This document shows positions 1-64,000 of a DNA stretch of 64,000 bases, piece by piece. How positions within the stretch are numbered: position 1 is the stretch's first letter; every line of letters starts with the position of its first letter. This DNA is from an uncultured Candidatus Saccharibacteria bacterium (GTDB lineage: Bacteria > Patescibacteriota > Minisyncoccia > Phycocordibacterales > WO2-35-19): positions 99,693-163,692 of the forward strand of contig CAZVUY010000002.1 in assembly GCA_964630525.1 (NCBI GenBank), written 5' to 3'. The notes beneath the pieces were generated by a model. That model made no database searches. It was given only the letters and a program-made list of their open reading frames with translations, and was not told the origin of the DNA. The position numbers and the translations under genes were made by a program.

Positions 1-61
1 TATTGCGGACGCCTACAGTAAATGGTCGAATAATTTCAAGGTAAGAGATCTGAAAAATATC

Positions 62-577
62 TTGATAATAGAATCAGTAGTTTTTCGAATGAACCAATCA
101 ATACCTTCAGGCGATTCTAAGAAGTTTTTAAGGATGTTAGAAGCAGCTATTTTACAACTAGAGAATTATTTCGAAGCAAGTATAAGAGACAAACACGGGT
201 GTTTTTCTTCTGATCCGATAGTAAGCACAAGTATTAGAAACTACGAGGATTTTCAAAAATTGAAAGACCTATACGTATCCAGAAAAATAATACCAATGAA
301 AGATTTTTGGGAAAATAACAAACAAAGTCTCGAGGCCCTACTCTCTTCTAAAAGTAATTATGATAAGTGCGGTAAAAGTGGCAAGGCAACTCTCGAAGTC
401 CTGGAAAAAATATTCTCCGAACCAGACCAATCGGAAAATTATAATAATAATCGTAAACTAGGCGACTCTATTGTGGCGGTAGATTGCCCTAAATCTTATA
501 CTCTTCTAACCACTGATCGTATATTTGAAGTTTTGTGTGGGTCGCTAGGGAAAAAACATATCGTTTTGGGTAAATAG
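62..577 (+). CDS. hypothetical protein; frame stays open to window start, so it may be 5'-partial
   Basis: ORF of 171 aa with no recognisable motifs; AT-rich; no stop in frame upstream to position 2. Confidence 0.3.
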   Translation: MIIESVVFRMNQSIPSGDSKKFLRMLEAAILQLENYFEASIRDKHGCFSSDPIVSTSIRNYEDFQKLKDLYVSRKIIPMKDFWENNKQSLEALLSSKSNYDKCGKSGKATLEVLEKIFSEPDQSENYNNNRKLGDSIVAVDCPKSYTLLTTDRIFEVLCGSLGKKHIVLGK

Positions 578-610
578 ATGTTACATATTTGGAAAGCAAT
601 TCATAATCTT

Positions 611-886
611 TTACTTGTCTAATACACGGCGTATTAAGATGGTAATGCCAATAGTGAGAATAATCACGCCAAACATTTTTTCATCAATATGGTAATCAGC
701 ATAACCACTTAAAGAAGGTAATTTTGGTAAACCTCCATTTTTTTCTGTTGGGCGAATTATATTATAAAAAAGAATCCATGATCCAATATTGATAAAAATA
801 TCCGGTAGGTATTTTTTGAGTAATTGTATTTTTTTCATATATTTTTTATTTTGCAAACCATTGCTTATACATAATAAACACAACAA
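611..886 (-). CDS. small membrane protein, about 2 TM, charged C-terminus (holin-like topology)
   Basis: Hydrophobic segments in translation; likely start at internal MKKIQLL. Confidence 0.25.
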   Translation of the reverse strand: MLCLLCISNGLQNKKYMKKIQLLKKYLPDIFINIGSWILFYNIIRPTEKNGGLPKLPSLSGYADYHIDEKMFGVIILTIGITILIRRVLDK

Positions 887-1157
887 AACCTGTAATCGGA
901 ATCAAAAATGTTATGACTGGATGGGTCAAAGAGGTATAGAGAAATAAAAAAAATATAGAACCAATAAAAACATAGAACAGTATGACAAGAACAATTATCC
1001 TAACCGCATGCCATTTTGAAGTTGGTTTTGTTCTAACCTCGGCAGGATTTATTATCCTTGAAGCAATCCTTTCTTCTGGGGTTAGATTTTCTTCCTTGAT
1101 CTCTTTCAACGCATCAATAACAAGCCCTTGCAATTCTTCTTTTCTCCTAGCTCTCAT
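846..1157 (-). CDS. small membrane protein
   Basis: Charged N-terminus followed by two hydrophobic helices. Confidence 0.25.
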   Translation of the reverse strand: MRARRKEELQGLVIDALKEIKEENLTPEERIASRIINPAEVRTKPTSKWHAVRIIVLVILFYVFIGSIFFLFLYTSLTHPVITFLIPITGFVVFIMYKQWFAK

Positions 1158-1482
1158 AGATCAGGGTTAGAGAGAGTAGATAAATCAGAGAGAAAGTAAT
1201 TCCCAAAGTAAGACAAATCAGATATAAAATACGATCCTTTTTGAGAATAGAAGTTTTGTAGGACCGGAAACCATTGATAATTACAGTGATGAAAAATAGA
1301 GGCGGAACCAGGTATATAAGCCAAAATGAAGAAGAGTGTATCTTAGCTCCTAAAGTGTATCCTAGAGCCAAATCTGGGCTTTTAGAGGCAATGTAAAACC
1401 ATAGTTTAGTAATGCCGGGGAATAGGACGAATGGCGCTAGAAGTAGAAGTACCAATTGAACCTGTTTATACGTTCTTTCCAT
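1147..1482 (-). CDS. membrane protein, about 4 TM
   Basis: Four hydrophobic stretches; contiguous with the two preceding small ORFs on the same strand. Confidence 0.25.
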   Translation of the reverse strand: MERTYKQVQLVLLLLAPFVLFPGITKLWFYIASKSPDLALGYTLGAKIHSSSFWLIYLVPPLFFITVIINGFRSYKTSILKKDRILYLICLTLGITFSLIYLLSLTLIYES

Positions 1483-1485
1483 GTT

Positions 1486-1622
1486 ATTGATCGTGATTTA
1501 CTAATAAACACAAAGCCCGCCGCTAGGAAGGTCCGAAGACCTCTATGGAGTTTCCCCCATAACACGATCAATGCCCTAACGACGGGTTCTCTATCATTGA
1601 TCGTGATTTACTTGGACCATGC
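1486..1622. repeat. pair of perfect 17-nt direct repeats ATTGATCGTGATTTACT (1486-1502 and 1606-1622) flanking a GC-richer ~100-nt spacer
   Basis: Read directly from the sequence; lies in the 5' part of the 1456 ORF, which is therefore probably not coding here. Confidence 0.8.
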
Positions 1623-1701
1623 CGTTTCCGGTTTAGGTCCTGCCCTCGCGGGCTATTCGGTTGTTATTGCAATAATACCAAGTTTGGAGGAATATAGGAA
1701 T

Positions 1702-2394
1702 ATGGGGCTGGATAGAGAAAAGTCAAAAAGAGTTCGGGCAATACAAGAAAAATACGGCAATCTGCTTTTGAAACTGGATGGATTTATAAGAACAAATAAT
1801 CTGATGCCAGTAGATCTATTTACTCAATACAAGGAGATTGTTGATGAATATAACGATTTGGACAAAAACGTCTCGGAAATACTTTCATCCGACCCGTCCT
1901 ACTCTCATTACTATACGGAATGGTGGCTTTATTCTTTAGAACTTCAAGAAATCACCTCGCCTAACAATTTCAAAAGAGATCAGAACACTAGATTGCAAAA
2001 TCTCATGGTTATAAAAAGCAATCTCGTAAAAAAGCTGCCGATATTTAGCAGATTTATTGAGAAAAATGTAGTCGGGAATGTTAGAAATATTGAAAGGTAC
2101 GATTTACAGAAAGGAGTTTTTTATTTCGGCAATTTGGAAATACTAATGGAAAGAGGTCTTGGCAGCATGATGGATACATTTTTGGAAGAACCGAGGCGAA
2201 TAAAGAATGGCAAACTAACACAAGGGGGCACTCCAATAAAAAGAACAGATTTAGAAAATGTCGGTGGCTATAAGAACGAAGCTTCATTTAGAAGGGCTTT
2301 AGGAAAATTACGCGAAATAATAAAAGAAAATAAGCTGCCAATGGCAATCTTAAATCCGCAGACAAATCACTACTTGCTTCAAATTGATGGGTAG
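1702..2394 (+). CDS. hypothetical protein; start placed at internal Met downstream of the direct repeats
   Basis: Long ORF 1456-2394; no recognisable domain. Confidence 0.3.
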   Translation: MGLDREKSKRVRAIQEKYGNLLLKLDGFIRTNNLMPVDLFTQYKEIVDEYNDLDKNVSEILSSDPSYSHYYTEWWLYSLELQEITSPNNFKRDQNTRLQNLMVIKSNLVKKLPIFSRFIEKNVVGNVRNIERYDLQKGVFYFGNLEILMERGLGSMMDTFLEEPRRIKNGKLTQGGTPIKRTDLENVGGYKNEASFRRALGKLREIIKENKLPMAILNPQTNHYLLQIDG

Positions 2395-2682
2395 GACTTT
2401 TTGATACTTTTTGATTTTGTAAAAACTATATAACTGAACATCTTTGTAAAAAATATCAATCAGCCCAATATACAAGGGCTTCTTAGACGAAGAAAATGGG
2501 TGTGTGAACTCGCAAGAAAACACACTTAACGACGAAGATATATCTCTGCTCGCAGACATTTTTGACTTGCTTGCGCAGGGAGATTTTGAAGACCAAAAAA
2601 TAAACATATCGGATCTCAACAAGGACTCTACCGGACCAGCCCCGGAAGGGTCCTTGTTGGTATCTGAATAAAAGCAAAATCT

Positions 2683-3054
2683 ATGTGGCTGGATAGATCT
2701 AAAAAAATATGTGAGAAAGGCAATTGGTTTCCAATACCTTATGAGTTGGTAGATGAGTATGCAAAAGAGGTAAAGACCGGCCCTTTTTCAATCTATATTT
2801 GTTTATTAAGGCATAGGAACGAAAAAGATGATTTTTCTTTCCCATCCCAAAAACTTATAGCCAAAAAACTCGGTATCAGTAACAGAACGGTAATCAAATA
2901 CTTAAAGGTTTTAGAACAGCTAGGGTGGATTAAGACCGCAAAAAAACGCGAACACAATGGGACCAGGAGGAAAAACCGCTACTTCTTTACCAAACCCAGT
3001 TTATGGAAAAAGCGATTAGACCAGGTGAAAGATAAGTCGCCTCCATGTGAATAA
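2683..3054 (+). CDS. winged-helix/HTH DNA-binding protein (replication-initiator or DnaD-like N-terminal type), element-associated
   Basis: Motif LIAKKLGISNRTVIKYLKVLEQLGWI typical of wHTH DNA-binding domains; basic C-terminus; sits directly upstream of the recombinase. Confidence 0.4.
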   Translation: MWLDRSKKICEKGNWFPIPYELVDEYAKEVKTGPFSIYICLLRHRNEKDDFSFPSQKLIAKKLGISNRTVIKYLKVLEQLGWIKTAKKREHNGTRRKNRYFFTKPSLWKKRLDQVKDKSPPCE

Positions 3055-3124
3055 TATTCACCTACATTGGTGACGGATATTCACTGTAAATATATAAATT
3101 ATAAAAATATAAAAAATAAATAAT

Positions 3125-4855
3125 ATGGAAACTTCTACAAAAACAAGCAACAATGATAAAATAATTGAAATGAATAACAAAGCAGTAATTTATTGCAGAG
3201 TATCATCCAAAGAGCAGGAAGAAACCGGCTATTCATTGCCGGCACAGGAAAAACTACTTACTGAATATGCTCAAAAAAGAGGTTTGGATATAGTAAAGAT
3301 ATTTTCTATATCTGAATCAGCAAGTGGTGCAAAGCAGCGGCAAGTATTCTATGAAATGATGAGCTTTTTGGGGAATAAAAACATCCCTCATCTGTTATGC
3401 GAAAAAGTAGATCGCATTACTCGTAATATGAAAGATGCGGTAGTAATAAATGATTGGATTGAAGATGATGCAGAAAGACAAATCCACTTCATAAAACAGA
3501 ATCTTGTAATTCATAAGAATGCAAAGTCAGACGAGAAGTTTCGCTGGGATATTGAAATTGTCCTAGCCAAAAAATATATCGCAAACCTATCGGAGGAAGT
3601 GAAAAAAGGACAAGCAGAAAAAATTAGGCAGGGATGGCTACCAACAAGACCACCCATCGGGTATAGGACTGTCGGAGAAAAAGGCCATAAAACTCATGTG
3701 ATTGATGAAAATACAGCTCCACTCATAAGGAAAGCTTTTGAGTTGTATGCCACTGGCAATTATTCTATGAAGCGACTAGCTGATGAGTTGTATAAAGACG
3801 GCCTCCGAACGAAATTAGGAAAGAAGCCGGCCAAAAGCAGGATTGAAGATATTCTCAAAGAGCCATTTTATTATGGTGCGATCAGGTGGAATGATGTGCT
3901 TCACAACAATGGCGCCCATAAGCCGATTATAACCAAAGAGTTGTTTGATAAGGTTACAGAGGTCCGGACAAGGGGTGATACTCCAAAATATCAGAGGCAT
4001 CAGTTCACCTTTCGTAAACTTCTAAGATGCAAGGAGTGTGATGGCACGATCACGGCCGAGATTCAAAAAGGAATTATTTACTATCACTGCACTCATTACA
4101 AAGGTTGCACTCAAAATAAATACACCCCAGAGAAGCAAATAGAGGAAAAATTATTAGGTGTATTTAAGTTTTTTGAGAATATAACTCCGGGAGAGGCAGA
4201 GCGTATCAAGGATAAAATAAAGGCCAATCACGCTGTTGAGATTGAATACAAGGAAAACACCATAAAGTCCCTCAACGAGCGGTATAGCCACTTACAGAGG
4301 CGCGTAGACCAGTTATATGACGATAGGTTGGACCATATAATCACCAACGAGCATTGGGAGAGAAAGCAGAAGGAGATAAACGACGAGCAGGCAGTAATCA
4401 GAGATCAGTTGGCCCAACTCAAAAGTGAGGAAACGAAATATTTTGAAATCTGGCTCAATATCTTGGACCTTGCTAGGAGGGCAAGAGAGATATACCAAAA
4501 GAGAAGCCCGGAACAGCGTAGGACCCTTATAAAGTATATTTTTCAAACCCTTATGCTAAAAGATGGAGAAACCGAATCCACCCTAAAGCCGACTATTGAA
4601 AAAATAGCCAAAAGAGTGCAACAGAAGCTAGATCAAGAAAAGATTTTCGAACAGACACAAAAAACCGCTAAAAGCACTGCTTCTAGCGACTCTTTGCGTT
4701 CTTCAAAACCAAATAATCCGTTAGAACTTTCGGAGGGTCAAAATAATTTTCGAACCTCAAAAAAGCTCTCTGTTAAGGCACGACACAGTGATTTGCACAC
4801 TGCTTCACGCCCTCTGCTCCGGGAGCAGGGATCGAACCTGCGACCAATCGCTTAA
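3125..4855 (+). CDS. large serine recombinase (resolvase/invertase catalytic domain, recombinase domain, zinc ribbon, coiled coil)
   Basis: N-terminal VIYCRVSSKEQ with catalytic Ser; recombinase domain; zinc ribbon CKECDG...HC; long coiled-coil tail; the ORF ends inside tRNA-Asn. Confidence 0.85.
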   Translation: METSTKTSNNDKIIEMNNKAVIYCRVSSKEQEETGYSLPAQEKLLTEYAQKRGLDIVKIFSISESASGAKQRQVFYEMMSFLGNKNIPHLLCEKVDRITRNMKDAVVINDWIEDDAERQIHFIKQNLVIHKNAKSDEKFRWDIEIVLAKKYIANLSEEVKKGQAEKIRQGWLPTRPPIGYRTVGEKGHKTHVIDENTAPLIRKAFELYATGNYSMKRLADELYKDGLRTKLGKKPAKSRIEDILKEPFYYGAIRWNDVLHNNGAHKPIITKELFDKVTEVRTRGDTPKYQRHQFTFRKLLRCKECDGTITAEIQKGIIYYHCTHYKGCTQNKYTPEKQIEEKLLGVFKFFENITPGEAERIKDKIKANHAVEIEYKENTIKSLNERYSHLQRRVDQLYDDRLDHIITNEHWERKQKEINDEQAVIRDQLAQLKSEETKYFEIWLNILDLARRAREIYQKRSPEQRRTLIKYIFQTLMLKDGETESTLKPTIEKIAKRVQQKLDQEKIFEQTQKTAKSTASSDSLRSSKPNNPLELSEGQNNFRTSKKLSVKARHSDLHTASRPLLREQGSNLRPIA

Positions 4856-4888
4856 CAGGCGACTGCTCTACCGCTGAGCTATCCCGGA
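4817..4888 (-). tRNA. tRNA-Asn (anticodon GTT)
   Basis: Manually folded cloverleaf: perfect 7-bp acceptor TCCGGGA/TCCCGGA, D-arm GCTC-AGCGGTA-GAGC, anticodon loop CTGTTAA, T-loop TTCGATC. Confidence 0.85.
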
Positions 4889-5094
4889 ATATTTAAATTG
4901 TAACAAACATTTTTCCGTGATATCTATCCTTGAGTAGTCGCCTGGACAGGCGCCCTCCTTACAGGAGCTGTCTACTCATTGGATTTTTTGCTTTGCGAAG
5001 CTTGCAAAAATTCTCAATGAGTCTTGCAGTTGGGTCCCATCCCAACTTCACTCCACCGCTGAGCTATCCCGGAATATTTAAATTTGTAACAAAG
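4871..5094. repeat. ~38-bp direct repeat (4871-4908 and 5056-5094, one mismatch) duplicating the tRNA-Asn 5' end plus upstream flank; the second copy is a degenerate tRNA fragment
   Basis: CCGCTGAGCTATCCCGGAATATTTAAAT(T)GTAACAAA appears twice about 185 bp apart. Confidence 0.8.
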
Positions 5095-5292
5095 GTTCTC
5101 CTTTTTAAGAGAACAGGTTCATTCTACCAAAGATTTTGGGCTGTGCAATCTAAAAAATATTCGGTATTGACACAAGCCGATTAAGTAGTGTATAATTGGG
5201 GAGAATATTTTGTGGTAGGGTTGGGGATAGAGCGATGCGTTGCTTTGTACCCCTGTTATAATAGAAACATTAAGATACTAGCTAAAATTTAA

Positions 5293-5937
5293 ATGAAAAA
5301 TTATTTGAATCTAATCAGTTTGCTCGCATTGTTTTTTGTTTTTGGGTCGGTAGCTGAAGCGGCTTTTTTCGAAACCCCACTTGGTACTGGGGCAAACAAT
5401 CCAAAGACCGAGGTTCTCAAACTTCAGCAATTCCTTTTTGATAGAGGTTTTTTGAAAGTTGCTCCTACTGGCAATTATCTCGGTTTGACCACTGTCGCAG
5501 TAAAGGCTTTCCAAAATTCGCAAGGCATTGAAACCACTGGTTTCTTTGGTCCATTGAGTCGAGCAGCTGCCAACAAAATATTGGCTAACGCTGATATTTC
5601 TGAAGTATCTTCTTTTTCCGTTGGTCCCATCAAGGGTAGCAATCTGGTGGCTAGTGTGGCACTCTCTAATACCAGGGAAATAAAATGGGAGACAAAAAAC
5701 TATCCAGACAACGTGGGTGTAAACATAAATCTACTTCGCAAGATCTCTGACAATCCTACTGAATATGTGTTAGTTAGACAGATCGCCAAAGATACCCCCA
5801 ATGATGGTATTGAAATCTGGACGCCGGTAGTTAGCGATGGTGACAAGAGCTCGCTTTTTATTGAAGTTACTTGCTCAACCACCTATGCTTTTAGTGGCGA
5901 ATGCCGTTTTTCTGGTAAAACTCTAAAGGCTTTCTAA
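5293..5937 (+). CDS. secreted protein with N-terminal peptidoglycan-binding (PG_binding_1-like) domain
   Basis: Signal peptide; motif LKLQQFLFDRGFL...GNYLGLTTVAVKAFQNSQGIETTGFFGPLS; near-consensus TTGACA-N18-TATAAT promoter at 5167-5198. Confidence 0.6.
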   Translation: MKNYLNLISLLALFFVFGSVAEAAFFETPLGTGANNPKTEVLKLQQFLFDRGFLKVAPTGNYLGLTTVAVKAFQNSQGIETTGFFGPLSRAAANKILANADISEVSSFSVGPIKGSNLVASVALSNTREIKWETKNYPDNVGVNINLLRKISDNPTEYVLVRQIAKDTPNDGIEIWTPVVSDGDKSSLFIEVTCSTTYAFSGECRFSGKTLKAF

Positions 5938-5949
5938 CTCAGGTATTCT

Positions 5950-6855
5950 TTGTTAAAATCAACGAGCAGCTTATATAAGCTGCTCGTTGATTTTTTTATG
6001 AAATTTAGTCTGAAAACAAATCTTTATCCGATCATAGCGCTTGTTTTGGTAGCTGCTTGCGCAGCAGTTGGTTACTTCTACTACCAAAACTCTTTAGAAC
6101 TCACTTCGACCAAAGTAGAGTTGCTCAACACGAAAACTGATCTGGATCAGCTGGTCGAACAAAACATGATTTTGCAAACAGAGCTCGAAGCTGAAAAATA
6201 CAAAAACAGTATTTTTAGCGGCCAGATTAGTGAAATCGCTGGAACAGTGGGGACACTCAATAAGTTGGCTAAGACCGACCGAGAACTGTTGCAAAAATAT
6301 TCGAAGGTTTATTTTTTGAATGAACACTATGTACCTGATGACCTGGTAGAGATTCCACCTGATTATATCTATGAGAGTGGCAAAAAAATTCAATTTCATG
6401 CCAAGGCTTATCCTTATTTACAAAAACTTTTGGTTGATGCCAAGAACGCTGGTTTTGAAATTAAAATTATATCCGCCTACCGTTCTTTTGGTGAACAAGG
6501 GGTATTAAAAAATGGGTATATGGTCAACTATGGCAGCGGTGCCAATCGTTTTTCGGCCGACCAAGGTTATTCTGAACACCAGCTGGGGACCGCGCTCGAT
6601 TTCACTACCCCAGCACTAGGAGCCGGTTTTACTAGTTTCGCCAAAACCGAGGCTTATAGCTGGCTGCAAGCCAATGCGTACAAATATGGTTTCGTTATCT
6701 CCTACCCAGAAGACAATACTTATTATCAATTTGAACCTTGGCATTGGCGTTTCGTCGGGGTGAGTCTCGCCACGATGCTTCATGAGGAAAAACAAAACTT
6801 TTATGACGTTCTTCAGAGCAAAATAGATGCTTATTTGATCAAGATTTTTGATTAA
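5950..6855 (+). CDS. membrane-anchored M15B (VanY-type) D-alanyl-D-alanine carboxypeptidase
   Basis: N-terminal TM and coiled coil; M15 motifs ISAYRSFGEQ, SEHQLGTALDF, EPWHWRF. Confidence 0.8.
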   Translation: MLKSTSSLYKLLVDFFMKFSLKTNLYPIIALVLVAACAAVGYFYYQNSLELTSTKVELLNTKTDLDQLVEQNMILQTELEAEKYKNSIFSGQISEIAGTVGTLNKLAKTDRELLQKYSKVYFLNEHYVPDDLVEIPPDYIYESGKKIQFHAKAYPYLQKLLVDAKNAGFEIKIISAYRSFGEQGVLKNGYMVNYGSGANRFSADQGYSEHQLGTALDFTTPALGAGFTSFAKTEAYSWLQANAYKYGFVISYPEDNTYYQFEPWHWRFVGVSLATMLHEEKQNFYDVLQSKIDAYLIKIFD

Positions 6856-6961
6856 ATCAAGGGTGGTCTGACTTGGCGCCAAGATTTTTCGGAGTTATAA
6901 TATAATAAATCCCATTGTGAGCGGGTTACTGAGGGGGATATTATAATTAATTTTCAACCGT

Positions 6962-7369
6962 ATGAAAATTAACACCAAGGCCACCAATATCAGCCTAACC
7001 CCAGCCATCTCAGACTATGTTGAAAAGAAAATCAGTTTACTAGAAAAGTTTTTCAAGAATCCGGGTGAAGTTTTGATCAACGTGGAAGTCGGTAAGACTA
7101 CCAAGCATCACAAGTCAGGCAATGTCTTTTTGGCAGAAATACATATTGTCGCTGATGGAGAAGAATATTATGCGACCACCGAAACCGAAGATTTGTATGC
7201 GGCGATCGATCTAGTCAAAGATGATATCGCAAGAGAAATGACCTCGAGAAGGAAGAAGGCGATCCGCATGTTGCGTCGCGGCGGTGCTCATCTCAAAAAT
7301 ATACTGCGCGGTATTGTCGATATCAGAGACCGCAGCTGGAAAAGGATCAAAAATTTTAGAAAGAAGTAG
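6962..7369 (+). CDS. hpf: ribosome hibernation promoting factor / RaiA family
   Basis: HPF/YfiA-like sequence INVEVGKTTKHHKSGNVFLAEIHI... Confidence 0.85.
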   Translation: MKINTKATNISLTPAISDYVEKKISLLEKFFKNPGEVLINVEVGKTTKHHKSGNVFLAEIHIVADGEEYYATTETEDLYAAIDLVKDDIAREMTSRRKKAIRMLRRGGAHLKNILRGIVDIRDRSWKRIKNFRKK

Positions 7370-8222
7370 ATCGGTTTTGTCCACGCAAGAAATCTTCGTA
7401 AGGCATTTCTTTCTTGCCTTCGGGGATCACTCTTTCAATTTTTAGTTTTGAATCTTCTATACAAGCTTTTTTTATAAGGACTCTTTTATTTCCTTGAAAA
7501 AAGTAGGTGCCAGGCCAACCTTCCAGGGCCCTGATTTTGAGTAGGTTTTGGTGAGGATCGTCCTGGAGGTCTATTTGCCCGTCTTCTTTTTTGATTTTTT
7601 TACAATAGGTAGCCAACTCTTCGTTCTGAGGAATAGGGTCGATAACTCCTTCCAACCATTCGGGTAAGATATGAGCGAAAAGGCGAGCACCTTCGATTGC
7701 CAGGGTCCTTTCTAGCTCCTTCCTAGATTCTAGTTGCTGGCTTCTAGCTACTGGTTTTTTAGCTACTACTGGTCCTTCATCCATTCCTTCGGTTATAACC
7801 ATGATGCTCACTCCAATTCCTTTTTCATCATTTAAGATTTGGCTTTGGATTGGAGAGGCACCGCGGTATTTGGGCAAGAGAGAGGGGTGGATGTTTAGCG
7901 TTTTCTTTGCCGGGATTTCAAAAATTTCTTTAGGAATTATTTTGCCATAAGAGGCGACCAGGAAAAGTTGAGAGCTGAGAGCTTGGAGCTTAGAGACAAG
8001 ATCCGGATTATTTTTTAAAGAAGATGGATCCAATACTTCTATACCATTTTCCTTTGCCCAAACTTTGACTATATTGGGGGTGAGGATCAGCTTGCGACCT
8101 TGGGGTTTGTCGGGAGCGGTTACTATCAAAGTGGGCACTAGGTGGTGCAACTTTAGTTCGTCGAGTACTTGGACGGAAAATTCGGAAGAGCCGAAGAATA
8201 CAAATCTTGAATTTTGAATCAT
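7356..8222 (-). CDS. fmt: methionyl-tRNA formyltransferase
   Basis: N-terminal FFGSSEF and HPSLLPKYRGASPIQ motifs; def-fmt synteny. Confidence 0.9.
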   Translation of the reverse strand: MIQNSRFVFFGSSEFSVQVLDELKLHHLVPTLIVTAPDKPQGRKLILTPNIVKVWAKENGIEVLDPSSLKNNPDLVSKLQALSSQLFLVASYGKIIPKEIFEIPAKKTLNIHPSLLPKYRGASPIQSQILNDEKGIGVSIMVITEGMDEGPVVAKKPVARSQQLESRKELERTLAIEGARLFAHILPEWLEGVIDPIPQNEELATYCKKIKKEDGQIDLQDDPHQNLLKIRALEGWPGTYFFQGNKRVLIKKACIEDSKLKIERVIPEGKKEMPYEDFLRGQNRSTSF

Positions 8223-8264
8223 GAATCATGAATCATGCATTTTGCATCATTCATAATCCTTAAC

Positions 8265-8828
8265 TCAAACTTCTTTTTGGGGCGGGATTTCTTTTAGATC
8301 GCTCGCTTTGTCTATAAAGAGGATACCATTTAGATGATCGATTTCGTGTTGAAAAATCTGAGAGAGAATACCAGAACCACCAAAGGTGAAAGGTTGGCCT
8401 TGCTCATCATATGCTTTGACGAGGGTTTTGATTGGTCGTTCGACCTTGCCATAAAGCCATCTGACTGATAGGCAACCCTCCTCGACTGGCTCCTTTCTTT
8501 TGGAAGTTTTGATGATGGTGGGGTTGATGAAAACTAGATCTTTGTATTCTGGCTTATCCTTGGCAAACTCGTCCAGGTTTTCCCTTTTTGATTTGCTCCT
8601 ACTTTTTTCTTCGGCTATCAAATCAAAGACTCTTTTTGAGACCACAAAAATCCGCAGACTTTCACCGATCTGGGGGGCAGCGATCGCCACTCCGTCTTCT
8701 TCTTTATCCAGAGCTTTGATCATCCTTCTGATGATCGTGTCTATTTTTTGGCTCCTGATTTCTTCTAAGGGTACTTCTAAGGCCACTTTTCTAAGCACCC
8801 GATCGCCTTTTTGGACAATTTCACTCAT
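8265..8828 (-). CDS. def: peptide deformylase, with a charged insertion
   Basis: Motifs GxGxAAxQ-like IAAPQIG, EGCLS, QHEIDHLNG. Confidence 0.9.
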   Translation of the reverse strand: MSEIVQKGDRVLRKVALEVPLEEIRSQKIDTIIRRMIKALDKEEDGVAIAAPQIGESLRIFVVSKRVFDLIAEEKSRSKSKRENLDEFAKDKPEYKDLVFINPTIIKTSKRKEPVEEGCLSVRWLYGKVERPIKTLVKAYDEQGQPFTFGGSGILSQIFQHEIDHLNGILFIDKASDLKEIPPQKEV

Positions 8829-8867
8829 ATTTTCAATTTAACATGGTTTTACCCTATAACAAAGAGC

Positions 8868-10814
8868 TTACAACAAATTGTCTGGATCGATCTTTATTTC
8901 AAAATGAAGAGGGAGGGTTTTTAAGACAGAAATGATTTTTTTGTCTGGCCAATTTTCCCGAGGAATTTTGATGACTGCATTTACCGCCGCCTGTTCACCC
9001 TTTTTTTCTTGGGAAGAGCTGAAGAGGGTGGTTTTGTAATCATGATTTTGACCGTACACTTCCTGATCATCGTCTGGAGACTTTTTGAGTTTCGCCAATA
9101 TTTTTTTTAGGTTGTCGATCTCTTTGGTAACAAAATTTTTCGAACCACGAGTAGTGATTTTGATAAAAATACCGTAAGGCGGGTATTCCAATATTTTGCG
9201 ATCTTCAGTCTCGTTGTTATAAAAACCAAGCAAATCTCCGGTTAGGGCAAGCTTGACCGTCTCTTCTTCCGGGTTGCGAGTTTGAATCAAAAAATTTTCT
9301 TTGGCTATTTCTTTGGTTTGTAGAATCAACCTAAATATTTTTTCGCGGATTTTGTAGTCTGGTACAAAAAACAAGGAGTCAAATGAGGCAATGATGGCCG
9401 TATTGATCTTTTTTTGTAAGTAAGAAAAAGCAAGCTCGGTACCGAGCAAGACTCCGCCGCGAGTGTTATAAAAGCTATCCATGATTTTTATAGCTTTGGT
9501 ACTACTATCGACCACATCTTTGTTCATTTCAAAAAGGTTGAGGTTGGGCAATTTTTCCTTTAGTTCTTGAGCGACTCGGTCGACACCAACACCATAAGCG
9601 GCCAATTTCCAGCTACCACATTTTTGGCAAACTTCAGAAGCGTCTCTGGTTTCGCCACATTGCGGACATTTGAAAAGCCCCCCATCTTTTATTTTGTAAA
9701 GAATCATGGCCGAAGCGCAGTTGGAGCACTTGACTTGTTCGCCACAATCTCGACAGATGGTCATCGGAGCCAGACCTTTGCGGGCGGCAAAAATAAAAGT
9801 GTGAGCTCCTTTTTTTGCAGTTTCTTCGATCAAGGTTAAGAGATCGTCAGAAATAATCCGAAAATCTTTTTCTTTCTTGGTCAGGGTTTTTAGGTCTATC
9901 AGGTAAGTTTTCAAATCGGAGGTTAGGCGCCATTTGAGGTTATCAAGTTCGCGGAGCTTGTTTTCTCGATAGCGGTATAGAGTCTCGATTGTAAGGAAAG
10001 AGTCGCCGATAATACAGCGAGCACCTATTTTTTGAGCATAACTTTCAACGAAAAAACGCAGATCAATGAAAGGTCTGGAGAGGGTTTTCCAACCGTTTTC
10101 ATTTTCTTTGTCGATAATGATTGTGCCGATGTCATCTCTACCGACACAAAGCCACTTAGCAGTACCAATGATGAGTACAGGATGATCAGTGTTGGAGGTT
10201 TTTTGCCATTCGGCCTTTAGTTCTTTTTTGGTCATTTCTTTTTGGAAGCTAGCCACATAGGTTTCGATACCCCGACTCAATCTTTCTTTGGCCTGCCTCA
10301 CATCTTCATTTTGGGGTAGACAAATAAAAACAGATTTCTTTTTTGCAAATTCTTCCCGAATCAAAAGTCTATAATTGCTAAAACGCTCTTCTTCACTTGC
10401 CTGGAGGATTAGGGTTTCTGTTTTTTGTTCGGTCATTTTCCCAGACTTTTGATTATAATTTTTGGCACTGATCAATCTAGGGTTTTCTAAAATGAAAGAG
10501 GGGATGAGATGATAAAGCACCCCACCGGTGGTGGCCACGAAGTAACCAGCAGTTTCGTTTACCGCTTTTAGGAAATTTTTGCCAAGGAAAGGTTTGGAGA
10601 TGGAAGCCCCAATTTTTTTTAATTGAAAGCTGGCTGAACGAATCTCTGTTTTTAATTCTGCGGCGTCTTTACTGCTGACTACTAGAGCCGGTACATTTTT
10701 ACCCCGGAGATTGATCCTAACCAAAGAGCCGGCTTCAAAATGTTGGGTTGAAAAGTAAGATAAGGATTCGGCATTTAGACTTCTAGAAAATGGCAAACAT
10801 TCGACGATAAACAT
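8868..10814 (-). CDS. priA: PriA-like primosomal protein N' with degenerate ATPase motifs
   Basis: PriA-type 3' DNA-binding N-terminus, 4xCxxC zinc module, helicase-like core that aligns to PriA; classical priA-def-fmt synteny; Walker A replaced by QASEEER and DEEH by DKEN. Confidence 0.7.
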   Translation of the reverse strand: MFIVECLPFSRSLNAESLSYFSTQHFEAGSLVRINLRGKNVPALVVSSKDAAELKTEIRSASFQLKKIGASISKPFLGKNFLKAVNETAGYFVATTGGVLYHLIPSFILENPRLISAKNYNQKSGKMTEQKTETLILQASEEERFSNYRLLIREEFAKKKSVFICLPQNEDVRQAKERLSRGIETYVASFQKEMTKKELKAEWQKTSNTDHPVLIIGTAKWLCVGRDDIGTIIIDKENENGWKTLSRPFIDLRFFVESYAQKIGARCIIGDSFLTIETLYRYRENKLRELDNLKWRLTSDLKTYLIDLKTLTKKEKDFRIISDDLLTLIEETAKKGAHTFIFAARKGLAPMTICRDCGEQVKCSNCASAMILYKIKDGGLFKCPQCGETRDASEVCQKCGSWKLAAYGVGVDRVAQELKEKLPNLNLFEMNKDVVDSSTKAIKIMDSFYNTRGGVLLGTELAFSYLQKKINTAIIASFDSLFFVPDYKIREKIFRLILQTKEIAKENFLIQTRNPEEETVKLALTGDLLGFYNNETEDRKILEYPPYGIFIKITTRGSKNFVTKEIDNLKKILAKLKKSPDDDQEVYGQNHDYKTTLFSSSQEKKGEQAAVNAVIKIPRENWPDKKIISVLKTLPLHFEIKIDPDNLL

Positions 10815-10867
10815 ATAAAGATTGTGTCAGATATTTGCCTAGCTCTCAATATTGCTGATTTGCCGAC

Positions 10868-11908
10868 TTGCTTGTAGTATTTAAGCAAATGGCATTTTTC
10901 TCTAAAAAACTAGGTATTGATTTGGGGACGGCGAATATTTTGGTTTTTGTGCCTGGCAAGGGGGTGGTATTAAACGAACCTTCGGTGGTCGCGATTGGTG
11001 TTGAAAATAATCGGATTTTGGCGGTCGGAGCGGATGCTAAGGTGATGATCGGCCGTACCCCAGAGGCCATCATTGCCTATCGTCCAATGAAAGATGGTGT
11101 GATTGCTGATTATAGAGTGACAGAAGCGATGCTACGTTATTATATCCGAAAGGCGATGGGTAGCTGGAATTTTATCAAACCGGAGGTGTTAATATCGGTA
11201 CCGGCTGGTGTGACTTCAACCGAAAGAAGAGCGGTGATCGAGGCGGCTATCAAAGCGGGTGCCAAGAGCGCGTATGTTATCAAGGAGCCAATCTTAGCAG
11301 CGATCGGCGCTGGTATTCCGATCTATGAAGCTAAGGGTCATATGATCACTGATATTGGCGGTGGTACTACTGACGTAGCAGTGATTTCGCTCGGTGGCAT
11401 TGTTGCTTCTACTTCGGTCAAGTGCGCTGGCAACCGGATCGATGAAAGTATTGCTGATTATGTAAAAAAGAATTTTAACCTAGCGATTGGCGACAAAATG
11501 GCCGAAGATATCAAAATCAATATTGGTTCAGCACTGCCTCTTGAAGAAGAGTTGCGGATGGATATAAAAGGGCGTGATCTGGTGACTGGTTTACCGCGTT
11601 CGATCGAAGTGCGCACCAATGAAATTGTGAAAGCTATCTCCAAAGAGTTGAGAGAAATGATCAAGGCTATTAAAGATGTTTTGCAAGAGACACCACCCGA
11701 ACTTGCTGCTGATATTATCGACAATGGCATCATTATGACCGGGGGCACTTCTTCTTTGCGCAATTTTCCTGAATTGGTATTGGCTAAGGTTGGTGTCAAA
11801 GCCACTTTAGCCAAAGATCCGCTTTTTTGTGTCGCTCGGGGCACCGGAGTCGCGCTTGATTACCTCGGTACTTATAAGAAGACCATTATTTCAAAAAGAC
11901 AGTCATGA
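10868..11908 (+). CDS. mreB: rod-shape determining protein MreB
   Basis: GIDLGTANILVFV...NEPSVVAI actin-fold motifs; likely start at internal MAFFSKK. Confidence 0.9.
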   Translation: MLVVFKQMAFFSKKLGIDLGTANILVFVPGKGVVLNEPSVVAIGVENNRILAVGADAKVMIGRTPEAIIAYRPMKDGVIADYRVTEAMLRYYIRKAMGSWNFIKPEVLISVPAGVTSTERRAVIEAAIKAGAKSAYVIKEPILAAIGAGIPIYEAKGHMITDIGGGTTDVAVISLGGIVASTSVKCAGNRIDESIADYVKKNFNLAIGDKMAEDIKINIGSALPLEEELRMDIKGRDLVTGLPRSIEVRTNEIVKAISKELREMIKAIKDVLQETPPELAADIIDNGIIMTGGTSSLRNFPELVLAKVGVKATLAKDPLFCVARGTGVALDYLGTYKKTIISKRQS

Positions 11909-12546
11909 CCGGAAAGCTGCATCACGCCAACGTGATTCTCGATGATCAGAGTGGAGTCGATGCCCTGACTTCTTTTGTCGAACAGAGTCTCTCTTTTAAC
12001 TCAAAACAAAACCCAGATTTTTTATTTTTAGAAACCGAAACTTTCGGCATTGAAGAAGCGCGTGATTTTACGAAATGGGCACTCGGAAAACCACTAGCTG
12101 GCGATAAAAAGGTGGCATTGCTCAGAGTCAGCTCTCTGACTCTAGAGTCCCAAAATGCCTTACTCAAAATTTTTGAAGAGCCATCAGTCGGCACTTATTT
12201 TTTTCTGGTAGTGCCTAATCTTGGTAATATCTTGCCAACTCTTCTCTCTCGAATACAGATTTTGCAAATAGCAGGGAATCAAACAGCAGACAACCAAAAG
12301 AGTGATCAAAATTTGGCTTCCAAATTTACTAAACTTTCTGTTGGACAGAGGCTTGGTCTGATCAAACAATATTCAAAAGGGGACAAATCAGAACTAAAAA
12401 AGGTTTTGCAGCAATTGGAAAAACTTGTTCCAACCGAAGGTTTTGACCATGAGTCTAAGAAAAAAATACTGACTGCTAAAATTTTTTCGACCGCTAGGGG
12501 GAGCTCTGCTCGGATGCTTCTCGAATGGTTGGCTTGTGTGCTATAA
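11905..12546 (+). CDS. holB: short DNA polymerase III delta'-like protein
   Basis: LLKIFEEPSVGTYFFLV and LLSRIQIL sensor motifs; no P-loop, as expected for delta'; only 213 aa. Confidence 0.55.
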   Translation: MTGKLHHANVILDDQSGVDALTSFVEQSLSFNSKQNPDFLFLETETFGIEEARDFTKWALGKPLAGDKKVALLRVSSLTLESQNALLKIFEEPSVGTYFFLVVPNLGNILPTLLSRIQILQIAGNQTADNQKSDQNLASKFTKLSVGQRLGLIKQYSKGDKSELKKVLQQLEKLVPTEGFDHESKKKILTAKIFSTARGSSARMLLEWLACVL

Positions 12547-13113
12547 TTGATACCAATAACAATGTTCAACTTTCAGGATTTAAAGGAAAAAATAAAGGGT
12601 GTTGAGGAGTGGTTGGCAAAGGAATTCTCGGTTATCCGAACCGGCAGAGCCACTTTGGCGATTTTGGATTTTCTCCAAATAGACGCTTATGGTCAGAAAA
12701 TGGGTATTAAGGAATTGGCCAACATCTCAATCGAGGATGTAAAAACGGTCAAAATTGAGCCGTGGGATCAAAGTGTTTCCAAGAGTATCGAAAAGGCGAT
12801 CACCAATTCTAATCTAGGTCTCTCAGTCGCCCCTTTTGAGAAGGGACTAAGAATAATTTTCCCTGATTTAACGGCCGAACGGCGTGAACAATTTGCTAAA
12901 GTGGTCCGATCAAAATTGGAAGAAGCAAGGATCTCTTTGCGAGGGTTGCGCGACAAGACTTGGAAAGAAATAGAGGAAAAAGAAAAATCTGGCGGCATGG
13001 GTGAAGATGATAAGTTCAGATTGAAAGAAGAATTGCAAAAAATGATTGATGCTGCAAATCAGGGGCTCGAAAACTTGGCGTCTAAGAAGGAAGCTGAAAT
13101 CAAGAACGGATGA
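12547..13113 (+). CDS. frr: ribosome recycling factor
   Basis: Typical RRF sequence throughout. Confidence 0.9.
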   Translation: MIPITMFNFQDLKEKIKGVEEWLAKEFSVIRTGRATLAILDFLQIDAYGQKMGIKELANISIEDVKTVKIEPWDQSVSKSIEKAITNSNLGLSVAPFEKGLRIIFPDLTAERREQFAKVVRSKLEEARISLRGLRDKTWKEIEEKEKSGGMGEDDKFRLKEELQKMIDAANQGLENLASKKEAEIKNG

Positions 13114-14237
13114 CCATAATTATTTTTATTATCATTCTCGGACTTTTGGTCTTAGTTCATGAACTGGGGCATTTTTTGGCTGCCAAAAAAGCCGGAGTGA
13201 GGGTGGAAGAGTTTGGTTTTGGCTACCCTCCAAGGGTTCTAATAATCGGCAGAAAATGGGGAACCATCTTTAGCTTAAACTGGATCCCTTTTGGGGGCTT
13301 TGTAAAAATTTTTGGTGAAAACTATGAGGAAGCTGAAAGTTTAAAGCTAAAAGCTAAAAGTGAAAATTCTCCAACCTCTAACCCCCAACCTCTTAGCTTT
13401 GTTGAGATTTCTAAAAAGTGGCAAGCACTTATTTTGGTAGCGGGAGTCACTTTCAATCTTTTATTTGCCTGGTTGCTTTTTTCCTTAGGTTTCCTGATCG
13501 GTTTGCCGACTCCGGTTGAAAATGATTTTGGTGCTACAGTCACTGATCCAGTCCTAACCATCATAGAAGTTTTGCCTGATTCACCAGCTGATCTGGCTGG
13601 TCTCAAATCCGGGGACAAAATCCAAAGTATTTATACTGCCAAAGGTGAGACCAGAGGAGTATTTGACTCAGCAGAAATCTCGACCTTGATCAGTCAATCG
13701 GAGGGTGAAGTTCAGCTCATGGTGTTGCGTGGTAGCAAACCTCTAAGTTTTGATATTATTCCAGTAGAAGGTTTGGTTGATGATAAAAAAGCGATAGGAA
13801 TTAGTATGGATATGGTTGGCACTCTGACTTTGCCGCTGCACCAAGCTTTTTATGAAGGAGGCAAAACTACTTATCGGCTAACCCAACTGACCGTTGCTGG
13901 ACTAGCAGATTTATTGGTCGATGCGATCAGGGGTGAAGCTGATACCGCGAGTGTGACTGGACCGATAGGGATCGTTGGTTTGGTTGGTGATGCTTCTCGG
14001 CTAGGTTTTACTTACCTTATTACATTTACCGCTTTGATCTCAATCAATCTAGCGATTATAAATCTGGTACCTTTTCCCGCTCTTGATGGTGGCCGTCTTT
14101 TGTTTGTTGCGATCGAAGCTTTGACTCGTCGACCAATCAATAAAAACTTCGCCCAAGTTGCCAATACTACTGGTTTTGCTCTACTTATCGGACTTATGAT
14201 TTTTGTTACTTATCGAGATATTGTTAAATTGTTTTAA
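13110..14237 (+). CDS. rseP: RseP-like site-2 zinc metalloprotease (M50) with PDZ domain
   Basis: HELGHFLAAK HExxH in TM1; PDZ segment; C-terminal LDGG. Confidence 0.85.
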   Translation: MTIIIFIIILGLLVLVHELGHFLAAKKAGVRVEEFGFGYPPRVLIIGRKWGTIFSLNWIPFGGFVKIFGENYEEAESLKLKAKSENSPTSNPQPLSFVEISKKWQALILVAGVTFNLLFAWLLFSLGFLIGLPTPVENDFGATVTDPVLTIIEVLPDSPADLAGLKSGDKIQSIYTAKGETRGVFDSAEISTLISQSEGEVQLMVLRGSKPLSFDIIPVEGLVDDKKAIGISMDMVGTLTLPLHQAFYEGGKTTYRLTQLTVAGLADLLVDAIRGEADTASVTGPIGIVGLVGDASRLGFTYLITFTALISINLAIINLVPFPALDGGRLLFVAIEALTRRPINKNFAQVANTTGFALLIGLMIFVTYRDIVKLF

Positions 14238-14240
14238 TTT

Positions 14241-15482
14241 TTGCTATCATCATCCTCAATGAGACAGTCTCAACTTTTTACAAAAACCAGACGGGAGGCC
14301 CCAGCTGATGAGACGGCTAAGAACGCCCAACTCTTGATCCGAGCTGGCTATATAAACAAGGAAATGGCTGGTGTTTATTCTCTCTTACCACTAGGTTTAA
14401 GGGTGGTAAATAAAATAAAAAAAATAGTCGGAGAAGAAATGGAAATACTCGGCTCAAATGAGCTGCTCATGTCTACTTTGCAGAACAAGGAAACCTGGGA
14501 AAAGACAAACCGATGGGATGATACAGCAGTGGATGTGTGGTTTAAGTCAAAACTCAAAAATGATAGCGAGGTTGGTTTTGGCTGGTCCCATGAAGAGCCA
14601 ATCGGCGAGATGATGAGATCTCATGTGTTGAGTTATCATGATCTGCCTCGGGCGGTCCACCAATTTCAAAATAAATTAAGAAATGAAGTGCGAGCCAAAA
14701 GTGGTATCATGCGCTGCCGAGAATTTATCATGAAGGACATGTATTTCTTTGCTGCAACCGAAGAAGAAAATAATGATTTCTACAATAAAGCAATCGAAAG
14801 TTATAAAAAAATTTTTAAGAAAGTTGGCTTGGGTGATTTGACTTACGTGACCTCGGCTTCTGGTGGGGTGTTTACTGACAAATTTAGTCACGAATTTCAA
14901 ACTGTTTGTGACGCCGGAGAAGATGTTATCTATATAAATAAAGAGAACAAAACTGCGGTGAATGAAGAGGTTTACAATGGAGAAGATGGTTTTGAGAAAA
15001 TGAAGGCAGCAGAAGTGGGCAATATCTTCAATTTTGGTAATAAAAAATGTGATCAGCTGGGTTTGAATTTTTCAGATCAAAATGGAGAGAAAAAATCGGT
15101 TTTTTTGAGCTCCTTTGGTATCGGTATTACCAGACTGATGGGTGTGCTTGCCGAAGTTTTTGGAGATAATACTGGTTTGGTCTGGCCTGAAAGTGTTGCT
15201 CCGTTTAAAATCCATTTGATTGAAATTCCTTCGGGGAATTCAGAAGTTAAAAAAGTGGTTGAAAATGTTTACCAAAAAATCGGAGCTGAAAATGTTTTAT
15301 ACGACGATCGGGATGTGCGAGCGGGAGAAAAATTCGCTGATGCGGATCTTATAGGTATACCGTATCAGGTTATTGTGAGTGAAAAAAATATCGAATCTGG
15401 AAAATTTGAAATGAAAAACAGGAAGACTGGAGAAGTGAAAATGTTGAGTGAAAGAGAAATTTTTGAAATGCTGGCAAATTAA
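14241..15482 (+). CDS. proS: prolyl-tRNA synthetase, short form without editing domain
   Basis: Class II ProRS motifs; 413 aa. Confidence 0.9.
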   Translation: MLSSSSMRQSQLFTKTRREAPADETAKNAQLLIRAGYINKEMAGVYSLLPLGLRVVNKIKKIVGEEMEILGSNELLMSTLQNKETWEKTNRWDDTAVDVWFKSKLKNDSEVGFGWSHEEPIGEMMRSHVLSYHDLPRAVHQFQNKLRNEVRAKSGIMRCREFIMKDMYFFAATEEENNDFYNKAIESYKKIFKKVGLGDLTYVTSASGGVFTDKFSHEFQTVCDAGEDVIYINKENKTAVNEEVYNGEDGFEKMKAAEVGNIFNFGNKKCDQLGLNFSDQNGEKKSVFLSSFGIGITRLMGVLAEVFGDNTGLVWPESVAPFKIHLIEIPSGNSEVKKVVENVYQKIGAENVLYDDRDVRAGEKFADADLIGIPYQVIVSEKNIESGKFEMKNRKTGEVKMLSEREIFEMLAN

Positions 15483-15510
15483 AAAATCCAAGCATCCTTG
15501 CAGGAAAAAC

Positions 15511-15577
15511 AGAAAACTAAAATTTCAAAAGCTGCAGATAAATCTCGCTTATTGAAATTTTAGTTTTCTGTTTTTCT
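15511..15577 (+). terminator. rho-independent terminator after proS
   Basis: 18-bp stem AGAAAACTAAAATTTCAA/TTGAAATTTTAGTTTTCT followed by GTTTTTCT. Confidence 0.6.
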
Positions 15578-15646
15578 AAGTGGATATCAAATTACAATCA
15601 ATTAATTAACAGCGACGATTTCTAAAAACTGTGCTAGATTATCGTC

Positions 15647-16717
15647 ATGTTTAGAGAAAAGATGGAGCAATGGTGGCGCATGATGCGCAATGACATTGGT
15701 ATTGATCTTGGTACCGCGAACGTACTGGTCTATGTGCGTGGCAAAGGGGTTATACTCAACGAACCCTCGGTTGTCGCTGTAAATCAAAAGACCGGTCAGA
15801 TCGTGGCAGTTGGTCGGGAAGCCAAAAATATGCTAGGTCGCACTCCGCCGCATATCATAGCTGTCCGACCAATTGTTGGAGGAGTAATTTCTGATTTTGA
15901 GGTGACGGAAGAGATGATTAGCTATCTTTTAAAGAAAGCTCAGGCAGTTTCCAAAAAGTTTTTTGGTCCGAGAGTGGTGGTGGGTGTGCCATCACATATC
16001 ACCAATGTGGAAACAAGGGCGGTGAGAGATGCGACCCGCAATGCGGGAGCCAGTGAAGTCCATATTGTCGAAGAGCCGATGGCTGCAGCTATTGGAATGC
16101 ACTTACCAATCAACGAACCAGTTGGTAACATGGTGATCGATATTGGTGGCGGTACAGCTGATATAGCAGTTATTTCTTTGGGTGGTGTGGTGAGTTCTAA
16201 AAATGTCAGGATCGCTGGCGATAAATTAAATAACGATATAACTTCTTACATTAGGAGTGAATTTAAGATAGTGATTGGCGAGAAAACAGCTGAGAGTATC
16301 AAGACTACAATCTGTTGCCTTTTACCCGAAGAAAATCCGCTCGAAACTAAGGCGCGAGGCAGAGATCTAATCACTGGTTTGCCACGGGAAGTGGTAGTCA
16401 CCGATGCTGATATTAGGAATGCTGTTTCCAATTCGATCGAAAGACTCGTCGAAGCCACCAAAGAAGTTTTGGAATTAACCCCACCGGAAATATTGTCAGA
16501 TATCATGCATCGAGGTATTCACTTGGCGGGTGGCGGCGCTTTGATTAGGGGGTTTGCCGAGGTGCTCCAAGAAGAGGTAAAGATTCCGGTCTATATAGCC
16601 GATGACCCACTTTCTTGTGTGGTGAGGGGTACTGGTATGATCCTTGAGAAGTTAGATAAATTTAAAGACATATTGGTAGCTGACGAAGATGATATATCAA
16701 CTAAAGCATACGAATAG
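15647..16717 (+). CDS. mreB: second MreB paralog
   Basis: IGIDLGTANVLVYVRGKGVILNEPSVVAV; followed by mreC. Confidence 0.9.
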   Translation: MFREKMEQWWRMMRNDIGIDLGTANVLVYVRGKGVILNEPSVVAVNQKTGQIVAVGREAKNMLGRTPPHIIAVRPIVGGVISDFEVTEEMISYLLKKAQAVSKKFFGPRVVVGVPSHITNVETRAVRDATRNAGASEVHIVEEPMAAAIGMHLPINEPVGNMVIDIGGGTADIAVISLGGVVSSKNVRIAGDKLNNDITSYIRSEFKIVIGEKTAESIKTTICCLLPEENPLETKARGRDLITGLPREVVVTDADIRNAVSNSIERLVEATKEVLELTPPEILSDIMHRGIHLAGGGALIRGFAEVLQEEVKIPVYIADDPLSCVVRGTGMILEKLDKFKDILVADEDDISTKAYE

Positions 16718-17492
16718 TAAAAGTGGTTTGCGAGGAAATCGATTTTTTAGGACGATTGTTATTCTGCTAGTTGTTCTGGCTCTGTCTTTTGGTGCCAATT
16801 TTTTTATTGGACGTTATTTTTCCAGCACTTTCTCTTATCTTTTTGAGCTTGGCGACTATTTTTATCAAGATTTTGCTCTCATTCCTAAAAAGGTTGGTGA
16901 CCAAACAAGTCTAGCCGAAGAAAATGCCAAACTGGCAACAGAGGTGGAGGTTTTGCGGTCAGCCGTCTTTGATTACGAACTTTTAAAATCTGAAAATCAA
17001 AAACTTTATGAAGAAATCAAACTTAAGCCGGCAAGTGGGCTAATGGCAGCCAAAATTATTGCTCGTCCGCCCCAATTGCCGCTCGATTCTATTTTGCTTG
17101 ACCGAAGTTTCGAAGATGGGGTGGTTGTCGGTGATTGGGTTTTGGCGAGTGACAGGATCGTGATCGGTAAAGTATTGAAGACGGCGGAAGGACGCTCGGT
17201 GGTGGCTTTAAATTCTTTTGCTGATACTGTCTCTTATGGACATCTCGAGCGTACCAATGAATGGATAGAGGTGGTTGGTGACGGTGGCGGTAGTTTGACT
17301 GCTAAAGTACCAATAGATTTTGATGTTAAAACCGGTGACCGTATTTTGATTGAAGGCCAGCATCCTTACCTGTTGGCGGTTGTTAGTCTGATAAAAGAAA
17401 ACACCGCTTCTGGTTTCAAAGAGATATTGCTTTCATTGCCTATCAATTTATCCAAGATCAGGATAGTTTTTTTAGAAAAATCAGGTCAATGA
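16689..17492 (+). CDS. mreC: MreC-like rod shape protein
   Basis: N-terminal TM, coiled coil, beta-rich C-terminus; position after mreB. Confidence 0.6.
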   Translation: MIYQLKHTNSKSGLRGNRFFRTIVILLVVLALSFGANFFIGRYFSSTFSYLFELGDYFYQDFALIPKKVGDQTSLAEENAKLATEVEVLRSAVFDYELLKSENQKLYEEIKLKPASGLMAAKIIARPPQLPLDSILLDRSFEDGVVVGDWVLASDRIVIGKVLKTAEGRSVVALNSFADTVSYGHLERTNEWIEVVGDGGGSLTAKVPIDFDVKTGDRILIEGQHPYLLAVVSLIKENTASGFKEILLSLPINLSKIRIVFLEKSGQ

Positions 17493-17758
17493 GGAAAATA
17501 TATCGCATCGGCATCTTATTGTTCAGCATTTTGCTACCGATTATTTTCGGATGGTGGCTATTTTTACCACTCATTCTCATATCTATTTATCTGATCAAAT
17601 TGCCTTACGAAATCATCCTGGCTGCTGCGATCTTGGATTCCTTCTATTATTTTGGAGACAGTTTTTTGTCTAACCACAGGCTCACCTTGGCCGCCTTTTT
17701 TGCTATACTGATAGCACTTTTCCTGAGCGATAAGCTCAATTGGCAAAGAAGAATATAA
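17489..17758 (+). CDS. small polytopic membrane protein, possibly a minimal MreD
   Basis: 89 aa, hydrophobic; lies between mreC and the PBP2 gene. Confidence 0.3.
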   Translation: MRKIYRIGILLFSILLPIIFGWWLFLPLILISIYLIKLPYEIILAAAILDSFYYFGDSFLSNHRLTLAAFFAILIALFLSDKLNWQRRI

Positions 17759-19488
17759 AAATGCTAGGCATCATCAGGCGGTTTTTTGGTAGATTCAATA
17801 GAAGAAGTTATACCGATATTGATCCGGATTTGATTTTTCTTGATTCGAAAAATTTGCCAGAGTTTGATACTTACCAGCTGGAGGGTCGTCTCGAAAAACC
17901 TATTTCTAAAAAAGCATTTGGGGTTTTCCAGGTTTTGTGTTTGCTCGTATTGTTAGTCTTTATTTCCAAGATTGGTCATTTGCAGATCGTCGAGGGTCAA
18001 GTTTATCGAGAGCGAAGCGAAAATAATAAACTCAAACAAATTTTGATTGTCGCCCCTCGAGGGATGATCGTGAGTCGCGATGGCGAATCCCTCGCTTGGA
18101 ATCAACAACCACTTGGTGCAAACGGAGAAACGCAGGATTTTTCCCATCGCAAATATACCGATCGTGAAGGTTTCGGCAATCTACTCGGGTTTATCAAATA
18201 TCCCGCTAAAGACAAATCAGGTTTTTATTACGAAGAAGAATTTTTGCCCAAAGATGGGTTGGAGTTGTATTTAAATGAGATTGTCGCTGGTCGCAATGGT
18301 TTGGAATTTGTGGAAACTTCGGTAAACGGTGAAGTAGTTTCGGAAAGTGTGGTAAAGCCGCCAAAAATAGGCGACAATGCTCGGCTTTCTGTAGACGCAA
18401 GAGTTCAGGAGAAGTTTTATCACACCATCAAAGAGTTGGCCGGAAGAGTGGGTTTCCAAGGGGGTGCTGGTATTATCATGGACGTGCATTCGGGAGAAGT
18501 ACTCTCCATGGTGAGTTATCCAGAATACGACCCGGAAGTGATGACCGAAGGTGAGGATGCCAAACTGATTGACAGTTATTTTAAAAACCCCAATAACCCG
18601 TTTTTAAATCGAGTAATTGCTGGACTCTATACCCCAGGATCAATTATTAAACCTTTTGTCGCTCTAGCGGCGCTAGAAGAGAAGGTGATCAGCCCGCAGA
18701 AAGAAATAGTGAGCACCGGCCGGCTGGTGATCCCAAACCCTTATAATCCGGATAACCCGACTATTTTTCGTGACTGGAAAGCCCATGGAGCAGTCGATAT
18801 GAGGCGAGCGATCGCTGTTTCTTCGGACGTTTATTTTTATCAGATCGGCGGCGGGTTTGAGAATCAGAAAGGTTTGGGTGTTGAAAAGATCAAAAATTAT
18901 TTAGAAAACTTCGGCTTTACCAAGAAAACAGGTTTTGATAACTCAAAAGAAGAGATGGGTATAATACCTAGCCCCGAATGGAAGGCCAAGACTTTTAATG
19001 GTGAGATTTGGCGAGTGGGCGATACTTATAACACTTCGATTGGCCAATACAGCATGCAGATCACACCTATACAAGCGGCAGTCGCCACGGCTTCACTCGC
19101 GAATGGCGGCCACTTGGTGACCCCGTCTATTCTATTTACGGCGACCAGTACTGTAGCTTTTGGTGAGAAAGTGAAAGGTTCTCCAGAAAATTTCCAAATT
19201 GTAAAAGAAGGTATGAGACAGGCGGTACTTGAAGGCACGGCGGCGGGTTTGAATATGGGTGCGGTCGAGATCGCCGGCAAAACTGGGACAGCGGAACTCG
19301 GCGCCAGAAAACAATTTGTAAATTCGTGGGTGATTGGTTTTTTCCCTTATGAAAATCCAAAGTATGCTTTTGCGACCGTGATGGAGCGCGGTCCAGTCAC
19401 CAACCTAACCGGTGCTACTTATGTCATGCGCCAACTTTTTGATTGGATGTCGATCAACACCCCGGAGTATTTTAAGAATTCTCAATAA
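17740..19488 (+). CDS. mrdA: penicillin-binding protein 2-type transpeptidase
   Basis: SIIKPF (SxxK), SSD (SxN) and KTGTA motifs; mre context. Confidence 0.85.
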   Translation: MAKKNIKMLGIIRRFFGRFNRRSYTDIDPDLIFLDSKNLPEFDTYQLEGRLEKPISKKAFGVFQVLCLLVLLVFISKIGHLQIVEGQVYRERSENNKLKQILIVAPRGMIVSRDGESLAWNQQPLGANGETQDFSHRKYTDREGFGNLLGFIKYPAKDKSGFYYEEEFLPKDGLELYLNEIVAGRNGLEFVETSVNGEVVSESVVKPPKIGDNARLSVDARVQEKFYHTIKELAGRVGFQGGAGIIMDVHSGEVLSMVSYPEYDPEVMTEGEDAKLIDSYFKNPNNPFLNRVIAGLYTPGSIIKPFVALAALEEKVISPQKEIVSTGRLVIPNPYNPDNPTIFRDWKAHGAVDMRRAIAVSSDVYFYQIGGGFENQKGLGVEKIKNYLENFGFTKKTGFDNSKEEMGIIPSPEWKAKTFNGEIWRVGDTYNTSIGQYSMQITPIQAAVATASLANGGHLVTPSILFTATSTVAFGEKVKGSPENFQIVKEGMRQAVLEGTAAGLNMGAVEIAGKTGTAELGARKQFVNSWVIGFFPYENPKYAFATVMERGPVTNLTGATYVMRQLFDWMSINTPEYFKNSQ

Positions 19489-19507
19489 AAATTTAATAAA
19501 TAGAAAA

Positions 19508-19527
19508 GGGACCGATTGCTCGGTCCC
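19508..19527. terminator. GC hairpin GGGACC-N8-GGTCCC, bidirectional; U-tract is on the minus strand
   Basis: Sits between the convergent mrdA gene and the 19549-20301 gene. Confidence 0.5.
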
Positions 19528-19548
19528 CTGTGTGGAGGGTGTTTCGCC

Positions 19549-20301
19549 TCATCCCTTTCCGGGATTGATGTCGACCCTCCTGTAGAAGATCTCGGTTTCG
19601 CACTTGCCACCTTGGCAGATGGTAAGTGTGGTTGGCCCGGGTTCAGGCAGAAAGAACGTGTCGATCGGGAACCCTACTCTGAAGACGTTGTTTCCAATTG
19701 GTTCCACAATGCTCGATACCGCTCCGCGGCCGATCGCGACCACCACACCTTTTTGGACTCTGGGCGAAGATAAATGGATCAGGTATCCTCCTCCGAAATC
19801 CACCGATTCCGCCACAACCTGCGTTGGCGAGTTACTCGGCTTTGCTGCCAAGTAAGTTTCCAGCTGCTGGACCTCTCCGCTACGGGTGAGACGGAAGACG
19901 TTCACCCAGCAAAGTCGGGGCGAAGATGGTGCTGCTTCGAGCAGCTTCGTGGTGTCTACTACCAGTAAGTGGTTGATGCCATTTACTATGTTGTAGTACC
20001 CAGTGTCCCCCAATCGCATGGGGGCACCTTCACAAGTTACCCCGCTGAAAAGATACAAGCCGGGTTGGGAGAAAGTTAGGAAGACCTTCTCCCCGGAGCC
20101 GTTGATTTGCTGCTCCCGTATGAGAGCAGCCCTTGGGATCGGTTGCATTTCTGCCGCCCGGACGCCTTTCGGTGCCGCTGACTCGACTGTTACCCAGGCT
20201 TGTGCCCGGGCTTCTTCAGAAAGCTTCTCTTGCCCGAAGGCGAGAAAAGCGGAAAATAACAGAAGTGAAAGTGTTTTCAAGGTTGTGTCTCCTGCGTCCA
20301 A
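19549..20301 (-). CDS. GC-rich secreted hypothetical protein, probably horizontally acquired
   Basis: Signal peptide LKTLSLLLFSAFLAFGQE; local GC clearly above flanks; many spurious overlapping ORFs in the same region. Confidence 0.5.
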   Translation of the reverse strand: MDAGDTTLKTLSLLLFSAFLAFGQEKLSEEARAQAWVTVESAAPKGVRAAEMQPIPRAALIREQQINGSGEKVFLTFSQPGLYLFSGVTCEGAPMRLGDTGYYNIVNGINHLLVVDTTKLLEAAPSSPRLCWVNVFRLTRSGEVQQLETYLAAKPSNSPTQVVAESVDFGGGYLIHLSSPRVQKGVVVAIGRGAVSSIVEPIGNNVFRVGFPIDTFFLPEPGPTTLTICQGGKCETEIFYRRVDINPGKG

Positions 20302-20367
20302 TTATACATCTATGCTGTATACTTGTCAAGTAGGCTGAAGGGGGAGGTTGGGATAGAATGAAAGGCA

Positions 20368-21633
20368 ATGAAATCTCTCCTCAAAAGTATTTTAGTAGCT
20401 ATTTTGGGCAATCAGGTGAGGAGGTTGCGAGCGAGGCGGAACCCAAAGATTGTCGGGGTGGTCGGCAGTATCGGCAAAACCAGTACCAAGCTCGCGATCG
20501 CCAAAGTACTCAGTTCTCATTATCGGGTGCGCTACCAAGAAGGCAATTATAATGACATCGTGAGTGTGCCTTTAGTTTTTTTTGGTCATCCAATGCCGAA
20601 ATTGTGGAATATTTTTGGTTGGCTCAAGATTTTTTTTCTCAATGAATTTCAAATCTTATTTCAATATCCTTTCGATTTTGTAGTGGTGGAGCTTGGTACT
20701 GATGCTCCGGGCCAGATCGCTTTATTTAGAAAATATTTGAATCTGGATGTAGCGGTCATCACCGCTGTAACACCCGAACACATGGAATTTTTCGATACTT
20801 TAGAAAAGGTGGCCGAAGAAGAGTGGTCGGTGAGCTTTTTTAGTAAGCAAGTTTTTGCCAATCGAGATTTGGTGGAGATTGTACCTGATCAGGTCGATCA
20901 TCAGAAAATCGTTTTCTATGGCAAAAATCCCGGTTCTTATTACAAGATCGATAATTTGCAAAAGAGGGCTGATAATTTTGAATTCAACTTGTTTGCTCAG
21001 GGTAAAGAAATCTTAAATTTGTCTTTGGCTACGGTCTCGGAAGTAGCGGTTTATAGTGCGGCTATAGCTGCCATCTTGGCTTTGCAATTTAAAATAGCTC
21101 CTGAAAAAATAAAAAAATCAATCGGTGAGCTGAAACCTTTTGCTGGTCGAATGCAAAAACTTTTAGGTAAGAAGGGTTCGATCATCATCGACGACACTTA
21201 CAATGCGAGCCCAGAATCGATGAGAATAGCCCTTACTACTTTGTATGCTCAGGAGGCGACCGAGCGGATCGCCATTCTCGGTATGATGAATGAATTAGGT
21301 ACGATTTCCAAAAGGGAGCATGAGAAAGTCGGCGCTCTTTGTGACCCTAAACTTTTAGACTTGGTGGTTACTATAGGCAGAGACGCCAATGAGTATTTGG
21401 CCAAGGCAGCTGAAGCTCGTGGTTGCCAAGTCTACCGAGCTCTAAACTCGAAAGATGCCGGCGAGTTTGTCAAAGAAAAAATAAAAAGTGGTGCAGTTAT
21501 TCTTGCTAAAGGTTCTCAAAACGGCGTCTTTGCCGAAGAAGCGGTTAAGGTGTTACTCAAAGATCGGGCTGATATCAGGAGACTGGTCAGGCAGGATAGG
21601 GATTGGCTATCTAAAAAGTCGATTGACTTTTAG
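20368..21633 (+). CDS. murF: UDP-MurNAc-tripeptide--D-Ala-D-Ala ligase
   Basis: Mur ligase motifs VGVVGSIGKTSTK and DDTYNASPESM. Confidence 0.85.
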   Translation: MKSLLKSILVAILGNQVRRLRARRNPKIVGVVGSIGKTSTKLAIAKVLSSHYRVRYQEGNYNDIVSVPLVFFGHPMPKLWNIFGWLKIFFLNEFQILFQYPFDFVVVELGTDAPGQIALFRKYLNLDVAVITAVTPEHMEFFDTLEKVAEEEWSVSFFSKQVFANRDLVEIVPDQVDHQKIVFYGKNPGSYYKIDNLQKRADNFEFNLFAQGKEILNLSLATVSEVAVYSAAIAAILALQFKIAPEKIKKSIGELKPFAGRMQKLLGKKGSIIIDDTYNASPESMRIALTTLYAQEATERIAILGMMNELGTISKREHEKVGALCDPKLLDLVVTIGRDANEYLAKAAEARGCQVYRALNSKDAGEFVKEKIKSGAVILAKGSQNGVFAEEAVKVLLKDRADIRRLVRQDRDWLSKKSIDF

Positions 21634-21678
21634 TCAAAATCAAATACAATATCTGCCATTATTTATATTCAAAATTAA

Positions 21679-22143
21679 ATGTCAGAAAAAGAATATCTTA
21701 CAAAAGAGAAGCATCAAACTCTAGTAGAAGAACTCGAATATTTGAAGAAAACCAAGCGCAAAGAAGTAGCGGAGCAGCTTGAGTATGCCAAATCTTTGGG
21801 TGATCTTTCTGAAAATGCCGAATATCACGAGGCGAGGGAAAACCAGGGCTTGATCGAAGACAGGATCAAGAAAATAGATTTAATTTTGAAAAATGCGGTT
21901 ATCGTCTCTTCTCATAAAACCGAATCAGTGGGTGTTGGAGCGGTGATCACGGTGACAAAAGAGGGAGACAAGAACGAAAAGACTTACACTGTCGTTGGTG
22001 GTGAAGAGTCAGACATTGCCGCAGGCAAAATATCGATTAATTCTCCATTTGGTCAGGCAGCGATGGGAAAAAGGAAAGGGGATAAGTTTACCTTTCAGGC
22101 ACCAGCTGGACCTGTTACTTACAAAATAATTGAGATAAAATAA
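21679..22143 (+). CDS. greA: transcription elongation factor GreA
   Basis: Typical GreA N-terminal coiled coil and C-terminal FKBP-like domain. Confidence 0.9.
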   Translation: MSEKEYLTKEKHQTLVEELEYLKKTKRKEVAEQLEYAKSLGDLSENAEYHEARENQGLIEDRIKKIDLILKNAVIVSSHKTESVGVGAVITVTKEGDKNEKTYTVVGGEESDIAAGKISINSPFGQAAMGKRKGDKFTFQAPAGPVTYKIIEIK

Positions 22144-22147
22144 CCAA

Positions 22148-23740
22148 GTGAGGTTAGATATCGAAAAGTCCCTACAAAGAGGCGAACATTGGAGTGAGGT
22201 GACAGCGAGGGAAGTCAAAGCTGTTTTTGGTGATGCTACTCTTTTTACTACCGCCGCCGGTATTAGCCCATCAGGAGTGGTGCATTTTGGCAATTTTAGA
22301 GACGTGATCACTTCTTATGCCACCCACCTCAAATTGAAAGAACAAGGTTTAAAGACCAAGATGATTTTCTCTTGGGACAACTTCGATCGTTTTCGCAAAG
22401 TACCAGTCAATATTCCGGAGGATTTCAAACAATATATCGGACTTCCTTTGAGCGCCGTACCGTCTCCTGTAGATGGTTTTTCTTCCTATGCCGAATATTT
22501 TCAAAAGCCGTTTGAGGAAGCGATGAAAGAGCTCGGCATAGATCTTGAATATCGTTATCAAACAGAAGAATACAAAAGTGGGCAGTATGATGAGTTTATT
22601 TTTCAGGCATTGAAACGTCGCCAAGACATTGCCAAGATCTTGCTTTCATTTATGACCGAGAAGGGTAAAGTCGAAGCGGGTATCGTCGAATCTGAATACA
22701 TCGAAAATTATTACCCGATCTCTGTTTACTCGAGGTTTACTGGCAAAGATGCGACCAAGGTGCTTTCATACGATGGCGAAAGATCGATCACTTACTATTG
22801 TGCGGAAACCAAAAATACTGAGACTGTTGATTTAGGCAAGGACAGGATCGCCAAATTGGCGTGGAAGGTGGATTGGCCGATGCGCTGGAAAGTAGAAAAT
22901 GTCGTCTTCGAGCCGGGTGGCCATGACCATGCTTCGCCCGGAGGCAGCTTCGATGTTTCGAGTGTTATCGCCAAAGAGATTTTCGGTATTACCGAGCCGG
23001 TGTTTGTCGAATACAAATTTGTCGGTATCCAGGGTGGTGGTACCAAAATGTCTGGTTCTAAAGGCAATGCGATCTCGCCCCAACAACTCTTGGAAATTTA
23101 CGAACCGGCGCTTTTGAAATGGCTATATTTGCGCAAAAATCCGAGCCAACCATTTAGTTTGGCTTTCGATACCGAAATCTATCGCCAGTACGACGAATTT
23201 GATCGAGCTTTGCAAGCAAACTCTGGTGAAGTCGCTTTGAAACTGAGTGGTGCAACCAAGCTTGAAAACCCGATCCCTTTTAAACAAGCGGTCTCGCTCG
23301 GGCAAATCACCCAATGGAATGAAGAGAAAGTTTTGAATTTGCTTGCTGATCTGAAAGCTGACTACGATCCGCTCTCGGTCAAAAATAGATTGCCCAAAGC
23401 CAAAAACTGGCTCAATGAATACAACCAAGAAGAAATGATCGGTCTCTTGAGAGAGGTCAATGTAGCCTATGTGACTACCATGAGCGAAGCGTCAAAACAG
23501 CAGGTGTGGAAGTTGAAGGAAGAGTTGGCCAAAGAATATTCTTCGATTGAGGAGTTGGAACATCTTGTTTACTCGATTCCAAAAGATAATACGAAAACTG
23601 ACAAAGAAAATGCGCCAGCCCAAAAAGAATTTTTCCGTCATGTCTACAACCTTTTGATCGGCAAAGACGCCGGTCCCCGCCTCTCCACCTTCCTCTGGGC
23701 CGTCGATCGAGATCTTGTGCTTAAATTGTTGAATATATAA
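22148..23740 (+). CDS. lysS: class I lysyl-tRNA synthetase
   Basis: HFGN (HIGH-like) and KMSGSKGN (KMSKS) motifs in about 530 aa, the class I LysRS pattern. Confidence 0.85.
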   Translation: MRLDIEKSLQRGEHWSEVTAREVKAVFGDATLFTTAAGISPSGVVHFGNFRDVITSYATHLKLKEQGLKTKMIFSWDNFDRFRKVPVNIPEDFKQYIGLPLSAVPSPVDGFSSYAEYFQKPFEEAMKELGIDLEYRYQTEEYKSGQYDEFIFQALKRRQDIAKILLSFMTEKGKVEAGIVESEYIENYYPISVYSRFTGKDATKVLSYDGERSITYYCAETKNTETVDLGKDRIAKLAWKVDWPMRWKVENVVFEPGGHDHASPGGSFDVSSVIAKEIFGITEPVFVEYKFVGIQGGGTKMSGSKGNAISPQQLLEIYEPALLKWLYLRKNPSQPFSLAFDTEIYRQYDEFDRALQANSGEVALKLSGATKLENPIPFKQAVSLGQITQWNEEKVLNLLADLKADYDPLSVKNRLPKAKNWLNEYNQEEMIGLLREVNVAYVTTMSEASKQQVWKLKEELAKEYSSIEELEHLVYSIPKDNTKTDKENAPAQKEFFRHVYNLLIGKDAGPRLSTFLWAVDRDLVLKLLNI

Positions 23741-23763
23741 CCAAAACTAATGAAGAAAAGGAA

Positions 23764-23791
23764 AAGCGGGCTTGTGTTGCCCGCTTTTTTG
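23764..23791 (+). terminator. rho-independent terminator after lysS
   Basis: AAGCGGGC-TTGTGTT-GCCCGCTT followed by TTTT. Confidence 0.6.
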
Positions 23792-23814
23792 TATCCAAGT
23801 CTTTTATCCACAGA

Positions 23815-23880
23815 AGGGAGTGGTAGACGATGGTGGTCTAGTGGTATAAAATGGAACCAAGTGGGAAGAAGTGGGGTAAA
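23815..23880 (+). promoter_or_regulatory. series of GTGG[GT] direct repeats with about 10-bp spacing upstream of mraZ (MraZ-box-like operator)
   Basis: GTGGT/GTGGG repeated at 23821, 23832, 23841, 23863, 23874; TATAAA -10 nearby. Confidence 0.35.
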
Positions 23881-24327
23881 TTTCGAAAAATGCTTATTGG
23901 AGAATATACACACACGATAGACGACAAAAACCGGATTTCTATGCCAGCCAAGTTCCGGTCTCTGATGGGTAAAAAAATCGTGATCACCCCGGGTTTGGAC
24001 CAGTGTTTGTTTGCCTTCACTGCCAAAGAGTGGGAAAGGATCGCGGTAAAACTTTCAGAAAATGCTTCGATGCTTTCTTCTGACATGCGCAGCTTCACTA
24101 GATATATGTTTGGTGGGGCCAGTGAAGTGGAGGTCGACAACATTGGACGAATTCTGGTTCCGGATTTCTTGCGAGAAAGAGCCAATCTGAAGTCGAAAGT
24201 CGTATTGATTGGTGTTCAAAATCGCATTGAAATATGGAACGAGAAGTCGTGGGCCGACTATAAGAGGCAGGTGGAAAAACAAGCCGACGGTTTAGCCGAA
24301 AAGCTTTCCGGTCTCGGCATTATGTAA
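23851..24327 (+). CDS. mraZ: transcriptional regulator MraZ (true start probably at internal MLIGEY, about 23890)
   Basis: Two DxxxR-containing MraZ repeats; heads mraZ-rsmH-ftsL-ftsI. Confidence 0.85.
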   Translation: MEPSGKKWGKFRKMLIGEYTHTIDDKNRISMPAKFRSLMGKKIVITPGLDQCLFAFTAKEWERIAVKLSENASMLSSDMRSFTRYMFGGASEVEVDNIGRILVPDFLRERANLKSKVVLIGVQNRIEIWNEKSWADYKRQVEKQADGLAEKLSGLGIM

Positions 24328-24333
24328 ACCACC

Positions 24334-25242
24334 ATGATCCACGAGAGTGTTCTTTTAAAAGAGGCAATAGACGGGCTCGACCTCCAACCAGGAGACGTGT
24401 ATTTGGACGCCACTCTTGGTTCTGGTTTTCACGCTGAAGAAGCTTGGAAGAGACTTCGCAAACAGGGGACGGTGGTTGGCATCGATGCCGACCAAATGTC
24501 ACTTGATATTGCGAGGGCCAACCTGGCTCTTTCTGGAGTGGAGGCCAAAACCACGGTTCTAAATTTCCGTCACCTTGACCAGGTGCAGGAGATTTTGGGG
24601 ATAGAGAGACCAAACAAAATACTTTTTGACTTGGGTTGGAACTCACCACAGTTTGCCGAAGGTGGGAGAGGATTTAGCTTCCAAAAAGACGAGCCACTTC
24701 TCATGACTTTCAGTCAGGAAGTCAAAGAGTCCGACGTGACCGCCTATGATGTGGTCAACGACTGGAGCGAAGAGAGTTTGGCCGACATCATCTATGGCTA
24801 TGGGGAAGAGAAATATGCGAGACGGATCGCTAAAGCAATAGTCCAAAAGCGCAACGAGAGACCGATCAATTCTTCCTTGGAGCTGGCGCAGGTGGTGAAG
24901 TCTGCGGTACCGATCTTTTACCGCTTCGGCAGGATCCACCCAGCCACCCGTACCTTCCAGGCTATCCGGATCGCGGTCAATGATGAGCTTGGGGCGCTAG
25001 AAGAAGGCTTGACCAAAGGTTTTGAGATCATTCCTGATCAAGGTCGGCTAGCGGTGATTTCCTTCCACAGCTTAGAAGATCGAATCGTCAAAAATTTTTT
25101 CAAGTCAAAAAAAATGAGCGGTGAGGCAGAACTCTTGACCAAAAAACCCATTTTACCGACCGAAGCTGAAATAAAAAGAAATCCCAGGAGTCGTAGTGCC
25201 AAACTAAGAATAATCAAAAAGGTAAAAACCAATAATCAATAA
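24334..25242 (+). CDS. rsmH: 16S rRNA m4C1402 methyltransferase
   Basis: LDATLGSGFHAEE SAM motif; dcw position. Confidence 0.9.
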   Translation: MIHESVLLKEAIDGLDLQPGDVYLDATLGSGFHAEEAWKRLRKQGTVVGIDADQMSLDIARANLALSGVEAKTTVLNFRHLDQVQEILGIERPNKILFDLGWNSPQFAEGGRGFSFQKDEPLLMTFSQEVKESDVTAYDVVNDWSEESLADIIYGYGEEKYARRIAKAIVQKRNERPINSSLELAQVVKSAVPIFYRFGRIHPATRTFQAIRIAVNDELGALEEGLTKGFEIIPDQGRLAVISFHSLEDRIVKNFFKSKKMSGEAELLTKKPILPTEAEIKRNPRSRSAKLRIIKKVKTNNQ

Positions 25243-25255
25243 AATAAAAATCAAC

Positions 25256-25579
25256 ATGGCAAGTATCGCAAAAGAAAAAGCAATAAATCTGATGACCAGC
25301 CAATGGCTTGTTTATATTTTGGTTGCCATGATTTTCGCTTGTGTAGCCATGTATGTTTATTTGGCCAATTCGACCGTCAGGACGCTGGCCGTTCTAGAAA
25401 AAACAAAAACAGAAGTACAAACGCGCAATATTGGGGTGAGTGAGCTCGAAGCCAAACGACTCTCGATCGACAACAGCTTGAGTAGCTCTATGGCTAAGAG
25501 TCTGGGTTTGCGAGAGGTGACTGATCAGACTTTTATAGTGAACAAGGCTAAGAGCAAACTTTCTTTTAATACCGAATAA
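25256..25579 (+). CDS. ftsL: FtsL-like cell division protein (single TM)
   Basis: Small bitopic protein between rsmH and ftsI. Confidence 0.45.
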   Translation: MASIAKEKAINLMTSQWLVYILVAMIFACVAMYVYLANSTVRTLAVLEKTKTEVQTRNIGVSELEAKRLSIDNSLSSSMAKSLGLREVTDQTFIVNKAKSKLSFNTE

Positions 25580-25594
25580 TTTTAGACTAAGATA

Positions 25595-27316
25595 ATGAAC
25601 GGTAGGATACGACTTATATCGGGTAGTATCGTTTTCTTGGCGCTACTTCTGATTGCTAGGCTTTATTTTTTGCAAATCGTACACGGTGAATCCTTCGTCG
25701 CTGAAGCCGAGCGTCAATATGTAAACAAAAACACCGTTTCTTATGATCGCGGTGAAATTTATTTTGAGACCAAAAACAGTGAAAAGGTGCCAGCCGCTAT
25801 CTCTCGTTCTGGCTTCACGATCTCAATAAACCCAAGTATCATCAAAGATCCGGAGGCTATCTATCAATCACTCAGAAAAGTGCTGCCACTTGATCGGGAA
25901 GAGTTTCTGGCTAAGGCTGGCAAAGCAAACGACAAGAATGAAGAAATAGCCAATCGTTTGAATAAAGAGGCTGCTGATAAAATAAAAAATCTCAATCTTT
26001 ATGGTGTGAATATCGCTACCGACAAATGGCGGTTTTACCCGGGTAATAGTTTGGCGGCACAAAGCATTGGTTTTGTTGCTTACAAAGACGACGCTTTGGC
26101 CGGACGTTATGGTTTGGAGAGGTATTATGAAGATGTCTTGAGGCGCGATCCAAGAAGTGCTTATGATAATTTTTTTGCTGAATTTTTCTCAAGTGTTAAA
26201 CAGACTTTTGGTACTGGTTCGAATCAAGAGGGTGATATTGTGACTACGATTGAGCCATCGACCCAACTTTTTCTAGAGGATGAATTGAAAAATATAAAAC
26301 AAACATGGGGGAGCGATGGTGCTGGAGGTGTTGTTATAAACCCCAAAAATGGTGAGATAGCAGCACTCGCTTGGTACCCTTCTTACAATCCCAACAACTT
26401 CAAAGAAAGTGAAGTCTCCCTGTTTAATAACCCGATCGTAGAAGGGGTATATGAAATGGGTTCGATCATCAAACCGATCAGTATGGCGGCCGGTATCGAC
26501 AGTGGCACCGTCTCAGCTACTAGCACGTATTATGATGCGGGTTTTTTGGTTTTGAACAACAAAAGAATTTCTAATTATGACAACCGGGGCCGAGGTCTAG
26601 TAAATATGCAAGAGGTACTCAACCAATCTTTGAATACCGGGGTGGCTCATGTGGCGATGAAAATGGGTAATAAAAAATTCTCTGAGTACATGAAGAGTTT
26701 CGGGGTGGGTATGGAGACCGGGGTAGATTTGCCAAACGAAGCGAGAGGGCTCATTGACAACCTTGATAGTGAACGGGAGATTGAAATGGCAACAGCGGCC
26801 TATGGTCAAGGTATTGCGATGACTCCCATTGCCACCGTACGTGCTCTTTCGGCTCTAGCGAACGGTGGTACGCTAGTGACGCCGCATTTGGTTAAAAAAA
26901 TAGAATACGAGACCGGACTTTTCAAAAGAATATCTTTCCCCGAAGGTAAGCAGGTGATCAAGAAGGAAACTTCGGATGAGATATCGAGAATGTTGGTGAA
27001 AGTGGTAGATACTGCGCTCCGCAATGGTACGGCCAAAATACCTGGCTACTCGGTCGCTGCGAAAACTGGTACGGCTCAGATGACTGATGAGGGTAGGCGA
27101 GGTTATGCCGAGGGCAAGTATCTCCACTCCTTTTTTGGTTACTTCCCAGCTTACGATCCGAAATTTCTAGTTTTTCTTTTCCACATTTATCCTAAAAATG
27201 TACGTTATGCTTCAGAAACATTGACCGATCCATTTATCAATATTACAAAATTTCTAATAAATTATTATCAGATCCCACCCGACAGACCAGAGGATGTGGC
27301 AATTAAAAATATTTAA
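25595..27316 (+). CDS. ftsI: penicillin-binding protein 3-type transpeptidase
   Basis: SIIKPI, SLNTG and KTGTA motifs; dcw context. Confidence 0.85.
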   Translation: MNGRIRLISGSIVFLALLLIARLYFLQIVHGESFVAEAERQYVNKNTVSYDRGEIYFETKNSEKVPAAISRSGFTISINPSIIKDPEAIYQSLRKVLPLDREEFLAKAGKANDKNEEIANRLNKEAADKIKNLNLYGVNIATDKWRFYPGNSLAAQSIGFVAYKDDALAGRYGLERYYEDVLRRDPRSAYDNFFAEFFSSVKQTFGTGSNQEGDIVTTIEPSTQLFLEDELKNIKQTWGSDGAGGVVINPKNGEIAALAWYPSYNPNNFKESEVSLFNNPIVEGVYEMGSIIKPISMAAGIDSGTVSATSTYYDAGFLVLNNKRISNYDNRGRGLVNMQEVLNQSLNTGVAHVAMKMGNKKFSEYMKSFGVGMETGVDLPNEARGLIDNLDSEREIEMATAAYGQGIAMTPIATVRALSALANGGTLVTPHLVKKIEYETGLFKRISFPEGKQVIKKETSDEISRMLVKVVDTALRNGTAKIPGYSVAAKTGTAQMTDEGRRGYAEGKYLHSFFGYFPAYDPKFLVFLFHIYPKNVRYASETLTDPFINITKFLINYYQIPPDRPEDVAIKNI

Positions 27317-27324
27317 AAAGATGT

Positions 27325-27348
27325 GCCCCCAACCGTAAGGTTGGGGGC
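27325..27348. terminator. bidirectional GC hairpin GCCCCCAACC-GTAA-GGTTGGGGGC between convergent ftsI and the XRE gene
   Basis: Perfect 10-bp stem; U-rich on the minus-strand side. Confidence 0.55.
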
Positions 27349-27361
27349 ATCCCATTCTCTT

Positions 27362-27688
27362 TCAATGTCGTCCGCGATATCCACGCCGCCGACTTCTCTG
27401 CTGCAGTACCGATGAGTGCAGATGAAATTTAACTTTTCTTTTTCTTCTAGGATGAATGATCCCGAGAAGTTGCCCGGCTTTGCCACGAAGTTTTTTGGAC
27501 AAAGCGAGCGCCACAATGATCTTCTGGAAGTCACTCCTAGTCGGGTTGACGACTCCATGCTCAAGCTTGACTATCACCTCAACCTGGAGACCTGTCCGTT
27601 GCGCAAGAGTCTCTCTATCGAGTCCCTTTTTCTCCCGCACCTTTCGGAGCAGGGAACCGAGCCCGTCTCTGGCCTCATGACTACTCAT
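27362..27688 (-). CDS. XRE-family HTH transcriptional regulator with basic C-terminus, in a GC-rich patch
   Basis: LRKVREKKGLDRETLAQRTGLQVEVIVKLEHGVVNP helix-turn-helix. Confidence 0.55.
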   Translation of the reverse strand: MSSHEARDGLGSLLRKVREKKGLDRETLAQRTGLQVEVIVKLEHGVVNPTRSDFQKIIVALALSKKLRGKAGQLLGIIHPRRKRKVKFHLHSSVLQQRSRRRGYRGRH

Positions 27689-27770
27689 CTAAAACACCTC
27701 CTTTTATTATCTAACCACTTCTTGGTTGAGGTTGCAAATTAAAAATCGAATAAATTAATAATATCAAAAG

Positions 27771-27793
27771 ATGTCAAAGGGCACCTTTGACAT
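27771..27793 (-). terminator. hairpin ATGTCAAAGG-GCA-CCTTTGACAT downstream of tRNA-Glu
   Basis: 10-bp perfect stem; U-rich tail on the minus strand. Confidence 0.45.
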
Positions 27794-27819
27794 TTGAAAA
27801 CGTGGTGTGATAAACCCCA

Positions 27820-27891
27820 TGACCCTACGCGGAATCGAACCGCGCTTTTCGCCTTGAGAAGGCGACGTCCTAACCGATAGACGATAGGGCC
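27820..27891 (-). tRNA. tRNA-Glu (anticodon CTC)
   Basis: Manually folded: acceptor GGCCCTA/TAGGGTC with one G-U pair, 3-bp D-stem as in bacterial tRNA-Glu, anticodon loop TTCTCAA, T-loop TTCGATT. Confidence 0.8.
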
Positions 27892-28025
27892 CCACTACGC
27901 TAAAGCTTCGCGGGGCAAGCCCTTAGAAACTAGTAGGTAGAGACGGGAAAATCATAACACTTTTTAGGTTTGATGACAAAATACTATACAAGTAAGGAGG
28001 CGCCTTTAAGCGCCCCCAGAGAAGG

Positions 28026-28334
28026 TTACAGGTATCTTGTTTTCAGCTCCTCAAACTGTCCTGGGAGTATATCACTCGACTCCATGAGAGCCGAGAGTAC
28101 TTCCGCTGCTTTTTCTTTGCCCCCAGCCTCGAAGGCTGTCGCAACGGCCCCTTTTCTGTACTCGATACCCTCAATTGAGGCACGGTCACTCAAACCGGCC
28201 AGTTGGAGATAGTCATTACATATCTCCTCCCACTGCTCTTTGGCTAGGTCGGCGGTGGCTTGTCCGCCGGATTGGAGATTCCTGGCCATCTCAATCTTTT
28301 GAGCCAGCTCCCCTTTAAAACTTTCCATGTCCAT
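28026..28334 (-). CDS. hypothetical protein in a GC-rich patch
   Basis: 102-aa ORF with coding-like composition; no motif recognised. Confidence 0.35.
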   Translation of the reverse strand: MDMESFKGELAQKIEMARNLQSGGQATADLAKEQWEEICNDYLQLAGLSDRASIEGIEYRKGAVATAFEAGGKEKAAEVLSALMESSDILPGQFEELKTRYL

Positions 28335-28528
28335 GTTAGTTAACCTCTTTTTTATTTATACCACTAAAGATTCTAAATCGTCAAATTTTGAATTGGTCAA
28401 ATATGCACACTTTTTGATTTTATTTCAAAATAGATGCGATATAATAGAAGGGTAATCATAGAGGGTCGAGTAAATTTAATAATAAAATTTAAGAAAAAAA
28501 GCTATCTCTTAGCGGACGTTGAGATAGC

Positions 28529-28738
28529 ATGATTTCGCAAAATCATATGCAAAAAGCAGCACATTGGCTCCTAGTGATCGGCGGTCTAAACTGGCTTCTA
28601 GTGGGCCTTTTGAGTTGGGATGTAGGGCAATTGTTTGGTGGCCAAGAGGCTATGATCTCAAGAGTGGTTTACATTCTTGTTGGTCTTTCCGCTTTGGTTT
28701 CTCTTAAACCAAAATCTTCTTCCATGCCTCAGATGTAA
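28529..28738 (+). CDS. DUF378-family small membrane protein
   Basis: VIGGLNWLLVGL motif characteristic of DUF378. Confidence 0.6.
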   Translation: MISQNHMQKAAHWLLVIGGLNWLLVGLLSWDVGQLFGGQEAMISRVVYILVGLSALVSLKPKSSSMPQM

Positions 28739-28759
28739 CCAATTTTTTTGAAAATTTTG

Positions 28760-28795
28760 AAAACCGCTCCAATTTTTTGGGGCGGTTTTCTTTTT
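28760..28795 (+). terminator. terminator after the DUF378 gene
   Basis: AAAACCGCTCC...GGGGCGGTTTTC hairpin followed by a T-run. Confidence 0.5.
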
Positions 28796-28821
28796 CCCCT
28801 CTCCTAGATCTAGGAGAGGGG
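28796..28821. repeat. perfect 26-bp palindrome CCCCTCTCCTAGATCTAGGAGAGGGG about 25 nt upstream of the VirD4-like gene
   Basis: Read directly from the sequence; same CCCCTCTCC...GGAGAGGGG arms as the hairpin inside uvrB at 40408-40432. Confidence 0.8.
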
Positions 28822-28846
28822 CTAGGAGTGAGGTATAATAATATTT

Positions 28847-31594
28847 ATGGAGCACAAATTTTCTTCACCAGTATCGCCCTTCAAAAATTCTGAAGAAGAA
28901 ATTGCGCATTTGCGCCAGCTCATATCTGAGAAGGAACGAGCCTTAGAAAATATAGGTTTAAAAAGGGAGGATCTGGTTGAGGCACGAGAGACACTAGCCC
29001 AATACAAAACTGCCAAACACGCAGAAGTCTTACACCCTTCTTTTACACTCAATGAAGCCACTGTTGGAGAGCTGGCTCTCAAGTTGGCACCCGAAGAGCA
29101 TGATACTCAGATCGCTGAACTCATGAAATTAGTCAAAGAGAAAGGGATCAAGAATGCTCTTTCGGTTGTTGAGAAATTGGCTGATTTTCATATCACCGAC
29201 GACTTTCATCGCTTTGTCGCCGAATATTTAAAGGAAGGGTTTACCATCCCTGGTTTGGTAGAAAAAGAGGCAATAGCCAAGGGTTTGTCGATGGTGTTGT
29301 ATGAAGTTTTGATCCCAGAAGAGGTTGGCAGGGAAGAGACAAAAAGTTTGTCGGATATCATCGCCGGGATGGAGCAGTTTTATGCCAGCATGCTCTCACT
29401 TTCACCTGATGGCAAGAGTGCCGACAGTTGGATGTCGCTTGAGATCGCGAATGCTAATTTTTCTCAGGAAATTGTTTTTTATGTAGCCGTGCCAACTTCT
29501 CGCAGAAGCCTTTTTGAAAAATCGATCATTTCAATTTTCCATAACGTCAAGATTAGAGAAATGCCCGATGATTACAATATTTTCAACAAAACCGGTTTTA
29601 CCGCCGGCGCTTATGCTGCTTTTGCCAAAAAACCGATTTACCCGATCAAGACTTATGAAAATTTTGTCCATGATCCGCTCAACCTGATCCTCTCCAGTTT
29701 TTCCAAAGTCAATCGTGACGGAGAGGGAGCCGCGATTCAGCTTATTTGGTCGCCGATGGGAGATCGTTATTTGAAAAAATACAAAGAAGCACTTGAAAAA
29801 ATAAAAAAAGGAACACCTTTAAAAGAAGCTATCGATATCCCAGACAGTATCGGCGGTGAATTTGTCCACACTTTTAGAGATCTCTTTTCTTCCAAGCCAA
29901 CCAAGAAAGAAGGTGAGCCGGAAAAGCCGGAAATCATTGATCAGGCGGCGCTTGAAGAAATCGGCAAAAAGATAGCGGCGCCAATAATCAAATGCAATTT
30001 GCGTTTGCTCGCTTCTGCTCACACCAAAGAGGAAGCTGAGGAGATCCTCGATAGTCTGAAAGCGAGTTTCAATCAGTTTACCAACACGCTGGGCAATAGT
30101 TTCGAATGGAAGAAAACGGAAAAGGGCGCTTTGCGGTCGCTGGTGCGCAACTTTGTCTTTCGTCTTTTTGAAGATGCTTCGGCTCTGCCAATGAATCTCA
30201 AGGAGCTTAACTCTGTTATTCATTTTCATACCAAAGCCCTCAGTGCTTCTGAGGGTTTGCGCCAATCACGCTCGGCCACCGCTCAGGCACCACTCGATAT
30301 TAGTAGAGAAGGGTTGTTGTTGGGAGTGAACAAGCACCGCAACATAGAGACCGAAGTCAGGGTGTCGGAAGATGATCGGTTGAGACACTTCTACTGCATT
30401 GGGCAGACCGGTACCGGCAAATCAACTCTGCTGAAAGAAATGATCATTCAGGATATAAAGATGGGTAATGGGGTTTGTATGATCGATCCACATGGTAGCG
30501 ATGTGCAAGATGTGCTCGCCAATATTCCAAGTGAGCGGTATGAAGACCTGATCTATTTTGATCCTGGCTTCACTGCTCGACCGATGGCACTCAACATGCT
30601 CGAGTATGACCCAAACTTCCCAGAGCAAAAAACTTTTGTGGTCAATGAACTTTTCAATATTTTCCGCAAACTCTATGGCAATGTGCCGGAATCGATGGGA
30701 CCGGCCTTTGAACAATATTTCAGAAACTCGGCTCTCTTGGTAATGGAAGACCCCGCTTCCGGCAATACTCTAGTGGATATGTCGCGTGTCCTTTCTGACA
30801 AAGCATATCGCGATCTCAAACTTTCTCGTTGTAAAAACCCGCTGGTCAAGCAGTTCTGGATCAATGCCGAGAAGACGACCGGGGAGCAAGGTTTGGCCAA
30901 CTATGTGCAGTATGTCACTAACAAGTTTGATGTTTTCTTGGCCAACGAGATTATGCGGCCGATCGTCGCTCAAGAAAAATCCTCTTTCAACTTCAGAGAC
31001 ATTATGGATGGTAAAAAAATTCTTTTGGTCAATTTGGCCAAAGGTCGACTCGGCGATCTCAATGCCAACCTTATAGGCTTGATCCTAGTGGGCAAAATAC
31101 TGATGGCGGCGCTCTCCCGGGTAGATATGTTTGGTAAAGATTTTCCACCCTTTTATCTCTACATAGATGAATTTCAAAATATTACAACTGACTCAATTGC
31201 TACCATTCTTTCAGAAGCGAGAAAATACAAGCTCTCGCTGAATATTGCTCACCAGTTTATCGCTCAGCTTGAAGAAAATATCAGAGATGCTGTTTTTGGT
31301 AACGTTGGCTCACTTTGCTCTTTTAGGGTGGGGGCCGAGGATGCTGAATATTTGGAAAAGCAATTCACTCCGACTTTCGTAGCTTCCGATCTGATGAATA
31401 TCGACAATCGCAATGCCTATTTGCGGCTTTTGGTAAATGGTAAGCCCGCTAAACCTTTCAATATTGCCGTCTTGCCACCGCCAGTAGGCAACCTAGAACA
31501 GGTAGAAAATCTGAAACAACTTTCTTATGTCAGCTTCGGGCGACCTCGAGAAGAAGTGGAAAAAATGGTTTTAGAGAAATATAAAATAACTTAA
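28847..31594 (+). CDS. VirD4/TraD/TrwB-family coupling-protein-like ATPase with a ~480-aa soluble N-terminal domain of unknown function
   Basis: Walker A GQTGTGKST, IDPHG (TrwB IDPKG-like), Walker B YLYIDEF, and IAHQFIAQL of the TraG-D_C type; no N-terminal TM helices. Confidence 0.65.
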   Translation: MEHKFSSPVSPFKNSEEEIAHLRQLISEKERALENIGLKREDLVEARETLAQYKTAKHAEVLHPSFTLNEATVGELALKLAPEEHDTQIAELMKLVKEKGIKNALSVVEKLADFHITDDFHRFVAEYLKEGFTIPGLVEKEAIAKGLSMVLYEVLIPEEVGREETKSLSDIIAGMEQFYASMLSLSPDGKSADSWMSLEIANANFSQEIVFYVAVPTSRRSLFEKSIISIFHNVKIREMPDDYNIFNKTGFTAGAYAAFAKKPIYPIKTYENFVHDPLNLILSSFSKVNRDGEGAAIQLIWSPMGDRYLKKYKEALEKIKKGTPLKEAIDIPDSIGGEFVHTFRDLFSSKPTKKEGEPEKPEIIDQAALEEIGKKIAAPIIKCNLRLLASAHTKEEAEEILDSLKASFNQFTNTLGNSFEWKKTEKGALRSLVRNFVFRLFEDASALPMNLKELNSVIHFHTKALSASEGLRQSRSATAQAPLDISREGLLLGVNKHRNIETEVRVSEDDRLRHFYCIGQTGTGKSTLLKEMIIQDIKMGNGVCMIDPHGSDVQDVLANIPSERYEDLIYFDPGFTARPMALNMLEYDPNFPEQKTFVVNELFNIFRKLYGNVPESMGPAFEQYFRNSALLVMEDPASGNTLVDMSRVLSDKAYRDLKLSRCKNPLVKQFWINAEKTTGEQGLANYVQYVTNKFDVFLANEIMRPIVAQEKSSFNFRDIMDGKKILLVNLAKGRLGDLNANLIGLILVGKILMAALSRVDMFGKDFPPFYLYIDEFQNITTDSIATILSEARKYKLSLNIAHQFIAQLEENIRDAVFGNVGSLCSFRVGAEDAEYLEKQFTPTFVASDLMNIDNRNAYLRLLVNGKPAKPFNIAVLPPPVGNLEQVENLKQLSYVSFGRPREEVEKMVLEKYKIT

Positions 31595-31602
31595 AAAAGA
31601 TT

Positions 31603-31629
31603 GCCGTGTCGAGCTTCGCTCGACACGGC
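31603..31629. terminator. 12-bp-stem hairpin GCCGTGTCGAGC-TTC-GCTCGACACGGC
   Basis: Immediately after the VirD4-like stop; U-tract is on the minus-strand side. Confidence 0.4.
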
Positions 31630-31920
31630 GCATCTAATCGTTGAGAGGGCAGATGTCCTCATGTGCCTCCCGCTGGGCTTCCGCAGCTCCAGAGAGACGC
31701 ATAAGGATTTTTATCCGGATTCTTTTTTTTCTAGAATCCGCCCCCTTTTTTCCAAGTCGCGATAGCTCTTCTTTGTCTCCGCAAGCTAGCGCGACGTCGA
31801 CAGATTCATAACCTGTCATCTTCATCATACTGTCTAATATTATATCACGTATAAAAAATAAAGCAAGGAGCTGTGGATAGCAAAAGGGCGCCTCCTTGCG
31901 GGGCGCCCTAGATTCGACTA

Positions 31921-32424
31921 CTACGGTTGGAGTTCTTTGATGCTCTCCAGCATTTTGTTCCAGTCTGGCTCGGGCGGGTCAGATGCTCTTAGAGCCAAAT
32001 ACCCATAAATCTGGTTTTGGTCAGTATTTTCAAAATGACCAAAACGGTACGCAAGGTCTAGCAGTGTGGCCAACCTTTCCTTGTATTGGTCAGCCAATTC
32101 TTGGGCCGAAGTTGCTTCCGCGATCTTTTTTGGATCGCGGTCGGCGTCAAGACCACGCAAGGTAAACCTTGCGATCGTCTCATTCACTACAATTTCATTC
32201 GCAGTGTTCCTTATCTTTTTCCAAATCACGAGCTCGCGATTTTTGCGAGCTGATGAATCGAGGTCTTTAATTTCCACTGGTTGTCCAAATTCCATCCGGA
32301 ACCGGATCTTTAAAATCTCGTTTTCTTGGGTGTGTGCCAGGTACATCCCAAACCCAAATGCCGAAGATAGCACAACCACCAATCCCACAACCCGCACAAT
32401 CGGGTCTTTTAACAGTTTTTTCAT
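31921..32424 (-). CDS. membrane-anchored hypothetical protein
   Basis: N-terminal TM; hairpin GGGCGCC...GGCGCCC downstream at 31873-31900. Confidence 0.4.
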   Translation of the reverse strand: MKKLLKDPIVRVVGLVVVLSSAFGFGMYLAHTQENEILKIRFRMEFGQPVEIKDLDSSARKNRELVIWKKIRNTANEIVVNETIARFTLRGLDADRDPKKIAEATSAQELADQYKERLATLLDLAYRFGHFENTDQNQIYGYLALRASDPPEPDWNKMLESIKELQP

Positions 32425-32514
32425 GCGAACCTCCTTTTTGTTTATAACATCTAAAATAGTTTTTGTAAAATTTGGATAGAAGCTGATTTTGGTGTATATT
32501 TAAAGTGTGTTTGG

Positions 32515-32590
32515 GGGCCATTAGCTCATTTGGTAGAGCGCGCCCATGGCATGGGCGAGGTGAGCGGTTCGATCCCGCTATGGTCCACCA
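32515..32590 (+). tRNA. tRNA-Ala (anticodon GGC) with encoded CCA
   Basis: Manually folded: acceptor GGGCCAT/ATGGTCC with G3:U70, anticodon loop ATGGCAT, T-loop TTCGATC, discriminator A. Confidence 0.85.
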
Positions 32591-32807
32591 TACGAAACTT
32601 GTTCGGAATTACTTTTGCTTGTGGATTATTTTTCAAAAGTGCTTTCAGTGAATCAACATGAAAATGGTCGGCGTGTTCGTGCGTGATAAGTACAAAATCT
32701 ATATTTTTTACTTCGCTCTGTTGTGTTGAATAAGTCCCAGGGTCGGTCAAAATTCTGACTCCTTTTTCTTCTATCAATAAGCAACAATGTCCAAATTTTG
32801 TGATTTT
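32591..32807 (-). pseudogene. truncated MBL-fold metallo-hydrolase: N-terminal ~70 aa only; frame reads into the tRNA-Ala antisense
   Basis: MKITKFGHCCLLIEEKG...ITHEHADHFH (HxHxDH) then no further MBL motifs before abutting the tRNA 3' end. Confidence 0.5.
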
Positions 32808-32814
32808 CATAAAA

Positions 32815-33315
32815 TTATTTTTGACTCTCAATAAGTTTAGAAGCAAGTTTTTTAAGTTCTTCGGAGTCGGCCATTGGTCCACTCCCCGAAGAAATCCAAC
32901 CTTCGTATTTATCAAACCAAAATTCTTTTCCGCTTAAAACTTGCTTCCAAACACCTTGCTTTAGGTTTTCTGTTCCGTGAAGCGGAACAAGTTTAATATG
33001 TGCGTGGTCTATACCTGTTCCTTCCATCATCAATCCAACTCGTCCAACATCGTCAAAATAATTTTCTAAAATATTCGCCACTTTTTTGGAGGCAATTATG
33101 AATCTTTGCAAAACATCATCAGGCATTTTCAAGACATCGCTTCCAAAATGTTGCTTTGGAATTACGCAAGTAAAACCCTTGGTGTTCGGGTCAATGGCAA
33201 GCCAAGCCATAAATTCCTCATCTTCCCAGAACTTTCCAGCCGTTTGCATATTGCCCGCGACTATCTCGCAGAAAATACATTTGTTGTCTTTGGTTGTTGC
33301 TTCGTAGTGAGTCAT
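32815..33315 (-). CDS. HIT-family (histidine triad-like) protein
   Basis: IFCEIVAG N-terminus and GIDHAHIKLVP histidine motif (third His replaced by Lys). Confidence 0.75.
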   Translation of the reverse strand: MTHYEATTKDNKCIFCEIVAGNMQTAGKFWEDEEFMAWLAIDPNTKGFTCVIPKQHFGSDVLKMPDDVLQRFIIASKKVANILENYFDDVGRVGLMMEGTGIDHAHIKLVPLHGTENLKQGVWKQVLSGKEFWFDKYEGWISSGSGPMADSEELKKLASKLIESQK

Positions 33316-33317
33316 AA

Positions 33318-34037
33318 CTAGATAATTTTTCGCCAGCGTTTGAACGCCTTTATATCAGTTGCGTTGAGGTCAAACCATTCGCCATTCATTCGTTTTGCGT
33401 CAAATCGCTTATGCCAATATGCCTCAACGCCGCTGGGGTCGTCAGTCTTTATTTCGTGAATCAAGTCAAGATTTTCTGGTAATTGGATTCTAAGCTCATT
33501 TCCTCTCCGAACAGTGTCAAAAGTTTTTCCAATCTTGTAATACTTGCCATGCCTGAAAAGATAAACTGCACCTTCAATTTCTCCAGAGTCACCCTTTTCA
33601 GTTTCAGTTTTTGAGTTTTGTTCAATGATAGCAGTGCAGATTTTTACAATATCTGCGTATCCTTTCTGTTCGGCATATTCCAAAACCTTATTGACTCTCC
33701 CATTTTTATTTCCAAGACGATCAAAACTTCCTGGGCTTGGAAAGTCGGAATCTCTATGTCTTTTCCCAATTAAATCCGCATTGGTCGGGAATCTGCCAAT
33801 TTCCCGCATTAAGACAACTGCGCTTTCCAACAAAAACTCCATATCGTGTGCAGATTGCAAAGTATTCGGCTCAAAACCCGCTTCACGCTGTGCTTCACCA
33901 AAACTTGGCCAAAATTTCAAAATTTCGTATTCATTGATTCCTGTTTCTTTTCCGAATCTTCCACGACCAAGCGGAACGCCACCATTTTCTTTTGCGGTTT
34001 CCTGGATTGCCTTGATTATATCTTGTTTTGTTGCCAT
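33318..34037 (-). CDS. protein with C-terminal T5orf172/MUG113 (GIY-YIG superfamily) domain
   Basis: GAVYLFRHGKYYKIGKT...RRGNEL...LIHEIKTDDP...AYWHKRF...NGEWFDL. Confidence 0.65.
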   Translation of the reverse strand: MATKQDIIKAIQETAKENGGVPLGRGRFGKETGINEYEILKFWPSFGEAQREAGFEPNTLQSAHDMEFLLESAVVLMREIGRFPTNADLIGKRHRDSDFPSPGSFDRLGNKNGRVNKVLEYAEQKGYADIVKICTAIIEQNSKTETEKGDSGEIEGAVYLFRHGKYYKIGKTFDTVRRGNELRIQLPENLDLIHEIKTDDPSGVEAYWHKRFDAKRMNGEWFDLNATDIKAFKRWRKII

Positions 34038-34038
34038 A

Positions 34039-34245
34039 TCATTTCAAAAGCTCATCAACGGAAACATCAAGCGCTTTGGCGAGCTTTTCTAAAACTGCCA
34101 GCGTAACATTGACCTTTCCTCCCTCAATCGCACTCATGTAGCTTCTGTCCATATCTATTGCTCGACAAATGTCGCCCTGCGACATTTTACGGCGAAGCCG
34201 TATGCGCTTGATGTTTTCTCCAAGTTTTTTGGAAATTTGAGCCAT
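34039..34245 (-). CDS. Cro/C1-type (XRE) HTH regulator
   Basis: LGENIKRIRLRRKMSQGDICRAIDMDRSYMSAIEGGKVNVTLAVLEKLAKAL. Confidence 0.8.
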   Translation of the reverse strand: MAQISKKLGENIKRIRLRRKMSQGDICRAIDMDRSYMSAIEGGKVNVTLAVLEKLAKALDVSVDELLK

Positions 34246-34519
34246 ATTTATATTATCACTTTATCAACTATTGCGCCATGCCTCAATATGGAGGTATAAT
34301 CCCATATATGGATTCTCTTTTTGTAGCCGCCGATTTTTTCAAAAAAGAAAGCCGAAGCCCGCGCGGATTCCTCCCCAGACCCCTCCTCCGCGCGGGCGAG
34401 TCCATCGCCCCGCCTCCTTTGCCCCAGAAAAATAGTGGCGGGGCACATCAGGAGTTCCGTTCAAAGAAAGTTCGAGCAAATGCTAGAATAACACCACATG
34501 TTTAATAATAATTAAAAAT

Positions 34520-35047
34520 ATGTCTACCATTTTAAGTTTATATGCAGTAGAAAAGGGGAAGGTTGAAAAAATTATTAAAGATAAAGATGTTAGCGTATTG
34601 GATCAGATGCCTGACGCTGAATCCAAATCTTACCTAAATAAAATTTTTGATCATGAATACGATCGTGATCCAGATACTTACGAACATCCGGAAGGAGGTC
34701 AGTATATCTTTGCTTTTCATGAATTGTGCAAATTGTCAGCTACAAAATCTACGAGTGTTGAGTGTAGTGTAGATGACGAGCAGACTCCCGAATTTTGGCA
34801 TTTCGTTTGGAGTGATTGGGAACCAGAAGATTTTTTGGAATTACCACTTTCACCAGATGGTTTACCGGCGGTGACTTACAAAGGTTCAACCATGTTGCAA
34901 AAATATATAGACCAACTGAAGGGGGTGGAAGCAAATGGTGGTTATGATTCAAGATTTCTTAAGATCGATGATTTGAGAGAAATTATCAGTTTTCTTCAGG
35001 ATTCTACATCAGCGGGTACGGATGTGTTTGTTTTTATATCAGAATAG
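34520..35047 (+). CDS. acidic hypothetical protein; an immunity-protein-like role is speculative
   Basis: 175-aa acidic ORF, divergent from the XRE gene across a GC-rich palindromic spacer. Confidence 0.4.
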   Translation: MSTILSLYAVEKGKVEKIIKDKDVSVLDQMPDAESKSYLNKIFDHEYDRDPDTYEHPEGGQYIFAFHELCKLSATKSTSVECSVDDEQTPEFWHFVWSDWEPEDFLELPLSPDGLPAVTYKGSTMLQKYIDQLKGVEANGGYDSRFLKIDDLREIISFLQDSTSAGTDVFVFISE

Positions 35048-35170
35048 ATTGAGTTTCTCTGTAAAACTAAAAAATTTTGGTGTTGTCGATGGACACGGTA
35101 TGAGGTTGCTTTTTGCTGATTTTAAACTAATAATTAAATTGGCAGTACTTTGATTTTTTAGGAGGAGTAG

Positions 35171-35758
35171 ATGGGTAAACTGTTGCAAATGGATATTAAC
35201 CCGATGCGTCTCTCGGAACAACTTTTTAACCAAGCTCTCGAATGGGAGCCAGTCAACGTCGAACGCGCTGAAAATCTCTATCAAAGAGCAATCAGAGTTT
35301 ACCCCTACAACGTAGGGGCTCTACTCAATTTGGGCACGATTTTTTTTCGCCGTGACGATTTTAACAGGGCGGAGCAACTCTATCGTCAAACTATCGTAAT
35401 TAATCCTAATTACGCTTTAGCTCATTTTAATCTAGCCAATCTTTTGGATAAACGTTGGCGGAAATGGGAGGCGCTAGAGCATTATCGCACGGCAGTTGAG
35501 ATTGACCCAAACTATGCGGATGCACACTACAACCTTGCTAGCACTCTTCACGACGTGGGGCGCCCAATGGAGGCAGCGAAACATTGGCTTGCTTTCTTGC
35601 GCCTCGAACCTTACGGTGATTTTGCCGAAACTGCCAAGAAAAACTTTTCGGCTATTGCTGACAAGCTTACTGTCCAAAAAAACACAAATCCGGAGGTGCC
35701 TCATGATGGAAAGTTTGGCGCGGTGGTTGGAGAAAATGATGGTGGTGATCTCGTGTGA
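35171..35758 (+). CDS. TPR-repeat protein
   Basis: Several 34-aa TPR-like units (e.g. AEQLYRQTIVINPNYALAHFNLANLL; ALEHYRTAVEIDPNYADAHYNLASTL). Confidence 0.7.
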   Translation: MGKLLQMDINPMRLSEQLFNQALEWEPVNVERAENLYQRAIRVYPYNVGALLNLGTIFFRRDDFNRAEQLYRQTIVINPNYALAHFNLANLLDKRWRKWEALEHYRTAVEIDPNYADAHYNLASTLHDVGRPMEAAKHWLAFLRLEPYGDFAETAKKNFSAIADKLTVQKNTNPEVPHDGKFGAVVGENDGGDLV

Positions 35759-36125
35759 ATCTTTCTGGTGGGGTTATGAAAAAACTTGTGGCCAGGGTGA
35801 CTACCCACAACTTTGGGCAGAAATGGTAGGCAAGGAAATCATCCGTAGCCTTACCAAGATGGTTCATTGTGGGGAGCTCACTGATAAGTTTGTGGTTACC
35901 GGTTTTTTGGTTGGTCGGTTGTATCGGGTCAAAGTTTTTTGTGGTGGAAAGGAGGTGATGAGGGTTGATATATCTCATCCAAACCAGTTGTTGCCGATGA
36001 TGGTGAGAGACGGCCAAGTCCTAGGCCAACCTTTTCATTATTGCACAAACCCAAAACAACTCCTGGAATCATCCGAGGAGTTGCTGACTTATATAATTTG
36101 GCCACATACGAAAGTGGCCACTTGA
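35704..36125 (+). CDS. hypothetical protein (start uncertain; overlaps the TPR gene 3' end)
   Basis: ORF 35496-36125 with the most plausible Met at 35704. Confidence 0.25.
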
Positions 36126-36173
36126 GACCGTCAATCAATGGTTGGTTGGCGGTCTTTGTTTTTTGGCTATTAA

Positions 36174-37244
36174 TTAGTTTCTGGTCAATTCATCTATTTT
36201 AGAAGCCAAGATAAAATCGTTTTCGGAGAGGCCACCGATCGCATGAGTGGAAATCTTTACATCGACGTTTTTAAAGTCGTGAAGCTTGATATCGGGGTGG
36301 TGCCCTTCTTTTTGGGCCACCATCGCTACTTCATTCATGAAATTGACAGCTTCGCGAAAGTCGGTAAACTCGTAAGTTTTTTCTATTTCTTTGTCTTCAA
36401 CCAATGTCCATTGGCTGACTTTTTCAAGTAAACGTTCTGATTCTTCGTGTGATAGGGGAGAAGTGTCTCCTTCGCATGGTACGCAGTGTTTTTGAGAAAG
36501 GGCGGTGAGCGGACCTTCGCCGTTCCCCTTATTGTTTGAGTTGTTTACATCTTCTGATTTCTCGTCGTATTTTAAACCTATCCTGACAGGAGCATTTTTT
36601 ATCGCCTCAAGAACTTTTTGTTCGTCATCTGTTATGAGGTAAAGTTCCAAATCTTTTTCTTCGATCATGGAATTTGAAATCAGAATTTCTCTGAAAAAAT
36701 TCTCAAGAGGTTTCCAGTAACTTTCTCCAAAAAGGATGATGGGTACTCTTGGTATTTTATTTGTTTGAACTAGTGTCAAAATTTCCAAAAACTCATCTAA
36801 TGTGCCAAACCCTCCAGGAAAGAAAATATAAGCTTCCGCAGAAAAAGAAAGACAAACTTTGCGACTAAAAAAATAATGAAAACCCATTTTATGGGTCAGA
36901 TATTCGCTTGTTACTTGTTCGTGGGGGAGTTCGATCGTGAGGCCGACCGAATTGCCACCGGCTTCGTAAGCGCCGCGACTCGCCGCTCTCATGATACCTG
37001 GCCCACCGCCAGTGACGATCGAATAATGTAGCTCTTCGACGATGCGGCGAGCCAAAGTCCTGGCCTTCTCATAATATTCGTCACTTTCTTTGGTTCTGGC
37101 TGAGCCAAAAAAAGTAACCGAGCGGGGATAATTTTTTATAAATTCGAAACCATCGGCAAATTCTTTGGAGATAAGAGCAACCCTTTTTTGGGCAGCTTGG
37201 CTTAGCTCGACTAAGGTCAGAGGTTTGTTGTCCATGCTGATCAT
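36174..37244 (-). CDS. fusion of a LOG-family (TIGR00730, lysine-decarboxylase-like) domain with a C-terminal pterin-4a-carbinolamine dehydratase (PCD/DCoH) domain
   Basis: LOG motifs GGGPGIMRA and PGGFGTLDE in the N-terminal ~230 aa; C-terminal ~100 aa with E-G-H-H-P-D PCD signature. Confidence 0.7.
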   Translation of the reverse strand: MISMDNKPLTLVELSQAAQKRVALISKEFADGFEFIKNYPRSVTFFGSARTKESDEYYEKARTLARRIVEELHYSIVTGGGPGIMRAASRGAYEAGGNSVGLTIELPHEQVTSEYLTHKMGFHYFFSRKVCLSFSAEAYIFFPGGFGTLDEFLEILTLVQTNKIPRVPIILFGESYWKPLENFFREILISNSMIEEKDLELYLITDDEQKVLEAIKNAPVRIGLKYDEKSEDVNNSNNKGNGEGPLTALSQKHCVPCEGDTSPLSHEESERLLEKVSQWTLVEDKEIEKTYEFTDFREAVNFMNEVAMVAQKEGHHPDIKLHDFKNVDVKISTHAIGGLSENDFILASKIDELTRN

Positions 37245-37373
37245 TTTAATTGTTTTAAATAATAAGGCAATATGATAAAATAGACTCCGAGGCTAAAAGT
37301 TATAAGTTTAACCTGTCTTCGCTGAAGCTTCCGGTCTAGTGCCAAGGCTGACGGCGAGGCAAGAAATTAAAAA

Positions 37374-37880
37374 ATGAGGAAATTATCTAAGAATGAGTGG
37401 GTAGCGACAGTGCTTGCGATCGCTTTCGTTGCTTATACTTTGTTTGGAGGCAGTATTATGGGATTATTCAAAAAAAATTCAATGAATGAAAACTCGGCAG
37501 CCGCTATCAATACTACAGCTAATAGCAGCAATTCCTCGGTTATTATAAATGACATTACTGTTGGTAATGGTCAGGAAGTTAAAAATGGTGATCTGGTGTC
37601 AGTACATTACATTCTCTCGCTCTCAGATGGTACTGTTTTGCAGAATTCCAAAGATGTTGGTGCACCATTTCAGTTTACTCTCGGTGCTGGTGAAGTGATC
37701 CCTGGGTGGGAGCAAGGTTTTGCAGGTATCAAGGTTGGTGGTGTCCGTACCATTGTTATCCCACCAGAGCTTGCTTATGGCGCCAACCAGGCTGGACCAA
37801 TCCCACCAAATTCAACTCTAATCTTTACTATTGAAGTTGTAGATACTACTCCTGCTCCAGCTGCTGCAACCACTCAATAA
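37374..37880 (+). CDS. FKBP-type peptidyl-prolyl isomerase with signal or anchor
   Basis: VSVHY...DGTVLQNS...FQFTLGAGEVIPGWEQG...LIFTIEVV. Confidence 0.85.
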   Translation: MRKLSKNEWVATVLAIAFVAYTLFGGSIMGLFKKNSMNENSAAAINTTANSSNSSVIINDITVGNGQEVKNGDLVSVHYILSLSDGTVLQNSKDVGAPFQFTLGAGEVIPGWEQGFAGIKVGGVRTIVIPPELAYGANQAGPIPPNSTLIFTIEVVDTTPAPAAATTQ

Positions 37881-37883
37881 TCA

Positions 37884-39080
37884 ATGTTTCGGATTGAAAA
37901 AGAGATACCTAATTTTCTTGGCCGAGCCGGTGTTCTAGAGACTTCTCATGGGTCTATCAAGACACCGGCTTTTGTGACGGTAGGTACCAAGGGTACGGTC
38001 AAGTCTTTGACTCCTGAACAAGTGAAAGATCTTGGGGCTCAGGTGGTGTTGGCTAATACTTATCACCTATATCTGGAGCCGGGCGATGAAATGGTGAAAA
38101 AGATGGGTGGTTTGGGTCAAATGATGCAGTGGTCGGGTCCCACCATGACTGACTCGGGCGGCTTCCAAGCTTTTTCTTTGGGTGTGGCTTATGAGTATGG
38201 TATTGGTAAGTTCATTTCGAGTGAAGCGCCTCAAGAGCAGGTGGTGGAAGAGGCTTATGATACTACTCGCAAGAACAAAAAAGCCAAAATCACAGAAGAT
38301 GGGGTCGAGTTTCAGTCGGTGATCGATGGTAGTACTCACTTTTTTTCACCGGAAAAATCTATCCAGATTCAGAAAAATATCGGGGCTGACATAATATTTG
38401 CTTTCGATGAATGTACTTCGCCTCACGCCGGCTATCAGTATCTCAAAGAGTCAATGGAACGCACCCACCGCTGGGCGGAGAGGTGTTTGGGGGAACACAA
38501 AAAGAGCCCACCCTCCCAATCCCTTTTCGGTATCGTCCAGGGTGGTCGGTATCAGGATTTGCGTGAAGAAAGTGCCAAAGTGGTAAGTGCGATGGGTTTC
38601 GATGGCTTTGGGATCGGCGGTTCATTTGTCAAAGAAGATATGCATGATGCGGTGAAATGGGTCAACACTGTTTTGCCCAAAGAGAAACCAAGACATTTGC
38701 TCGGGGTGGGTGAGCCAGCTGATCTTTTTGGAGCGGTGGAAAATGGTTGTGATCTTTTCGATTGTGTCGCCCCAACCAGGATCGCGCGCAACGGTACTCT
38801 CTACACTCATTTTGGCAAAATCAATATTTTGAATAGTAAATTCAAAAATGATCTAGTTCCCATAGATGAAGGGTGCGATTGCTACACCTGTCAAAAATAT
38901 TCTCGTGCTTACGTGGCTCACTTATTTCGAGCTAAAGAAATGTTGGGGGCCACTCTCGCCTCAATCCACAACCTACGTTTTATTGTGAGGATGGTTGATG
39001 CTATGCGTGAAGCTATTTTAAACGGCACTTTTTTTGAATACAAAAAAAATTTTCTTGATCGCTATCAACAAACAATATGA
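37884..39080 (+). CDS. tgt: queuine tRNA-ribosyltransferase
   Basis: DSGGFQ, DCVAPTR and zinc site CDCYTCQKYSRAYVAHL. Confidence 0.9.
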   Translation: MFRIEKEIPNFLGRAGVLETSHGSIKTPAFVTVGTKGTVKSLTPEQVKDLGAQVVLANTYHLYLEPGDEMVKKMGGLGQMMQWSGPTMTDSGGFQAFSLGVAYEYGIGKFISSEAPQEQVVEEAYDTTRKNKKAKITEDGVEFQSVIDGSTHFFSPEKSIQIQKNIGADIIFAFDECTSPHAGYQYLKESMERTHRWAERCLGEHKKSPPSQSLFGIVQGGRYQDLREESAKVVSAMGFDGFGIGGSFVKEDMHDAVKWVNTVLPKEKPRHLLGVGEPADLFGAVENGCDLFDCVAPTRIARNGTLYTHFGKINILNSKFKNDLVPIDEGCDCYTCQKYSRAYVAHLFRAKEMLGATLASIHNLRFIVRMVDAMREAILNGTFFEYKKNFLDRYQQTI

Positions 39081-39092
39081 TATATTATCCGC

Positions 39093-41228
39093 ATGAAATT
39101 TGAGCTGAAGGCCAAATTTGATCCTGCCGGAGATCAGCCAAAAGCTATTGAAAAATTGGTGGCTGGTGTGCGAAAGGGCAAAGATCATCAAACACTGCTC
39201 GGGGTGACAGGGAGCGGCAAGACTTTTACTATTGCCAATGTGATAGAGAAGATCAATAAGCCGACTTTGGTCATTGCCCACAACAAAACCTTGGCCGCCC
39301 AACTCACTCAGGAATATCGAGAATTTTTCCCCAACAATGCTGTTCATTATTTTGTTTCTTATTACGATTTCTACCAGCCGGAAGCTTATATGCCGGTCAC
39401 CGATACTTATATAGAAAAAGAGGCAATGATCAATGAGGAGATCGAGCGGTTGCGCCACGCTTCGACCGAAGCTTTGCTCACCCGAAAAGATGTGATCATC
39501 GTGGCCTCTGTTTCTTGTATTTATGGCTTAGGTTCTCCGGAAGAATATGAAAAAGTGAATCTCAAAATCGAAGCGGAAAGCAAGATAAACCGAGCCGAGT
39601 TCTTACGAAAACTGATTTATATCCACTATGAGCGGACCAACGCTGACCTGACGCCCGGTACTTTTCGGGCGATCGGCAATATTATTGAGATCATGCCGGT
39701 CTCTGAAAAACAGGTTTATCGGCTTGAAGTGGTGGGCGACCAGATCAAATCTATCCAACAAATAGATGCTATTTCCAGAAGTATTTTGGCTGAACCGAAA
39801 GCTTTTTATCTTTTTCCGGCCAAGCATTTCATTACCGCCGAAGAAGATGTTAAAAGAGCGCTAAAATCGATCAAGGCTGAGTTGGCAGCACAACTTAAAA
39901 AATTTGAAAAAGAAGGCAAGCTTTTGGAGGCTGATCGACTAAAACGTCGCACTGGCTACGACCTCTCTATGATCAAAGAGGTTGGCTATTGCAACGGTAT
40001 CGAAAATTATTCCAGGCATTTTGATGGTCGCGAGGCGGGCGAACCACCTCACTCTCTGCTCTCTTATTTCCCAAAAGACAAAGATGGTAAGCCGGATTTT
40101 CTCACAGTGATCGATGAATCGCATGTCACCGTCTCTCAAATTGGTGGTATGTACGCCGGCGACGCCTCCAGAAAAGAAACCTTGATCGAGCATGGTTTTC
40201 GCTTGCCAAGCGCCAAAGACAATCGACCACTCAAGTTCCCTGAATTTACCGAACGGATTGGGCAGGTTATCTACACTTCAGCTACTCCGGGCAAATATGA
40301 ACTTGATAAAAGCGGGAAAGAAGGGGTGGCAGAACAAATCATTCGTCCGACAGGACTCTTGGATCCGGAAGTTTTCGTAAGACCGATCAGTCAGACCTCA
40401 CCCCCGACCCCTCTCCTTGGTAAGGAGAGGGGAGAAGTGGTTTTTTCTGATTCCCCCCTTAAGGTAAGGGGGGCTAGAGGGGATATGAATAAAAAAGCAG
40501 GTTACCCAGGCCAGATTCTCGATTTCATCAATGAGGCGGTGAAAGAAGTAAAGAAAGGCAATCGGGTTATTGCTACCACTCTTACCAAAAAGATGGCTGA
40601 GGATCTGTCTGAGTACTTAAAGGAAAAAAAGATTCGAGCTGAATATTTGCATAGTGATATCAAAACTATTGAAAGAATAGAAATTTTGACCAGGCTAAGA
40701 AAAGGGGAGTTTGATGTGTTGGTTGGGGTCAATCTCTTGCGAGAAGGTTTGGACCTGCCAGAAGTTTCTTTTATCGGCATTCTCGATGCAGACAAAGAGG
40801 GTTTTTTGCGAAGCGAAACTTCTTTGATTCAGACGATCGGTCGGGCAGCCCGCAACGTCGAGGGGCGAGTCATCCTTTATGCCGATCAGCTGACTGGTTC
40901 GATGGAGCGCGCAATCTCAGAAACAAATCGTCGGCGTGCTTTGCAGATCGCTTACAACAAAGCGCACGGTATCACGCCGCAGACCATCAAGAAAGAAATA
41001 AAAGATATCACCGAACAAATGCAACGAGAGCACAAAAAGGCGGTGGGTACGCTCCTTGCGATAGATTTGAAGAAGGGGGGCAAGGACGGACTCTCTGCTA
41101 AACAGGTGGCCAAATTGATCAAGACCAAAGAAAAACAAATGAACGCCGCCGTCAAAATCCTCGATTTCGAATCCGCCGCCATCCTCCGTGATGAGATTAA
41201 GGAATTGGAGAAAATGATCTCGGGCTAG
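39093..41228 (+). CDS. uvrB: excinuclease ABC subunit B with a ~39-aa in-frame insertion
   Basis: GVTGSGKTFTIAN Walker A, beta-hairpin region, C-terminal UvrC-interaction helix; insertion between VRP and QILDF relative to the canonical UvrB core. Confidence 0.9.
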   Translation: MKFELKAKFDPAGDQPKAIEKLVAGVRKGKDHQTLLGVTGSGKTFTIANVIEKINKPTLVIAHNKTLAAQLTQEYREFFPNNAVHYFVSYYDFYQPEAYMPVTDTYIEKEAMINEEIERLRHASTEALLTRKDVIIVASVSCIYGLGSPEEYEKVNLKIEAESKINRAEFLRKLIYIHYERTNADLTPGTFRAIGNIIEIMPVSEKQVYRLEVVGDQIKSIQQIDAISRSILAEPKAFYLFPAKHFITAEEDVKRALKSIKAELAAQLKKFEKEGKLLEADRLKRRTGYDLSMIKEVGYCNGIENYSRHFDGREAGEPPHSLLSYFPKDKDGKPDFLTVIDESHVTVSQIGGMYAGDASRKETLIEHGFRLPSAKDNRPLKFPEFTERIGQVIYTSATPGKYELDKSGKEGVAEQIIRPTGLLDPEVFVRPISQTSPPTPLLGKERGEVVFSDSPLKVRGARGDMNKKAGYPGQILDFINEAVKEVKKGNRVIATTLTKKMAEDLSEYLKEKKIRAEYLHSDIKTIERIEILTRLRKGEFDVLVGVNLLREGLDLPEVSFIGILDADKEGFLRSETSLIQTIGRAARNVEGRVILYADQLTGSMERAISETNRRRALQIAYNKAHGITPQTIKKEIKDITEQMQREHKKAVGTLLAIDLKKGGKDGLSAKQVAKLIKTKEKQMNAAVKILDFESAAILRDEIKELEKMISG
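40408..40473. repeat. two GC-rich perfect hairpins inside the uvrB CDS: CCCCTCTCC-TTGGTAA-GGAGAGGGG (40408-40432) and CCCCCCTTA-AGG-TAAGGGGGG (40453-40473)
   Basis: Read directly from the sequence; they encode the uvrB insertion segment. Confidence 0.8.
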
Positions 41229-41291
41229 ATCAACTTGACATCTCTTGCTATATATGTATATTAATGCTGTAGTTCATTTTATGGAGGTTAT

Positions 41292-41717
41292 ATGATTTTG
41301 CAGCTGCTCACTGAGCTGAACCAGGATCTTCCAGTGGATGATCCGCCACAACAGAAGGTCCAACCGGGTGACAAGGTCCTGGGAGTGGTCGGCATACAGG
41401 CTCAACGCCTGTTTTCGATCATTCAACGCCATGCCAATCTGGTCGACGCGAAGGCCGCCCAGCTCAAGGATGGAAGTATTTCCATCAATGATATGAGGCG
41501 TATTGTGAGGGAGATCAAGGATGATCTGCGCCGCCTGACGTTGCTGGGGCAGGTCTTTTGGACCGAGATCCGGGAAGAGGTGGGTGTTCCGGATGGCGAG
41601 CTATTGATCTGTGAGGACTGGAAAGTGGTTGCATCAGAGGTCGTCGACGAGGACTGCGGCGATCCCAACTGTCCGGCCCATGGCCACAAGCACACAAGTG
41701 AATCTGCTGCCGACTAA
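41292..41717 (+). CDS. hypothetical protein (GC-rich island gene 1) with C-terminal CGDPNCPAHGH Cys/His cluster
   Basis: 141-aa ORF with coding-like composition; first gene of the GC-rich island. Confidence 0.4.
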   Translation: MILQLLTELNQDLPVDDPPQQKVQPGDKVLGVVGIQAQRLFSIIQRHANLVDAKAAQLKDGSISINDMRRIVREIKDDLRRLTLLGQVFWTEIREEVGVPDGELLICEDWKVVASEVVDEDCGDPNCPAHGHKHTSESAAD

Positions 41718-41726
41718 TCGGGCTCA

Positions 41727-41758
41727 GGCCCCCATCGCTTTGCGATGGGGGCCTTTTT
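41727..41758 (+). terminator. strong rho-independent terminator
   Basis: GGCCCCCATCGC-TT-TGCGATGGGGGCC followed by TTTTT. Confidence 0.7.
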
Positions 41759-41871
41759 AAAGAAAGTGTTACTAACGCTTGAAAAATGTACACAGACAGT
41801 TGACTTTTTATATAACGAATGATATTATTCGGTTAGAATTTTGTCCTTTTAAATTAAAGGAGATAGAGACA

Positions 41872-43353
41872 ATGAGATTTCTTTATGCTACTGATTTGCA
41901 TGGAAATCGGGATGCTATTGAGCAAGCTTTCCAAGTGGCTCACGAAGAGCGGGTTGGGGCTATTGTATTTGGTGGCGACCTGACTCCCAAGTCAGTGGCA
42001 ATCAAGTTGGCCCACTATCCTGATCCTTCTAAAGAAGAAGTTGAGTTTGAGGGAGAAATTCCTCTGCTTGGCGGCGAAGTATTACCAACTCACCTACTGG
42101 AAGACGAGCAGCACATCCACACTTTTACAAAGAGTCTGGAGCGTGTGAAAAAACTCAACCAACAGTTGGGTTCGGATGTCCTTGCAGAACAACTTGTTCG
42201 TAAGGGATCAATCCTTCACGAGCTTAAAAACCAATACTACGAGATTGAGTCTATGCTCTCAGAGCAGATCCTTCTCGACAAATTGTATGCTTTCTTTCGC
42301 GATGCTGGCACTAACAGTCGAACACGACTTGAACTCTCCGATGAGGAGGTTGAGATCGTCAAAGACTGTGTGGCCGAGTGGCTTGCAGAATACGAGAAAG
42401 GACTAATGGATAGTCAAAAGTCAGCTTTTTTAGCTAAATGTAAACAAACATTTGGTTACGAGGGTGATGACTTTTTGGCCGTCGCACCGTCGCGACACAT
42501 CTTGGAATGTATCCTCTACGAACTTTCGAGTGGAAATCTGTCAGATGTTTTTGTTCCGATTGAAAATTTGCTTAAGAGTAAGAAGGGGTACATCGCGGGG
42601 CGACTTCTAAAGTTTTTCCACGACGAGCAGAATAGAATTTTCCGATCCGGTGCCTACAAAGGCATGATCGAGGAGTCTTGGATTGGGGCCTTGCCCTATT
42701 ACTCAACTATCGCTCAGCTCAAACGAGACGTAGAGAAAACGGAATTCTTAGGAGCGGAGCAAGCAAAATTCCTTCGGGAGTTTTTCTTCCCGCTTGTTCG
42801 GGGATGGAATGCGACACACCCAAACCAGCCCGTGTACGCCATGCTTGGCAACGACGACATCATCGAAAATGTCTCGTTGCTAGATGAAGCGGAACGGGAA
42901 GGTCTACTCTGTCATATGCATGGCGACAAAGTCAGCATGTTCGACGGTGATCTTAATATCGTCGGCTACAGCTTTGTTGAAACTCTGCCTCCCAAGGTTG
43001 AGTACCGTGCATGGGTCAAGAATGCTAGTGACATCCTATGCGATCTGAAGTCTCTCTGGTTTAGCCTGAGACACAGGAAAGCAATTTGGGTGATCCACAA
43101 TCCGCCGTTCGGCTACGTCGACCAGATCGTCGGCGGCCACGCTGGAAGCCAAGGGGTGCTAGAGTTTTTGGAGCAATTCAAACCCTCCTTAGCGCTTTTC
43201 GGACACATTCACGAAGCACCGCGACTCGCAGGAGATTTTACGGCTAAACTTGGAGAAACGCTCTGCGTCAATCCAGGAGGAGAACATGAAAATGGGCTCC
43301 AAGCTGTTATTATTAATTCAGAAACTTTGGAAGTGGAGAGGAGGTGGCTATGA
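41872..43353 (+). CDS. calcineurin-like metallophosphoesterase with a long internal insertion (GC-rich island gene 2)
   Basis: RBS AAGGAG 8 nt upstream; N-terminal LYATDLHGN...VFGGDL and C-terminal NPPFGY...LFGHIHEA phosphoesterase motifs. Confidence 0.65.
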   Translation: MRFLYATDLHGNRDAIEQAFQVAHEERVGAIVFGGDLTPKSVAIKLAHYPDPSKEEVEFEGEIPLLGGEVLPTHLLEDEQHIHTFTKSLERVKKLNQQLGSDVLAEQLVRKGSILHELKNQYYEIESMLSEQILLDKLYAFFRDAGTNSRTRLELSDEEVEIVKDCVAEWLAEYEKGLMDSQKSAFLAKCKQTFGYEGDDFLAVAPSRHILECILYELSSGNLSDVFVPIENLLKSKKGYIAGRLLKFFHDEQNRIFRSGAYKGMIEESWIGALPYYSTIAQLKRDVEKTEFLGAEQAKFLREFFFPLVRGWNATHPNQPVYAMLGNDDIIENVSLLDEAEREGLLCHMHGDKVSMFDGDLNIVGYSFVETLPPKVEYRAWVKNASDILCDLKSLWFSLRHRKAIWVIHNPPFGYVDQIVGGHAGSQGVLEFLEQFKPSLALFGHIHEAPRLAGDFTAKLGETLCVNPGGEHENGLQAVIINSETLEVERRWL

Positions 43354-43949
43354 TGCAGATGATGAGATTTAATCTAGCGCCCCGTTTCGAGTTGCGTCAG
43401 GAGCAGAGGATAGCGCACTTGCAGATTCTTTGCGCGCCGAAACCGCCTAATGCAGTTTGTGGTATTGAGGGTATGAAAGTTGCTGACAGCGTACTCAAGG
43501 AAATGGGAGTTGTTGGTATGTTGATTGGTGGCTTGGCTAAAGAACTTTGGTCTGGCGTATCGGACGAAGAACGTTTGTTGAAACATAAGGATGTTGATGT
43601 GCTGGTGCTTTCGCACGACTGCACATTTCATCCGAAAAAATGGGCGAGCGGTATCGATTGGTGGGTAAGCCATGATCCACAACAGCGCCCAACGAATGGC
43701 AATCCGGTTGGATTGCTGTGGCGGGTGCGGTTGGATTTGCATGCGCGAAATATCCCAAAAGGGTTGTATTTGTGCCCGCTGCAACTTCTTCGTGAATCGG
43801 TTGTGATGGAACGACGCTTTCTCAAGGGTCGTAAGGTGGTTGGCGGACGTTTTAAGGACAATCCCGCTTCTCTGTATCCGTCTTTGGACGAGATGCAGCT
43901 TCGATGGGACTGGGCAGGTTTAGAAGACCCTGTTGCGGACTATTGCTGA
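43350..43949 (+). CDS. hypothetical protein, possibly minimal nucleotidyltransferase-fold (GC-rich island gene 3)
   Basis: RBS AGGAGG before ATG 43350; loose IGG...x19...DVDV match to the pol-beta NTase motif. Confidence 0.3.
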   Translation: MMQMMRFNLAPRFELRQEQRIAHLQILCAPKPPNAVCGIEGMKVADSVLKEMGVVGMLIGGLAKELWSGVSDEERLLKHKDVDVLVLSHDCTFHPKKWASGIDWWVSHDPQQRPTNGNPVGLLWRVRLDLHARNIPKGLYLCPLQLLRESVVMERRFLKGRKVVGGRFKDNPASLYPSLDEMQLRWDWAGLEDPVADYC

Positions 43950-43962
43950 CAACGTTTGATAG

Positions 43963-43993
43963 GTGGCTATGCCTTCGGCTGGCCACCTTTTTG
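43963..43993 (+). terminator. terminator at the end of the GC-rich island
   Basis: GGTGGC...GCCACC hairpin followed by TTTTTG. Confidence 0.6.
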
Positions 43994-44056
43994 TTATCGC
44001 AGGAACGTATTTTATATATTTGACTCTTTTGGGGGGATTTGGTAGCCTTATTCGGT

Positions 44057-44242
44057 ATGGCCAAAAAGTCAGTTATAGCAAGAAGTCTTAAAAAGCCAAA
44101 GTTTAGTACTCGGGCTGTTAAGCGTTGCTTCAAGTGTGGCCGAGTCCGTGCTTATATGGGCGATTTCGCTCTTTGCCGCATCTGCTTTAGGGAGCTTGCC
44201 AATGAAGGCAGGATCCCCGGCATCAAGAAATCTTCTTGGTAA
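44057..44242 (+). CDS. rpsZ: 30S ribosomal protein S14, type Z (zinc-binding)
   Basis: 61 aa; CFKCGR...CRIC zinc ribbon; sits before rpsH. Confidence 0.9.
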
Positions 44243-44347
44243 ACCCAAAGAAGATATCAATATTAAAGATTAAATTTATAAAAAACAGTCAACCCAGGAG
44301 AGGAAAATATGGAAACCGTATAACTCCTCCCCTCTAACAGAAACAGA

Positions 44348-44740
44348 ATGAACGATCCAATAGGAGATTTTATAATCAGAATAAAAAACGCTAGTCAGGT
44401 CAAAAAGACTGAAGTTTTGGTGCCTTTTTCAAAGATGAAGTTGGCTATCGCCAAATTGCTTGCAGAAAAAGGTTTTGTCGGTGAAGTGAGCGAAAAAACC
44501 AAAGGCAGCGCGAAATATCTGAATGTCGGTTTGATTTACGACGAGAGCGGTAACCCAAAAGTTTCTAATGCTAGGCGTATTTCTAAGCCGGGTCGCCGAC
44601 TTTACACCAAATCGAAAGATATCAAGCGATTTCGTCGAGGCTTTGGTTTGTCGGTATTCTCAACCCCAAAAGGCATCATGGCTGATATGGACGCAAAGAA
44701 AGAGAACTTGGGTGGAGAATTTTTGTTTAATATCTGGTAA
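44348..44740 (+). CDS. rpsH: 30S ribosomal protein S8
   Basis: Canonical S8 sequence. Confidence 0.95.
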   Translation: MNDPIGDFIIRIKNASQVKKTEVLVPFSKMKLAIAKLLAEKGFVGEVSEKTKGSAKYLNVGLIYDESGNPKVSNARRISKPGRRLYTKSKDIKRFRRGFGLSVFSTPKGIMADMDAKKENLGGEFLFNIW

Positions 44741-44764
44741 CCCAGCACGAAATATAATAATAAA

Positions 44765-45298
44765 ATGAGTAGAATTGGTAAAAAAGGAATAGTAGCTGAC
44801 GGAAATGTTGAGGTCAAAATCGAAAATGGCCTGTTTTCTGCTAAAGGACCGAAAGGGTCTCTAGCGAGAATGTTTCGTCCGGAAGTGTCTATCCATATCG
44901 ATGGGAAAAATATTTCTTTAACTATCGAAAAAGAGAATACTCAGACCAAAGCTCTCTGGGGGGCGTATGCTTCCCATATCAAGAATATGGTGAAGGGCGT
45001 TGTTGACGGCTTTGAGAAGAAGTTGATTCTCGAAGGGGTTGGTTATAAATCTCAAGTGAACGGAGACAAATTGGTTCTGGCACTCGGTTTTTCTCACCCA
45101 GTCGAAGTCTTGATACCCCAAGAATTAAGTGTGAAGGCAGAGAAGAATCTCATCACTATTTCGGGTATTGATAAGGAGTTGGTGGGTAGCTTTAGCGCTA
45201 AACTTAGGGCACTTAAGAAACCAGAACCATACAAAGGTAAAGGTTTCCGTTATCACGATGAAGTGATCAGAAGGAAGCAGGGCAAGAAATCCGTATAG
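44765..45298 (+). CDS. rplF: 50S ribosomal protein L6
   Basis: Canonical L6 sequence. Confidence 0.95.
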
Positions 45299-45320
45299 TG
45301 AAATAAGAAAGCAAAAAGAA

Positions 45321-45668
45321 ATGGATACTAAAATCAAAAAAATAAAGAGAGAGAGGCGTAAAAAGCGTATTAGAGCGAAAATTTTTGGTACTGCGGCCAG
45401 ACCAAGGTTTTCCGTTTTTAGATCAAATAGGTATATGACCGCTCAGCTAGTGGATGACGCAAATGGTGTTACTTTGGCTGCGGCTACTACCAAAAATGTA
45501 AAAAGTGGTAATTTGTCAGATAAGGCGAAAATGATCGGTCAAGATATCGCCAAGCAAGCTTTGGCCAAAAATATCAAGGAAGCAGTGTTTGACCGGGGAG
45601 GCTACCTTTATACCGGATCAGTCATGTCACTTGCTGAAGGGGCGAGGGAGGCTGGGCTCAAATTTTAA
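45321..45668 (+). CDS. rplR: 50S ribosomal protein L18
   Basis: Canonical L18 sequence. Confidence 0.9.
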
Positions 45669-45675
45669 ATAAATT

Positions 45676-46278
45676 ATGATCAAAGACATGGAAGAAAAAG
45701 AAATCACAACAACCGAAGGAGAGGCTACTACCAGCGCTGAAGTCGTAGAGACTCCAGTTGTTTCGAGACAGGCGCCAGCTTCGATGAAAGAAAGGCGCAA
45801 GAATGAGCGCCGACCTTCAAGACGACCGGAAAGAGCCCGTCAAGAGTTTGATAGCAAAATCATCAGTATCCGACGAGTGACCCGAGTAACTTCTGGTGGT
45901 CGCCGATTTAGCTTTAGTATCGCTATCGTGGTGGGTGATAAGAAGGGGCGAGTGGGGGTAGGTGTCGGTAAGGCTGGGGACACACCTATTGCTGTCGACA
46001 AGGCTATGCGAGCCGCTAAGAAAGAGATGATCGTGGTGCCACTTACCAAAAAGGGTTCGATCGCTCACGAGGTGGAAGAAAAATACTCAAGTGCTCGTGT
46101 TTCCATTATGCCGGCACCAGGCAAGGGAGTGATCGCTGGTAGCGCTGTCCGTATCGTACTCGAACTTGCTGGTATAAAGGAAGTATCTTCCAAAATTCTT
46201 TCTCGTTCGAAGAATAAACTAAATATCGCGAGAGCTACCATCAAGGCATTGAGTAAGTTAAAAAATAAAAAGGGATAA
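45676..46278 (+). CDS. rpsE: 30S ribosomal protein S5 with N-terminal extension
   Basis: S5 dsRBD and C-terminal domain motifs. Confidence 0.9.
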   Translation: MIKDMEEKEITTTEGEATTSAEVVETPVVSRQAPASMKERRKNERRPSRRPERARQEFDSKIISIRRVTRVTSGGRRFSFSIAIVVGDKKGRVGVGVGKAGDTPIAVDKAMRAAKKEMIVVPLTKKGSIAHEVEEKYSSARVSIMPAPGKGVIAGSAVRIVLELAGIKEVSSKILSRSKNKLNIARATIKALSKLKNKKG

Positions 46279-46288
46279 AAGTAAAACA

Positions 46289-46735
46289 ATGCAATTCCAT
46301 AATTTAAAAAGAAATACAGCGAATAGGAAAGCCAAACAAGTTGGTCGTGGGGGTACCAGGGGCAAGACTGCTGGTCGTGGTACCAAAGGTCAAAACGCTC
46401 GATCTGGACGCAAGAAAAGACCAGAGATGCGCGACTTCATAAAGAAGTTGCCCAAATTGCGTGGTCGCGGCAAGAACTTTCTAAAATCTCGTTTTGTAGA
46501 TGCAAAACCAATCAACCTTTCGGTAATAGACAATAATTTTAAAGCGGGAGAATTGGTAAATATCAAATCCTTGCTAGAGAAAAAATTGATTGAGCAGAAA
46601 AATGGTAAAAATCCAGTGGTCAAAATATTGGCAGCTGGTAAACTTACTAAGCCACTCAATTTTGAGCAGGTGGCAGTTTCCCTAAATGCTAAAAAAGCAA
46701 TAGAAACTGCTGGCGGGAAGATAACTAATGAATAA
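46289..46735 (+). CDS. rplO: 50S ribosomal protein L15; no L30 gene between S5 and L15
   Basis: Gly/Arg-rich L15 N-terminus. Confidence 0.9.
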   Translation: MQFHNLKRNTANRKAKQVGRGGTRGKTAGRGTKGQNARSGRKKRPEMRDFIKKLPKLRGRGKNFLKSRFVDAKPINLSVIDNNFKAGELVNIKSLLEKKLIEQKNGKNPVVKILAAGKLTKPLNFEQVAVSLNAKKAIETAGGKITNE

Positions 46736-47999
46736 TTTTGCTCACAAAATTAGACTGATTTTTGGCGACAAGGTCCTACGGGGCAGGATCTTGTTTACTC
46801 TTTTTGTGCTGGTGCTTTTTCGAATGCTCTCAACCATCCCGATTCCTGGTATCGATACTCTAAGGTTGGAGCAATTTGTTTCGGGTAATGATTTTTTGGG
46901 TCTTTTGAATATATTTTCTGGTGGCGGTCTGTCTAATCTTTCGATCATTATGCTCGGTGTTTCGCCGAGCATCACCGCCTCGATCATCATGCAGCTTTTG
47001 ACGGTGATGTTTCCTAAACTGAAAGCCATGTATCAAGAAGATGGGGAGGTGGGTCGTCGCAAATTTGCTCAGTACTCCAGATTGCTCACGGTGCCACTGG
47101 CCTTCATCCAGGGCTATGCTTTCGTTACCCTTTTGCAAAATCAGAGTATTCTGGCCAGACTAGCTCCTTTTGAGCTCATTACCAATATCATAATCATCAG
47201 TGCCGGTTCGCTGCTACTTATGTGGTTGGGTGAATTGATTAGTGAGTTTGGAGTCGGCAATGGTCTTTCTCTGATTATTTTTGCGGGTATCGTATCGGCT
47301 TTGCCGGGTGCTATCGGCCGATTGTGGTTTGCTTTCGACCCATCCCAACTACCTACCTACATAGGTTTTCTAGCTGCCACTTTGTTGGTGATTTGGGGAG
47401 TAGTAATGATCACCGAAGCTGAAAGACCAATCCCGGTAACTTATGCTAAGCAAGTGAGAGGCAACAAGGTTTATGGTGGGGTTTCTACTTATTTGCCACT
47501 TCGGGTCAATCAGGCTGGAGTGATCCCCATTATCTTCGCCCTTTCTATCTTGCTATTTCCTCAGATGATCGTCAGATTTCTAACCAATGTTGATAATGCA
47601 ATCGTACAAAAAGTGGCAAGCACCATACTCGCTCTCCTCTCTAACCAAACTTTTTATGGAGCAGCTTATTTCTTGTTAGTGTTTATGTTTACTTACTTCT
47701 ACACTGCTATTACTTTTGATCCTGATTCTATCGCCAAAAATTTGCAACGCAGTGGTGCTTTTATCCCTGGAGTGCGACCTGGTGTTTCTACCTCAGCCCA
47801 TATCGCAAAGACCCTCTTCCGTCTTACCATGGTTGGAGCTCTATTTTTGGGAGTGATCGCTGTTTTGCCGATCGCGGTCGGAGCTTTGACTGGTATCAAT
47901 GCGGTTACTATCGGTGGTACCGGGCTGTTGATCGTAGTTTCTGTAGTAATTGACCTGATGAAGAAGATCGAAACTCAAGTTTCAGCTAGGGAATATTAA
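46728..47999 (+). CDS. secY: preprotein translocase subunit SecY
   Basis: 10-TM SecY sequence. Confidence 0.95.
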   Translation: MNNFAHKIRLIFGDKVLRGRILFTLFVLVLFRMLSTIPIPGIDTLRLEQFVSGNDFLGLLNIFSGGGLSNLSIIMLGVSPSITASIIMQLLTVMFPKLKAMYQEDGEVGRRKFAQYSRLLTVPLAFIQGYAFVTLLQNQSILARLAPFELITNIIIISAGSLLLMWLGELISEFGVGNGLSLIIFAGIVSALPGAIGRLWFAFDPSQLPTYIGFLAATLLVIWGVVMITEAERPIPVTYAKQVRGNKVYGGVSTYLPLRVNQAGVIPIIFALSILLFPQMIVRFLTNVDNAIVQKVASTILALLSNQTFYGAAYFLLVFMFTYFYTAITFDPDSIAKNLQRSGAFIPGVRPGVSTSAHIAKTLFRLTMVGALFLGVIAVLPIAVGALTGINAVTIGGTGLLIVVSVVIDLMKKIETQVSAREY

Positions 48000-48000
48000 A

Positions 48001-48080
48001 AAGCTTAGAGCTAAAAGGTAAAAGCTTAGAGAATGAAATCAACACTTGCAACTTTAAGCTCTAAGCTCTAAGCTTTAAGC
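48001..48080. repeat. small palindromic element with AAGCTTAGAGC / GCTCTAAGCTT terminal inverted repeats, between secY and adk
   Basis: AAGCTTAGAGCTAAAAGG...AAGCTCTAAGCTCTAAGCTTTAAGCT; related copies at 55645-55720 and 59535-59570. Confidence 0.7.
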
Positions 48081-48081
48081 T

Positions 48082-48675
48082 ATGATGCAACCACAAACTT
48101 TCATATTCTTTGGTCCATCGGGTTCCGGCAAGGGGACTCAGGCCAAGCTTCTTATTGATAAAATTAAAGAAAAAGACAGCAGTAAACCTGTTTTATATGT
48201 AGAAACAGGTCAAAAACTTAGGGACTTTGCAACCGAAGCTTCTTTCGCCGCTCGAGAAGCCAAAAATATAATGGAGTCAGGCGGCCTGCTTCCAGAATTT
48301 TTGCCGATTTGGATCTGGACAGAATATTTTATTCGACATGTTGCAGGCGATGAGCACTTGGTACTTGACGGGCTTTCGAGGAGGGCTCATGAAGCACCTA
48401 TCCTTGATTCAGCCATGAAGTTTTACAAAAGAGAAAATCCTTTTGTGATTTCCATAGATTTGCCGCGCGAAGTGGCTGCAGATCGTTTGCGCAACCGCAA
48501 GAGAAGTGATGACACAAATCTTGATATCGAAAAGAGGCTTGACTGGTACGACGAAAATGTTTTACCTGCAATCGAATATTTCAAAAGAAATCCTTACTAT
48601 CGTTTTATTTCTATTGGTGGTGATCAAAGTGTTGAGGTGGTCCATCAGGAAATTTTGAATAAAATCGGCTTTTAA
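48082..48675 (+). CDS. adk: adenylate kinase
   Basis: GPSGSGKGTQ P-loop. Confidence 0.9.
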   Translation: MMQPQTFIFFGPSGSGKGTQAKLLIDKIKEKDSSKPVLYVETGQKLRDFATEASFAAREAKNIMESGGLLPEFLPIWIWTEYFIRHVAGDEHLVLDGLSRRAHEAPILDSAMKFYKRENPFVISIDLPREVAADRLRNRKRSDDTNLDIEKRLDWYDENVLPAIEYFKRNPYYRFISIGGDQSVEVVHQEILNKIGF

Positions 48676-48678
48676 TTT

Positions 48679-49455
48679 ATGGCTATTAGATACAAGACAG
48701 AAGAGCAAATAGCTATAATGAGAGAGGGGGGCAAGATTCATGCCCGGATCTTGAAAGAGGTGGCCAAAAAGGTAAAACCCGGGATCAAGACAGATGAGCT
48801 CAATGATTATGCTGAGAAGTTGATCGATGAGGCTGGCTGCACTGCGTCTTTTTTGGGCTACCAACCCTATGATGCGAAGCGTCCGTATCCCGCTTCCCTC
48901 TGTGTATCAATCAACGAAGAGATTGTTCACGGTATTCCAAACGAAGGTGGTAGGTTGTTGTTTGAGGGCGATATCGTGACGCTTGATTTGGGTCTGACTT
49001 ACAACAATTTGATCACTGATGCGGCGATCACGGTACCTGTCGGCAAGGTTAGCAAAGAGGCAGAAACTTTGATTAAAGCAACGAGAGAGGCATTGGACCG
49101 GGGTATCTCTGCTATGCGCGTACGCGGCCATATCGGTGACATTGGTGAAGCGGTGATGCAAGTGGCGATGAAATATGATCTTGGGATTATCGAAGGCCTT
49201 TCTGGCCACGGGGTCGGTTTTGATGTGCACGAAGACCCTTTTGTACCAAACAGAGCCGAGCGGGGTGAAGGCCCAGAGATAAAGGCTGGTTTGGTGATCG
49301 CTATTGAGCCGATGCTTTCGCTTGGGAGCCGCGATGTGAAGCGGCTTTCTGATGGCTACACTTTTATCACTCGAGACAAATCACTCTCAGCTCACTTTGA
49401 ACATACTGTGGCGGTGGGTTATGATGGTAAGGTCGAAGTACTCACCAGGCTTTAG
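48679..49455 (+). CDS. map: methionine aminopeptidase type I
   Basis: Pita-bread fold metal ligands; position after adk. Confidence 0.9.
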   Translation: MAIRYKTEEQIAIMREGGKIHARILKEVAKKVKPGIKTDELNDYAEKLIDEAGCTASFLGYQPYDAKRPYPASLCVSINEEIVHGIPNEGGRLLFEGDIVTLDLGLTYNNLITDAAITVPVGKVSKEAETLIKATREALDRGISAMRVRGHIGDIGEAVMQVAMKYDLGIIEGLSGHGVGFDVHEDPFVPNRAERGEGPEIKAGLVIAIEPMLSLGSRDVKRLSDGYTFITRDKSLSAHFEHTVAVGYDGKVEVLTRL

Positions 49456-49495
49456 TAAGCTGTTGGGTCAATTAGAAATTAGAGCAATTTATCCT

Positions 49496-50101
49496 ATGGC
49501 GCACTATAAAGAAGAACGCACCTTGGTTGTTATTAAACCAGATGGTATCCAACGATCGTTGATTGGTGAAATTATAAAAAGGTATGAGAGACTGGGTCTT
49601 AAACTGGTTGCTACCAAAATGTTGGTCACTACTCCAGAATTTATTGAAAAGCATTACACTCTTGATCCAGCTTGGCGTAAAGTCACCGGAGAGAAGACAA
49701 TCAAGGGTTACAAAGACAAAGGTCTAACACCCCCGTCTGAGGATCCTTTTGAGATTACTGACAAAATTCTTACTAATTTAAAACACTATATGACAAGTGG
49801 TCCAGTGATTGCGATGGTTTGGCAAGGAGCTCACGCTGTCAAAATAGTTCGCAAAGTTACTGGAGGTACCGAACCGTTATCGACCGATGTGGGGAGTATC
49901 AGGGGTGACTTTGTAGTTGATTCATACCAGATGTCAGATACTGACAACCGAGCCATTAGGAACTTGATCCATGCGTCAGGTTCGGTGGAGGAAGCGGAGA
50001 ATGAGATAAAACACTGGTTTAAAGAAGGAGAAATCGTCAATTATCGCTTAGTGGGAGAACAAATACTTTATGATGTAAATCTTGACGGTATTTTAGAGTA
50101 A
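49496..50101 (+). CDS. ndk: nucleoside diphosphate kinase with an internal insertion
   Basis: VVIKPDG, catalytic-His region and SD...NxIHASGS motifs; about 200 aa versus a typical ~140. Confidence 0.85.
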   Translation: MAHYKEERTLVVIKPDGIQRSLIGEIIKRYERLGLKLVATKMLVTTPEFIEKHYTLDPAWRKVTGEKTIKGYKDKGLTPPSEDPFEITDKILTNLKHYMTSGPVIAMVWQGAHAVKIVRKVTGGTEPLSTDVGSIRGDFVVDSYQMSDTDNRAIRNLIHASGSVEEAENEIKHWFKEGEIVNYRLVGEQILYDVNLDGILE

Positions 50102-50302
50102 TCTATTTTATCGGAACATATTATCTACTGTTTTTGAACTATTAAACTAACCTGATTTTGTTATAATTGCCTCAGGGTTACTCGGATATTTTCTAGATTG
50201 CACATATTCAGGGAGGCTAACTTTTTGCGGTAAATATGCCGTGATCGAGGCCACCCACCTAATATTTTTCAATTAGGGAATTATACTGGGTAACCCCACA
50301 AG

Positions 50303-50331
50303 GAGGCTCGTCCTAAAAGACGAGTTTTCTT
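50303..50331 (+). terminator. rho-independent terminator in the ndk-downstream intergenic region
   Basis: CTCGTC-CTAAAA-GACGAG followed by TTTTCTT. Confidence 0.5.
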
Positions 50332-50376
50332 GTAAAACACAATAGCTCAAGAATCGGTTTGTGGTAAGATAACAGT

Positions 50377-50808
50377 ATGTTAAGAAAACCGCTTTTTTTG
50401 GAGATGTTTGCCCTGCTCCTCATTGTCGGGGTAGTTAATTATTTTGCTACCGTTTATAATCTTTACTGGTCAGTCAATGAATTAGATAGTGTAGTGCACT
50501 TTCTGGGGGGTGCTAGTTTGGCTGCTTTTTTTCTGTGGTTATATTTTTTCTCTGGTTTTTTTAATCCGAGAGATAGGGGACTAGCTAGATTTTTTTTCGT
50601 TGCAATGATTGGATCTTTGGCGATCGCGGTTGCTTGGGAAGCGTACGAGCTCTTGCTTGGTGAAGCGGTGATCCAAAAAGCGGCTTATCCTTATGACACG
50701 ACACTCGACTTCATTATGGATTTTTTGGGGATGGTAGCGGTGACTTTTTATGGTTATTTGAGAGAAATCAATTTTAAGAAAATCACTATTCAACAAAATG
50801 AAGGTTAA
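50377..50808 (+). CDS. polytopic membrane protein of unknown function
   Basis: Four hydrophobic helices. Confidence 0.4.
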   Translation: MLRKPLFLEMFALLLIVGVVNYFATVYNLYWSVNELDSVVHFLGGASLAAFFLWLYFFSGFFNPRDRGLARFFFVAMIGSLAIAVAWEAYELLLGEAVIQKAAYPYDTTLDFIMDFLGMVAVTFYGYLREINFKKITIQQNEG

Positions 50809-52186
50809 TTCGAAATTAATTTTTTATGGCGGGGTCGGGACAACAACTGGGGCCAACATTTTGCTTGATGGTGGTGACAAAAAAATAATGGTTGATTGCG
50901 GACTCCTGCAAGGAGCTAGACAATCTGAAATGAAGAATTTTAAACCTTTTGCTTATGACCCTAAATCTATCGATTTTTTGCTTATTACCCACGCCCACAT
51001 GGACCATATAGGCAGAGTACCCAAATTAGTCAGGGAGGGTTTCAATGGCCAGATCATCTCTACTCAGGAGACCTTGGAGCTTGCCCAACCAATGCTCCAG
51101 GATGCTCTCCGGGTGATGCAGACTAGACACAAAGGCAGCACTCTTTTTGAGCTGAAGGATATCGAAAAAGCGCTTACCCTCTGGCGGGGCTATAAATACG
51201 GTGAAGTGATCGGTTTGGGTCAGTCTTGCCAACTTAGCATGATAGATGCTGGTCATATCCTCGGTTCGGCCATTTTAAACATTACTTGTGGTGATGGGGA
51301 AAATAAGAAAAATATTGTTTTTACTGGCGACCTAGGCAATTCACCATCGCCTCTTTTGTCAGATACTCAAATTCCCAAAGACGCAGATTATTTGATAATG
51401 GAGAGTGTCTATGGCGATCGCAATCATGAACCCAAGGCGGAAAGACGGGCCAGATTAAAACAAGCAATTCTGAATGGTATCGAGAAAGGGGGGACGATTG
51501 TTATTCCAGCATTTTCGATCGAACGAACCCAGGTGTTGCTCTACGAAATAAACAATATGGTGGAAGACAAAGAAATTCCGACTATACCGGTTTTTCTGGA
51601 CTCACCATTAGCTAGCAAAGTTACTCATATTTATAAAAAGCATCAAGACAATTTCAAAAAATCGGTCCAGGAAGAGATCAAAAATGGCGATGATATTTTT
51701 GATTTCCCGAATCTCAAAATAATCGGCCGGTCAGCTGAGTCGCGAGAAATCGAAAACGTGAAGGGAGCTAAGATTATTTTGGCTGGTTCGGGTATGTCAG
51801 AGGGTGGGAGGGTGGTCAATCACGAGCTCAATTATCTAGGCGACCCGAAAGCCACTATTCTCTTGGTCGGATATCAGTCGGTCGGGTCGCTCGGTAGAAA
51901 AATAGCCGAAAAACCAAAAGAAATTGAAATAGTGGATAATGGTCGGCGAGAAAAAATAAAAGTCAGAGCCACAATAGAAAGTATTATGGGCTATTCTTCC
52001 CACAAAGACTCCGAGCATCTTTTGGAATTTGTCGAGCAGGTGATCAGCAAGTCTGCCCATCTCAAGAAAGTTTTTGTGATTATGGGCGAACCTAAATCCT
52101 CTCTTTTTCTCACTCAACGCGTCCGCGACTATCTAGATATCGAAGCTATTTATCCGGAAGTGGGAAAGGAGTATATTTTGGAGTGA
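50798..52186 (+). CDS. beta-CASP family MBL-fold ribonuclease (RNase J/CPSF-like)
   Basis: ITHAHMDHIGRVP HxHxDH motif, beta-CASP and C-terminal region, about 460 aa. Confidence 0.75.
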   Translation: MKVNSKLIFYGGVGTTTGANILLDGGDKKIMVDCGLLQGARQSEMKNFKPFAYDPKSIDFLLITHAHMDHIGRVPKLVREGFNGQIISTQETLELAQPMLQDALRVMQTRHKGSTLFELKDIEKALTLWRGYKYGEVIGLGQSCQLSMIDAGHILGSAILNITCGDGENKKNIVFTGDLGNSPSPLLSDTQIPKDADYLIMESVYGDRNHEPKAERRARLKQAILNGIEKGGTIVIPAFSIERTQVLLYEINNMVEDKEIPTIPVFLDSPLASKVTHIYKKHQDNFKKSVQEEIKNGDDIFDFPNLKIIGRSAESREIENVKGAKIILAGSGMSEGGRVVNHELNYLGDPKATILLVGYQSVGSLGRKIAEKPKEIEIVDNGRREKIKVRATIESIMGYSSHKDSEHLLEFVEQVISKSAHLKKVFVIMGEPKSSLFLTQRVRDYLDIEAIYPEVGKEYILE

Positions 52187-52198
52187 AAACATGCTAGT

Positions 52199-52429
52199 AT
52201 GATATTTATGAAAAGGGAATTTACAGCTATATATAAAAAAAGCGGAAATTGGTTTCTGGCTTGGGTAGAAGAAATTCCTGGTGTAAATACTCAAGGTAGG
52301 ACATTGAAAGAAGTAAAAGAAAACCTAAAAGAAGCTATTCGGCTTGTCATTGAATCGAATAGAAACATCTATTCCGGCAAATTTGCCGATCTTAAAAGAG
52401 AACCAATATCAATAAAAATGTCGGTCTAA
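52199..52429 (+). CDS. hicB: HicB-family antitoxin
   Basis: EFTAIYKKSGNWFLAWVEEIPGVNTQGRTLKEVKENLKEAI is the UPF0150/HicB fold signature. Confidence 0.7.
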   Translation: MIFMKREFTAIYKKSGNWFLAWVEEIPGVNTQGRTLKEVKENLKEAIRLVIESNRNIYSGKFADLKREPISIKMSV

Positions 52430-52430
52430 A

Positions 52431-52625
52431 ATGAAAAGACTGAAGTTTGTTTTGCATCTAAATTTTTATCACTGCATTTTGATCAGAGAAGGGGCTAAAC
52501 ATTCTGTTTTCTACAATACAAAAACGGGACAAACATCAACCGTACCAAGACATTCTGAAATAAATAATTTTCTTGCTCGCAAAATTTGCCGAGATTTGGG
52601 GATACCAATAATAAAACTAAGATAG
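52431..52625 (+). CDS. hicA: HicA-family mRNA interferase toxin
   Basis: 64-aa basic protein with ...TVPRHSEINNFLARKICRDLGIP; starts 2 nt after the hicB stop. Confidence 0.65.
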   Translation: MKRLKFVLHLNFYHCILIREGAKHSVFYNTKTGQTSTVPRHSEINNFLARKICRDLGIPIIKLR

Positions 52626-52638
52626 AGTAATAAAAGCC

Positions 52639-52660
52639 CCGCGTCTGGTGAAGGACGCGA
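52639..52660. terminator. bidirectional hairpin between convergent hicA and rny
   Basis: CGCGTC-N8-GACGCG; U-rich on the minus side. Confidence 0.5.
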
Positions 52661-52694
52661 GGCGAGGTGAAGTTTAATAGCGTAGGTTTTGAGG

Positions 52695-54227
52695 TTACCT
52701 CGCAAATTCGATGGTGCGGGATTCGCGGATGACGACGACTTTGATTTCGCCTGGGTATTTGAGTTCATTTTCGATACGGACGGCGATATCGCGAGCCATG
52801 TTCTTGGCTTCTAGGTCGGTGACTTGAGCTGGAGTGACGAACACCCGCAGCTCGCGACCAGCCTGGAGGGCGTAAGCCTTTTCGACCCCGGTGATTGCAG
52901 TGGCGATCGATTCGAGGTCACCAAGTCGTTTTAGATAATTTTCCACACTGTCTCTTCTTGCCCCTGGTCTGGCTCCAGAAATAGCGTCAGCGGCTTGGAC
53001 GATATAAGATTCTAGAGTGGAATAAGGATATTCGCCGTGGTGGGATTCCATGGCACGAATGATCCGCTCATCTGCCCCAAATTTTTGAAGGATTCGGCGA
53101 CCGATTTCAACATGGGTACCAGCGATCTCGTGGTCTACGGCTTTGCCGATATCGTGAAGGAGAGCACCCGCTTTGGCGATGGCGACATTGGCACCTATTT
53201 CAGTAGCGATCATGCCCGCTACGTGTGCCATCTCAACTGAGTGTTGGAGAACATTTTGGCCGTAAGAAGTGCGGAAATGGAGGCGACCAAGTATGCTAAT
53301 AATTCGAGGATCCAAGTTGAAGACACCGCATTCGTAAGCGGCTTGTTCACCCTTTTCTTTCATTATTTTGTTAATTTCCTGTCTCGCTTTTTCAACCATT
53401 TCTTCTATTTTGGCTGGCTGAATACGACCGTCTTGGATAAGGTTTTCAAGGGCTACCCGAGCGATCTGGCGACGTACTGAGTCATACGAGGAGAGGGTGA
53501 TCAGGCCTGGTGTATCATCTACTATCACTTCTACTCCGGAAGCTCTCTCAAAAGCTTTGATGTTGCGACCCTCTTTACCGATAATTTTACCCTTGATTTC
53601 ATCAGAAGGGATGGCGACCGTGGTCGAGAAGACTTCAGATGATACAGAATTGGCCAATCGCTGGATTGAGGTGGTCAGTATCTCTTTGGCACGATTTTCA
53701 ATCTTTTCGTTGCCGCCATTTTCTAATTTTTGCATCCTAACGATCACGTCCTCTTCCGCTTTGCGCTCGATTTCCTTCATCAACAGGTCTTTGGCTTGTT
53801 CTTCGGAAAGGCCGGCTATCCTCTGCAAATCAGCTGTCTTCTGCTTTTCTAGAGACTCTGCTTTTTCACGAATGATTTTTATTTCGGCTACTCTTTCTTT
53901 GACCTGCTCTACTTCTTTGTCGATATCAAGTTGTCTTTTGTCCAAGAATTCCTCTTTTTTGATCAGGCGATCTTCGGTCTTTTTTAACTTTTCTTCTTTC
54001 TCTTTAAACTCATTCCTGGTTTCTTTGGCTAATTCTTCAGCCTTGGTGGTCGCTTCCTCGATGATCTTCTTGGCCTCTTCCTTGGCGTGCAGCTCCATCT
54101 GCTTGATGCGCAACTCTACCGAACCTCTTTGGCCCAACGAAATGATCCAGCGCAAGAAATACCCAAAAGCCACACCCAATAGGGCAGCTAGACCTGAGAG
54201 CAGTATCGCTAACTTTAATGACAGCAT
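52695..54227 (-). CDS. rny: ribonuclease Y
   Basis: N-terminal TM, coiled coil, KH domain, HD domain (LLHDIGKAVDHE). Confidence 0.9.
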   Translation of the reverse strand: MLSLKLAILLSGLAALLGVAFGYFLRWIISLGQRGSVELRIKQMELHAKEEAKKIIEEATTKAEELAKETRNEFKEKEEKLKKTEDRLIKKEEFLDKRQLDIDKEVEQVKERVAEIKIIREKAESLEKQKTADLQRIAGLSEEQAKDLLMKEIERKAEEDVIVRMQKLENGGNEKIENRAKEILTTSIQRLANSVSSEVFSTTVAIPSDEIKGKIIGKEGRNIKAFERASGVEVIVDDTPGLITLSSYDSVRRQIARVALENLIQDGRIQPAKIEEMVEKARQEINKIMKEKGEQAAYECGVFNLDPRIISILGRLHFRTSYGQNVLQHSVEMAHVAGMIATEIGANVAIAKAGALLHDIGKAVDHEIAGTHVEIGRRILQKFGADERIIRAMESHHGEYPYSTLESYIVQAADAISGARPGARRDSVENYLKRLGDLESIATAITGVEKAYALQAGRELRVFVTPAQVTDLEAKNMARDIAVRIENELKYPGEIKVVVIRESRTIEFAR

Positions 54228-54382
54228 ATATTTGACTGTAATTCCGTCCAGGTTTTAGAAAAATAACGAGATTTTATTTATTTTTAGGTAAACTAAGCTC
54301 ATTTCAGGTGAAAAATCAGACGAAATCACTAATTTAAATGTTAATGAAGATATTATACAAACTTTAGCCAAAAAGGCAAAAT

Positions 54383-54958
54383 TTAGAGAATTTTGTCGAC
54401 AATACCGTATTTCTTGGCTTCCTCGGCTGACATGAAGAAATCTCTCTCTACATCAGCTTCTATTTTTGATAGCGGCTGACCCGTATGTTCGGCTAGCATT
54501 TTGTTGAGGTTATCCTTTGTTTTTAGGATATGTTTGGCTGAAATTGCGATATCAGTGGCCTGACCTTCCGCGCCGCCTAGAGGTTGGTGGATCATGACTT
54601 CTGCATTTGGCAAGATAAATCTTTTACCTTTGGCACCGGCGGAAAGTATCATGGCTGCACCGGAGGCAGCGATACCGATACAATAGACTGCCACATCGGG
54701 CTTGATAAACTTCATAGTATCTATTATGGCCAAAGTCGAAGTGACAGAGCCTCCGGGTGAATTGATATAGACAGAGATGTCTTTTTTCGCATCTTCTGCC
54801 TGCAAGAAAAGCATCTGGGCGATTATAAGATTGGCCATGGTATCTTCAATCGGACCGCCCAAAAAGATGATTCTATCTTTCAAAAGGCGAGAGTAAATAT
54901 CATAAGCTCGCTCTCCTTGATGGGTCTTTTCGATCACTGTTGGTACTAAAATACTCAT
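54383..54958 (-). CDS. clpP: ATP-dependent Clp protease proteolytic subunit
   Basis: Canonical ClpP sequence. Confidence 0.95.
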
Positions 54959-54976
54959 ATGTTTGTTTAATTTGTA

Positions 54977-55092
54977 ACTTACGCAAAATAGTCCTTAAGC
55001 GAGATTCCGGAAGCTGCTGGAAAGCTGAGGACAAGGAAATTTTTAGCAAAAAATTTCCGTATCGAGCGAAAGGAGCTATTTTGCGTAAGTGT
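54977..55092. repeat. nested inverted repeats in the clpP/rsmE divergent leader: outer 15/16-bp arms AACTTACGCAAAATAG / CTATTTTGCGTAAGTG enclosing an inner hairpin GGAAATTTTT-AGCA-AAAAATTTCC
   Basis: Read directly from the sequence. Confidence 0.6.
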
Positions 55093-55152
55093 TAATTACT
55101 AAGGTCAACAATATAGCATAAATTTGGCTTTTGCGCTAGGATAAAGATACCA

Positions 55153-55887
55153 ATGAGACTGCATCGTTTTTTTGTTGATTTCAATATTTCTCAGACTGAA
55201 TTTAGTGTTAAGGATGAGCGCCTAGTTCATCAATGGCGCAATGTGTTTAGATACAATACCGGTAGCGAGCTAATTCTTTTTGATGGCAGCGGGTACGAAT
55301 ACGACTGCTTGATTCAGAACCTAAACAACAGGGAAGCTGTTTTAGAAGTGGTTAGAAAAAGAGAGGGGGTTTTGCCAAAACATAAAATTACTCTCTACCA
55401 ATCAATCATCAAGAAGGACAAAATGGAATGGATAGTCGAAAAGGCGACTGAGCTTGGAGTTTCCAAAATCGTACCAATCATTTCTGAAAGGAGCGAGAAA
55501 AAAGATTTGAATCTGGAGCGAATGCAAAAAATTGCGATTGAGGCTGCTGAACAATGCGGTAGGGCGGATGTACCAATTATCAGCGATGTTACAAGTTTAG
55601 ATGAGGCTTTAAAATATTGTGAAAATGCGGTGACTTGTGATTTGTCTGGAAGCTTAGAGCTAAAAGCTGAAAGCTTAAAGAAAACTCTTAGCTCTAAGCT
55701 TAAACCTCTAAGCTTGTTCGTCGGTCCTGAAGGTGGTTGGTCTGACAATGAGATTGAGCTATTTAAGCAAAAAGGAGTGCAAATATTTAGTTTGGGAAAG
55801 CTTACCCTAAGAGCAGAAACGGTCGCTATTGTAGGTTTGTCAAAAATTCAGACCTCAAACCAGCTACTAATTTTCCAAAAGCTTTAG
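55153..55887 (+). CDS. rsmE: 16S rRNA m3U1498 methyltransferase
   Basis: RsmE N-terminal PUA-like and C-terminal SPOUT motifs (GPEGGW). Confidence 0.8.
   Translation: MRLHRFFVDFNISQTEFSVKDERLVHQWRNVFRYNTGSELILFDGSGYEYDCLIQNLNNREAVLEVVRKREGVLPKHKITLYQSIIKKDKMEWIVEKATELGVSKIVPIISERSEKKDLNLERMQKIAIEAAEQCGRADVPIISDVTSLDEALKYCENAVTCDLSGSLELKAESLKKTLSSKLKPLSLFVGPEGGWSDNEIELFKQKGVQIFSLGKLTLRAETVAIVGLSKIQTSNQLLIFQKL
55645..55720. repeat. copy of the AAGCTTAGAGCT palindromic element inside the rsmE CDS
   Basis: AAGCTTAGAGCTAAAAGCTGAAAGCTTAAAG...CTTAGCTCTAAGCTTAAACCTCTAAGCTT; its first 17 nt match 48001-48017 exactly. Confidence 0.7.
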
Positions 55888-56937
55888 CACCTCTTGATTA
55901 AGGAGGACTGTAGTTACGTAAACACGTGCATTTTGTTCGCTTGCGTCTTTATAGTGGTCTAAAATATGCTTTACTTCCTGTTCCAAAATTTCTTTATTCG
56001 GTTCTAGTTTTTCTACCTCTGCTATTTTGTTAAATATAAGTTGGATTTTGGCCTTCTTTTCCGAAGAGTCTCTCAAATCTTTTTTCAAATCCTCCTCCGT
56101 TTTTTTAGTATGCGTTAGATAATCTTCCCATTTTCCTCCAATTCGAGTTATATCGTCTTTCATTTGAGCAAGAGACTTGTTTATTTCGCTTTCTATCAAA
56201 ATATCCGGCACTTCAATTTTTGTATTTTTTAGAAGTTCCTCCATTAGCTCTGCGCGCCTTTTCTCATGCTCCTTGTGTTTTTTGTCTTCAATTATATTTT
56301 GCTTCACTTTTTCCTTTAGCTCGTCCAAGTTTTTGAAATTGCCCGCAGATTTTGCAAGTTCATCGTCAAGTGGTGGCAAATTTTCCGGCTTTTCTAAATC
56401 TACTCCTGCGTGATCGTGATTTTTGTCTTCAGGGTTATTCTTATGCCAATCAATGTGCGCTTTATTTTTCCTAATTTGCAAAAGCACCTCATCAACTTCT
56501 TTTTCTGTCGCCTCAATTTTTTCTTCTTTCCTAGATGCTGACTGCTTGCTACTAACTGCTATTTTCTTGTAATCAGGCAAATCAAAAATGGGAAGCACGG
56601 GGAAGTTTGCTTTAAATTCAAGCGGATTACCGAGCGCCAATTTGGTTATAGAAATTTTTGGGCTTCCCAAAATATCGAACTTCTCTTGCTCTACGATTTT
56701 AGGAAAATGTTCTTTGAGTAAAATATCAGCTACTTCTTCCAACAGCCCTCCCTCTCCTACTTTTTCGATTACCACATTTTCTGGTATGTGGCCTTTTCTA
56801 AACCCATCTATATTTAAAGAGTTGCTAAAATTTTGAATGGCTTTCTTCCTTGCTCCATCCAGTAAATCAGCAGGCAAAGAAACCTCTATCTCCACCTCCG
56901 ACTTAGGCAACTTTTTAGTTTTTATATTGTATTGCAT
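55867..56937 (-). CDS. tig: trigger factor, short form (PPIase domain apparently absent)
   Basis: N-terminal ribosome-binding motif GFRKGHIP; C-terminal helical domain. Confidence 0.8.
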   Translation of the reverse strand: MQYNIKTKKLPKSEVEIEVSLPADLLDGARKKAIQNFSNSLNIDGFRKGHIPENVVIEKVGEGGLLEEVADILLKEHFPKIVEQEKFDILGSPKISITKLALGNPLEFKANFPVLPIFDLPDYKKIAVSSKQSASRKEEKIEATEKEVDEVLLQIRKNKAHIDWHKNNPEDKNHDHAGVDLEKPENLPPLDDELAKSAGNFKNLDELKEKVKQNIIEDKKHKEHEKRRAELMEELLKNTKIEVPDILIESEINKSLAQMKDDITRIGGKWEDYLTHTKKTEEDLKKDLRDSSEKKAKIQLIFNKIAEVEKLEPNKEILEQEVKHILDHYKDASEQNARVYVTTVLLNQEVLKLLEN

Positions 56938-57127
56938 TCAAATAAATTAACACAAATTATTAAAAACACAAGGTCAATTTTAAATAAAAACCTGATTTTA
57001 AGTAGAGATATACAAAAAACCACGACCGTGGGAAAGTGTATAAAACACCTTTTTAGCAAACTACTAATTAATTTTGTATCCAATCATCCAATTTTAAAGA
57101 GCGCCTACCTGCCACAGATAGACGCTC

Positions 57128-57421
57128 TTACTTACCCCAGTGAGGGGCTCTTTCACGAAAAAATCTAGCTACGTCAGGGGTGAGGTGGAACCAAAACTTT
57201 GAAAAACATTTATGGCATTCAAAAATCGCAATTCCTACCCGTGCATTGCTCTCAGAAGTTTCCGGTCGAGCTCCCTCTGTAGTAAATCCAACTAGAAGCG
57301 GTATGCGTGCTTGAAGATTGAATGGTAGGTCAGCTCCACAACTACACTCGTGGTCAACTCCGTGGTGCATATCTGACGAGAAAGTTGTGCCCCAAGTCTT
57401 GAATTCCATACTTATCACCAA
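57128..57421 (-). CDS. small Cys/His-containing hypothetical protein
   Basis: ORF only; HxxxHECSCG and CHKC clusters. Confidence 0.3.
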   Translation of the reverse strand: MVISMEFKTWGTTFSSDMHHGVDHECSCGADLPFNLQARIPLLVGFTTEGARPETSESNARVGIAIFECHKCFSKFWFHLTPDVARFFRERAPHWGK

Positions 57422-57496
57422 CCTTTCTTACTTGAATTTAATCTAATTTAACTTAAAAATCAACTTTTATTTCATAAAAAGAATTAGAACATAAAA

Positions 57497-57517
57497 TGTC
57501 AAAGACCGTCTTTGACA
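57497..57517 (-). terminator. hairpin TGTCAAAGAC-C-GTCTTTGACA immediately 3' of the xer stop
   Basis: 10-bp perfect stem; U-rich tail on the minus strand; stem nearly identical to the 27771 hairpin. Confidence 0.5.
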
Positions 57518-58444
57518 CTAGCGTCTGCTGTGGAATTTTTTGTGGATGTCGCGGAGGTGGCGGTCGGTGACATGAGTGTAGATCTGGGTGGTGCCGATAT
57601 TGGCGTGGCCGAGGAGAGCTTGGACAGAACGCAAATCAGCACCGTTCCCAAGCAAGTCGGTGGCAAACATGTGGCGCATGGTGTGAGGAGTCACTTTTTT
57701 AGAGATACCAGCTTTGATAGCGCGCTGTTTGATAATCCGCTCTATCGAGCGCCCTGTGAGGCCGATATTACCTTTTCTTTGTTTGGTAGTTTTGCCGTTG
57801 CGAGAGAGCTGGACAAAGAGGGCTTCATCGAGATCTTTTCTTTTGTCTAAATATTTTTTCAAAATTTTCTTGGCTTCATCAGAAATGAAGACGACCCGCA
57901 CCTTGCTACCTTTGCCGCGGATAGAAAGTTCGTCGGTTGAAAGGTCGAGGTCGCGAGTGAGCGAACAGAGTTCGGAGACTCGCAGCCCAGTGGAGAAAAG
58001 TAGTTCCAAGATGGCTCGATCTCGCAGATCAGTGATTTCTTCGCCATCGGCAGAAGCGAGGAGCCTTTTCAATTCCGCTTCAGTGATCAGTTCGAGTGAA
58101 CGCTCGGGCACCTTGGCGAGCTCGATCCGCTCGGCGGGCAGAGTCTTTATTTCTTGCCGAGCCAAGTATTTGAGAAAAGCGCGGAGAGCGATCAAATAAT
58201 AATTTTGAGTTTTTTTCGATATAGTATCGCTGGTTTTCTTGTTTTTGCCGGTCACTTGTCGGTTGAGCCAAAGGCGGAATTCGCGCACCGCGTCATCGCT
58301 TATGTCGGCGGGGGATTTGAGACCTGTGTGTTCCAAAAATACACTCAAGTAATGATCATAATTTTCGACCGTCTTCAGCGATCGCCCTTTTTCGATTTCC
58401 ACATATTCGAGAAATTGTCTTTTGAGTTGTTGTAAGTCTTTCAT
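57518..58444 (-). CDS. xerC: tyrosine recombinase XerC/XerD family
   Basis: R...HxxR...Y catalytic region HTMRHMFATDLL...LLGHANIGTTQIYTHV. Confidence 0.85.
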   Translation of the reverse strand: MKDLQQLKRQFLEYVEIEKGRSLKTVENYDHYLSVFLEHTGLKSPADISDDAVREFRLWLNRQVTGKNKKTSDTISKKTQNYYLIALRAFLKYLARQEIKTLPAERIELAKVPERSLELITEAELKRLLASADGEEITDLRDRAILELLFSTGLRVSELCSLTRDLDLSTDELSIRGKGSKVRVVFISDEAKKILKKYLDKRKDLDEALFVQLSRNGKTTKQRKGNIGLTGRSIERIIKQRAIKAGISKKVTPHTMRHMFATDLLGNGADLRSVQALLGHANIGTTQIYTHVTDRHLRDIHKKFHSRR

Positions 58445-58578
58445 AATAACCTCACTCCTCGCTATCGCGCAGACCCCCCTTTTTGGTCAGGAGAGGGAAG
58501 AGGGAAATAGAATTGTACCATATTTTAATGTCGTAAAATAAATAAAAAGTTGGGGAAAGGTTTGTTATGAAAAGAGAT

Positions 58579-58608
58579 AGGCCGCCTCGCGCATGCGCGA
58601 GGCGGCCT
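58579..58608 (-). terminator. perfect palindrome AGGCCGCCTCGCGCATGCGCGAGGCGGCCT
   Basis: Immediately downstream of the 58613-59092 gene. Confidence 0.6.
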
Positions 58609-58612
58609 TAGA

Positions 58613-59092
58613 TTATCCGAGCGCTTCCACCGGGTCGTAGTTTCTCACGGCTTCACATAAAGCCGCGAGCTTTACCGCATCCAATTCTTTTGCCAGTTCT
58701 GAATTTGTCCCTCGACGGATTGTTATCGGCAGAGTTTTTTGGTGGGGTCTGATCTCAACCCCCAGCAGCCTACTCCCCTTTGTGGGATGAAAAGCGTAAG
58801 AATCAACAACTACCATCTTTACGAAGTCGGTGCTGATTTTGTGCACTCGCAACTTCGCAGGCCGGTTTTCATTCGCTGCCCTTTTGAGGGCTTCTGAGAT
58901 TTGCATGAGAAGCTCTTGCCCAGTCCTCTCTCTCAGAAGGGTGTAGGCTCTCCGTTTTTTCTTTCGCCGGACTCTTTTTGTGAGAACGGCGATGCCGAGT
59001 ATCCCTAGAAGTAACATTACCTCAAGGACCATTCCAACGGGGGATATGAGGAAATCCCCCAAGTTAAGCATCATCTTCTCGAAATTTCTCAT
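58613..59092 (-). CDS. membrane-anchored hypothetical protein, GC-richer
   Basis: N-terminal TM, basic stretch KRVRRKKKRR. Confidence 0.4.
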   Translation of the reverse strand: MRNFEKMMLNLGDFLISPVGMVLEVMLLLGILGIAVLTKRVRRKKKRRAYTLLRERTGQELLMQISEALKRAANENRPAKLRVHKISTDFVKMVVVDSYAFHPTKGSRLLGVEIRPHQKTLPITIRRGTNSELAKELDAVKLAALCEAVRNYDPVEALG

Positions 59093-59231
59093 CAGGTGCC
59101 TCCTGTTCCATACTCTAAACTATTATTAATAATATGTCAAATTTTGGCATTGGCTGGCTAGCAGAGGGGGTCGGTGAGGGGTTTTGGGTGAACTTGCACA
59201 AAAAAGGCTTTCGTGATATCCTTTAAGCACA

Positions 59232-59504
59232 ATGTTAACCAAAAATAAAAAGCAAAAAATTATCAAAGAGGTCAAAATCCACGACAAAGACACCGGTTCC
59301 CCGGAGGTGCAGATAGCGGTCCTTTCTCGTCGAATCGATGATTTGACTTCTCATTTGAAGAAAAACAAGAACGATAAGCACTCTCGTCGAGGTCTTCTAA
59401 GTCTGGTGGCTGACCGCAAGGCTCACTTGAAGTATCTAGAGAAAAAAGACACAAAGAGGTATAATTCTCTCGTTAAGAAGCTAGGATTGAAGAAAGCTGC
59501 TTAA
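59232..59504 (+). CDS. rpsO: 30S ribosomal protein S15
   Basis: Canonical S15 sequence. Confidence 0.9.
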   Translation: MLTKNKKQKIIKEVKIHDKDTGSPEVQIAVLSRRIDDLTSHLKKNKNDKHSRRGLLSLVADRKAHLKYLEKKDTKRYNSLVKKLGLKKAA

Positions 59505-59534
59505 TTTTTAATAAAAAAGTTTGAAACTATATGC

Positions 59535-59570
59535 CAAAAGCTTTTAGCTTCAAGCTCTAAGCTAATTTTT
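59535..59570. repeat. third, shorter copy of the AGCTCTAAGCT-type palindromic element
   Basis: AAGCTTTTAGCTTCAAGCTCTAAGCT. Confidence 0.5.
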
Positions 59571-59571
59571 T

Positions 59572-60123
59572 ATGGCTGTAATTAAACACAAGAATCAGCG
59601 CGTTGGTATTTTTATTGATACTCAAAATCTCTACCATAGCGCTAAAAATATTTATAAGGCACGGGTCAATTTTGACCAAGTGGTTAAGGAGGGTTTGGCC
59701 GGTCGCCCGCTTACTCGAGCGGTCGCTTATGTCATCACCACCGAGACAGGTGAAGAAAAGAACTTCTTTGAGGCTTTGGAAAAAATGGGTATTGAGACCA
59801 AGACCAAAAACCTACAAGTCTTTGCTGGTGGTGCCAAAAAAGGTGATTGGGACGTTGGCCTGGCGATCGACGCCATCAAGCTCGCACCCAAGTTGGACGC
59901 GATCATCCTGGTCACTGGCGATGGGGATTTCGTTCCTCTAGTGGAATATCTTAAAAATGATGGTTGTCAGGTAGAGGTTGCTTCTTTTGGTAAATCAACC
60001 TCGGCCAGATTGATCGAAGTGGCGGATGACTTTATTGATCTCGACAAAAATCCGAGAAAATATCTGATCGGTCAGGTGCGTAGCCGCAGCCGCAGTACTT
60101 CGCCAGCGAATCCACTTAGTTAG
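59572..60123 (+). CDS. NYN/LabA-like domain protein (predicted RNase fold)
   Basis: VGIFIDTQNLY...LVTGDGDF acidic motifs typical of NYN/DUF88. Confidence 0.75.
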   Translation: MAVIKHKNQRVGIFIDTQNLYHSAKNIYKARVNFDQVVKEGLAGRPLTRAVAYVITTETGEEKNFFEALEKMGIETKTKNLQVFAGGAKKGDWDVGLAIDAIKLAPKLDAIILVTGDGDFVPLVEYLKNDGCQVEVASFGKSTSARLIEVADDFIDLDKNPRKYLIGQVRSRSRSTSPANPLS

Positions 60124-60188
60124 TCAGTTGTGCCCACTTTTTATTTCTGATTCTACATTTATTTTTGATATAATCTTCACAAGCACGT

Positions 60189-61943
60189 ATGCATGTTGAA
60201 GATTCACAAATAAAAGATTTTATCATTGATGCTGGGCTGATCTCCAAATCAGAGGCTGAAGAATTTGAAAAAGAAGCCAAATCCAAGAAGAGGCCAATGA
60301 GCGACCTTTTGGTCGCCAAGGGTAAATTTTCTGATGATGATTTGAGGCGTATGCAGGCCTATATTCTAGGTATTCCTTTTATTAACCTCAAAGGTCAGAC
60401 ACTTGATCGCGATCTCCTCAATCTTATTCCCGAGCCGATTGCTCGCAAGCACAATATTATCGCTTTTCAGAAAAGGGACGATTCTCTTGAGGTTGCGATG
60501 TTAGATACCGATGATTTGCAAGCACTCAACTCGATCAAGAAAAAAGTCGGCCTAAAGATCCTGCCGAGGTTGACTGATTCCGAGTCGATGCGCAGCGTTC
60601 TTTTGCAGTATCAAAAAAATCTCAAGGATGATTTTGGAGATATTATCAAAAATGAAGCCGACCAGATCAAGACCATTGCTGAGAAGGTGAATGGTGATGA
60701 TACCCCGGTTGGTGATCTCAAAAAATTAGCAGAGGAACTACCGGTGGTGCGAATCGTCGACACGTTGCTCAAACACGCTATTATCCAAAACGCCTCCGAT
60801 ATCCATATCGAACCATTGGAAGACCAGATCATGGTCAGGTACCGTATCGATGGTCTACTGCACGACGCGATGGTTTTGCCCAAACATATCGGGCATTCTC
60901 TAGTCGCTCGTATCAAAGTTCTTTCAAACTTGCGTCTCGATGAGAAACGTTTGCCTCAAGATGGTCGCTTTAAGATAGATATGAGTGGAGAGAAGGTTTC
61001 TTTCCGAGTCTCTACATTGCCTGTTTATTATGGAGAGAAAATTGTAATGCGTCTTTTGCGTGAGTCGGTTTCTGGTTTTACGCTCGAATCCCTCGGTTTT
61101 CATGGCGACGGTTTGGATCTTTTGCACAAAACTCTTCAGCACACCACAGGTATGATACTTACCACCGGACCGACTGGTAGTGGTAAATCAACCACTCTCT
61201 ATACTATGATCGATATTTTAAATACGGCCGATGTCAATATTTCTACTATTGAAGATCCGGTAGAGTATCAGATGAAAAGGGTCAACCAGACTCAGGTCAA
61301 GCCAGAAATCGGTCTTACTTTCGCCTCCGGGTTACGTACTTTAGTGCGTCAAGATCCGGACATTATTATGGTTGGTGAAATTCGTGATGGGGAAACCGCT
61401 TCACTCGCGATCAATGCTGCTCTGACCGGCCACTTGGTGCTATCTACTTTGCATACAAATTCAGCAGCAGGAGCGATACCGAGGTTGGTTGATATGAAGA
61501 TCGAGCCATTTCTGATCATCTCCACTTTAGACGTTATTATTGCTCAGCGATTGGTGCGTAAACTTTCATCGGAAAAGAAAGAAAAATACTATCTTTCAAA
61601 AGCCGAGGTTGAATCTATTTCCAAAGCAGTCAATATGGATGTAGTCCTCAAAGCACTCAAAGAAGAGAAGGTGGTTGGCAAAAATGACGACTGGGAGAAC
61701 GTGCCGTTCTTTAGACCAGAAAAAGACGCCGGCGAAGAAGCGTTCAAAGGGCGTATCGGTATTTATGAAGTGCTCAATGTTTCCGGTGCCATCAAAGACC
61801 TTATCATCAAGGGTTCGACTACCGAAGACATAGAACTTCAGGCCAAAAAGGAAGGAATGCTTACGATGCTTGAAGACGGTCTCTTCAAGGCCGCCCAAGG
61901 TATGACCACCATCGAAGAAGTTTTGAGAGTGGTATCGGAGTAG
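60189..61943 (+). CDS. pilB: type IV pilus / T2SS assembly ATPase (GspE/PilB family)
   Basis: T2SE_N-like N-terminus, Walker A GPTGSGKST, Asp and His boxes. Confidence 0.85.
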   Translation: MHVEDSQIKDFIIDAGLISKSEAEEFEKEAKSKKRPMSDLLVAKGKFSDDDLRRMQAYILGIPFINLKGQTLDRDLLNLIPEPIARKHNIIAFQKRDDSLEVAMLDTDDLQALNSIKKKVGLKILPRLTDSESMRSVLLQYQKNLKDDFGDIIKNEADQIKTIAEKVNGDDTPVGDLKKLAEELPVVRIVDTLLKHAIIQNASDIHIEPLEDQIMVRYRIDGLLHDAMVLPKHIGHSLVARIKVLSNLRLDEKRLPQDGRFKIDMSGEKVSFRVSTLPVYYGEKIVMRLLRESVSGFTLESLGFHGDGLDLLHKTLQHTTGMILTTGPTGSGKSTTLYTMIDILNTADVNISTIEDPVEYQMKRVNQTQVKPEIGLTFASGLRTLVRQDPDIIMVGEIRDGETASLAINAALTGHLVLSTLHTNSAAGAIPRLVDMKIEPFLIISTLDVIIAQRLVRKLSSEKKEKYYLSKAEVESISKAVNMDVVLKALKEEKVVGKNDDWENVPFFRPEKDAGEEAFKGRIGIYEVLNVSGAIKDLIIKGSTTEDIELQAKKEGMLTMLEDGLFKAAQGMTTIEEVLRVVSE

Positions 61944-61975
61944 CTAGTGTCTTGATTTTTATTTTATTTTAAAAA

Positions 61976-63187
61976 ATGCCACTCTATAAATACAAATATA
62001 TTAAGGATGGGGAAGAAAAAGAAGAATTGAGAGAATTTAGCAACAAAGCTGAACTTTATGGTTTTGTGAGGAACGAAAATGGCTCTATTGTTTCAGTTGA
62101 AGAGAAAAAACAGGCCAGATCTTTCAATTTATTTACTATCGGCCGGAGGATCAAGCAAGAAGAAATCATTAATTTTGCCAAAAATATGGGAGTTATGATC
62201 GATGCTGGACTTTCCATATCTAGAGCCATATCAGTTTTACAGAAACAATCAAAAAACAAGAAATTTTCTGATTTGCTAAACTCTATTTATCAATCTGTCA
62301 ATGCGGGCGAAACCTTTTCTGCCTCTCTAGAAAAATACCCAGCTACTTTTTCTCAACTTTTTGTTTCAATGGTGAAGGCTGGTGAAGAATCAGGCAAACT
62401 CCCAGAATCATTAAAAATGATAACTATCCAATTGGAGAAGAACTACCAGTTGTCGAAGAAAATAAAAGGAGCAATGATCTATCCTTCTGTGATCATTAGT
62501 CTGATGGTGGTGATCGGTATTTTATTGATGGTTTATATGGTGCCCACTCTCACAGAAACTTTCAAGGGTTTAAATATTGATTTGCCGCTACCGACGAGAA
62601 TCATAATATCGATCAGTGATTTTTTAAGAAATAATATATTTTTCACTTTTGCTGGTCTAATCGTTGCTTCGGGACTTTTTGTTTCTGGTTTGAATACTAA
62701 ATTTGGCAAAAATACTCTCGATTATCTGGTTTTAAAGATGCCGATGATTAAAAATATGTCAAAAGAAGTCAATGCTGCGCGTACTTCCAGAACTCTTGCT
62801 TCTTTGATTTCTTCGGGGGTACCGATAGTAGGTGCTTTGGAGACTACCAAAAATGTTTTGCAAAATCATTATTTTAAAGACGTTGTCTCAAAGGTAATAG
62901 AAAAAGTCCAAGTGGGAGAATCTCTTTCGAGCTCTTTCGATTTGTTCGGTAAAGATGTATACCCTCTATTTTTAAGTGAGATGCTTTTGGTTGGTGAAGA
63001 GACCGGTAAAATGTCAGAAATGCTAGATAATATTGCCAACTATTATGAGGGAGAAGTGGATCAAAAAACCAAAGACCTTTCTACTATTATTGAGCCTTTT
63101 TTGATGGTATTGATTGGTATTGCGGTAGGTGTATTTGCGGTGGCTATGATGTTGCCAACATATTCTCTCGTAGATGCTATCCAATAA
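61976..63187 (+). CDS. pilC: type IV pilus platform protein (GspF/PilC family)
   Basis: Two T2SSF repeats, 3 TM. Confidence 0.85.
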   Translation: MPLYKYKYIKDGEEKEELREFSNKAELYGFVRNENGSIVSVEEKKQARSFNLFTIGRRIKQEEIINFAKNMGVMIDAGLSISRAISVLQKQSKNKKFSDLLNSIYQSVNAGETFSASLEKYPATFSQLFVSMVKAGEESGKLPESLKMITIQLEKNYQLSKKIKGAMIYPSVIISLMVVIGILLMVYMVPTLTETFKGLNIDLPLPTRIIISISDFLRNNIFFTFAGLIVASGLFVSGLNTKFGKNTLDYLVLKMPMIKNMSKEVNAARTSRTLASLISSGVPIVGALETTKNVLQNHYFKDVVSKVIEKVQVGESLSSSFDLFGKDVYPLFLSEMLLVGEETGKMSEMLDNIANYYEGEVDQKTKDLSTIIEPFLMVLIGIAVGVFAVAMMLPTYSLVDAIQ

Positions 63188-64000
63188 AACAAAAATCCAT
63201 AAAGGTTTTGCTTTGGTCGAAGTTATTTTTGCTGCCACCATATTTGCCATAGTGGCTGTCGCTATATACCAAGGACTAGCCTCTATTACTACTGTTGTTT
63301 CTGTATCCAGAGACAAAGTTGCCTCAACTAATTTAGTAAATAGTGAATTTGAGCTAATCAGAAATTTGGCTTTTAATGATATTGGTTTGCAATCCGGCAT
63401 ACCAAGTGGAGTAATAGTGCCTAGTAGTGTTGTAGATATAGACGGCCGTTCTTTTAGTGTTACCAGGGTCGTTCGCAACATAGACGATCCTTTTGATGGT
63501 ACCATCGGTGGTTCACCAAATGACCTTTCACCGGCTGATTATAAAATGGTTGAGATTAGAGTCGTTTGTAATGATTGTAAGAAGCCCATTGATTTAAGGG
63601 CTAATTCTTATATGGCTCCTAAAAATCTAGAAACTGCTTCTACCAACGGAGCTTTGTTTGTTAAAGTTTTTGATGCGAGTGGTAATCCGGTACCACAAGC
63701 AAATGTACATATCACAAACTCAGGACTTGGTATCGATATAAACGAAACTACTGATAATAACGGCGTGTTGGCAATAGTAGACGCCCCTCCAGCTGAAAAT
63801 TCATATAGAATTGTTGTCACTAAAGCCGGATTTACAACAGATCGTACCTACCCACCGTCGGTAGGAAACCCAAATCCAGTTAAACCAGATGCTACTGTTC
63901 TTTTGCAGCAACTAACAGAAATTTCTTTTATTATTGATCGGGTTAGTAGTATCGATTTAAATACGGTAACCAACACCTGTGGCCAAGTCCTGAATGTTCC
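63174..64000 (+). CDS. prepilin-type (class III signal peptide) pilin or pseudopilin with long C-terminal beta-rich domain; 3'-partial at the window end
   Basis: ATG at 63174 overlaps the pilC stop; KG-FALVEVIFAATIFAIVAVAIY with Glu+5; missed by the ORF track because no stop lies in the window. Confidence 0.6.
   Translation, partial: MLSNKTKIHKGFALVEVIFAATIFAIVAVAIYQGLASITTVVSVSRDKVASTNLVNSEFELIRNLAFNDIGLQSGIPSGVIVPSSVVDIDGRSFSVTRVVRNIDDPFDGTIGGSPNDLSPADYKMVEIRVVCNDCKKPIDLRANSYMAPKNLETASTNGALFVKVFDASGNPVPQANVHITNSGLGIDINETTDNNGVLAIVDAPPAENSYRIVVTKAGFTTDRTYPPSVGNPNPVKPDATVLLQQLTEISFIIDRVSSIDLNTVTNTCGQVLNV

Follow-up and report, generated by a model that had tools for sequence, protein, structure and literature searches.

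An AT-rich hairpin repeat, here called the AAGCT family, lies both between and inside genes in the 64,000-nucleotide stretch of DNA analyzed (the window), where four copies are visible. It is probably a dispersed, non-autonomous repeat of the REP/MITE/RPE kind in a Paceibacteria-type Patescibacterium, without a coding function of its own. The copies and the genes around them are as follows.

48001-48081, no strand assigned: complete AAGCT-family element, occupying the entire secY-adk spacer (81 nt)
55650-55715, forward strand: complete AAGCT-family element in rsmE, in frame, encoding SLELKAESLKKTLSSKLKPLS
59535-59564, no strand assigned: short degenerate right-arm-like piece of about 30 nt in the rpsO-NYN spacer, sequence AAAAGCTTTTAGCTTCAAGCTCTAAGCTAA
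13330-13399, forward strand: decayed AAGCT-family copy in the M50/RseP gene, in frame, encoding AESLKLKAKSENSPTSNPQPLS
46728-47999, forward strand: secY, upstream of the spacer copy (Pfam PF00344, 1e-98)
48082-48675, forward strand: adk, whose start codon adjoins the 3' end of the element (Pfam PF00406)
55153-55887, forward strand: rsmE, 16S rRNA U1498 methyltransferase, PUA and SPOUT (Pfam PF04452, 8e-47; PDB relatives 1VHK and 1VHY)
13110-14237, forward strand: M50/RseP site-2 protease gene (Pfam PF02163, 1.7e-52)

A sequence-only reading had placed palindromic elements at secY-adk, rsmE and rpsO-NYN. All three sites were borne out, with the exact limits corrected to 48001-48081 and 55650-55715, but it missed a fourth, decayed copy outside its range, at 13330-13399. 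Its caveat that the motif might be no more frequent than chance did not hold. Indeed, AAGCTTAGAGCT with at most one mismatch was found seven times over both strands (match starts 48001, 48057, 48064, 55650, 55690, 55704 and 59553), against a mean of 0.40 in 100 dinucleotide shuffles, none of which reached 7. AGCTCTAAGCT occurs six times in the window and is the top-ranked repeated 11-mer once low-complexity words are excluded. Moreover, seven tandem arrays of period 7 were detected in the window against 0.4 in shuffles, and the period scan returned none of periods 8-12.

Each arm of the element is a run of 3 to 5 tandem heptamers, RAGCTWA in one arm and TWAGCTY in the other, together forming an imperfect palindrome of about 65-85 nt (66 and 81 nt in the complete window copies). 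With such arms, ssDNA or RNA folds into a long, slippable hairpin. Tandem Repeats Finder assigned period 7 to 48055-48081 (3.9 copies), 55650-55680 (4.4), 55685-55714 (4.3) and 13330-13360 (4.4). Arm complementarity is 77-81% in the two complete copies. The secY-adk copy follows the secY stop codon (47997-47999), and its 3' end abuts the adk ATG at 48082. Its left arm (48001-48033) is composed of AAGCTTA, GAGCTAA, AAGGTAA, AAGCTTA and GAGAA; its right arm (48050-48081) includes (TAAGCTC)2, TAAGCTT and TAAGCT, in an array with 95% matches. In rsmE, two arms of 31 nt each (55650-55680 and 55685-55715) lie 4 nt apart and are 77% complementary. As ssDNA, both complete copies fold better than shuffles (secY-adk, -15.2 kcal/mol, z = -2.6; rsmE, z = -3.4).

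The rpsO-NYN site, between the rpsO stop at 59504 and the NYN ATG at 59572, holds a related piece and not a full element: 26 nt pair with the left arms at 48002 and 55651 (88% complementarity), and no significant ssDNA fold was found (z = -1.2). In the M50/RseP copy, the left arm (AAGCTGA, AAGTTTA, AAGCTAA, AAGCTAA, AAG) matches the family left arms at 73%, whereas the right arm has drifted (CTCCAAC, CTCTAAC, CCCCAAC, CTCTTAGCTT). This leaves two period-7 arrays, at 13330-13360 and 13369-13392, and the hairpin is lost (ssDNA fold, z = +0.4). Both genic copies use a single stop-free forward frame, which in rsmE is frame 2, the sole open forward frame and the one translated; the secY-adk copy contains stops in all six frames.

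The copies would have arisen through a copying process and not independently at each site. Support for common descent comes from the order of unit variants, beyond the shared unit itself: the left arms at 48001 and 55650 are identical at 30 of 33 nt, with the heptamer variants in the same order, and the 17-nt identity previously noted between the two copies is exact (AAGCTTAGAGCTAAAAG). Family arms are also present at non-homologous loci of another lineage (L014, 5306-5337 and 6117-6150, 22 of 23 positions complementary), with further arms in L005 (6488 and 8700-8725). In L014, the two arms enclose 800 bp occupied by a DUF5680 cassette and not by a transposase. When genome and metagenome collections were scanned for copies with perfect ends, the hits were unrelated palindromes, apart from a single heptamer hairpin of similar make (L008); this result, and the count of just four visible copies in 64 kb, speak against a dispersed family.

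We looked for the marks of a mobile element at the copies themselves. The ends are AAAA/AGCTTAGAG and CTCTAAGCT/TTAAGC in the secY-adk copy, and TCTGGA/AGCTTAGAG and CTCTAAGCT/TGTTC in the rsmE copy. No direct repeat that could be a target-site duplication lies beside either complete copy (48001-48081 and 55650-55715), and neither GTAG nor CGTC stands at their ends. A check for transposase-like genes with matching terminal repeats was negative: Pfam scans of the window ORFs showed no transposase of a hairpin-using type (Y1/HUH including RAYT, or DDE), the gene tables for related loci, about 150 kb in all, list none either, and neither the window nor those loci yielded a parent insertion sequence sharing the terminal repeats. 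The negative results for a transposase and for a target-site duplication count against the dispersed-repeat reading. RAYT genes are single-copy, and 64 kb of the genome were examined here.

An origin in place, without mobility, is a somewhat unlikely alternative. Slippage would grow heptamers from native codons and intrastrand template switching (quasi-palindrome correction) would invert them; on this view, loci would resemble one another through a common bias of mutation toward AGCT-type heptamers and not through copying. As a counterpoint to copying, the unit could be seeded on the spot by native codons, for instance E-S-L (GAA AGC TTA). Enrichment in the window is specific to period 7, and several unrelated units are also in tandem (AATCATG at 8203-8250, CTCCAAC at 13369-13392), in line with the over-representation of heptameric repeats documented in bacteria and explained by polymerase slippage (PMC4692102). 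However, such a bias does not readily explain why two window copies arrange their unit variants alike along 33 nt, or why family arms stand in spacers of a different lineage. Moreover, in the baseline RsmE loop of L013 the word AGCT is absent and no fold forms.

Ortholog comparison located the rsmE copy in a hypervariable loop bounded by two conserved motifs, FDxSG and LS(I/L)F(I/V)GPEGG. As the earlier reading had it, the segment lies in frame just before GPEGG: the reading frame is unbroken and SLELKAESLKKTLSSKLKPLS is directly followed by LFVGPEGG, and the strand leading into GPEGG takes its conserved (P)LSL from the final codons of the element. RsmE orthologs without the segment exist, so it is not a universal part of the protein. 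The alignment showed its distribution to be patchy. In rsmE, the element replaces a variable loop and is not a plain 66-nt addition. The compared stretch measures 41 aa here; the shortest orthologs have 35-37 aa, and others reach 61 aa. Relative to the shortest forms, the protein here has gained a net 4-6 aa, and relatives at most 13 aa. The RseP site is likewise a hypervariable loop: the region spans 56 aa in this protein, whereas about 45 aa is usual, and the element-encoded peptide family is found in 12 of 120 orthologs.

The same peptide of about 25 residues, ESLELKAxSLE...SSKLxxLS, occurs across many lineages, with the same junctions, in RsmE and RseP, on backbones only 60-67% identical (about 60% mutual identity among element-bearing RsmE backbones). 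In contrast, relatives 80-98% identical have no element or a different palindrome family at these loops. For RsmE, P0027 carries the element and P0014 does not (backbones 88.7% identical), P0011 has the AAGCT family and P0021 the AATCATG family (84.2%), and P0009 and P0029 differ by presence/absence at 79.9%. For RseP, P0274 and P0273 have different loops on 98% identical backbones, and P0296 and P0330 differ by presence/absence at 91%. The presence/absence differences were read at the protein level only. A shared peptide in two unrelated proteins, missing from the nearest relatives, argues against origin in place. Between orthologs, element DNA is 73-87% identical, against 60-68% for the remaining gene and 48-72% for the flanking 30 codons; thus, similarity stops at the element and does not extend into the flanks. 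Arrays of one consensus unit, however, reach about 75-85% similarity even when they share no recent ancestor, so this comparison is weaker evidence of common origin.

Other loop comparisons favor changes in place. In the close pair L005/L014 (about 90% identical), the "short" L014 RsmE loop is itself 7-periodic and its left side aligns with the longer L005 loop; their difference therefore consists of in-place indels, with no insertion, which counts against copying. The P0272 RseP (92% backbone identity) is exactly 7 aa shorter than the window loop, that is 21 nt or three heptamers, which also fits slippage of a resident copy under the dispersed-repeat reading. Moreover, conserved native residues coincide with one junction of each protein, the left one in RseP (EE-A-ESL) and the right one in RsmE (PLSLF). 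At the RsmE site of L006, a GC-rich palindrome is nested within the loop of a heptamer hairpin; this speaks for the dispersed-repeat reading.

That the peptide itself was selected is very improbable. An amphipathic ESLELKAKSLE...SSKLQALS module would have been recruited for a protein-level role in RsmE and RseP, with the palindrome as a by-product; its conservation across lineages in two proteins and the higher conservation of its DNA relative to flanking codons would fit. But whole and partial copies are present in non-coding spacers too, where every frame has stops, and the same loops take many unrelated palindrome-encoded peptides, or none. Distant RsmE homologs have unrelated sequence at the element position. 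In the AlphaFold model of RsmE (mean pLDDT 86), residues 171-180 have a mean pLDDT of 50 between confident strands (159-167 and 186-190); the segment is thus predicted to be a fold-compatible, low-confidence surface loop with almost no secondary structure, in line with tolerance of the encoded peptide.

A further palindrome family is found in uvrB, where the previously reported case was confirmed. UvrB carries a clean 40-aa insertion (query residues 433-472, without counterpart in solved UvrB structures) composed of GC-rich palindromes. Those in uvrB and at 28796 consist of CCCCTCTCC...GGAGAGGGG, followed by CTAG here and by GTAG in L013; they look like classical GTAG-type REPs. Because the motif exceeds chance and because not all RsmE orthologs carry the segment, the reading of palindromes lying in frame within coding sequence is supported. 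What stands of the claim that they invade genes is their in-frame residence in rsmE, RseP and uvrB; their mobility is inferred from distribution.

It is also conceivable, though quite unlikely, that the repeats are functional cis-elements, kept by selection and not selfish: RNA stem-loops for mRNA stability, processing or translational coupling in operons, or protein-binding sites. The secY-adk spacer holds a hairpin in all four lineages examined, with a different sequence in each, as if structure and not sequence were kept, and the window spacer copy stops exactly at the adk start codon. In two relatives (L010/L011), the element is 100% identical while the rsmE genes are 89% and 85% identical (DNA); however, it sits in a low-divergence block (3-4% local) of a mosaic gene, so that its perfect conservation is only weakly unexpected. 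On the sense strand, several stem changes among orthologs would still allow G-U pairing, but two-sided compensatory change was seen in none of 22 stem pairs, and 10 wobble-compatible against 9 breaking changes is about chance. Nor do the arms evolve in concert (left arm versus reverse complement of the right, 0.58-0.88 within elements and 0.75 between). There is no Rfam family match and no terminator-like T-run, the RseP copy has lost its hairpin, and there is no evident reason for a regulatory hairpin to lie within the protein loops that unrelated genes encode.

For a dispersed repeat, the following course can be proposed. Spread would proceed via hairpin-forming ssDNA at replication, by transposition or template switching. 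Copies would survive only where harmless, in spacers between co-directional genes or in tolerant protein surface loops, and in genes only the stop-free frame, translated as the peptide above, would persist. A resident copy may then change length by heptamer slippage, with the frame kept only at multiples of three units (21 nt). Finally, an existing hairpin may attract other palindrome families, which would preferentially land there or replace it, and this would account for different families in the same RsmE and RseP loops of close relatives. A broader reading, which we regard as doubtful, is that Paceibacteria have a hairpin-targeted replacement system, with no known transposase, repeatedly rewriting RsmE, RseP and UvrB loops and operon spacers from a small pool of palindrome families, several of them heptamer-built. 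If so, loop content would turn over far faster than the backbone (98% identical with differing loops), by a new mode of ssDNA mobility or templated exchange, and core proteins of ultra-small bacteria would undergo systematic surface variation.

The heptamer-built hairpin family is apparently new in Patescibacteria and otherwise akin to known palindromic repeats. Patescibacteria have tiny, streamlined genomes, in which purging of selfish DNA would be expected. Several palindrome families within essential genes here match the Rickettsia observation in an unrelated reduced lineage. Such elements inflate and diversify the "hypervariable loops" of core proteins and will mislead alignment, phylogeny and structure prediction. 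Assemblies can also break at hairpins, and the Logan contigs with rsmE begin 110 bp upstream of that gene. Two unrelated proteins repeatedly hold the same few families in the same loops; with arms of 7-nt units, this recurrent loop occupancy and no recognizable transposase in the window or related loci, the family offers a tractable case for the spread of very short palindromes.

Among known systems, the RPEs are palindromic repeats of a reduced genome, with a CGTC tag (PMC3733652), that lie between genes and in frame in conserved housekeeping genes, the extra peptide being tolerated on the surface (PMC10969869; PMC3733652). The AAGCT family is likewise intergenic and in frame in conserved genes (rsmE, RseP), encoding a family-specific peptide. 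However, RPEs measure about 100-150 bp and are not tandem heptamers, whereas the AAGCT family is 66-81 nt long and 7-periodic, lacks the CGTC tag and belongs to an unrelated phylum; size and tag set it apart from RPE-1 to RPE-10. We know of no description of one RPE loop occupied by different families in close relatives, as here. A REP is a single stem-loop of 20-40 bp with a 5-13 bp stem and an unpaired GTAG or CGTC at one end. AAGCT-family elements are also short palindromes, intergenic and intragenic, but they are 2-3 times longer and AT-rich, with composite arms of about 30 nt made of heptamer arrays and no GTAG/CGTC tag, and no RAYT was found among the window ORFs or in the related-locus gene tables. 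REPs are mostly extragenic and sometimes intragenic, including in repair genes such as recB, and related species have been reported to carry different ones at nearly the same position in a gene (PMC3733652).

Bacterial MITEs (Correia/NEMIS, Nezha, QMITE of Coxiella) show presence/absence between relatives and occasional in-frame fusion with host ORFs (PMC10969869). The AAGCT family similarly differs in presence/absence between close relatives (at the protein level). MITEs have terminal inverted repeats, span 70-300 bp and have no ORF of their own, which also describes the AAGCT family at the lower limit of size (66-81 nt). Unlike a MITE, with inverted ends around a unique core, the AAGCT element is a hairpin throughout; no target-site duplication borders the complete copies, and the window and related loci showed no parent insertion sequence. 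PARCELs share with the AAGCT family dyad-symmetric DNA encoding amphipathic peptides; identity with them was rejected, as those consist of 25-residue domains repeated in tandem within ORFs of their own and not of single dispersed hairpins in spacers and housekeeping loops. Finally, cyanobacterial heptanucleotide repeats (STRRs) and small dispersed repeats of Nostoc were reportedly described by Mazel in 1990 and Elhai in 2008. The AAGCT family shares with them tandem 7-nt units (at least three, as in STRRs) and, in L006, a small palindrome nested in a heptamer array. STRRs are described as intergenic and not as inverted arrays translated in essential proteins. The AAGCT family differs in unit sequences and phylum, and its arrays are inverted pairs forming hairpins, two copies of which are translated.

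Direct reading of the sequence confirmed the element at the three sites proposed for it by the sequence-only reading, here delimited as 48001-48081, 55650-55715 and 59535-59564, and its frequency was compared with chance. With up to one mismatch and on both strands, the 12-mer AAGCTTAGAGCT gave 7 matches in the window, all within these sites, against a mean of 0.40 in 100 dinucleotide-preserving shuffles, none of which reached 7. Its 11-nt core is the top repeated non-low-complexity 11-mer across the 64 kb. HindIII-like AAGCTT words occur 37 times where about 20 would be expected from base composition by a rough hand estimate, and avoidance of AAGCTT was rejected on these figures. Tandem Repeats Finder and a lag-7 scan revealed that elements of this AAGCT family are not simple palindromes, each arm being a run of 7-nt units. 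The window holds 7 period-7 arrays, as compared to 0.4 in shuffles, and no arrays of periods 8-12 were detected by lag scan. The copies and their main arrays are as follows.

48001-48081: copy A, the whole spacer from the secY stop (47997-47999) to the adk start codon (48082)
48055-48081: (TAAGCTC)n array, period 7
55650-55715: copy B, inside rsmE (55153-55887), with arms of 31 nt lying 4 nt apart
55650-55680: (AAGCTTA)n array, period 7
55685-55714: (CTCTAAG)n array, period 7
59535-59564: copy C, in the rpsO-NYN spacer, a right-arm-like fragment of about 30 nt
13330-13399: copy D, inside the M50/RseP protease gene and in frame with it, absent from the sequence-only reading

Gene identities around copies A-D were confirmed with Pfam. 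A and B are complete, whereas C, previously counted as a third copy, is only the right-arm-like piece, whose complementarity to the A and B left arms is 88%. The 17-nt identity reported between these two left arms is exact, and 30 of 33 positions match, heptamer-variant order included. Folded as single-stranded DNA and compared with shuffles, A (z = -2.6) and B (z = -3.4) stood out, but C was not significant. Copy D keeps an (AAGCTNA)n left arm; drift has turned its right arm into CTCCAAC CTCTAAC CCCCAAC CTCTTAGCTT, and it no longer forms a hairpin. The same G-to-C change is present in three successive right-arm units of copy D, which implies amplification of a mutated unit.

The copy in rsmE had been described as keeping the reading frame. 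Its sole open forward frame is indeed the one used, with SLELKAESLKKTLSSKLKPLS as product, and translation of the RseP copy follows the same heptamer phase (AESLKLKAKS...). Intergenic copy A contains stop codons in 6 of 6 frames. Frame use in A, B and D thus matches what is expected if the phase of insertion is arbitrary and only stop-free genic copies survive. Heptamer-like arrays in fmt (7965-7997 and 7706-7767) were assayed as extra in-frame copies and left out of the family: Fmt matches solved structures residue for residue there, so that it contains no insertion.

RsmE and RseP homologs with a source name belong to Candidatus Zambryskibacteria, Candidatus Paceibacterota or the Patescibacteria group (about 56-64% identity), and an identical RsmE protein is present on Logan contigs from SRR13355620 and SRR13355622. 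We aligned 50 RsmE orthologs (P numbers denote RsmE or RseP orthologs) and retrieved DNA for 13 orthologous loci (L numbers denote loci outside the window). Between the conserved motifs FDxSG and LS(I/L)F(I/V)GPEGG, the 50 orthologs are hypervariable: the region compared has 35-37 residues in the shortest forms, 41 in the window and up to 61 elsewhere. The peptide family ESLELKAxSLE...SSKLxxLS is found in P0001-P0004, P0006, P0009, P0011, P0027 and P0089, with degenerate versions in P0008 and P0017. The segment is not common to all RsmE proteins: others display element-free loops or different peptides at this site, namely (M/L)NHESRIMNH...SLHNSYF, PNPLPEGEGAGGG, TSPPTPLLxKERGE and TSGV...TPEV. 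That the peptide is itself a selected module seems to us very improbable.

In the DNA retrieved, all AAGCT-type RsmE loops are heptamer-array hairpins, in which TCTGGA is followed by (GAA)AGCTTAGAG at the left junction and CTCTAAGCTT by (G/A)TT at the right. NHES-type loops are (AATCATG)-type arrays, as seen in the DNA of L005 and L006. In rsmE of L006 (4291-5055, P0104 lineage), a GC-rich palindrome, CCCCCTCCCTGAAGGGGAGGGGG, is nested in the loop of the AATCATG-type heptamer hairpin, and the reading frame runs through the whole nest (...MNHDIAPSPNPLPEGEGAGGGENSSLHNSNSIIHNS...). In L013, the baseline loop is palindrome-free and has no fold.

In the AlphaFold model of RsmE (mean pLDDT 86), confident strands at 159-167 and 186-190 enclose the element-encoded residues, which form a loop of low confidence; the second strand takes its conserved (P)LSLF from the element's last codons. 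This region is no longer than usual when set against distant RsmE proteins of solved structure. The element, in frame and patchy among orthologs, therefore takes the place of a variable loop and does not lengthen it by 22 residues.

The rsmE divergence between the window and L010/L011 is strongly mosaic, with 0-4 mismatches per 60 nt centrally versus 16-22 near the ends; this pattern suggests recombination between related populations. The window's rsmE element recurs with 100% identity in L010 and L011. This identity is not compelling as a sign of constraint, since the element sits in a low-divergence block of the mosaic gene: block divergence is only 3-4%, and an unchanged element would have a probability of about 0.03-0.08.

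RseP varies in length between the conserved motif FGGFVKIFGE and AGVxFN: the window protein has 56 residues in this segment, and representatives at 50% identity have about 45. The variable part of the segment ranges from 12 to 75 residues in 120 closer orthologs and can be sorted into families, several of which are combined in some long loops.

Loop types among the 120 closer RseP orthologs
Same peptide family as RsmE, e.g. EEAESLELKAESKKSEDFSKAPSSKLQPLSF: 12
KEQKHTVPALGHKDKALGTV: 9
SLRSQDATHISLQE: 9
STD.../STSQG: 10
SPQE.../ENFP: 20
GC-palindrome (PLxxGEG, KERG): 7
Short: 36

Within 17 kb, this small genome also encodes two full-length MreB paralogs (10868-11908 and 15647-16717), MreC and two class B penicillin-binding proteins.

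The distribution of the elements was then set against the relatedness of the proteins carrying them. Loop-masked AAGCT-bearing RsmE backbones are about 60% identical among themselves. Identity is 88.7% between P0027 (element) and P0014 (element-free), 84.2% between P0011 (AAGCT family) and P0021 (AATCATG family), and 79.9% between P0009 (element) and P0029 (element-free). Likewise, AAGCT-bearing RseP backbones have a mean identity of 67%, and RseP pairs with unlike loops are 98% (P0274/P0273), 91% (P0296/P0330) and 94% (P0332/P0337) identical. The patchiness among close RsmE backbones contradicts one ancient rsmE insertion followed by vertical inheritance. Spread of element-bearing alleles by homologous recombination was also rejected, the flanks being no more alike than the rest of the gene: between orthologs, identity is 73-87% for rsmE element DNA, 60-68% for the rest of the gene and 48-72% for the adjacent 30 codons. 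Similarity thus ends at the element, which counts against recombination moving larger alleles.

AAGCT-family arms also occur at further loci in another lineage, L014, with AAGCTTAGAGCTTGGAGGTGAGAG at 5306-5337 and its complement (22/23) at 6117-6150; in L005, they are found at 6488 (6480-6500), 8700-8725 and 5590-5610. The paired arms (AAGCT/CCTCYAA heptamers; L014 5306-5337 and 6117-6150, L005 5590-5610 and 6480-6500) are about 800 bp apart, on either side of a DUF5680 gene that has terminators of its own; this gene is located between beta-CASP and RNase Y, which converge. The arms may act as ends of a small mobile unit, or else a hairpin loop received a cassette.

The elements might result from in-place slippage and template switching alone. 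Local change is seen. The rsmE genes of L005 and L014 are about 90% identical, and their loops align on the left and differ by indels inside the 7-periodic array; RseP P0272, whose backbone shares 92% identity with the window's protein, is shorter in the loop by exactly 7 residues (LKLKAKS, i.e. 21 nt or three heptamers). Together with the common G-to-C change in copy D, these differences indicate that arrays expand, contract and homogenise locally, whatever the seed. However, copying is favored over independent origin because the two window copies have in common the order of units and not the unit alone, because arms stand at other loci in another lineage, and because the RsmE/RseP distribution is patchy and similarity is bounded by the element. 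We regard purely in-place change as unlikely. The reading we prefer, and hold to be rather probable, is that of a non-autonomous repeat of REP/MITE/RPE type, hairpin-forming and dispersed. It would spread via hairpin-forming single-stranded DNA, and selection would filter it into spacers and, in its single stop-free frame, into tolerant surface loops. Its length would shift by heptamer slippage, and other families would preferentially replace, or nest in, hairpins already present.

Another explanation would be that the hairpins are functional, as RNA or DNA. Its best support comes from the secY-adk spacer, occupied by a hairpin in 4 of 4 lineages, each of different sequence.

Window 48000-48081: secY-adk spacer hairpin
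L003 3194-3324: secY-adk spacer hairpin
L005 947-990: secY-adk spacer hairpin
L014 278-379: secY-adk spacer hairpin

In L014, the right arm of the spacer hairpin (CTGGATTCCAGATTCTAGCTTC) is similar to that genome's 7-periodic RsmE loop (CTGGATTCTAGATTCAAGCTTC), which parallels the window, where spacer and RsmE loop hold one family. Rfam gave no match on any copy, and no terminator-like site or signature was found at the copies. In a covariation analysis of six distinct rsmE elements, stem changes were wobble-compatible in 10 cases versus breaking in 9, with no two-sided compensatory change; nor was concerted evolution of the arms seen within an element. As both were absent, selection on RNA or DNA structure was rejected, and we consider a functional hairpin improbable.

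The uvrB case had been grouped with these copies. UvrB does contain a clean 40-residue insertion (query residues 433-472, unmatched in solved UvrB structures), and it consists of palindromes in frame in coding sequence, but of a different family.

40389-40508: insertion within uvrB (39093-41228), GC-rich perfect palindromes
40408-40432: palindrome 1, perfect, CCCCTCTCCTTGGTAAGGAGAGGGG
40453-40473: palindrome 2

The encoded TSPPTPLLGKERGE belongs to a peptide family that other lineages (P0005, P0023, P0082) carry in their RsmE loop. The palindrome is intergenic at 28796-28821 in the window and at 11843-11868 and 12283-12308 in L013; next to CCCCTCTCC...GGAGAGGGG on its 3' side, the window has CTAGGAGTGAGGT and L013 has GTAGGGGGTGAGGT (GTAG after both L013 copies). 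Given these intergenic copies and the GTAG, the uvrB palindrome looks like a classical GTAG-type REP shared by Paceibacteria lineages, separate from the AAGCT family. Another heptamer family, (AATCATG)3, whose inverted partner is decayed, was observed at 8203-8250, overlapping the def-fmt spacer and the fmt start codon (8222, minus strand). The same unit encodes MNHESRIMNH-type RsmE loops in P0007, P0021, P0028, P0042, P0062, P0070, P0086 and P0104.

Transposase-like genes had been proposed as a check. No Y1/HUH or DDE transposase was detected among about 50 window ORFs scanned, nor in the gene tables of related loci, and no target-site duplication flanks the copies. Only two recombinases were found.

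3125-4855, plus strand: large serine recombinase, adjoining a tRNA
57518-58444: XerC/D-like protein gene

The 3' end of the serine recombinase gene overlaps the tRNA gene (4817-4888, minus strand), and a 34-nt tRNA piece (4866-4899) is duplicated at 5051-5084 (97%, 185 nt away). A LOOT RNA (Rfam RF03000, 53 bits; 1528-1639, minus strand) and an HTH/DnaD-like gene are located nearby. Judging from this arrangement, the region may be an integrated element with an att-like duplication. In L014, a bAvd gene adjoins a reverse transcriptase (RVT_1) between rsmE and tig (18167-19538), the signature of a diversity-generating retroelement.

The wider pattern search, run on GTDB genomes and JGI metagenomes with AAGCTTAGAGC-N(25-55)-GCTCTAAGCTT, did not extend the family: it returned 3 GTDB and 5 JGI metagenome loci, all unrelated palindromes with the same ends except L008. 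No further family copies were recovered in the collection scans, scans of viral contigs gave nothing relevant, and a 51-aa query of concatenated element peptides found no candidates in the protein database. L008 contains at 684-754 a 71-nt hairpin of AAGCTTA/GAGCTGA/GTGCTTA-type heptamers with ends as in the window family. This 5-kb AT-rich contig (GC 0.32) is binned as Campylobacterales; it may be a mis-binned relative, or such architecture may exist outside Patescibacteria.

Full-text searches of the literature turned up no account of such elements for Patescibacteria or the candidate phyla radiation. PARCEL elements were rejected as a match, their architecture differing from that of the AAGCT hairpins. 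The AAGCT family differs from REPs in lacking their defining tags and size, from MITEs in lacking the target duplication, and from RPEs in size and tag. Thus, it is not placed in any of these three classes. Parallels to its behavior are known: Rickettsia RPEs are palindromic repeats read in frame, and REPs occur within genes, notably those of replication and repair (PMC3733652; PMC10969869). Related species carry different REPs at about the same recB site (PMC3733652; PMC10969869), and heptameric repeats are over-represented in bacteria (PMC4692102).
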